A stretch of 32,000 bases of DNA from an uncultured Lentisphaeria bacterium (GCA_951812855.1 OX638337.1:1890001-1922000); one strand, 5' to 3'; shown: positions 1 through 32,000, counted from the stretch's first letter. A program made the numbers and translations. Notes: generated by a model from the sequence alone, not told the origin.

Positions 1-468
1 GGCATTAATATCTGCTACGAAGATATATTCCCGGAAATCAGTCGTCGAATGGTTCTCGAAGGTGCGAATGTCCTGCTTGTTATCACAAACGACGCCTGGT
101 TTGGTGAATCATCAGGGGCCCGCCAACATTTATCCCATGCAGTTTTTAGAGCTGTAGAAAACCAAAGACCAATTTTAAGGAATGGAAATAATAGCGATAC
201 GTGTATAATCATGCCGAATGGTGAAATTAAAGATTTAATGCGTGATCCGGTGAGCGGCTCATCATTTGCAAGAATGGCCCGGGTTTATAAGGTCCCGATT
301 TGGGAATCACTGACAACCACGTTTTATACACGTTACGGCAATGTTTTTGCCGTTTTCTGTTTTGTAATCTCGCTATTGGGATTGATCTGGTGTTTTACGC
401 GATTTCTTGATAAAAAAAGAAAATTATATGAATTGATTACCGAAGATTCAGAAAAAATTCTTTCTTGA
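1..468 (+). CDS. lnt: apolipoprotein N-acyltransferase, C-terminal part (5' end outside window)
   Basis: Frame 1 is open from base 1 (GINICYEDIFPEISRR precedes the tracked Met at 49). It has the CN-hydrolase catalytic-Cys motif ICYE, NDAWFG, and a terminal hydrophobic helix VFAVFCFVISLLGLIWCF, as in Lnt C-termini. Confidence 0.8.
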   Translation, partial: GINICYEDIFPEISRRMVLEGANVLLVITNDAWFGESSGARQHLSHAVFRAVENQRPILRNGNNSDTCIIMPNGEIKDLMRDPVSGSSFARMARVYKVPIWESLTTTFYTRYGNVFAVFCFVISLLGLIWCFTRFLDKKRKLYELITEDSEKILS

Positions 469-742
469 CTATCAACATCGCTGAGCATCAGCTTAAAGTG
501 GATGAATAATCAAATTCGATATTTTTCTTAGATCTGAATATTCAGCTGATCGCCTGCTCATACTCCAACTTCTCCTCTTATCCACAATAAATTTTCGTAA
601 AAACCCAATCAGTTAATCCTTTAATATGCCATAAAATATTTGTAATAAATATGTTATATATCAGCGATGTTTTTTGACCGTTATTTTAATAATTCATTAG
701 TTTTTCCGGTCATTTTGACTGTTAAATTTTAAGGAGAACACA

Positions 743-945
743 GTGCAAAGTCAATCGAAGGTTTCAAATCAACAGCAGTGTTTATGTCAGGGGTTGTCAG
801 AGATGCTTAATCCTGACCATGCGTTGTATCAAATCAATTATTATCGCGTAAGATTCCCCGGGATGAGGTTGATAAAGACTTTGCGACGTATTACACGGAT
901 TTTGGTTGTCCTGCGAAGAGAACGGTAATGCAGTTTTTTCTGTAA
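743..945 (+). pseudogene. IS5/IS1182-type (DUF772 N-terminal domain) transposase remnant, frameshifted and truncated
   Basis: AAGGAG lies 7 nt upstream of GTG 743. The first frame gives GLSEMLNPDHALYQI. After a frame change near 850 it continues KIPRDEVDKDFATYYTDFGCPAKRTVM. Together these resemble the conserved 'L..l.pdH.l..i..idW..ve..f...Y...GrPa...r.m' start of DUF772 transposases. A stop at 943-945 ends it after ~65 codons. Confidence 0.5.
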
Positions 946-963
946 TTTGATAATCGCGGGTCA

Positions 964-1185
964 TTAATCATCCATTTTCAGGTATCGCTTTCCAGCGTCC
1001 CGTTGGTTACTGATTTCGATCAAAATGGCAGTTGCCGATCTAAGTAATGATGCCTCGTTTGGGAAGAGTGATGCGATGCGTGTTCGTCGCTTTAATTTCT
1101 TGTTTATGTTTTCTGCCATATCAGTGGTACGTCATCGTCTATGGTGATGTTTGTTTGGAAACTGATGCCGACTCCATTGAATAAA
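964..1185 (-). pseudogene. IS256-family (Mutator-type) transposase C-terminal remnant
   Basis: My minus-strand translation is QFPNKHHHRR*RTTDMAENINKKLKRRTRIASLFPNEASLLRSATAILIEISNQRDAGKRYLKMDD*. This matches the conserved IS256 C-terminus (TTN.iE..N..lKRRtr....FPNe.s.lR). There is an in-frame TGA at 1132-1134, and the whole catalytic N-terminal part is absent. Confidence 0.6.
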
Positions 1186-1217
1186 TCATGTTAAACGACT
1201 GGGCAGCAGAGGAAATC

Positions 1218-1847
1218 TTACGGGCTTGTGTTCAGCTTTTTTTCATTAGGCAGATTAAATTGTTGGGAACGGGATTGAATTTTTTCTTCCATGATATTAA
1301 AGAGATCCTCCAGGGTTCCCTGGTTTAATACTTGATTATATTGTGAACGGTATGTGGATATCAAACTAATACCTTGAATTTCGATATCATAAATTTTCAA
1401 CATATCTCTGGACTTATATATTTTAAACAGGATTAAATATTGTTCGCTTTTTGATTCCATAGTCATAGGGATATGGATTTTATTCTTAACTAATTCTGAT
1501 TTACCAAGTTCAACAGTTTCATCTTCAAAGAGTAGAAACTTTTCCAACATAGACGTATGCATTCGTTTTGTGAATAACGTCACAAACCGTTCCTGCTGTT
1601 CGGGGTTACTCGTCATCCATTGGTGCTTTCCCATTGTTAATTTTGCCATTAAACTGAAATCAACAATCGGAGCAATTGTATCAATAATATGTTGTTTCCT
1701 GGTCTCAGAATCCAATGATTTGTTACTCAAAACAGAGAGGATGTTATTAATAGAATCGCCAATCATTTTTTCTGCATCACGCTGTATATCTGATTTAGCT
1801 GTGATAGATAAGAGCACGAGTAGGATTATATAGTAAAGTGGTTTCAT
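1218..1847 (-). CDS. mlaC: MlaC/Ttg2D-family periplasmic phospholipid-binding protein
   Basis: Signal peptide MKPLYYIILLVLLSITAKS. The Ttg2D-like core reads IAPIVDFSLMAKLTMGKHQW...EQQERFVTLFTKRM. The ATGA overlap with the upstream mlaA stop (1844-1847) indicates an operon. Confidence 0.65.
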   Translation of the reverse strand: MKPLYYIILLVLLSITAKSDIQRDAEKMIGDSINNILSVLSNKSLDSETRKQHIIDTIAPIVDFSLMAKLTMGKHQWMTSNPEQQERFVTLFTKRMHTSMLEKFLLFEDETVELGKSELVKNKIHIPMTMESKSEQYLILFKIYKSRDMLKIYDIEIQGISLISTYRSQYNQVLNQGTLEDLFNIMEEKIQSRSQQFNLPNEKKLNTSP

Positions 1848-2671
1848 TTTTCTACTTTCGATTTTCGAAGGTTCTGCAGTGCATCGCGTGAAAAGGTATA
1901 CGGATCAACAGCATCTTTCATAAATGTATCATATTCATCAAGATGCAGGGACAGATGATTTACTCTCACAGTAAAACCTAATCCTGTTCTGGCAATATGC
2001 GAATTAAGATAATTCGGTGGATATAAAAAATAGTCCGGAATCAGGCCAATGGCATCTCTAATATTTGAAATTCCAAAAATGGGAAGAACTATGATAAATC
2101 CACTTTTAACTTTGTAATGTCCGAGTGTTTGTCCAAAATCTTCCTTATAAGTTTTTAAGTCAAACTTGTTTTTGGCGTAGTCCCTAAACCCAAGTAAACC
2201 AACTGTGGTATTCAATCCGAATCTGGCACATTCAATACCAGCTTTTTTTACTTTTAACTGTAATAGATTATTGATACATCGTTGGGGAAAACCCAGGTTG
2301 TCAAAAAAATTTCCTATCCCGCGTCTTCCTTTTTCCGGTATGATCTTAGAATAGCCTTTTGCACAAGGTCTGATTACAAATTCAAATAACTTGTCATTTA
2401 TCTTAAACATGAACCGGTTATACTTCAACAATGGGTCGATATTTTTTTGCTTCCCGCTCTCAGCACTGAATTCGTTTTCGAGTTCGTCAAAAAAATCATC
2501 AGTAAATTCAGGATCTTCAGCTGAAACCCAATTCCCGTTTAAAAGAAAGACACACAAAATAAGAATTCTCAATACTGTGGCTATTGCGAATTTAAGTTTG
2601 TTTGCGGGCATCCGGCACACGTTTTTCAGCCTAATGAAATTCTCTTGTCTATAATTTATGAAAACAGACAT
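1844..2671 (-). CDS. mlaA: MlaA/VacJ-family outer-membrane lipoprotein
   Basis: VacJ motifs: DPLLKYNRFMFKINDKLFEFVIRP, GIGNFFDNLGFPQRCINNLLQ, RFGLNTTVGLLGFRD. A more likely start is the Met at 2611, directly before the hydrophobic signal sequence KLKFAIATVLRILILCVFLL. Confidence 0.8.
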   Translation of the reverse strand: MSVFINYRQENFIRLKNVCRMPANKLKFAIATVLRILILCVFLLNGNWVSAEDPEFTDDFFDELENEFSAESGKQKNIDPLLKYNRFMFKINDKLFEFVIRPCAKGYSKIIPEKGRRGIGNFFDNLGFPQRCINNLLQLKVKKAGIECARFGLNTTVGLLGFRDYAKNKFDLKTYKEDFGQTLGHYKVKSGFIIVLPIFGISNIRDAIGLIPDYFLYPPNYLNSHIARTGLGFTVRVNHLSLHLDEYDTFMKDAVDPYTFSRDALQNLRKSKVEK

Positions 2672-2736
2672 CTGACTATTTTACATATTTACATTTCAAC
2701 TAAACTAATACACAAGTAAATGATATGAAATCGGAA

Positions 2737-3975
2737 TTAGTTATATTGTTCCAATGCTTTGATTCGCAGAAGAACAGGCGGATGGCTATATTCCAGAATT
2801 ACTTTCAATGGATGAGGAGCCAGGTTTGAAAGGTTATCGGAACTCAATTTTTTTAGTGCTTTGACCAGTGATTCTGGGTTTTTAACTGTTTTTGCTGCAT
2901 ATCGATCTGCTTCAAATTCATATTTTCTGGAGAGAAAATTCGTGGCCATTGAAATAACCAATGAAATAGGTGTATATAGAAATCCAAAAAATATCATACT
3001 GCCATAGACTGAAACATTGTCCATCTTAAATGCGTTGAATAAATTTACGTTATTGATGAATAAAGATAAAATATAAAACATCAACCCAGTTGAAATTATA
3101 GAAATAATAATAAATTTGTGAATATGTTTTTTCTTAAAATGTCCCATTTCGTGTGCTAATATTGCGACCAGCTCATCAACGGAATGTTTTTCTATAAGCG
3201 TGTCGTATAAAACGATTCTTCTGAATTTACCAAATCCTGTAAAAAATGCGTTTGATTTGGATGATCGTTTTGAACCATCCATTTTAAAAATTCCGTTTAG
3301 CCGGAAAGATTCCTTCCGGGCATAGTCTTCTATACTTGATTTTAATTCCCCTTCTTCCAGTGGCGTAAATTTATTGAAAACCGGCATGAGAACCACGGGT
3401 GCCAGAAACATTAAAAATATTTGAAAAACTGTGAAAGTTAACCAGGCATAAACCCATGCAGAATCGCCAGCTTTTTCAAAAAAGCTGAAAATTGCAGCAA
3501 GAACAGGACCTCCAATGATGACAGTTAAAAAGAGACCTTTTATAAAGTCAAGTATGTAGGTTGGAAACTTAGTTTTATTGAACCCGTATTTTTCTTCGAT
3601 TACAAACGTATCATAGATTGAAAATGGCAGACTCAGTATTTGACTGCATAAAACTAAAATCCCGGTAAATATGAGTCCGGTTGTAACTGTTGAACCCGAA
3701 TAAATTTTTCTAGCCAGAAGATCAATATAATTAAATCCGCCCGACAATAAGAAAATAATGATTACAGGTGTGCTGATTGTACTCTGAACCAGACCTGAAA
3801 GGGTACTGTCTTTTAAATATTTTTGAGACTTTTTATATTCTTCTTCGCTATAATAATCATCAAAACCGTCTGGTAAATTTTCCTGAATATTGTGTAGATT
3901 CATATATTCTATGATCAAATCAATTAAATATGATCCGATAAGAATTGAAAGAACTATTATTAGAAATGTATTCAT
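2737..3975 (-). CDS. M48-family (Ste24/CAAX-prenyl-protease-like) integral membrane zinc metalloprotease
   Basis: Multiple N-terminal TM helices; HEMGHFKKKH (HExxH) zinc site; downstream EFEADRYA glutamate motif. Length (412 aa) and layout are typical of M48A. Confidence 0.8.
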   Translation of the reverse strand: MNTFLIIVLSILIGSYLIDLIIEYMNLHNIQENLPDGFDDYYSEEEYKKSQKYLKDSTLSGLVQSTISTPVIIIFLLSGGFNYIDLLARKIYSGSTVTTGLIFTGILVLCSQILSLPFSIYDTFVIEEKYGFNKTKFPTYILDFIKGLFLTVIIGGPVLAAIFSFFEKAGDSAWVYAWLTFTVFQIFLMFLAPVVLMPVFNKFTPLEEGELKSSIEDYARKESFRLNGIFKMDGSKRSSKSNAFFTGFGKFRRIVLYDTLIEKHSVDELVAILAHEMGHFKKKHIHKFIIISIISTGLMFYILSLFINNVNLFNAFKMDNVSVYGSMIFFGFLYTPISLVISMATNFLSRKYEFEADRYAAKTVKNPESLVKALKKLSSDNLSNLAPHPLKVILEYSHPPVLLRIKALEQYN

Positions 3976-4452
3976 TAAGATTGAGATTGAGATTAATTAA
4001 TTTGGGTTGAATGATTAAATAGTGCACGGCATCAATAGAATCTTCAAATTCACTCTTTAAATAATGTTGATGGAATCCATCCTCCGGTCAATTGCAGCGG
4101 TTTTATATCATCGGCTGTATTTATCCAGACGGCAATACCATATTTTTGAAAGTGTTTGCTCATTAATCCAGGTAAACGCACGGTCCAGATAGAATACTTC
4201 CCCCGGTATAGGATAATTCAAACACTTCCCGGGCATATTTGATTAAACAAATTCTTGAGGATTGACTTTTCAGTTATATGGTCTTGCATATATAGATATA
4301 GGGATTTATAGAAATTGTATCAACAGATAAAAGTAGTAGAATAAACGTATTCATCTAATAAAGAAACACAAGATTCAATTTGTTAAACAAACTGGTTTCA
4401 ATAGCTTAAACAGTACCGTTTTAAAAATCAAATTATAGATTTAATCAGAATA

Positions 4453-5019
4453 ATGAACATACCAAACCAACTGACAATTGGCAGATTAGTCCTTACTGCT
4501 GTATGGGTGGCTCTTGCAGCGATTCCCGAAGAATATCCGAATAGTATGCTTTATTGGAAAATCGGTTATATCATTGCTGTCATCGCCGGATTCACTGATT
4601 TTTTTGATGGCTATATTGCCAGGAAATTTGAATTGATCACGACATTTGGCAAACTGATGGATCCTCTTGCAGATAAGATTTTTACCGTAAGTTGTTTTGT
4701 CGTTTTAACTGAACATGCAGTCGTTCCCGCCTGGATAACTATTCTTATATTAACTCGTGAGTTTGCAGTTAATGGATTACGGTCGTTGGCAGCAAATAAA
4801 GGTAAAGTCATGACTGCTTCCTGGATTGGCAAATGTAAAACGGTGAGTCAAATGCTGGTATTGCTGGTCGGTGGATCTATTTGGGTTCAATGGATTCCAA
4901 ATATTCCAATCGTACTCCTGATCTGGAAAATTTTATTACTTTGGTTAGCAATATTTACACTTTATACCGGGATTGAATATTTTATCAAAAATCGCAATTT
5001 ATATATGAATAGTCTTTAG
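4453..5019 (+). CDS. pgsA: CDP-diacylglycerol--glycerol-3-phosphate 3-phosphatidyltransferase
   Basis: CDP-alcohol phosphatidyltransferase signature DFFDGYIARKFELITTFGKLMDPLADKI; 188 aa, polytopic. Confidence 0.8.
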   Translation: MNIPNQLTIGRLVLTAVWVALAAIPEEYPNSMLYWKIGYIIAVIAGFTDFFDGYIARKFELITTFGKLMDPLADKIFTVSCFVVLTEHAVVPAWITILILTREFAVNGLRSLAANKGKVMTASWIGKCKTVSQMLVLLVGGSIWVQWIPNIPIVLLIWKILLLWLAIFTLYTGIEYFIKNRNLYMNSL

Positions 5020-5165
5020 CTGAAATCCAGACCTTCAGCAGAATTACAATATGATATTGCAGTAGAAATCATATAATCATATTCCCCCATTTATCATTAC
5101 TTCAAGACGTGGTATTTCATAAATTCTTTTTTTCGCAGGTTTAAACCATGTAATAAAAAGATTTC

Positions 5166-7541
5166 ATGCAGAAACTATTATATTCTAAGCTAAATCAATT
5201 TTTTCAATACAATACATTTCTGGGAGGTCAGGAAGAGGTTGTTACAAAGATTGCCGCCGGAGAGCAAATGTGTGTCATTATGCCGACCGGGTCCGGGAAA
5301 TCGTTGTGTTTCCAGTTACCGGCACTTTTAAAGGATGGCTATACACTGGTCGTTTCCCCTCTGATATCACTGATGAAAGATCAGGTTGACGCCCTGAAGC
5401 AAAGAAATATACCCGCTGCATTTCTCAACAGCACGCAAACATTCAGCGAGCAGCAAACAATAATTAGTGAGGTTCTCTCCGGGAGCGTAAAATTGCTCTA
5501 TATCGCACCTGAACGGCTGCACAGCAAAAGTTTTCACAGTCTCGTACACAATCTCCAGCCGGAAATGCTTGTTGTTGACGAGGCACATTGCATCAGCCAG
5601 TGGGGGCATGATTTTAGAACGGATTATATCAAAATTGGTAAGTTCCTTGAACATTGGAATGTCTCTCAGGTCTGTTGTTTTACTGCAACTGCTACACCGG
5701 TGGTACAGGAAGATATCGTCAGGCAAATTCGTAGGAATTTAAGTATTTTTGTCACAGGATATACGAGGCCAAACCTGGCCCTTTCTGTTATCCCCAGCCA
5801 CAAAAAAGATGACAAGCTTAAACGGATTAAATCGCTGATCGATGATTCCAAACCCACGATAATATATGCATCAACCCGAGACAATGTTGACCTGATTTCT
5901 GATGAACTCGAATGTATTCGATATCATGCAGGAATGTCTGATGCTGATCGTACCGATGCACAAAATAGATTCATGAATGATCAGAGTCCCGTTATTGCTG
6001 CAACAAATGCCTTCGGGATGGGGATTGACCGACCGGATATTCGGCAGGTAATTCATTTTAATATCCCGGGCAGTCTGGAAGCATATTATCAGGAAGCGGG
6101 ACGTGCCGGGCGAGATGGTGAGGATTCAGCCTGCATACTATTATTTTCTGAGGCAGATAGATTTACTCATAAATTTCTTATTGAAATTAATAATCTGTCA
6201 AAATTTATCGTTCTGGAAACCTACCAGACGCTGCTGCATTTATCTGATGATTTGGACAGTTATTATTTGGAGGTAAGTGTATCTCAATTAGCGTCGATGG
6301 TGTCATCTGCAAAAGGGGATCGGCAAATTAGTAATATATTAAAGATACTTGAAAAAAATGGCTATATAGATCGCGGTTATCGGCAGCAGAATAAAGGACT
6401 TTTAAGAAGTAACCGGAGTATCCGGGAACTGCAGGAATATGGAGCCGGAGCAAACACGCAACGTTCTATTTTCGTTCAACGTATCCTCCATTATTATGGA
6501 TCCCGTGTCGAAGAAGGGTTTCCCTGTTCTTACGAAGAACTTGTATCTGTTACAAAATTTGACAGTGAAAAAGTGAAACGGGCACTGCGGGCATTGAATG
6601 GAAATGAACTGATTTGGGTTCCGCCATTTACAGGTCGAAGTATTACATTGCTAAAGCCTGAGGTTAAAATCCCGGATTTGGATTATAAAGAATTAGAAAA
6701 TAAGGTGGCATTGGAGAAACAACGGCTGGATGAAATGCTTTTATATCCGAGAGAGCGGAAATGTCGGCAGAAGTTTATAATCGACTATTTTGGTCAGAAG
6801 AATGATGATTGGTTGTGTCAGGTTTGTGATTTATGTAAATCCCGCGACCATGCCGATAAAAGACTGCCGACGGAAAGTGAATTGGACCAGATCATTACCA
6901 TTTTACGGGGTACGTTTGAATTGCATGGGGGCTATGGAAAAAATAAAGTTGCTCAATATTTATACGGATCCAGGCGTCAGGAAATTCTTAAAGTTAATTT
7001 GCATCACTATCCTTCGTATGGATTACTGAAAACTATCGGACAGTCAACTATACTCAGACTGATGGATACATTGATTAATCAGGAGTGCATAAAAATAATT
7101 GGCGATAAAAAATATCCAAGAATCAGTATTACTCCGCTGGGACGTGATGTTATAGAGAAAAAACAGAGTATTGCGTTTGAGCTTCATGACTTTGACCTGA
7201 ACAGCTCCACGACTGAATCAACCCCTTCATCCAGGAAAAGAAATGGAAAGAAATCCAAATCAAACATGGGAATGGAAGATTCTTTCTCCGGTGTTGATAA
7301 TGGCAACGATGATTTGTATGAACGATTGAGAATTTTTAGAAATGACATGGCGGCAGAGAAACGATTGATTCCTTATCAAATTGTAACTAACCGAACCCTG
7401 CAGGAAATGTCTTTGAAGGCACCAATGACGGTTGATGAAGCAAAAGGCATTCATGGGATCGGCAGGAAAAAGGAAAAAACAATCTTACCTAAGTTTATAG
7501 AAGAAATTAACAATTGGCGTAAAGAGAGTGCCCCAACATAA
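5166..7541 (+). CDS. recQ: RecQ-family ATP-dependent DNA helicase (long form with C-terminal HRDC)
   Basis: Helicase motifs MPTGSGKSLCFQLPAL, VVDEAHCISQWGHDFR, FTATAT and YYQEAGRAGRDG. Zn-binding motif CRQKFIIDYFG...CQVCDLC. C-terminal HRDC-like segment LYERLRIFRNDMAAEKRLIPYQIVTNRTLQEM. Confidence 0.9.
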   Translation: MQKLLYSKLNQFFQYNTFLGGQEEVVTKIAAGEQMCVIMPTGSGKSLCFQLPALLKDGYTLVVSPLISLMKDQVDALKQRNIPAAFLNSTQTFSEQQTIISEVLSGSVKLLYIAPERLHSKSFHSLVHNLQPEMLVVDEAHCISQWGHDFRTDYIKIGKFLEHWNVSQVCCFTATATPVVQEDIVRQIRRNLSIFVTGYTRPNLALSVIPSHKKDDKLKRIKSLIDDSKPTIIYASTRDNVDLISDELECIRYHAGMSDADRTDAQNRFMNDQSPVIAATNAFGMGIDRPDIRQVIHFNIPGSLEAYYQEAGRAGRDGEDSACILLFSEADRFTHKFLIEINNLSKFIVLETYQTLLHLSDDLDSYYLEVSVSQLASMVSSAKGDRQISNILKILEKNGYIDRGYRQQNKGLLRSNRSIRELQEYGAGANTQRSIFVQRILHYYGSRVEEGFPCSYEELVSVTKFDSEKVKRALRALNGNELIWVPPFTGRSITLLKPEVKIPDLDYKELENKVALEKQRLDEMLLYPRERKCRQKFIIDYFGQKNDDWLCQVCDLCKSRDHADKRLPTESELDQIITILRGTFELHGGYGKNKVAQYLYGSRRQEILKVNLHHYPSYGLLKTIGQSTILRLMDTLINQECIKIIGDKKYPRISITPLGRDVIEKKQSIAFELHDFDLNSSTTESTPSSRKRNGKKSKSNMGMEDSFSGVDNGNDDLYERLRIFRNDMAAEKRLIPYQIVTNRTLQEMSLKAPMTVDEAKGIHGIGRKKEKTILPKFIEEINNWRKESAPT

Positions 7542-7710
7542 GATAAATCAATGATCGGTGATAATTGAACGCAGCTGGTAACCTGATCCGGCACAGGCAA
7601 GGGTGTTTTAAGATTTAAGAGTTGAACATGATGTTTATTCAATTAAGTAAATATTCATATGCATATATTCCACAACAATTGCAGAAAGAATATAAGGATT
7701 TTTAGTTATT

Positions 7711-9252
7711 ATGAAAGTCGTCAGCACCCGGGATATGCGAGATTTAGACGCAAAAACAATCCAGGCCGGAACGCCGGGTGGAGTTTTAATGGAGAGAGCT
7801 GGAACGGGGGCGTTTCGGGAAATTCTATCATATATTGAACGCATTAATGAAAAGCATCGTACTTCGTTTAACATTCTTGCGGGAAAAGGGAATAATGGGG
7901 GGGATGGTTACGTAATAGCCAGATTACTTTTCGAAAATACAGACAGTTGTGTTCGTGTATTATCTGTTTGTAATAAAGATGAATTAAAAGGCGATGCAAA
8001 AATTAACGCCAATTATTTACCGAAACAGGTTGAGTTTATTATTGGGGACCGTATTCCGGATGAATGCTTCGGGACAGGAAATGTTTTTATAGACTGTCTG
8101 CTTGGGACTGGCTTTAGCGGAGCGTTAAGACAGCCTTATTGTTCCATTATAAATTCCGTTAATAAAAGTAAATGCAGTGTCATCGCCATTGATATTCCGT
8201 CCGGGGTAAATGCTGACACAGGCAGTGTCGATGACCATGCAATATGTGCTGATTTAACCGTTACCCTTGGTTTACCGAAACCAGGATTGTTTTTGAATCA
8301 GGGACATGAGTTATCCGGTATCGTTCGTTTAGTTGATATCGGAATACCAGATGAATTTGCTGATGAAAAAGAGTCTTTGTTTAATGTTGTATTTCATCAG
8401 GATATACAATCTGAAATTCTACGGTTACCGAAGAATTCCCATAAATCAACGATGGGCAAGATTCTTGTAATCGGGGGGTCAAAATGGTATCCGGGTGCTC
8501 CTTTATTATCCGGGCTTGGTGCCTTACGCATGGGCGGCGGGCTGGTAACTGCAGCCTATCCCGAGTCAATTACTTCACTTATGCGAATGAAGGAATTGTC
8601 GATTATTTTAACCCCGGTGAATGATAATAATCTCGGGTATCATTCAAATGAAATGATTGATCAATACCATCAGCTGCTTGATCAAAAAGATATCATCGTA
8701 CTTGGACCGGGACTTGGCCGGGAAAAAGATACAATCAAACTGGTACGGTGTCTGTTATCAACGAATAAGTCTGTTATTCTCGACGCAGATGCATTAAGTG
8801 CAATAAAAGGTCATGTTAATTTGTTTCCCAGAACCGGCACCACTATTCTGACACCGCATCAAGGCGAGATGGATCGGATTATTCAAGCCTCCGGGAAAAT
8901 AGATTTGTTAAATCAGTCCAGAGAATCCCAGGCGAAAACATTGGCTTCTGAATTTAATGTCTACATTATCTTAAAAGGAAGCAGGACGGTAATTGCAAGT
9001 CCGGAAGGTGAAATATGGATAAATTCTTCAGGAACTCCCGCACTTGCTTCTGGCGGAACCGGGGATGTGTTAACCGGAATGATCGCTGCCTGCTGCTGTC
9101 AGTTCGATGATGTGTTGACAGCACTCAAAGTTGCTGTTTTTATCCATGGTCTGGCAGCTGAACTCGCACCAAACGGGATGCGTAACTGTATTGCAGATGA
9201 TCTGCCTGCACTGATTGGAGTGGCCTTGAAAGACGTTACACCATTTGCCTGA
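7711..9252 (+). CDS. nnr: bifunctional NAD(P)H-hydrate repair enzyme (epimerase / ADP-dependent dehydratase)
   Basis: N-terminal YjeF_N motif GKGNNGGDGYV. C-terminal carbohydrate-kinase part has GGSKWYPGAPLLSGLGALRMGGG and GGTGDVLTGMIAA. Confidence 0.85.
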   Translation: MKVVSTRDMRDLDAKTIQAGTPGGVLMERAGTGAFREILSYIERINEKHRTSFNILAGKGNNGGDGYVIARLLFENTDSCVRVLSVCNKDELKGDAKINANYLPKQVEFIIGDRIPDECFGTGNVFIDCLLGTGFSGALRQPYCSIINSVNKSKCSVIAIDIPSGVNADTGSVDDHAICADLTVTLGLPKPGLFLNQGHELSGIVRLVDIGIPDEFADEKESLFNVVFHQDIQSEILRLPKNSHKSTMGKILVIGGSKWYPGAPLLSGLGALRMGGGLVTAAYPESITSLMRMKELSIILTPVNDNNLGYHSNEMIDQYHQLLDQKDIIVLGPGLGREKDTIKLVRCLLSTNKSVILDADALSAIKGHVNLFPRTGTTILTPHQGEMDRIIQASGKIDLLNQSRESQAKTLASEFNVYIILKGSRTVIASPEGEIWINSSGTPALASGGTGDVLTGMIAACCCQFDDVLTALKVAVFIHGLAAELAPNGMRNCIADDLPALIGVALKDVTPFA

Positions 9253-9909
9253 TTAAGAGTATACCTGCTTGTACTCCGGAACGTAAATATATCAGTGTTA
9301 ACACTGGTTGCCGGGGGGTCGTTGAAGTTCATCTGCTGCGGAGCGATTGTTTTTTATAATTAGAATAACACTACTGTATCCTGCAGCAACAGAAAACTTC
9401 GAGTTTCCTTTTATGTTAATTGAGGCCGTGCAACAGTACTATAATGCGTCTCGCAGCTGTATTCAGGGATTTGGAATTCTTTCTTTAGACGGACTTTTTA
9501 AAAAACAATAGCTGTAATGTGATCACCTATCTAAAAGTTAATACGTTTTGCACTTGTGTGTCTCAGTTTCTGACGTAAAACAATCCGGACTTTCGTATCG
9601 AAAATTGCAATGCTATGACAGGCTTACACTATGTCCACTTCCCGGCTTATCGGCTGATTTTCGTTATTAGGATTTTATCATCAGTCGAAGAAATTTATGA
9701 TCATTTGTGTATGAATTCATTTACAGGGAACTGTGGATAATCACGTAACAATAACGTATAATACGGTGAACGACATTAAATAATGTCTCAGATATGTGGG
9801 CAAATCATGCCGGTACAACAGATAGTGTTATATGAAGTTTAAGAAACTGGAATCAATTGAATTTGCCGATAGGGAAATTCAAGCGATAAAATATAAAGGC
9901 TGATAAGTT

Positions 9910-11874
9910 ATGTTTGGATTTTATCGAATCGCTGCTGCAGTACCGATTCTCAAAGTCGCTGATGTGGGATATAACAGAGATCAGATTATTAAACTCATAA
10001 AGGCTGCGGATAAAAAAAATGCATCTTTGGTGGTTTTTCCTGAATTATCTGTTACTGCATATACGTGTGGTGATTTGTTTCTGCAGAACCGGTTAATTGA
10101 GAAAGCGATGGATGCAGTAAACTTTATTTGTGCTTCCACAAAAACATTAAGTATTATCTCTATTGTCGGTGCTCCGATCCGGATGAACAATGCTTTATAT
10201 AATTGTGCAGTCATTATTCAGGGGGGGGCAATCAGAGGCATTGTGCCAAAGAGTTTTCTGCCTAACTATAAAGAATATTATGAAAAAAGATGGTTTGCTT
10301 CCGGAAAATCGATATCAAATACAAATATCACCATTTGTGATCAGACGGTATCCTTTGGAAGTGATTTGTTATTTCAGGTAAATTCGGAATTAAGTATAGG
10401 GATCGAATTGTGTGAGGATCTTTGGAATGTTATTCCGCCAAGTTCTAATCATGCTGTTGCCGGAGCAACCGTAATTGCCAATTTATCTGCAAGTAATGAA
10501 CTGGTTACAAAAGCAGATTACCGCCGGGATCTGGTTCGGCAGCAAAGTGCTCGATGTGTTTCCGCTTATATTTATTCATCGGCCGGTGTCTCAGAATCAT
10601 CCACGGATCTTTTGTTTAGTGGTCATACAATGATTGCAGAAAATGGAACGATTCTGTCCGAGACAGATCGATTTGAATCTGAAAATATAATCGAATTTGC
10701 CGATATTGACTGTCAACGATTAATTTCAACTCGGATAAATGAAACGTCATTTTCTGATAATGAAGTACTTCCTTATCGAACAATTCCACTGGATGGGATA
10801 AAGAAATTGAAACGGATTAATCGGTCTTTCAATCAAAATCCGTTTGTCCCGGATGATATGTCTGAAAGGGATAAGCATTGTTCAGATATCATTAATATTC
10901 AATCAAGTGCACTTGCGAAACGATTGAGCCATATCAATGCAAAATCAGCTGTCATCGGTATTTCAGGAGGGTTGGATTCAACGCTGGCATTACTGGTCGT
11001 TCACGCTGCGGCATCCAAAATAAATTTCAGAAGTAAAAATATCATCGCAGTCACAATGCCCGGATTCGGAACGAGTAAATCAACTTATGATAATGCTGTG
11101 CAGCTTTGTACTCTGTTAAAAGTTGATTTTAGACAGATTGATATCAAACCAGCTTGTGAGCAGCATTTCAAGGATATTGGACATGATCCGACGGTTACAG
11201 ATATAACCTATGAAAATACCCAGGCCCGTGAACGAACGCAGATTTTAATGGATTTGGCCAATAAAGAAAATGGAATCGTAATTGGAACAGGAGACTTATC
11301 AGAAATGGCGTTGGGATGGTCAACATTTAATGGTGATCATATGTCCATGTATGCGGTGAATTGCAGTGTTCCGAAAACGCTGGTAAGGTATCTGATTCAA
11401 TGGGTAGCCGAACGTAGCAATGCGAAGCTGAAGCAAACACTTCTAAACATAATTGACACCCCGATCAGCCCTGAATTATTGCCAGTTTCCAAAACAGGAT
11501 CAATCACCCAGAAGACTGAAGAGATTGTCGGACCCTGTGAACTTCATGATTTCTTCCTCTATCACTTCCTAAAGTACGGTGCATCTCCAGATAAAATCGC
11601 TTATTTGGCGTTGCTGGCTTTTCACAAAGTCTATAGCAGAAATGAAATTTCAAAATGGCTGAAGATTTTTATGCAGCGATTTTTTTCCCGACAGTTTAAA
11701 CGAAACTGTGTTCCTGATGGTCCAAAAGTTGGAACAATCAGTCTATCCCCACGCGGAGATTGGCGAATGCCGTCGGATGCATCCTCTTCAGAATGGATTA
11801 CCTTGAGAGACGAATTGAATCATGGCAAAACCGGATTGGGTAAAGGAACTTACTCAGTGGTACTCCCAAAATAA
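9910..11874 (+). CDS. nadE: glutamine-dependent NAD+ synthetase
   Basis: N-terminal CN-hydrolase domain (FPELSVTAY, IELCEDLW) is fused to an NAD-synthase domain with the PP-loop GISGGLDST and RGDWRMPSDA near the C-terminus. Confidence 0.85.
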   Translation: MFGFYRIAAAVPILKVADVGYNRDQIIKLIKAADKKNASLVVFPELSVTAYTCGDLFLQNRLIEKAMDAVNFICASTKTLSIISIVGAPIRMNNALYNCAVIIQGGAIRGIVPKSFLPNYKEYYEKRWFASGKSISNTNITICDQTVSFGSDLLFQVNSELSIGIELCEDLWNVIPPSSNHAVAGATVIANLSASNELVTKADYRRDLVRQQSARCVSAYIYSSAGVSESSTDLLFSGHTMIAENGTILSETDRFESENIIEFADIDCQRLISTRINETSFSDNEVLPYRTIPLDGIKKLKRINRSFNQNPFVPDDMSERDKHCSDIINIQSSALAKRLSHINAKSAVIGISGGLDSTLALLVVHAAASKINFRSKNIIAVTMPGFGTSKSTYDNAVQLCTLLKVDFRQIDIKPACEQHFKDIGHDPTVTDITYENTQARERTQILMDLANKENGIVIGTGDLSEMALGWSTFNGDHMSMYAVNCSVPKTLVRYLIQWVAERSNAKLKQTLLNIIDTPISPELLPVSKTGSITQKTEEIVGPCELHDFFLYHFLKYGASPDKIAYLALLAFHKVYSRNEISKWLKIFMQRFFSRQFKRNCVPDGPKVGTISLSPRGDWRMPSDASSSEWITLRDELNHGKTGLGKGTYSVVLPK

Positions 11875-12898
11875 ACGGTCAATGCCGTGGCGTGATAACC
11901 CTCTGCCTTATTATATTTGGGTTAGTGAAGTAATGCTCCAGCAAACTCAGGTGGAAACCGTTATACCCTATTTTAAGAGATTTATTACTCGATTCCCCGA
12001 TTTAAACACCTTGGCAAACTCAGACTTTCAGGACGTTCTGAAAATGTGGGAGGGCCTGGGGTATTATGCACGAGCTCGTAATTTTCATAAAGCAGCGAGC
12101 CTGGTTATTCAGGAAGGTAATGGAGTTATTCCTGACAATTTTGAGGATTTGCGAAAACTTCCCGGTTTGGGCGACTATACCGCCGCCGCAGTGGCAAGTA
12201 TTGCTTTTGGACAGAAAATACCCGTGGTTGACGGAAATGTCTTGCGAGTATTCGCCCGATTTTGGGGAATAAAAGAGGATATCAAAACGAACAGTGTAAA
12301 AAGACATATTTTTGACCGGTTAAAAAATGTAATATCGACTTCCAGACCCTCAGACTTTAATCAGGCCATTATGGAATTGGGTGCACTGGTTTGTCGTCCC
12401 AAAAATCCATTGTGCCCGCAATGCCCGCTTCAGAAACAATGTGTTGCTTTCAAAAAAAATATTACAGACGAACTGCCGATTATTAAGAAGAAAGCAAAAA
12501 TCCCTACATACATCTACGGTGCATGTGTCATTTGGCGTGGGAACAGATTTTTAATATCCCGACGTGATAATGATCAAATGTTAGGTGGACTCTGGGAGTT
12601 CCCCGGAGGGCGACTGGAAGGGAATCTTAATTTGAAGAAACAGTCCTTTGAATTAGTTGAAAAGATCACCAATCTCGAGTTTAAAATGTTAAAGGACTTC
12701 TATAAAATCAGACATACTTATTCTCATTTTAAGAAAGAATTAACTGCATATAAATGTCAATTATTAGAACAAAAAGTGATTGCAGGCGATGTCGTTGATC
12801 CAGAAGATAATTTTAGATGGATTACGCTATCAGAAGTGACAAATTTCCCTTTCGATAAAGCAACCTTAAAGGTTATTGATAAAATCGTAAAAAGATAG
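11822..12898 (+). CDS. mutY: A/G-specific adenine DNA glycosylase
   Basis: WYSQNKRSMPWR, VSEVMLQQTQV, HhH-GPD LPGLGDYTAAAVASIAFG...VDGNV, Fe-S cluster loop CRPKNPLCPQCPLQKQC and a NUDIX-like C-terminal domain. The only start upstream of the conserved N-terminus overlaps nadE by 53 nt. Confidence 0.85.
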   Translation: MAKPDWVKELTQWYSQNKRSMPWRDNPLPYYIWVSEVMLQQTQVETVIPYFKRFITRFPDLNTLANSDFQDVLKMWEGLGYYARARNFHKAASLVIQEGNGVIPDNFEDLRKLPGLGDYTAAAVASIAFGQKIPVVDGNVLRVFARFWGIKEDIKTNSVKRHIFDRLKNVISTSRPSDFNQAIMELGALVCRPKNPLCPQCPLQKQCVAFKKNITDELPIIKKKAKIPTYIYGACVIWRGNRFLISRRDNDQMLGGLWEFPGGRLEGNLNLKKQSFELVEKITNLEFKMLKDFYKIRHTYSHFKKELTAYKCQLLEQKVIAGDVVDPEDNFRWITLSEVTNFPFDKATLKVIDKIVKR

Positions 12899-12954
12899 AG
12901 ATATTTCAATCAAATAATTTCCCCCGGCGATTTCCGGTGAACTAATTTATTAAA

Positions 12955-13135
12955 TCAACAGCCCCGCCGCAGCCGGGTGGATCAAGACAGCTCGTACGGC
13001 CGATGCAGTAACGAGAATCCGCTTTGCGGACGTTAACCAGCGGGGTATGACTCCGCTTGAAAAAATATTGGCCTCGATGCAGGTGTCGGGGAAATAAACC
13101 CGCGACGGCGGCCAAGCCCGCGAGTGGGATAAAAT
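12955..13135. ncRNA. G+C-rich intergenic element with nested helices; candidate structured RNA of unknown class (strand undetermined)
   Basis: By hand count it is ~52-65% G+C per 60-nt block, in an otherwise AT-rich window. Closing helix: 12964-12969/13106-13111 plus 12974-12977/13099-13102. Inner hairpins: 12991-12995/13011-13015, 13018-13022/13026-13030 and 13039-13043/13053-13057. The ORFs predicted across it are not protein-like. Confidence 0.3.
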
Positions 13136-13155
13136 GATACATCGATGATGAAACA

Positions 13156-14220
13156 ATGCACAAGATAATTCATATTGATATGGATGCATTTTATGCGGCG
13201 ATTGAACAAAGAGACAACCCGGCACTGAGGGGAAAGCCGATTGCCGTTGGTGGATCAGAACGTCGAGGAGTTGTCGCTACTGCAAGTTATGAGGCTCGTA
13301 AATTTGGCGTGTATTCGGCCATGCCGTCATTAACCGCAAAACGTAAATGTCCATCACTTGTTTTTGTTCCGTCTCGGGCAGCAGTCTATCGGGAAGTCTC
13401 AAAACAGATCCGCGAAATTTTTTTCGAATACACAGATTTGGTTGAACCCTTGTCTTTGGATGAGGCATTCTTAGACGTCACGTCCAATGAAAAGCAGATA
13501 GCTTCTGCAACTCTACTGGCAAGAGAACTGAAAGAACGCATTCGGAAGGAAACAAAACTCACAGCTTCCGCAGGAGTTTCAATCAATAAGTTCCTTGCTA
13601 AAATTGCCTCAGATTTTCAGAAACCCAATGGACTGACCGTTGTACCCCCTGAAAAAGCGGTCCCATTTATAGAAGCACTCCCGATAGAAAAGTTTTATGG
13701 AGTCGGGAAGGTTACCGCTAAAAAAATGCATAAATTGAGTGTGTATAATGGTGCGGATCTTAGGCAGTGGACCAAAGAAAAGTTAATCCGGCATTTTGGA
13801 AAATCAGGGAATTATTATTTTGATATTGCCCATGTCCAGGATGAGAGACCGGTAAATCCTGCCCGAATACGCAAGTCCTTAGGTGCAGAGAGAACATTTC
13901 GTTCAGACCTCGTTGCAGATCAGGATATTTACACATCGCTGAAGGGCATAACCGAGGAAGTAATGAGACGGATGGAAAAGGCTAATATTACAGGAAAAAC
14001 CGTTACCGTAAAAATTAAATTTTCAGATTTTCGTCAGATTACCCGAAGCATAACAGTTGATAAAGTGGTTAATTCGTTCGATAAACTATGGGAACTTGCC
14101 CAGACGTTGCTCTTAAAAGTAGATCTCGATACAAAACAGATTCGATTACTTGGCATCACACTCTCGAATTTTGATACCGGAGAAATCTCAACCTCTGAAC
14201 AACTGGAGATGGAATTTTAG
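13156..14220 (+). CDS. dinB: DNA polymerase IV (Y-family translesion polymerase)
   Basis: IIHIDMDAFYAAIEQRDNPALRGKPIAVGG, SLDEAFLDVT, ASAGVSINKFLAKIASDFQKPNG, FYGVGKVT. Confidence 0.9.
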   Translation: MHKIIHIDMDAFYAAIEQRDNPALRGKPIAVGGSERRGVVATASYEARKFGVYSAMPSLTAKRKCPSLVFVPSRAAVYREVSKQIREIFFEYTDLVEPLSLDEAFLDVTSNEKQIASATLLARELKERIRKETKLTASAGVSINKFLAKIASDFQKPNGLTVVPPEKAVPFIEALPIEKFYGVGKVTAKKMHKLSVYNGADLRQWTKEKLIRHFGKSGNYYFDIAHVQDERPVNPARIRKSLGAERTFRSDLVADQDIYTSLKGITEEVMRRMEKANITGKTVTVKIKFSDFRQITRSITVDKVVNSFDKLWELAQTLLLKVDLDTKQIRLLGITLSNFDTGEISTSEQLEMEF

Positions 14221-14450
14221 CGTGTAGGATTTATGACGGCTATAATTTCATGCTTTGGTCGATACAAATTTTGTTATATAATTGATCCAATAGAAATACC
14301 AAAACTATTGAATCGTTATTTGGGATTTAGATCATTCCAATTAATCCCCCCGTATGCAAAGATCGTGTATGTTGTGAGATTCACTTCATACACATCAAAT
14401 GCATAACGATCAGAATGATATCCTGCAAATAAATAAATAAATAAATCCAA

Positions 14451-15455
<1,005 letters not shown>

Positions 15456-15684
15456 TTATATTTTCCCGCTATTGAATTGTTCTGTATAATAGTTTAAATA
15501 AGTACCCGATTGGATGGGATATGTAAATTGCTTTATCGACTTGCTTTCATATTTCAAAGCCTGTCATAATTAAAATCGGGATGTCCGGAATTAAAACAGT
15601 ATAAATAAAAGCCTTAAAACAAGCTTCGAATCTAAAAGGTGATTAATCATTGGTCAACTCGGGTTAGTGAAGGAACAGGAAAAA

Positions 15685-16758
15685 ATGCCAAATAAATCGA
15701 CGTCCTATGATAAGGCGGGAGTTAATATTGATCTTGCACATTCTTTGATGGATAATGTTAAAGACACCATTAAGGATACTTATCGAAACGAAGTTGTTCA
15801 GGAACCCGGTACTTTTGGCGGGTTGTTTGCGATTGATTTTTCTAAATATAAAGAACCGGTGCTGGTTTCAAGTGTAGATGGAGTTGGTACCAAATTGATG
15901 GTCGCATCTTTAATGAATAATCATAAAACTGTCGGCCATGATATTGTTAACCATTGTATCAATGATATTGCCTGTCAGGGAGCTGAACCTCTTTATTTTT
16001 TAGATTATTTAGGAATTGGTAAGTTAAAAAGTCCACTATATGAAAATGTCATTAATGGTATTGCTGAAGCGTGTGCTTGCCGGGGAGTTGCATTATTGGG
16101 TGGTGAAACTGCAGAAATGCCGGGGATGTATGGGGACGATTATGATCTGGTGGGGGCTATTACCGGAGTTGTTGACAGATCGAAAATGATAACCGGACGA
16201 AATATTTCTGAAGGTGACATAATTATTGGTTTAAGCTCAAGTGGATTGCATACAAACGGCTATAGTCTTGCCCGTAAAGTACTTTTTGATGAATCAGGTA
16301 TGAACGTGAATTCCTGCATTGAAAACTCAAATCAAACACTCGGTAACGCATTGCTTGAGCCACATGTCTGTTATTGGCAGGCAATTAAACGGATACTTAA
16401 CAGTAATATTCACGCACATGGAATTGCACATATTACCGGAGGTGGCTTTTATGACAATGTCTCAAGAATTTTGCCTGGATCTGTCAATGCTCAAATTGAA
16501 CCTGAACGATTGCCAATCCCGCCAATTTTTAATTTAATCAAAGAAAAAGGCAATATTGATAATGGTGAAATGTATCGTGTATTTAACATGGGCGTTGGTA
16601 TGATGTGGGTCGTGCCGTCATCAGATGAAAAGGAGGCACTGTCAATTTGTAAAGATGAAGGATTTAATGCTGAAAAAATAGGCGAAATAACGCCAGGTTC
16701 AGGTTCTGTAAAGCTCGAAGGAATCGATATAAACCAGCCTGTTTTGAATTTAAAATAG
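15685..16758 (+). CDS. purM: phosphoribosylformylglycinamidine cyclo-ligase (AIR synthetase)
   Basis: SYDKAGVNID, DGVGTKL, GGETAEMPGMY, GLHTNGYSL. I prefer ATG 15685 (MPNKSTSYDKAGV) over the tracked GTG at 15667. Confidence 0.9.
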   Translation: MPNKSTSYDKAGVNIDLAHSLMDNVKDTIKDTYRNEVVQEPGTFGGLFAIDFSKYKEPVLVSSVDGVGTKLMVASLMNNHKTVGHDIVNHCINDIACQGAEPLYFLDYLGIGKLKSPLYENVINGIAEACACRGVALLGGETAEMPGMYGDDYDLVGAITGVVDRSKMITGRNISEGDIIIGLSSSGLHTNGYSLARKVLFDESGMNVNSCIENSNQTLGNALLEPHVCYWQAIKRILNSNIHAHGIAHITGGGFYDNVSRILPGSVNAQIEPERLPIPPIFNLIKEKGNIDNGEMYRVFNMGVGMMWVVPSSDEKEALSICKDEGFNAEKIGEITPGSGSVKLEGIDINQPVLNLK

Positions 16759-16771
16759 TTTTAGGCTTAAT

Positions 16772-17143
16772 TCAACGGGAGGCACAGCACATACACAATG
16801 TCGTTTCAGGTATTGCCAAAATTCGATCAATCGGTATGGCGTTTCCACAGTACATGTACTGGCCAAATTCAGGAGTATTTGCCTTGTTCAGGACGGTTTC
16901 TAATTGAACTTTGCGTGTTTGTGCCCTGGTTAATATTTGCTCATTTATCATTTTATTTCCTATAGCATCCATCCGACTGACTCGTCCAATTGCATTGGCA
17001 GGACTGACAGGCTGAGTTAATTTTTCCAGATATCTAATTTCTTCATTGGTTCGATTTATTCCTGCACATAAGTTTTCAAAGGCATGGGAAATATTTAAAT
17101 TAAATCCTTTTAACAGCAGGCCGGGAACACACAAAATCCGCAA
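16772..17143 (-). CDS. DksA/TraR-family zinc-finger protein (degenerate first Cys pair)
   Basis: PVSPANAIGRVSRMDAIGNKMINEQ followed by the C-terminal finger GQYMYCGNAIPIDRILAIPETTLCMCC. The usual CxxC...CxxC reads YxxC...CxxC here. The N-terminal start is uncertain. Confidence 0.6.
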   Translation of the reverse strand: MRILCVPGLLLKGFNLNISHAFENLCAGINRTNEEIRYLEKLTQPVSPANAIGRVSRMDAIGNKMINEQILTRAQTRKVQLETVLNKANTPEFGQYMYCGNAIPIDRILAIPETTLCMCCASR

Positions 17144-17396
17144 ACCTTCTGCTGAAGCAAAAACTACGGTCTATTCAGTTGTTATTGAATCAGATTTAAG
17201 AACTGTTTTTAAGCTTGATGGTGATATGGTTTACAGTACAGACATAGGAAGCCATGACAGTTACAGATAATATCATTTAATATCATTTCAGGATTATTTG
17301 TATCATCAACTATTCAACTTCGCCTATTTAATTTCATTTACTCGATACCTTTCCAGGTATTTTTCTACAACGATACTTCATAACGTGTTATGGGTG

Positions 17397-18133
17397 TCAG
17401 GATTTGCAGAAAGTTTTTACAGCACAAGCCACGTTCTGCCCATCTATTGCTGCGGAAATAATTCCTCCTGCATAGCCATTTCCTTGGCCACATGGAAAGA
17501 GTCCCTTTATCTGATTGTGCATTAGGGGTTGAGGATCTCGTGGAATTCGGACTGGAGAACTGGTGCGGCTCTCAGTTCCGATTACATTTGCTTCATCTCT
17601 GTAATATCCATGGATTTTACGGCGGAAATCCGCATTGCTTCCTGCAGATGGCGATAGATTTTCGGTAATAACTCGTGCAAAAAATCGGGATATAGTCGTG
17701 GAATATAGGACGAGTTTGACAGGTTCTCTGAATTTTCACCATTCACAAAATCTGTCAACCAATAAACGTAATGCTTTGTAAATATCACCTCGTTTGTGTG
17801 AACGAGTATATAGCTAACCGTCTGAATAGGTACCGGCTCTGCCTTCTCCAAAACAATAATTGGAATGTGGATTGACAACAGCAAATTTCTGAATGGTTCT
17901 TAAATCTTTTCGGCACGATTGAATATCCTTTCCCCGTTCAAAAATCATTGGCTTTAAGCCCGGTTCAATCAGTTCCAGAGCAGCGAAATAACCTGCTGGT
18001 CTTGAACCGACAATGATTATTGGAGTTCGTTCTTTTACATGTTGAAGATTATTTATCAAAACAGATTTGGGAGGAGGAGCGTCATCAATATGTACAGCTG
18101 CCAGAAGACAAACAGCGGGCAGTGAACGGCGTG
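17397..18133 (-). pseudogene. decayed FAD-dependent oxidoreductase (COG2509-like)
   Basis: The N-terminal piece is IIIVGSRPAGYFAALELIEPGLKPMIFERGKD...FGEGRAGTYSDG. It is followed by an in-frame TAG (17814-17816) where homologues have Lys, then LYTRSHKRGDI. The middle piece LTDFVNGENSENLSNSSYIP...LLPKIYRHLQEA is in another frame. The C-terminal piece DFRRKIHGYYRDEANVIGTESRTSSPVRIPRD...GLFPCGQGNGYAGGIISAAIDG is back in the first frame. Total span is ~245 codons, versus roughly twice that remembered for intact family members. Confidence 0.7.
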
Positions 18134-19066
18134 CTAATCAGTTTTTGCTTCGTTTTTTATTGAAGAAAGTATTGTCCCTGAGGGGTTATTAAAAAGACGT
18201 CGGGTCGGATAAGCAAAATCAATTGTGTCAAATTTTGCAAATTCAGTTAATATATCTTTCCAGATATTCTGTTCAGTGCTGCGACGTTTCCTGGGCTCAC
18301 ATAAGAACCGCAGCGTTAACAAGACCCCACTGTCTTTTACCGTCAAATATACCGTAGGTGTGAGTTTGTTATAGTGAATAAGATAGGTGTGGGCCGCCTT
18401 TTTTACTTTGGACTTGGCTGAGCCAGACAAGTGAGCTGCATGACTGTTTGCAATTTTTAACAGAATTTCATTAGCGTTTTTCCAGTCACTTTCAAATGTA
18501 ATAAGGACAGGTATTTCGTGCCAGATGTATTGAAAGCCTTTAGAATAATTCGCCAGATGTTCCTGAAACACCCGCCCATTCGGTACATGTATCACCCGGC
18601 CTGTACTTTGGTCAGCATCAACCCAATTTCCTATTTCCATCATGGTAAACATAAAGATCCTCTGATCGATTATGTCGCCTTTTACCTGACCAATCTCAAT
18701 GCGATCTCCCACTTCAAATGGACGACGCCAGAGAATGAATGCCCAACCGGCAAGGTTGGCAATCGGGACTTGTAATGCAATTGCCAATCCTGCTGATAAT
18801 AACCCGAGAAATGTTGATAGAGTCTGAATCCCTTCAAACCAAATCCTTCCTGCCAGCACAAAAGCAAGAAAGAATAAAACATAGGTAACAGATTTTCGCC
18901 ACCGATAGAGAATTCTCTCGTTTTCAGTTTGTTTAGAGGCCACTCTTAAAATGATGAAACGGAGAATAAGAACAGCAAAAATTATAAAAAATGATAACAC
19001 TGATTTATATAATAATAACGGACTGATTCCAAAGGTTGACTGAACCCAATCAATAATTTCATTCAT
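18134..19066 (-). CDS. MscS-family mechanosensitive ion channel protein
   Basis: N-terminal TM helices, then the MscS beta-domain motif FEVGDRIEIGQVKGDIIDQRIFMFTMMEIGNW...GRVIHVPNGRVF. ATG 19066 overlaps the upstream stop by 8 nt (ATGAATGA). The tracked start at 19084 is a TTG alternative. Confidence 0.8.
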   Translation of the reverse strand: MNEIIDWVQSTFGISPLLLYKSVLSFFIIFAVLILRFIILRVASKQTENERILYRWRKSVTYVLFFLAFVLAGRIWFEGIQTLSTFLGLLSAGLAIALQVPIANLAGWAFILWRRPFEVGDRIEIGQVKGDIIDQRIFMFTMMEIGNWVDADQSTGRVIHVPNGRVFQEHLANYSKGFQYIWHEIPVLITFESDWKNANEILLKIANSHAAHLSGSAKSKVKKAAHTYLIHYNKLTPTVYLTVKDSGVLLTLRFLCEPRKRRSTEQNIWKDILTEFAKFDTIDFAYPTRRLFNNPSGTILSSIKNEAKTD

Positions 19067-19781
19067 AGTTGAGGACCTTTTCAAGTTCAGGTATTCTCTT
19101 CCAGGTTTTTGTTCCCCAGAAGATCAATGTTGCTGTCATAAATGTTAGAAAAAAATGTGTGAAATCTAATGAGAGAAAAATATTCCATGTATCATATAAT
19201 GTATGGATGGTCACAGAAATAATATACCCGAATATTAATGGTATAATACTTAGATTTTTAAATGATTTGACTGTGGCCAGTCCATGGATCATCCCCATGC
19301 TCCCATGCAGAGGAATTGCAATAAACCCTCTGCTTATTAACAACTCCAGTTCTATATGGGAATATGCAATTAAATTCTCGACAGCTCCGAATGCTAATCC
19401 CAATGTAACAAATCCTAATACAATATCTGCATGAAAAAGGCGGAATTTCTTTGTCGGGATAACTGATAGAACGAATATACCAAAGGACAGTTTCCAAAAT
19501 TCCTCCCCCAGACCAGCACCAATAAAAAAGCCGAGGAAGCTATGCAGTTTATTACTGGAATAAACCCATAATTCTGTTTCCCGACTTAAAAATAGATTAA
19601 ATATAAGTGCGGGTACAGTCGAGAATACCCCGGAAATTCCAAATAAAATACAAAGTCCTGCAGGAGGTTTCAGCCAAAAATATTTTGATTTTACCATCCC
19701 GATGTAAATCAGTATACATGACCAGGAGCAAAGTAGCAGCAGGCTCATTACGAATTTTCCTTTTTGATTTCGCTTAGCCAT
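19059..19781 (-). CDS. PrsW-like (CAAX-protease superfamily) polytopic intramembrane protease
   Basis: ~7 hydrophobic helices. Motifs GLGEEFWK (EExxK), IPLHGSMGMIHG and HTLYDTW (HxxxD) are arranged as in PrsW-family proteases. An alternative start at 19748 forms a TAATG overlap with the upstream stop. Confidence 0.6.
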   Translation of the reverse strand: MAKRNQKGKFVMSLLLLCSWSCILIYIGMVKSKYFWLKPPAGLCILFGISGVFSTVPALIFNLFLSRETELWVYSSNKLHSFLGFFIGAGLGEEFWKLSFGIFVLSVIPTKKFRLFHADIVLGFVTLGLAFGAVENLIAYSHIELELLISRGFIAIPLHGSMGMIHGLATVKSFKNLSIIPLIFGYIISVTIHTLYDTWNIFLSLDFTHFFLTFMTATLIFWGTKTWKRIPELEKVLNYE

Positions 19782-20740
19782 TGATTTACTCTTTGGTGAA
19801 CTGCCGGATCCAGCGATCCGGATTTCAGTGCTCTCTGATAGGCTTCATATGCCGATGCGTAATCTTCAACATTTTGAACCATTCGCCCATGAAGTGTATG
19901 GAGTAAGGCTGAATCCGGATAAATTTTGTGTAAACTTATAAAGTCCGGCATGAAGGTTTCGACATAAAGCCAATCCGGATAACAGGTTTTAATGTGGTCA
20001 ATCATGATTAAAAAATCTCTATGATTATCCTCCACTGAAAGAGTAATTAATAAGCTTAGATAAACATTTCCAAATGCACGGCCCCCGGCAGGCCATTCAT
20101 TATAAGCCTGAGTAAGATATAGTCTTGCCTTTTTGGCATTGCCATTTAGAAGATACGATACACCGGCTGAATACAGGTCTTCGAAAAACGTATACTCCGT
20201 GTTTGTTAAACTGATTCCGGATGCTTTCAGAGCAGATACGATTGTCTTGTTATTTCTGTCATCCTGATATTTGAACCATAGCAGTTCATTGATAAATCTG
20301 CTCTCTTCGTATTTACGAAAGGCACCGTCAATCTTTAAACCCTTAATGATGTGCCATGCATCCTCTTCGGTCAGCCCATATCGGTCTATTAGGATTAATT
20401 GAGCCAAAATGGTTTCTCTGAGCCTGAGATGATGTTTATTTATAGTGGACCCGGTCGGAGATCCATAGCGTGCAGCGTTACTCTTTTTGATCGCATCAGG
20501 AAGGGCATTATTCTCTTTAATACCCCGGAAATCATGTGATCGTGTTTCAATTCGCCCCGGATCAAACAGCTTTTCAAAAAAACCCTGTTCTCCTGCTTCG
20601 TTATTTTGATTTTGACTCAATTGCTGCAAGAATTCTGCATACGGGTCACGCTGGAAAAAATGATAGCTCAATGACAGAATAATGCAGAGAAAACTTGCAG
20701 TGACTATCAGAAATCGTAGTAAATATTCTTTTGAAAACAT
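19748..20740 (-). CDS. membrane-anchored helical-repeat (TPR-like) protein, function unknown
   Basis: Single N-terminal TM (LLRFLIVTASFLCIILSLSYHFF). The helix-rich remainder has TPR-like stretches (AKKARLYLTQAYNEWPAG...; DYASAYEAYQRALKSGSLDP). I recognise no enzymatic motif. Confidence 0.45.
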   Translation of the reverse strand: MFSKEYLLRFLIVTASFLCIILSLSYHFFQRDPYAEFLQQLSQNQNNEAGEQGFFEKLFDPGRIETRSHDFRGIKENNALPDAIKKSNAARYGSPTGSTINKHHLRLRETILAQLILIDRYGLTEEDAWHIIKGLKIDGAFRKYEESRFINELLWFKYQDDRNNKTIVSALKASGISLTNTEYTFFEDLYSAGVSYLLNGNAKKARLYLTQAYNEWPAGGRAFGNVYLSLLITLSVEDNHRDFLIMIDHIKTCYPDWLYVETFMPDFISLHKIYPDSALLHTLHGRMVQNVEDYASAYEAYQRALKSGSLDPAVHQRVNQWLSEIKKENS

Positions 20741-20779
20741 GACGTATATTCCGGCTCTATACTTTGATCAAGCATCCCT

Positions 20780-21427
20780 TCATTGGGCTTTAATTGTTGT
20801 AAGATTTTCATCATATTCACCGATTGAGTAAACGACATCAAATGATTTTGGATCATCCAAACGGGGTGTCCAGCCAACTTCTGCACCATTCTCGAGTAAA
20901 TACTCACGTACTTCTCTAAATTCTGTAAAACATTCCTGCCAGGTATGAAATACATAAAAAAAATGTTTCGGCGGAAAATCTCTTAGTATTTTGTCGAGAA
21001 TTTTCACTGTTTTACAGGATTCATTAAGTTCAGCACCACCGTATTTTTTAAGTTTAAATTTAAACCGATAACCGGTAAATGTCGGTGTCAATTCGATGAC
21101 AGACTGCACGCCGTTTTTTTCCAAACTGAGACTTTCAATGACATCCCCTTTTTTGACTTCCTGAGTTATTGCTTCAACCAGGTCCTGTTCAGGAAGCATA
21201 TAAATCCGGTCATATTTAAGGCAGATTGTCAGGGACTGTTTTTCAGGTACATATGCCAGGGGAAATGAGATAGATTTATTCGTTTTTTTAACGATCCCTA
21301 TTTTGTTGTCGCTTTTGTAATTGACGATGATTGCGACGCATGCAAGGAGTATCATCATACCGGCGACGTTAGAAATAATATCAACAAGTGCACTGAAATC
21401 AACGCTGATTGACTGGTGTTGCTTCAT
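20780..21427 (-). CDS. single-pass membrane protein, ExbD/TolR-like topology (second copy)
   Basis: I place the start at ATG 21427 (MKQHQSISVDFSALVDIISNVAGMMILLACVAIIV) because AAGGAG lies ~12 nt upstream. This start overlaps the preceding gene by 29 nt. The N-terminal helix resembles the ExbD 'D..f.LLiFF' helix. The soluble domain is longer than in canonical ExbD. Confidence 0.45.
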   Translation of the reverse strand: MKQHQSISVDFSALVDIISNVAGMMILLACVAIIVNYKSDNKIGIVKKTNKSISFPLAYVPEKQSLTICLKYDRIYMLPEQDLVEAITQEVKKGDVIESLSLEKNGVQSVIELTPTFTGYRFKFKLKKYGGAELNESCKTVKILDKILRDFPPKHFFYVFHTWQECFTEFREVREYLLENGAEVGWTPRLDDPKSFDVVYSIGEYDENLTTIKAQ

Positions 21428-21950
21428 GGAAAATATCCTCTCCTTCGAAAATCGGGAGTGATCCTGTTCGCAGTGGGAGTTTATGATTATTGATGATGTA
21501 TTGGACAATTGTTGCTGTATTTCCACCTTCGGGTTCGACCCACAGGATGAGAGTGTTCTGCTGCCGTGAATAACTTAATTTTCGGTTTTCAATTGTTTTT
21601 CCTTTAATAAATTCCAGAAATGCCCGACTCTTTCCGGTTAAAAAAACTCTTTTGTCATTTGATTTGATCAATGCAGCAAGTTCAAATAATGAGATATCCT
21701 GCCGGGTATTGTGTTCATCCAGCCAGGATAACATCGATTTAGTACATCGCATATGAAAGGGTATGAAATTTGCCGGTATTCCCACAAGTTCAACAGTCGA
21801 CAATTTCTTTTTTTCGATTCGTTCTTCAATCGAAATTCCGATTGTTGTTAACGCCATGACACTCATTAATCCAAGCATGATTGATAAAAAAGGCAATGAG
21901 GGTATTTGAAAACTCTGGTCACGGTATTTTAATCGGGTTCGTTTACTCAA
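21399..21950 (-). CDS. single-pass membrane protein, ExbD/TolR-like topology (first copy)
   Basis: TTG start, a basic N-terminus (SKRTRLKYR), then the helix IPSLPFLSIMLGLMSVMALTTIG as in ExbD/TolR. It lies immediately downstream of the MotA/ExbB-type gene. The similarity is in architecture only, not a confident motif match. Confidence 0.45.
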   Translation of the reverse strand: MSKRTRLKYRDQSFQIPSLPFLSIMLGLMSVMALTTIGISIEERIEKKKLSTVELVGIPANFIPFHMRCTKSMLSWLDEHNTRQDISLFELAALIKSNDKRVFLTGKSRAFLEFIKGKTIENRKLSYSRQQNTLILWVEPEGGNTATIVQYIINNHKLPLRTGSLPIFEGEDIFHEATPVNQR

Positions 21951-22031
21951 TTTAGATAGAATGGGTTAGAATTGCAGTTTTGGCATATCGTGCTCAGTAT
22001 CACTAATTCCAATTAAACAGCAGATATACAG

Positions 22032-23006
22032 TTATATATCAACTTTGTTTTCAGGTTCACTCTTGATGACATCACTGTTTTCTTGTTCTTCAATCGTATC
22101 ACTATCATTTGAAGCAGAGGTTTCGAGGGAATCTGAATTTATTTCTTCTTCAATATCTTCGGGTGAAATAAGAATTTCTGTGGCAAATCGTATAAAATAC
22201 TTATCAACTTGTTCTAAAAATAATTGGGAATGCCGTTTAAGAAGGGTCGCAAAAGCAAGCAGGGGTATTACCATAGCAAGACCAACCAGTGTGGTATGAA
22301 ACGCAACACCTAAACCTTGTGCTGTTGCAGTTAATCCGGCAGAAAATCCTAAATCACTTCCCCTCGCAACGACTTCTGAAAATGATTTTAATGCCTGAGT
22401 CATTCCAAAAACGGTCCCTAAAAAACCGGCCGTAGGTAAAAGCCATATTAAAAATTGTGTGATGGCAAACGAATTTTCGAGAGAATCCCAATCTGTTTCA
22501 GCATGCTGCTTTAAAACTTCCAATATCCTTGAATCCGCAGGATTCTCTAACTGTTTTGCTAAAATAATCCAGTGAAGACGCTGGTAAACAATCAGGTTAT
22601 TAAAGGATCCCAATTCATTAATTTTGATAATTTCTTTTACTCGATTTAATATATCATCGGAGGATTTGAATTCAGTAGAAAGAATTTGTCGAACTGTTCG
22701 GAATGCATTGAGTTGACGCGACAAAACATTCCATTTGAATATGATTATAAACATTCCGCAGATCGCCAAAATCAGAATAGAATTTGAAATTTCATCACTA
22801 AAAACCGTTTCAAAGGGGATATTGAATTTATGTCGGGCAAATGTGAACATTAACCATAGAATCAGCGACCCCGAAATCGCATATAAATTGAAATCTCCCT
22901 TCCAGGGCGATGCATCTAATAAGTATGCGTGACAGGAAGGGCAACGAAGATGATCCCTGGTCAGTCTTGTTTTGCATTCAGGACATGGTATATCTGTTTT
23001 GTTCAT
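22032..23006 (-). CDS. MotA/TolQ/ExbB-family proton channel with N-terminal zinc ribbon and acidic C-terminal tail
   Basis: CPECKTRLTRDHLRCPSC (CxxC-x10-CxxC) at residues 8-26. Two TM helices, a ~100-aa loop, then the MotA_ExbB signature LLPTAGFLGTVFGMTQAL...GLGVAFHTTLVGLAMVIPLLAFATLL. The tail EEEINSDSLETSASNDSDTIEEQENSD is acidic. Confidence 0.8.
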   Translation of the reverse strand: MNKTDIPCPECKTRLTRDHLRCPSCHAYLLDASPWKGDFNLYAISGSLILWLMFTFARHKFNIPFETVFSDEISNSILILAICGMFIIIFKWNVLSRQLNAFRTVRQILSTEFKSSDDILNRVKEIIKINELGSFNNLIVYQRLHWIILAKQLENPADSRILEVLKQHAETDWDSLENSFAITQFLIWLLPTAGFLGTVFGMTQALKSFSEVVARGSDLGFSAGLTATAQGLGVAFHTTLVGLAMVIPLLAFATLLKRHSQLFLEQVDKYFIRFATEILISPEDIEEEINSDSLETSASNDSDTIEEQENSDVIKSEPENKVDI

Positions 23007-23588
23007 TTATAATCAGTTATAGATTGTTAGATTTGATTGTTGCAAAAGGTAAGTTAACGGGTATTCAAAAATTTACTGCATCAATAATAAAATCGGTTGG
23101 TTGAACAGACGGGCTTATGGATATCGAGATCTTGAGTATTTTAAGCCTAAGATCTTCGATCTACCCAAAATGCAGATTGTCAAATCCCTATGATTTTACA
23201 GATTCTTGTAAATAACCAGTTACAGGCAATCCGGTATAGAATTGATTCTGACGATAGTACTCTAATTCTGCGATTTTATTGGGAGTAAAAGAACATATTT
23301 TAATTAAAGGATTGGATTAAAATAGTTCTGTACGTTATCAACCAACTGAAATTCAAAGCTATTTAATTGATATGACATCTTGAATAATAAATATTTAAAT
23401 TAAATAAAACGGATTGTAAAATATATTTATAGTGAAGTAAATATAAAATATATCTAATCTGATATAAATATTTTAAATGTAAGCAGCACAGAAAATGTGT
23501 TATTTTGCTTAACCGATATTATCACCTCAGTAACAAAATATATGACCTGCCGGGATTTATTATTGGTGAAAGGGGTACGCAATAGTAC
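23007..23588. promoter_or_regulatory. 582-bp AT-rich divergent control region between the membrane operon and the cas operon
   Basis: Flanked by divergently oriented start codons (23006 minus, 23589 plus), so it must carry both promoters. It contains very AT-rich phased ATATA/AAATAT runs (23380-23480) and an imperfect hairpin at 23481-23510. No ORF of 60 aa or more and no CRISPR repeats. Confidence 0.5.
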
Positions 23589-24251
23589 ATGGAATTTAAA
23601 CAAGCATTTTTAAGATTGAAATTTCAGGAAGAGTGGAACGGCCCAAATGCAGCTCACCTGCTTAGAGGGGCGATTGCCTCGGCATTTCCTGCTAATGACC
23701 TGTTTCATCAACACAATGTCAAGGGTAAGGAAATCTATCGTTATCCCAGGATACAATACCGGTGGGATCAAAAAGATGGTATTGTCGTCGCCTTTGGCGA
23801 TGGCACAGAAGCATTACCTGAATTATTTGTAAAGAGTATGCCTTTAACTCTTAATGGGCATACTCTTCATATTGCAGAAAGCCTTTTTGAATTTCGCAAG
23901 GCACATATAAAAATCGCCGATTCGCTGATTGACTACTATTTCCGATCTCCGTACTTACCATTAAATCAGGATAATTACATACGTTATTTGTCAATGAATG
24001 TTGTTGAAAAGAAACAGGAATTGCGACGTTTATCAACTGGAAATATTCTTTCCACTGCCAAACAATTAGGAATTCGATTTAATCAGAGAGTTTATACCGA
24101 TTTCAGAGTGCGAAAAAGTCTGCCTTGTACATATAAACATAATCAATTGCAGGGATTTCTTGGAACGCTTGTTACCAATGTAGACATGCCCGAAGATTTT
24201 GCCATCGGCAGGGCTGTTTCTCATGGGTATGGATGGATAAAGAGAAAGTAA
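23589..24251 (+). CDS. cas6: Cas6-like RAMP endoribonuclease
   Basis: First gene of the cas operon. N-terminal LRGAIASAF...YRYPRIQYRW pattern and C-terminal glycine-rich loop IGRAVSHGYGWIK, typical of Cas6 RAMPs. The 220-aa size fits. Confidence 0.7.
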   Translation: MEFKQAFLRLKFQEEWNGPNAAHLLRGAIASAFPANDLFHQHNVKGKEIYRYPRIQYRWDQKDGIVVAFGDGTEALPELFVKSMPLTLNGHTLHIAESLFEFRKAHIKIADSLIDYYFRSPYLPLNQDNYIRYLSMNVVEKKQELRRLSTGNILSTAKQLGIRFNQRVYTDFRVRKSLPCTYKHNQLQGFLGTLVTNVDMPEDFAIGRAVSHGYGWIKRK

Positions 24252-24254
24252 ATT

Positions 24255-26051
24255 ATGAATTCTATAGTTTTTAGTAAAACATCGAATATTTTTTTAAATT
24301 CTGGGATAATAGCTCTGAATTACTATTTAGATATTTGTAAAAATAAATCAGATAAAATTTATGATTATACTCATAAATTAACAGAGGATGAATTGAAAAT
24401 TGAATGTAAAGAACTTTTTCCGTTATTAAAAGAGGTCTATTATGTGATGGGAAAAGAGTTGTATGATACAAGCGGAAAAAACGCAAAAGAAAAAGAAGAA
24501 AAACACTATTTTAAGAAGGAACCTTTTAAAGCCTCCCGAATGGCAAAAATGAAGACATATGGAATTGCAGCTTTAATTACAAATGACCAACAACCAATTT
24601 CGAAAAATAAAAATGATGCAGATAAATTCATAGAGATTTTTAAAGAAGAGCCTGACTTCGCTAAAAAAATAGCTGAGACTTATTTAAAGGATGGTAAAAA
24701 ACTAAAGGGATTTGATATTTTAAATTCTGGTAAGGTAATAAGGAATAATGATCAAAAAAGTGGTGACTCAAAAATTTACTTAAATGAACCATATATTAAA
24801 ATTACTCGACTCGACGATTTTGATAAGAGGTATTTTGAGAGAGGTGATAAGAAATGTTATTTGACAGGGGAAAGCTTTAAGAAATTGGTCGAAGTTAAAA
24901 GTACCTCACCTTTCTTATCTGGTTCCGGCCTTAAAATTTTTGATTCATATTTAAAAGAGACTTCTCGGAAGATTAGCTGGAAAGCGATGTATTTAAGTCG
25001 ATTCTCACCCAAACTTGGTCTCTATTCATACACTAAAGGTTTAGACAGCTTAATGTGTTATTATTTTGACTCAGATAATCTGATAAATCTCAATGAAATA
25101 TTTCATCAGAACCTTTCATTTTATAAAGATGAAAGGGAACTGATCAACAATAGTTATGAGAGTAATTTCAAATTGTATAATTTTTCAGAACAAAATGAAA
25201 TATTATTCATGCTTATCTATACTTTTTACAAGCAGTTTTTTATAGAATGTGAGCTTCAAACCTCTAAAAGTAAAAAATATTCTCTAATGGGAGATTCCGA
25301 TTTAGAAGATCTGCCGCCAGTTTCATTAATTACATTCAAGGCAGATAAATTTGCATCTACAATGAGACCCAATTCATTTGAGACCTTTAACCATTTTAGA
25401 TACATCATCGGATTAATCTCTTTTTTTGAAAAAAATGAACTTAACATTCAACAAGTGCTGTCAAGCCTAAAATTTCTAAAAAAATCGCAGAATGAAGCAA
25501 AAAATAAATATAGATTAGAACGTCAAATTCGAAACAAAATTCTCGGAAATATTCTAAGTAGAAAGTCTATTTCAAGTGAACTTAGCAATCTATTTTACAA
25601 ATGTTACAGTCAATTAATTGCCCGGGATAGTATTAAACACAAATACAAACAATTTCATCAATTAATGAAATTGGCAAAGTTATATGAACCCATCATAAAT
25701 TTTGGAGGGAATTTAGATATGAATAAAGAAATACAGGAAAAAGCTATTAAGCTAGGAATCTCTATTGGTATGGAAATATTAAAATTTGAAAATAGTGAAC
25801 GGAAACCGGGTAAAGACAAAGAAAATGCTCGACAAGGAAGAAAGTATGTGATTGGTTTGAACAAGTCTGGAACTCTGGAAAAATTCTGCGAAGCGATTGT
25901 ACGAATTCAGTCAAAGTATTGTTTGGTAATAAGTAAAGAATTGATACAAAATCTAAGTGAAAACAATTTTGAATGTGTCAGAAATTTTGTAATAATAGGT
26001 GCATTGAATACAATCAACCCTGCATTACAGAATAAGCCCCAAAATGCATAA
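24255..26051 (+). CDS. cas8b: type I-B large subunit (Cas8b/Cst1-like), highly divergent
   Basis: Called mainly from position (between cas6 and cas7) and size (598 aa). The N-terminal NIFLNSGIIALNYYL resembles the start of Cst1-type proteins. It is Lys/Asn-rich and has no CxxC pairs. Confidence 0.6.
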   Translation: MNSIVFSKTSNIFLNSGIIALNYYLDICKNKSDKIYDYTHKLTEDELKIECKELFPLLKEVYYVMGKELYDTSGKNAKEKEEKHYFKKEPFKASRMAKMKTYGIAALITNDQQPISKNKNDADKFIEIFKEEPDFAKKIAETYLKDGKKLKGFDILNSGKVIRNNDQKSGDSKIYLNEPYIKITRLDDFDKRYFERGDKKCYLTGESFKKLVEVKSTSPFLSGSGLKIFDSYLKETSRKISWKAMYLSRFSPKLGLYSYTKGLDSLMCYYFDSDNLINLNEIFHQNLSFYKDERELINNSYESNFKLYNFSEQNEILFMLIYTFYKQFFIECELQTSKSKKYSLMGDSDLEDLPPVSLITFKADKFASTMRPNSFETFNHFRYIIGLISFFEKNELNIQQVLSSLKFLKKSQNEAKNKYRLERQIRNKILGNILSRKSISSELSNLFYKCYSQLIARDSIKHKYKQFHQLMKLAKLYEPIINFGGNLDMNKEIQEKAIKLGISIGMEILKFENSERKPGKDKENARQGRKYVIGLNKSGTLEKFCEAIVRIQSKYCLVISKELIQNLSENNFECVRNFVIIGALNTINPALQNKPQNA

Positions 26052-26096
26052 CAACAAAATATATCGGTCTAAAACAATCAACCGGAGAAAGATAAA

Positions 26097-27002
26097 ATGT
26101 CAGAAAGAGAACTAAACGCAAACAGTATAACAATTACATACTTGTCAAAAGTAACTTTTGCCAGCCTTAATGGAGCAGATAAGGACATTGATAACATCAA
26201 TCCCATCAAAAAAATCACATTGGATGATGGCAAAGAATTACCTTATATTTCTTCGCAGGCCATTAGAAGAGCTCTGCGGAATTCTTTGATCGATGCAATG
26301 GGATTCGATAAATCAGGAGTTCAGCAAGCAAGTGCTGATAAAGGTGCTCCTAAAACTCAAATGAATCCGGCAAAATATATCGAAGATGACCTATTTGGTT
26401 ATATGGATGCGTCACCGGGAAAAGATGGCGGACCAGGTAAATCAAAAATAAGGACTTCACCAATAAGAGTCGAATCTTTAGTTGCAATATCTGACTACAA
26501 AGGTGATTTAGATTATGCAACTAATTTTATGGGTAATAATGGGGGTGCTAATCCGAATATTTTTGAAACGGAAATTCATTCTGGTATTTATAGAGGCACC
26601 ATATTAATTGAGCTTGACAGAATAGGTCGTGGACAAGGATTTGATGACAAAGACATCGACAATAAAAGAAGCAAAAAAAGAGTTTTAGCATTTCTTGATG
26701 CATTCAGAAACTTGTGGAGTAGTGGGAGACAGACAAGGTTCCTCGCTGATATTTCTCCTAAATTTGTAACTGCCGCTTTCATGAAAGTGAAAAATCCGAT
26801 TTTCCTAGAAGCTTTAAATGTCGTTGATAAAGGAAAGGTAAATATAACACAACTGAAAACCGTCACAGAAGATTATAAAAAATTTATCAAAGACCATGTT
26901 TTTGCAAGTCAAGCAGCGATATTTGAAACAGATGAAAATGTCAATAGTTTGGATAAAGGTTTTTCTACTATCGAAGGCTGGATAATAGATTATTATGAGT
27001 AA
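26097..27002 (+). CDS. cas7: Cas7 (Cst2/DevR family) backbone subunit
   Basis: SLNGADKDIDNINPIKKITLDDGKELPYISSQAIRRALRNSL matches the DevR/Cst2 N-terminal signature (aslN...PyiSgqa.R..lR). GGAGA RBS upstream. Confidence 0.8.
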   Translation: MSERELNANSITITYLSKVTFASLNGADKDIDNINPIKKITLDDGKELPYISSQAIRRALRNSLIDAMGFDKSGVQQASADKGAPKTQMNPAKYIEDDLFGYMDASPGKDGGPGKSKIRTSPIRVESLVAISDYKGDLDYATNFMGNNGGANPNIFETEIHSGIYRGTILIELDRIGRGQGFDDKDIDNKRSKKRVLAFLDAFRNLWSSGRQTRFLADISPKFVTAAFMKVKNPIFLEALNVVDKGKVNITQLKTVTEDYKKFIKDHVFASQAAIFETDENVNSLDKGFSTIEGWIIDYYE

Positions 27003-27714
27003 TTTCATTTATTGTGCGATTGAAATAAATACCCAATCTTCAACCTTTAGAAATCCAGAATTCCAAAACTTTCACAAAACACTCTTTTTGCCACCCCCTA
27101 CAACCTTGATAGGAATTGCGGGGGCTGGTTTAGGGCTGAGCCCTAAGAGGATTCAGTGTTTTTTTGAAACAGGAATTTGGAAATTAGGTGTCTGGGGACG
27201 ATCTGAAGGCATTGCTAAAGATTTGTGGAAATATGAAACACTAGATATTAAAAAGCCCAAAAGCATAATCCATAAAGAAATTCTACATTCTAATCAATTT
27301 ATATTGATATACGGCACGGATAGTCAAACAGCCATTAATAAAATTTCTGAAGCGTTTTTAAATCCAGTTTATGCATTAACTTTAGGGAATAGTGATTCCT
27401 TGGCAAAGGTATGCAATGTTCAAATAATAGAAGAAACATGTTCAAAAAACATATTACAAAATTGCCTAGTCGATGGCGATATTATTAAAGAAGTTATAGA
27501 AAATACCTCAAATAATCTAGAGTTCTCAATTTACAATACTTCCGATCAAATAACTTATGATTTACCTGTGAAATTTTACTATGAAAGTGATTATGGAATT
27601 CGAAATATTATTAAGAGGAAAAAATTATCTTTTATCGGTAAAAAAATGAAATTGAATCTCAAAAAACAGGGTGTGATTTACAAAAATGAGTTTATACCTG
27701 TTTTTGATATTTAG
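26995..27714 (+). CDS. cas5: Cas5 (Cas5t-like) subunit
   Basis: FRNPEFQNFHKTLFLPPPTTLIGIAGAGLGL matches the Cas5 N-terminal motif (fr.p...sy..PpPst.iG.l.a.lG). 8-nt overlap with the cas7 stop. Confidence 0.75.
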   Translation: MSNFIYCAIEINTQSSTFRNPEFQNFHKTLFLPPPTTLIGIAGAGLGLSPKRIQCFFETGIWKLGVWGRSEGIAKDLWKYETLDIKKPKSIIHKEILHSNQFILIYGTDSQTAINKISEAFLNPVYALTLGNSDSLAKVCNVQIIEETCSKNILQNCLVDGDIIKEVIENTSNNLEFSIYNTSDQITYDLPVKFYYESDYGIRNIIKRKKLSFIGKKMKLNLKKQGVIYKNEFIPVFDI

Positions 27715-27723
27715 AGAATTGAA

Positions 27724-30000
27724 ATGCTTGAAGACATATTAGCGAAAAGTCATCCCAGGGAAACATTAATTCAGCATACCGAAAATATTATATCAAAATG
27801 GGAGGAGCTGAGAAGGCGGTATTCAAGTATTATACTATGCAATGATAAATTTTGGCAACAGTCTTTTTTTTCAGTCTTATTTCATGATTTCGGTAAAATC
27901 GCCGGAAATTTCCAATTTAATATTCACAAAAGCTTAACAAAAGAAAATCAATTATTATTATTAAGGGGAAAATTTATCCCTGGGTTATCATTGGATAATA
28001 ATAATAATAATATCCGACATGAGTTTTTATCCGGACTTTTTTTACTCTATTCAAATCCCGATTTCTATAAAAAATCGCCTCTTGTTGTAATGGCTATATT
28101 TAGCCATCACAAACCTTTAGTAGATACAATATTTCAAGATGATCGTTTTAAGAAATTAATAATAAACCAAGATGATATTGATAAACTAATTTCATTCTGT
28201 TTAGAAAAAGCTAAAACCAAAAAATTTCCAATTGTAATCAATCCAGACCTGGCTCAAACTTTTTGTTCAACCTCTTTGGAAGAACATTATTCCAACTTCC
28301 TGAAAAAATGGAGCTTTAAGAGCCTATTTACAGAACTTGAGCAGAAAGATCGCAGAGTATATATTTGTTATAAAGCAATGCTATGCATAGCTGACTGGCT
28401 TGCATCCGGGGATAACAAACTACCTGTTAATCTTGAATATGATCCTATCTCGTTAAAATCTAAGATTATCAAAAAGTTGAAAACTGAAAATAAAATTGAA
28501 ACTTCTAATGCATTTGAATATAAAAAGTTTCAGCTTGCCAGTTTAAGAAATTCAAGTGTTCTTGCTATTGCTCCAACGGGTAGTGGAAAAACAGAAGCAG
28601 CTTTATTATGGGCTTCGCAAAAAAAAAGTATTGAGAAAATTATATTTTTATTGCCCACCCGCGTCACATCAAATGCAATGTACCGCAGATTGAAATATTA
28701 TTTTGGGCATAACAATACAGCAGTTGTCCATTCTTCAGCATACTTAACTCAAAAAGAATTGGATGATGGTTTTAATAAATTTAACTACCTCCAGGACAAA
28801 ACATTTTTTAAAAACATTACTGTCTGCACAATTGACCAAGTGCTGTCTATAGGTTTCAATGTAGGATATTGGGAAATTAAAACATTCCACCTGAATAATG
28901 CAAGAATAATTATAGATGAAATTCATCTATACAGCCCTTATACATTAGGCTTAATAATCGCAACTATAAGTTATTTGAGTAAAGAATGTAATGCATTGTT
29001 TTACATTATGTCTGCGACAATGCCGGAAAAACTGAAAGGCTTACTATCCAATACTTTTAGGGCTATCGGCTCAAAATTTCAGGTAATTGAAGACAATGAA
29101 CTGCTGAAAGATAAAAGAAATAAATTTTTTATTAAAAACTGTTATGTTGATGAACTAGAAACAGAAATATTAGAAGAATTAAATAGAAAGAAAAAGGTCT
29201 TGTTAGTAGTCAATACAGTAGATGAAGCAATAAGACTTTTTAGAAAATTTAATATGCAACATGGATATAAAACGATATGTTATCATTCAAGATTTATTCA
29301 ATCTGACAAAGTAGAAAAAGAAAGACAAATTCTTTCCCATAATCAACAATCAATTTTATTAATTGCTACACAAGTCGTCGAAGTTTCTTTAGATATTGAT
29401 TTTGACATTTTATTCTCTGAAAATGCACCCATCGATGCAATTGTTCAACGTGCCGGCCGTGTAAATCGAGTTGGGAAAAAATATGGAACGAAGGTCATAA
29501 TCTTCAAACATAATGAGATTTCAGAAAAGATCTACGATATAGCGAATGTTATGGCGAATACATTTGAATCGTTATTGCAGAGAGACGGAGAAGAATTATC
29601 AAACCTTGAGTTAAACGAATTAGTTAATCATGTTTATCGGGATGTAGAAATCGAATCCAGTGAAAATTACAGAGATGGATTAAATAGTTATGAAAAGGTT
29701 CAAAGGCGTTTGCATTATATTAAGGATAACGTAAATATTGATGATGTTTACACTCGAGAGGGGTTAGATACAATCAATGTAATTCCTTCAATGTTTGAAG
29801 AACAATTACACAATGCGGAATTAAACGAAAAAGCTAAGTACGAAATAGCCATCAATTTAAGGCGATTCAGAATGTTGGAATCGTTGGAGAAATCATCTAA
29901 AGATAAAATACACGGATGGATAAACTATGTTGATTGCGAATATAATGCAGATATTGGTTTTGATTTAAATATAGAAAATGAATCAACAATGTTCACTTAA
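27724..30000 (+). CDS. cas3: Cas3 HD-nuclease/helicase fusion
   Basis: HD domain (LFHDFGKI, IRHEFLSG, FSHHKPL) followed by SF2 helicase motifs APTGSGKTEAAL, IIDEIHLY, MSATMP and QRAGRVNR. Confidence 0.9.
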   Translation: MLEDILAKSHPRETLIQHTENIISKWEELRRRYSSIILCNDKFWQQSFFSVLFHDFGKIAGNFQFNIHKSLTKENQLLLLRGKFIPGLSLDNNNNNIRHEFLSGLFLLYSNPDFYKKSPLVVMAIFSHHKPLVDTIFQDDRFKKLIINQDDIDKLISFCLEKAKTKKFPIVINPDLAQTFCSTSLEEHYSNFLKKWSFKSLFTELEQKDRRVYICYKAMLCIADWLASGDNKLPVNLEYDPISLKSKIIKKLKTENKIETSNAFEYKKFQLASLRNSSVLAIAPTGSGKTEAALLWASQKKSIEKIIFLLPTRVTSNAMYRRLKYYFGHNNTAVVHSSAYLTQKELDDGFNKFNYLQDKTFFKNITVCTIDQVLSIGFNVGYWEIKTFHLNNARIIIDEIHLYSPYTLGLIIATISYLSKECNALFYIMSATMPEKLKGLLSNTFRAIGSKFQVIEDNELLKDKRNKFFIKNCYVDELETEILEELNRKKKVLLVVNTVDEAIRLFRKFNMQHGYKTICYHSRFIQSDKVEKERQILSHNQQSILLIATQVVEVSLDIDFDILFSENAPIDAIVQRAGRVNRVGKKYGTKVIIFKHNEISEKIYDIANVMANTFESLLQRDGEELSNLELNELVNHVYRDVEIESSENYRDGLNSYEKVQRRLHYIKDNVNIDDVYTREGLDTINVIPSMFEEQLHNAELNEKAKYEIAINLRRFRMLESLEKSSKDKIHGWINYVDCEYNADIGFDLNIENESTMFT

Positions 30001-30593
30001 TGAATGAATCTAATTTATTCCTAACTCCATCTCATTTATTGGAATATTTATATTGCCCTCGATTCACGTATTATGAATATGCCTTGAATATTCCTCAACG
30101 GGAGGAAAAGCGTTACAAGGTTCAAAAAGGCAAAGATATTCATGAGATTAGAAAGAAGGTTAATGCAGGTTATTTGCGTAAAAAACTTGGAGTTGTTAAA
30201 AAGGAATCAGATGTAGAGTTGAATTGTCCGGACCTTCAATTAAGGGGGAAAGTCGATGATTTACTCTATTTAGATGACGGGACTATGGCCCCGTTTGATT
30301 ATAAGTATGCAGAATTTAAGCAGCGATTGTGGAAAACATTTAGAGTACAGGAAACTCTTTATGCCCTGATGATCAATCATATTTATAAGGTTGAGGTAAC
30401 CCGTGCAATCCTTTGTTTCACACGATCAAAATATAAGATTGTTGAACTGGAATTGAAAGAAAAGGATTATCTATTTGCGAAAGTGAGTCTGGATAATTGT
30501 CTGGAAATAATTCAAAATGGTATTTACCCTGAACCGACGTCGGTCCGGGAACGGTGTAGGGATTGTGCATATAAAAATATTTGTATACAATAA
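30000..30593 (+). CDS. cas4: Cas4 RecB-like exonuclease with Fe-S cysteines
   Basis: N-terminal CPRFTYYEY; nuclease core GKVDDLLYLDDGTMAPFDYKY; C-terminal CRDCAYKNIC. The TAATG start overlaps the cas3 stop by 1 nt. Confidence 0.9.
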   Translation: MNESNLFLTPSHLLEYLYCPRFTYYEYALNIPQREEKRYKVQKGKDIHEIRKKVNAGYLRKKLGVVKKESDVELNCPDLQLRGKVDDLLYLDDGTMAPFDYKYAEFKQRLWKTFRVQETLYALMINHIYKVEVTRAILCFTRSKYKIVELELKEKDYLFAKVSLDNCLEIIQNGIYPEPTSVRERCRDCAYKNICIQ

Positions 30594-30595
30594 TT

Positions 30596-31651
30596 ATGCA
30601 ATTAGTCATTAATTCATTTGGTGCAAGTTTAAATCGAAATGGCGAACTGTTCAAAATAGTGGTTGCTGACAGGAAAGTTGAAGTTGCAGCTCGAAAAATA
30701 CAATCAATTCTGATTACCACCAGCGTTCATTTTACAAGTGATGCAATATTACTGGCAATCGAACATAATATTGATGTTGTACTGCTTGATAAGTATGGTA
30801 AGCCATTTGGTCGATTTTGGAATGGAACAATGGGAAGTACATCAGCTATTCGACGGCATCAACTGAAAATGGCTGAAAGTTATAGCGGGTTATTAGTCAT
30901 TAAAGAGTGGACGAAGATTAAATTAGAGAATCAGAAAGAATTTCTATTAGAACTGCAAAGACGACGTCCCGGGAAAGATGCTTTGTTTATACCAAATATC
31001 AATCGGATCGAAAACGCGATTGTTAACCTTGAATCAGTTGATGGGACACCATTGGAATCGGCACAAAAAATAATGGGTCTTGAAGGAACGGCAGGAGCGG
31101 CCTATTGGTCGGTAATTGGTCAATTGCCACCCGGGGAATTTCAGACAAAAAAGCGTTCTAAACATCCGGCACTTGACCCTTTGAACGCAATGATAAATTA
31201 TGGATACGGTGTCTTATATGCAAAAGTAGAACGTGCTTGTATTATCGCCGGCCTTGATCCCTACACAGGGTTTGTCCATACAGATAATTATAATAAAAAA
31301 TCTCTTGTTTTTGATCTTATCGAACTATTTCGAATTTTTGTAGATCGAACAGTACTAAAGCTTTTTACAGGCAGACGATGTAAAAAGCAGATGTTCAGAA
31401 AAGATTCATCCGGCGCTGTCATTTTAGAAAAAGACGCAAAAGAACTCTTATTAAATAATCTGAATGAATATTTAGCAGAAAAAGTGCGCTATAAAGTGAA
31501 ATCCTCTAAAAAAAACAAAACACGTCAAATTAAGCGATTGGATACAATTCAATCGGAAGCACATACACTGGCCAATCGCATTTTAGGTAAAGACATAAAT
31601 CACATTCCTAAAATTATTGGGATTGAGGAATTATTTCAGGAAACATCTTAA
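30596..31651 (+). CDS. cas1: Cas1 integrase
   Basis: GLEGTAGAAYW, DPLNAMINYGYGVLY and TGFVHTDNYNKKSLVFDLIELFR are Cas1 core motifs. I prefer ATG 30596 (MQLVINSFG), 3 nt after the cas4 stop, over the tracked TTG at 30581. Confidence 0.9.
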   Translation: MQLVINSFGASLNRNGELFKIVVADRKVEVAARKIQSILITTSVHFTSDAILLAIEHNIDVVLLDKYGKPFGRFWNGTMGSTSAIRRHQLKMAESYSGLLVIKEWTKIKLENQKEFLLELQRRRPGKDALFIPNINRIENAIVNLESVDGTPLESAQKIMGLEGTAGAAYWSVIGQLPPGEFQTKKRSKHPALDPLNAMINYGYGVLYAKVERACIIAGLDPYTGFVHTDNYNKKSLVFDLIELFRIFVDRTVLKLFTGRRCKKQMFRKDSSGAVILEKDAKELLLNNLNEYLAEKVRYKVKSSKKNKTRQIKRLDTIQSEAHTLANRILGKDINHIPKIIGIEELFQETS

Positions 31652-31667
31652 AAGAGTTAAGTTTATC

Positions 31668-31958
31668 ATGCTTGTTTGGATTATATATGATATATCCTCA
31701 GATCGCGACCGCACTAAAATTGTGAAGTTTTGCAGGGAATGTGGCTTAATCCGCGTTCAATACAGTGTGTTTTTTGGAAATATCCCTAAAAATGCGGTTG
31801 ATACAATTGCTGAGAAAAGTAAAGATTTAATAGATGTAAAAACAGATGGTGTATTTATTATACCTATCTCTGAGGACGATTTTGAAAAGAAAATAATGAT
31901 TGGCAAAAATTTTGATGAAGATTTTGCAACAGGTAAACAGCAAACTTTAATTCTTTAA
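31668..31958 (+). CDS. cas2: Cas2
   Basis: MLVWIIYDISSDRDRTKIVKFCRECGLIRVQYSVFFG is the canonical Cas2 ferredoxin-fold start. ATG 31668 gives 96 aa, whereas the tracked start at 31617 would overlap cas1. Confidence 0.85.
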   Translation: MLVWIIYDISSDRDRTKIVKFCRECGLIRVQYSVFFGNIPKNAVDTIAEKSKDLIDVKTDGVFIIPISEDDFEKKIMIGKNFDEDFATGKQQTLIL

Positions 31959-32000
31959 CGTTAAACTTTAACTGTTGCTTTATACTTAATTATTTTTATT

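Follow-up and report, generated by a model that had tools for sequence, protein, structure and literature searches.

The Tol-Pal and Ton systems (TolQ-TolR-TolA and ExbB-ExbD-TonB) are the closest described counterparts of the locus reported here, and their transducers TonB and TolA are marked by an SHLS motif with an essential histidine in the membrane helix (PMC12204202). Motor clusters of the PVC group comprise a gene for a TPR protein, a tolQ-like gene, two heterologous tolR-like genes and a vWA transducer, and transpore-helix vWA pairs also occur; TolQ-like motors elsewhere have been suggested to use heterologous pairs of transpore-helix proteins whose domains are not ExbD (PMC12204202). 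The membrane protease PrsW is defined by the catalytic motifs EExxK, FxxxE, H and HxxxD/N, and the anti-sigma factor RsiW is the substrate of the characterised PrsW, a site-1 protease (PMC12943098). A MotA/ExbB-type protein is also part of the anti-phage system Zorya, which consists of ZorAB and effectors.

In a 32,000-nucleotide stretch of DNA from an uncultured Lentisphaeria bacterium (the whole of which is called the window), we analysed six adjacent genes, g1 to g6, that share features with each of these systems. The first five constitute a conserved and previously undescribed Lentisphaerota cassette in which a proton-driven motor is combined with a membrane protease, an association that was absent from the searchable literature. 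As the initial annotation had proposed, the MotA/ExbB-based module is undescribed and encodes no TonB/TolA, OmpA-like or flagellar partner. TolB, Pal or TonB-dependent receptor genes were likewise found in none of the loci examined, in which the cassette differs from Tol-Pal and Ton, as it does in having PrsW as an integral member.

Organization of the locus

All six ORFs were read from the window on the minus strand, at the coordinates first annotated (Table 1), and the picture of six tightly packed, same-strand membrane-protein genes was confirmed together with its spacings. These are a gap of 81 nt between g1 and g2, an overlap of 29 nt between g2 and g3 and a gap of 39 nt between g3 and g4, followed by junctions that depend on the start codon chosen, namely TAATG or a 34-nt overlap between g4 and g5 and an overlap of 8 or 26 nt between g5 and g6. 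For g5 and g6 the orthologues speak for the short starts; the longer g5 extension contains a stop codon in the closest relative, and g6 has 310 aa in the gene call of the source contig. A ribosome-binding site, GGAGAGG, lies ahead of the ATG of g3. A promoter scan of the intergenic region between g1 and cas6b returned nothing beyond chance.

Table 1. Coordinates of the genes and sequence features of the locus within the window
Feature	Position	Strand	Remarks
g1, MotA/ExbB	22032-23006	-	324 aa
g1 MotA_ExbB core, residues 150-267	22206-22559	-	GFLGTV and FHTT motifs
g1 zinc-ribbon codons, residues 8-25	22932-22985	-	CPEC...CPSC; predicted cytoplasmic
g2, single-pass protein	21399-21950	-	183 aa; TTG start inferred
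g3, single-pass protein	20780-21427	-	215 aa from ATG; ORF reaches 21526
g4, TPR-like protein	19748-20740	-	330 aa
g5, PrsW	19059-19748, or 19059-19781	-	229 aa from ATG overlapping the g4 stop (TAATG)
g6, MscS	18134-19066, or 18134-19084	-	coupled to g5 in the window
Divergent intergenic region, g1 to cas6b	23007-23588	.	AT-rich; probable operon promoter region; read directly

Conservation of the cassette

Separated by short gaps or overlapping, g1-g2-g3-g4-g5 follow one another in this order in about 12 Lentisphaerota loci (L004, L006, L007, L009-L016 and L019) at 29-79% MotA identity, and also in L091, which belongs to a more distant metagenome lineage; this recurrence speaks against a chance arrangement. 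In L017, g1-g4 are present up to the contig end. Reduced forms were found as well: L002 and L105 have g1-g3 alone, without PrsW, and the zinc-ribbon MotA stands by itself in L003/L008, L018 and L172.

The sixth gene behaves differently. Its product has the MscS beta-domain that was initially recognised by its motif (Pfam PF00924, 46.2 bits against a gathering score of 20.2, E=4.9e-12, a match that speaks for family membership alone). Besides the window, g6 was found only in the closest relative (L006/L086, 79% identical). An MscS gene follows the cassette in just 1 of the 10 loci where the position could be assessed; g6 lies outside the conserved unit and is an incidental neighbour of g1-g5 here. 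Co-conservation in order and spacing holds for g1-g5 and fails for g6, and nothing ties a mechanosensitive-type channel to the motor.

The channel protein g1

The MotA/ExbB signature seen at first in g1 was substantiated by a match to Pfam PF01618 (MotA_ExbB) at 52.6 bits, above the gathering score of 22.9 (E=4.8e-14), and 42 homologues were found at 32-99% identity. The protein belongs to the same superfamily as TolQ and ExbB and falls into no named subfamily, scoring 29 bits with NCBIfam tolQ (cut-off 221) and about 11 bits with the MotA models. In a PDB profile search its closest solved relative was TolQ, at merely E=1.5e-3. In the TolQ alignment, GFLGTV of g1 pairs with GLFGTV and FHTT with IATA, so that GFLGTV and HTT fall on channel segments of TolQ. 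The residues T198, T238 and T239, whose columns we take to be those of the channel-lining threonines, are invariant in 31 sequences.

What sets g1 apart from its Tol-Pal and Ton counterparts is a zinc ribbon at the N terminus and the presence of four hydrophobic segments. The Pfam matches to DZR and Zn_ribbon_3 were sub-threshold, yet conservation of the cysteines C8, C11, C22 and C25 reaches 90% or more among 31 homologues, which upholds the ribbon as first proposed. It is predicted to be cytoplasmic because two hydrophobic segments precede the cytoplasmic domain, and we know of no motor in which a cytoplasmic zinc ribbon plays a part.

The single-pass proteins g2 and g3

Directly downstream of g1 lie two coupled genes for single-pass proteins, as in Tol-Pal and Ton, and this position directly after g1 is kept in at least 13 loci. 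Each protein has one hydrophobic segment. Neither g2 nor g3 gave a family match in Pfam, NCBIfam, PADLOC or PDB sequences; a Pfam search of 11 g2 and 18 g3 members revealed no ExbD (PF02472), TolR or MotB, and PDB sequence searches with either protein returned no solved ExbD, TolR or MotB. Against the ExbD profile, hhalign aligned the N-terminal helix alone and without significance (P=0.075 and 0.093 for g2 and g3), pairing PFLSIML of g2 with PFIDVML of ExbD (P=0.075) and placing Asp16 of g3 and Ser23 of g2 both on ExbD Asp25, a weak alignment (P about 0.08). Neither protein thus scores as an ordinary ExbD in Pfam, PDB sequences or hhalign, and for both the resemblance to ExbD is confined to position and topology.

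The membrane helices are the most conserved parts of the two proteins, at about 80% against 41-49% elsewhere. The g2 helix (approximately residues 17-40) is 79% conserved against 41% in the rest of the protein; it has no acidic residue in any member, and a serine always occupies the position equivalent to Asp25. Asp16 of g3, on the other hand, does not vary among 18 sequences, the most divergent at 19% identity, and neither do S19, N20, G23, P56, W186 and the C-terminal glutamine Q215. Axle proteins of the ExbD/TolR/MotB kind carry a conserved proton-binding aspartate close to the cytoplasmic end of the helix, and of the pair here one member has an aspartate at the aligned position and the other does not. 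The Asp/Ser asymmetry is also kept in L091 and L105. We know of no characterised precedent for a motor axle with a single aspartate. Tol-Pal and Ton have ExbD or TolR where the putative axle here consists of two different non-ExbD proteins, one of them with an aspartate at the Asp25 position, and in transpore-helix pairs described in the literature the aspartate is present on each of the two proteins (PMC12204202).

In g3 the membrane helix (residues 12-39) is followed by a flexible linker and an alpha/beta domain (residues 58-205). The AF2 model has a pLDDT of 81.6, with the soluble domain mostly at 90 or above, and when it was compared with the PDB by Foldseek, no structure matched at E<=0.001 and the top 50 included no ExbD, TolR or MotB. 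No ExbD/TolR or OmpA-like match thus emerged for g2 by sequence or for g3 by sequence and fold, in agreement with the ExbD/TolR-like topology and non-canonical soluble domains described for both at the outset. The g3 family is small, with 25 representatives among 1.84 billion proteins.

The TPR-like protein g4

The third single-pass protein, g4, probably combines a membrane helix at the N terminus with a poorly conserved linker (residues 30-104) and, at the C terminus, a TPR-like domain that is all-helical; with a putatively flexible linker ahead of a globular domain it may resemble the Tol-Pal and Ton arrangement. The three parts are 45%, 21% and 39% conserved, respectively, relative to the window sequence. 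A layout of helix, disordered linker and globular domain fits this profile and the low-confidence AF2 model, which is poor and unreliable (pLDDT 43.6). Sub-threshold matches to TPR_2 in 8 of 11 orthologues and to TPR_14 in 5 of 11 recurred, and apart from these weak TPR hits g4 had no Pfam, NCBIfam, PADLOC or PDB-sequence family match. The helix has no conserved histidine across the 11 orthologues and hence no SHLS motif, and no TonB_C or TolA C-terminal domain was found in the protein, so that g4 does not score as a transducer of the TonB/TolA type.

In several respects the cassette resembles the PVC motor clusters (PMC12204202): it occurs in the same superphylum, has a TolQ-like gene with a heterologous axle-type pair and a TPR protein, and bears non-canonical, here putatively periplasmic, domains on the transpore helix. 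It differs from them in that no vWA protein is encoded, the TPR-like protein, encoded downstream, is anchored in the membrane, and PrsW and the zinc ribbon are not found in the published clusters.

The protease g5

The product of g5 passes Pfam PF13367 (PrsW) with 45.3 bits (gathering score 23.5, E=9.7e-12). The motifs EExxK and HxxxD, noted in the first reading of the gene, as well as FxxxE and H, are invariant in 12 members, and g5 thus keeps all four catalytic motifs of PrsW (YpdC) of Bacillus subtilis. Equivalence to that protein does not follow, as NCBIfam intramemb_PrsW gave 24 bits against a cut-off of 225. The candidate substrates beside g5 are single-pass membrane proteins, as RsiW is, but g5 lies in a proton-motor cassette; neither a sigma nor an anti-sigma gene is present in it or conserved near it across the loci examined, and the cassette includes no recognised PrsW substrate. 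A start/stop overlap of PrsW with g4, of 1-4 nt or longer, was found in most lineages, including L019 and L091. The protease is co-conserved with g1-g4 and belongs to the module, as had been suggested, and the more cautious view that PrsW is merely adjacent did not hold.

Proposed function and alternative readings

The reading towards which we lean, with somewhat better than even confidence, is that g1-g5 encode a lineage-specific proton motor of the 5:2 type that would serve to maintain the envelope or to signal; its axle would be asymmetric and built from two proteins, its partner TPR-like and anchored in the membrane, and a protease would be dedicated to it. The cassette is best explained as part of the core genome of Lentisphaerota and of at least one other uncultured lineage. 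The g1 protein is predicted to form a pentameric proton-channel ring with its zinc ribbon in the cytoplasm, and the axle in this ring would be a heterodimer formed by the helices of g2 and g3, whose amounts would be coupled, with the proton-binding aspartate on g3 only and a serine at the g2 position. The novel soluble domains of both proteins would reach into the periplasm, where g4, anchored in the membrane and provided with a flexible linker, may be what the motor acts on, as its partner or adaptor. With its catalytic motifs intact, g5 could cleave one of the three single-pass subunits, and the cleavage may serve maturation or regulation of the motor or convert its activity into a signal. 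The role that we infer from these features is in maintenance, division or signalling of the cell envelope and not in phage defence.

Defence had been suggested initially, the locus being read as a PMF-powered module next to a CRISPR-Cas locus. A Zorya-like motor of this kind would sense perturbation of the envelope by phage, with PrsW and MscS as triggered effectors, and it could draw on the type I-B cas operon that begins at 23589 on the opposite strand, 582 nt of intergenic DNA from g1, and on the match of PADLOC ZorA models to g1 (E=3e-7). These matches are local, however, and extend over no more than the membrane-helix core common to MotA proteins (residues 181-269); g1 is without a ZorA-type tail, peptidoglycan-binding ZorB and ZorC, ZorD and ZorE are absent, and g2-g6 had no PADLOC match. 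Only in the window genome do cas genes lie beside the cassette. Unrelated genes of 480-541 aa, absent from the window, fill that position in the closest relatives, and the GC content of the cas region (0.29-0.36) is distinct from that of the operon (0.37-0.41), which matches the housekeeping flank. The defence reading fails because changing housekeeping or envelope genes, such as the MurG-like gene upstream in L004, and no defence genes, flank the cassette in 10 or more further lineages. In the other loci examined g2-g4 co-occur with the zinc-ribbon MotA and mostly with PrsW, with MscS in the closest relative only and with no defence neighbours. The adjacency to CRISPR-Cas is a coincidence of the window genome, and the cassette behaves like a core element passed on vertically, in contexts unrelated to defence, which is the outcome that the initial annotation had itself named as telling against its proposal. 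The anti-phage reading is largely refuted by this context, and we give it next to no credence.

A rather unlikely, though more serious, alternative to the motor with a dedicated protease is a divergent Tol/Ton-like energiser, in which g1-g3 would be the motor, g4 would stand in for TolA, TonB or CpoB, and PrsW would act independently, for instance on an anti-sigma factor encoded elsewhere. The relationship of g1 to TolQ and the layout of g4, low-confidence model included, agree with it, as do the loci that have g1-g3 without PrsW; the TPR protein CpoB is encoded in the Tol-Pal operon, TPR genes accompany PVC motors (PMC12204202), and in L091 a Mur ligase and FtsW, genes of the cell wall and division, follow PrsW with a 4-nt overlap. 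The overlap between g4 and PrsW, however, persists at 20-30% protein identity, which would be unusual for functionally unrelated neighbours, and the missing SHLS motif and the lack of TolB, Pal and TonB-dependent receptor genes in the loci examined also weigh against an energiser. We consider it less probable again that g1-g5 form a signalling complex, where the single-Asp g2/g3 pair would make g1 a sensor of PMF or envelope state and not a rotary engine, gating cleavage of a single-pass subunit by PrsW, with the g1 zinc ribbon or a released fragment relaying the signal. Retention of the Asp/Ser asymmetry in all lineages, the conserved, predictedly cytoplasmic zinc ribbon and the Usp-domain, sigma-54 activator and kinase genes near some copies point this way, as does the precedent of RsiW cleavage by PrsW (PMC12943098). 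Against it, the loci examined show no transcription factor or sigma factor that accompanies the cassette in a conserved manner, and the g1 motifs aligned to TolQ channel segments are fully conserved, as an active proton path would predict.

Organization and conservation of the cassette

A MotA/TolQ-type protein (g1), two coupled single-pass proteins (g2 and g3), a single-pass TPR-like protein (g4) and an intact PrsW protease (g5) are co-inherited as a cassette across deep divergence, and this cassette stands in housekeeping contexts. In the window it is followed by g6, an MscS gene. All six ORFs were confirmed on the minus strand at the positions given in the initial annotation, and so were the spacings: g1 and g2 are 81 nt apart, g2 and g3 overlap by 29 nt, g3 and g4 are separated by 39 nt, g4 and g5 overlap as TAATG (or by 34 nt), and g5 and g6 overlap by 8 or 26 nt. 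The family calls of the annotation were borne out by Pfam matches above the gathering scores to MotA_ExbB for g1 (E=4.8e-14), PrsW for g5 (E=9.7e-12) and the MscS beta-domain for g6 (E=4.9e-12), and no significant match to g2, g3 or g4 was obtained from Pfam, NCBIfam or PADLOC. Promoter and terminator scans gave nothing above chance. The flank beyond g6 holds the genes purM and gap and a DksA-like ORF; this ORF and two short ORFs, in a stretch without called gene on the source contig, may be pseudogene remnants (see table).

A search with g1 yielded 42 homologues, genomic context was then fetched from genome and metagenome assemblies, and gene order was determined by tblastn and HMM searches with all six proteins. 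All cassette relatives were uncultured MAGs; the best-matching genome (79% for g1) and every further close match were Lentisphaerota-type, some of them deposited under Verrucomicrobia. The order g1-g2-g3-g4-g5 was found in loci L004, L006, L007, L009-L016 and L019, and L017 carries g1-g4 up to its contig end. Among the cassette loci g1 identity goes down to 29%, and the overlaps of g2/g3 (4-29 nt) and g4/g5 (4-37 nt) are kept in most of them. The far more distant L091, where g3 is ~20% identical, encodes MotA, g2-like and g3-like proteins, a TPR-like single-pass protein and PrsW. The MscS gene lies 3' of the cassette in the nearest relative only; elsewhere this place is taken by DUF4230, an unknown of 542 aa or a convergent truA. 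Five genes thus make up the conserved unit, with MscS as a local addition, and g6 drops out of the module to which it had initially been assigned.

Some genomes have g1 alone or just g1-g3. In L105 the three-gene version is followed by a histone-deacetylase-family gene and, further downstream, by two ORFs resembling MoxR and DUF58 (N-terminal sequences, by eye only). Orphan zinc-ribbon MotA genes were also observed, the one in L172 in a MAG that bears the label Rhodothermales, either because the gene is more widely distributed or because of misbinning. A Usp-domain protein directly precedes zinc-ribbon MotA in L002 and L003, and in one of these two lineages the MotA has no adjoining g2-g5. A concatenated g2+g3+g4 profile search returned no homologues.

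Coordinates of the features discussed (window positions, or positions in a fetched locus where an L number is given)
Feature	Coordinates	Remarks
Operon g1-g6	18134-23006	minus strand
g1	22032-23006	minus strand
g3 C-terminal ...(T/S)IKAQ	20780-20800	almost invariant; low pLDDT in tail
Stretch without called gene on source contig	16759-18133	~1.4 kb
DksA/TraR-like ORF	16772-17143	first cysteine pair seemingly absent
Short ORF in same stretch	17582-17884	
Short ORF in same stretch	17814-18059	begins with apparent nucleotide-binding motif (IIIVGSRPAGY...; by eye only)
27-nt unit, two copies	23417-23471	78% match; AT-rich divergent g1/cas6b intergenic region
cas operon, type I-B	23589-31958	complete; AT-richer than remaining window
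CRISPR array	L001:1-866	just past right end of window; at least 12 copies of 37-nt repeat GTTTCAATCCTTGTTGTTTTGGATGTTGTTCTTAAAG; one spacer occurs twice, consecutively
Upstream unknowns, 478-543 aa, no Pfam match	L086:4713-9794	three
Upstream unknowns, as above	L087:2078-7098	three
Upstream unknowns, as above	L088:6742-9691	two
Most distant full cassette	L091:5565-8958	
Three-gene version	L105:6274-8636	zinc-ribbon MotA (404 aa), g2-like, g3-like; no g4 or PrsW
Orphan zinc-ribbon MotA	L172:7651-9491	directly 3' of folB (Pfam FolB)
Orphan zinc-ribbon MotA	L018:9932-11317	directly 3' of apparent folE and folB (by eye)
Usp-domain protein, 414-418 aa	L002:6560-7816	
Usp-domain protein, 414-418 aa	L003:6743-7987	TPR matches in this copy only
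Marine g3-like branch, example	L103:6154-8660	

Putative ring protein, axle pair and partners

The CxxC...CxxC cysteines are near-invariant in the g1 family, and the PW just ahead of the first hydrophobic segment and the GFLGTV and HTT motifs are invariant. Against solved structures the g1 profile matched TolQ only, weakly (E=1.5e-3), with GFLGTV and HTT aligned to the corresponding TolQ segments, and scores against the NCBIfam subfamily models were far under their cut-offs, which makes g1 a remote branch of the superfamily. With two hydrophobic segments ahead of the cytoplasmic domain, the zinc ribbon would lie in the cytoplasm.

Both g2 and g3 carry one N-terminal hydrophobic helix, and this is their most conserved part (~80% identity to the window sequence vs 41-49% elsewhere in the protein). 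Only 25 representatives of g3 were found among 1.84 billion clustered proteins; Asp16, Ser19, Asn20, Gly23, Pro56, Trp186 and the Gln at the C-terminus do not vary even in sequences of ~20% identity. We built an ExbD/TolR profile from ExbD and TolR seed sequences plus 20 homologues from the fetched loci, and with hhalign only the helix of g2 and g3 aligned to it, non-significantly (P ~0.08). In this alignment Asp16 of g3 falls on Asp25 of ExbD, and PFLSIML of g2 pairs with PFIDVML of ExbD so that g2 has Ser at the position of the ExbD Asp. The Asp at that position is essential in ExbD. No acidic residue was present in the g2 helix of any member, the distant L091 and L105 copies included.

The AlphaFold2 model of g3 was confident (pLDDT 81.6); residues 12-39 form a helix, which a flexible linker joins to an alpha/beta domain mostly at pLDDT >=90. 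Foldseek gave no match to it in the PDB at E<=0.001, and the top 50 hits were without ExbD, TolR or MotB. As Pfam, NCBIfam, PDB-sequence profiles and hhalign were likewise negative or non-significant, g2 and g3 do not qualify as members of the ExbD family; they are ExbD-like in position and topology only, and their initial description as ExbD/TolR-like in topology with non-canonical soluble domains stands. They are not detectable paralogues of each other either (hhalign P=0.19). The role of an axle pair agrees with the place of their genes, with their coupling and topology, and with the conserved helices and the Asp.

In g4 a membrane helix is joined to a helical C-terminal domain by a linker of low conservation, within which a short F[FW]x[RK]L motif is conserved. 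Sub-threshold TPR matches were obtained for 8 of 11 orthologues. The protein lacks the SHLS motif and TonB/TolA domains, in agreement with the initial statement that no TonB/TolA partner is encoded. Its structure model, from a five-sequence alignment (pLDDT 43.6), was too poor for a fold search. In g5 all four PrsW catalytic motifs, two of them initially noted, are kept in every member.

Genomic context and the defence question

The operon had been proposed as a PMF-powered sensing, signalling or defence module beside CRISPR-Cas. A type I-B cas operon is divergent from g1 across a 582-nt AT-rich spacer in the order cas6b, 598-aa gene, cas7, 239-aa gene, cas3, cas4 and cas1; the 598-aa and 239-aa genes, without family match, are presumably cas8b and cas5, and cas2 is called on the source contig at the end of the operon. 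The GC content of g1-g6 (0.37-0.41) matches that of the housekeeping flank, and that of the cas region is 0.29-0.36. Conserved unknowns of 480-541 aa, encoded within ~6 kb upstream of g1 in three related MAGs, are absent from the window, and together with the GC of the cas region this makes the cas locus look like a variable insertion whose adjacency to the operon is incidental. Such a finding is among those that the initial annotation had itself listed as refuting its proposal. The two unknowns nearest g1 in L086-L088 are transcribed divergently, and the window has the cas operon beside g1 instead.

No defence genes adjoin the cassette in any other context examined, and its neighbours there include glutamate synthase, a MurG-like gene, clpC, mcsB, glycosyltransferases, dnaG, dnaE and rseP. 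An apparent 'BrxC' match in L089 is a 116-aa protein amid thioredoxin genes, presumably of the bacilliredoxin family and not BREX. As PADLOC gave local ZorA-core matches for g1 only and none for g2-g6, and defence neighbours are lacking in the contexts examined, we reject a defence function for the cassette; a place beside CRISPR-Cas does not by itself predict such a function well. The observations of the initial annotation hold, and its interpretation is partly supported: an undescribed MotA/ExbB-based membrane module, but neither defence nor MscS membership.

Proposed mechanism and role

Inner-membrane energy is brought to the envelope by a small group of 5:2 proton motors, which comprises the flagellar stator, Ton and Tol, the gliding/type IX secretion motor and Zorya, and new biology has come with each new partner set. 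We read the cassette as a variation on this theme. Nearest to it in the literature is the PVC cluster of TPR, tolQ-like, two heterologous tolR-like and vWA genes, along with transpore-helix vWA pairs (PMC12204202); the heterologous-pair idea is common to both, but the cassette is without a vWA protein, has one Asp vs two, and differs further by its zinc ribbon, PrsW and soluble domains that are not of ExbD type. Three features of the cassette are absent from the searchable literature: a ring protein bearing a zinc ribbon (no paper joins one with ExbB/TolQ), a putative obligate two-protein axle with the proton-binding Asp in one member only, and an intramembrane protease co-inherited with a motor (no paper has PrsW in an operon with ExbB/ExbD, MotA or TolQ). 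The soluble domains of the putative axle pair are also new, g3 by its model and g2 by lack of a family match.

In the arrangement that we infer, for topology and protease substrate alike, a g1 pentamer would enclose a g2/g3 heterodimer with extremely conserved helices and an Asp in one of them, protons would be conducted through Asp16 of g3, and the periplasmic domains together with g4 would form the working end. PrsW would cut one single-pass subunit, for maturation or regulation of the motor or as a report of its state. A role in the envelope, division or signalling is favoured by TolQ as the nearest solved relative of g1, by the MurG-like gene upstream in L004 and by L091, where PrsW and a Mur ligase are encoded with a 4-nt overlap and ftsW comes next, a link of the cassette with genes for the cell wall and division in that locus.

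A rival reading, a Tol-like energiser with PrsW as an unrelated neighbour, has the same TolQ relationship to draw on. A non-rotary signalling complex is the other rival. The cassette is a small concrete gene set for the question of whether single-Asp motors run or only switch. Returning to the 5:2 motor with PrsW as its partner, we consider it possible, though improbable, that the cassette works as a proteolytic switch gated by force, in which a motor with an asymmetric axle (one Asp, one Ser) would pull a periplasmic partner and, under load or PMF loss only, make a single-pass subunit accessible to the PrsW dedicated to it. If true, this would parallel in bacteria the cleavage of receptors under mechanical gating, and would be a new means by which the state of the envelope is reported or its remodelling driven. 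The cassette is also a test set for the coupling of proteolysis to motor action.

The g3 tail and a marine branch

The final Gln of g3 is invariant in 18 sequences with identity down to ~20%, and the tail may serve in recognition or processing. Among g3-like proteins a large marine branch (L092-L171) has the same SLVDIVSN helix motif and ends in PQ. Binding of the tail by the g4 TPR domain is an idea that we keep only as a weak one, since the TPR partner of the marine branch is soluble and, having no hydrophobic segment that suggests export, presumably lies on the other side of the membrane from the tail. There is no MotA or PrsW near the marine genes; each g3-like gene overlaps the stop of that soluble ~600-aa TPR protein, with relA/spoT next and FliM/FliN-like genes divergent upstream.
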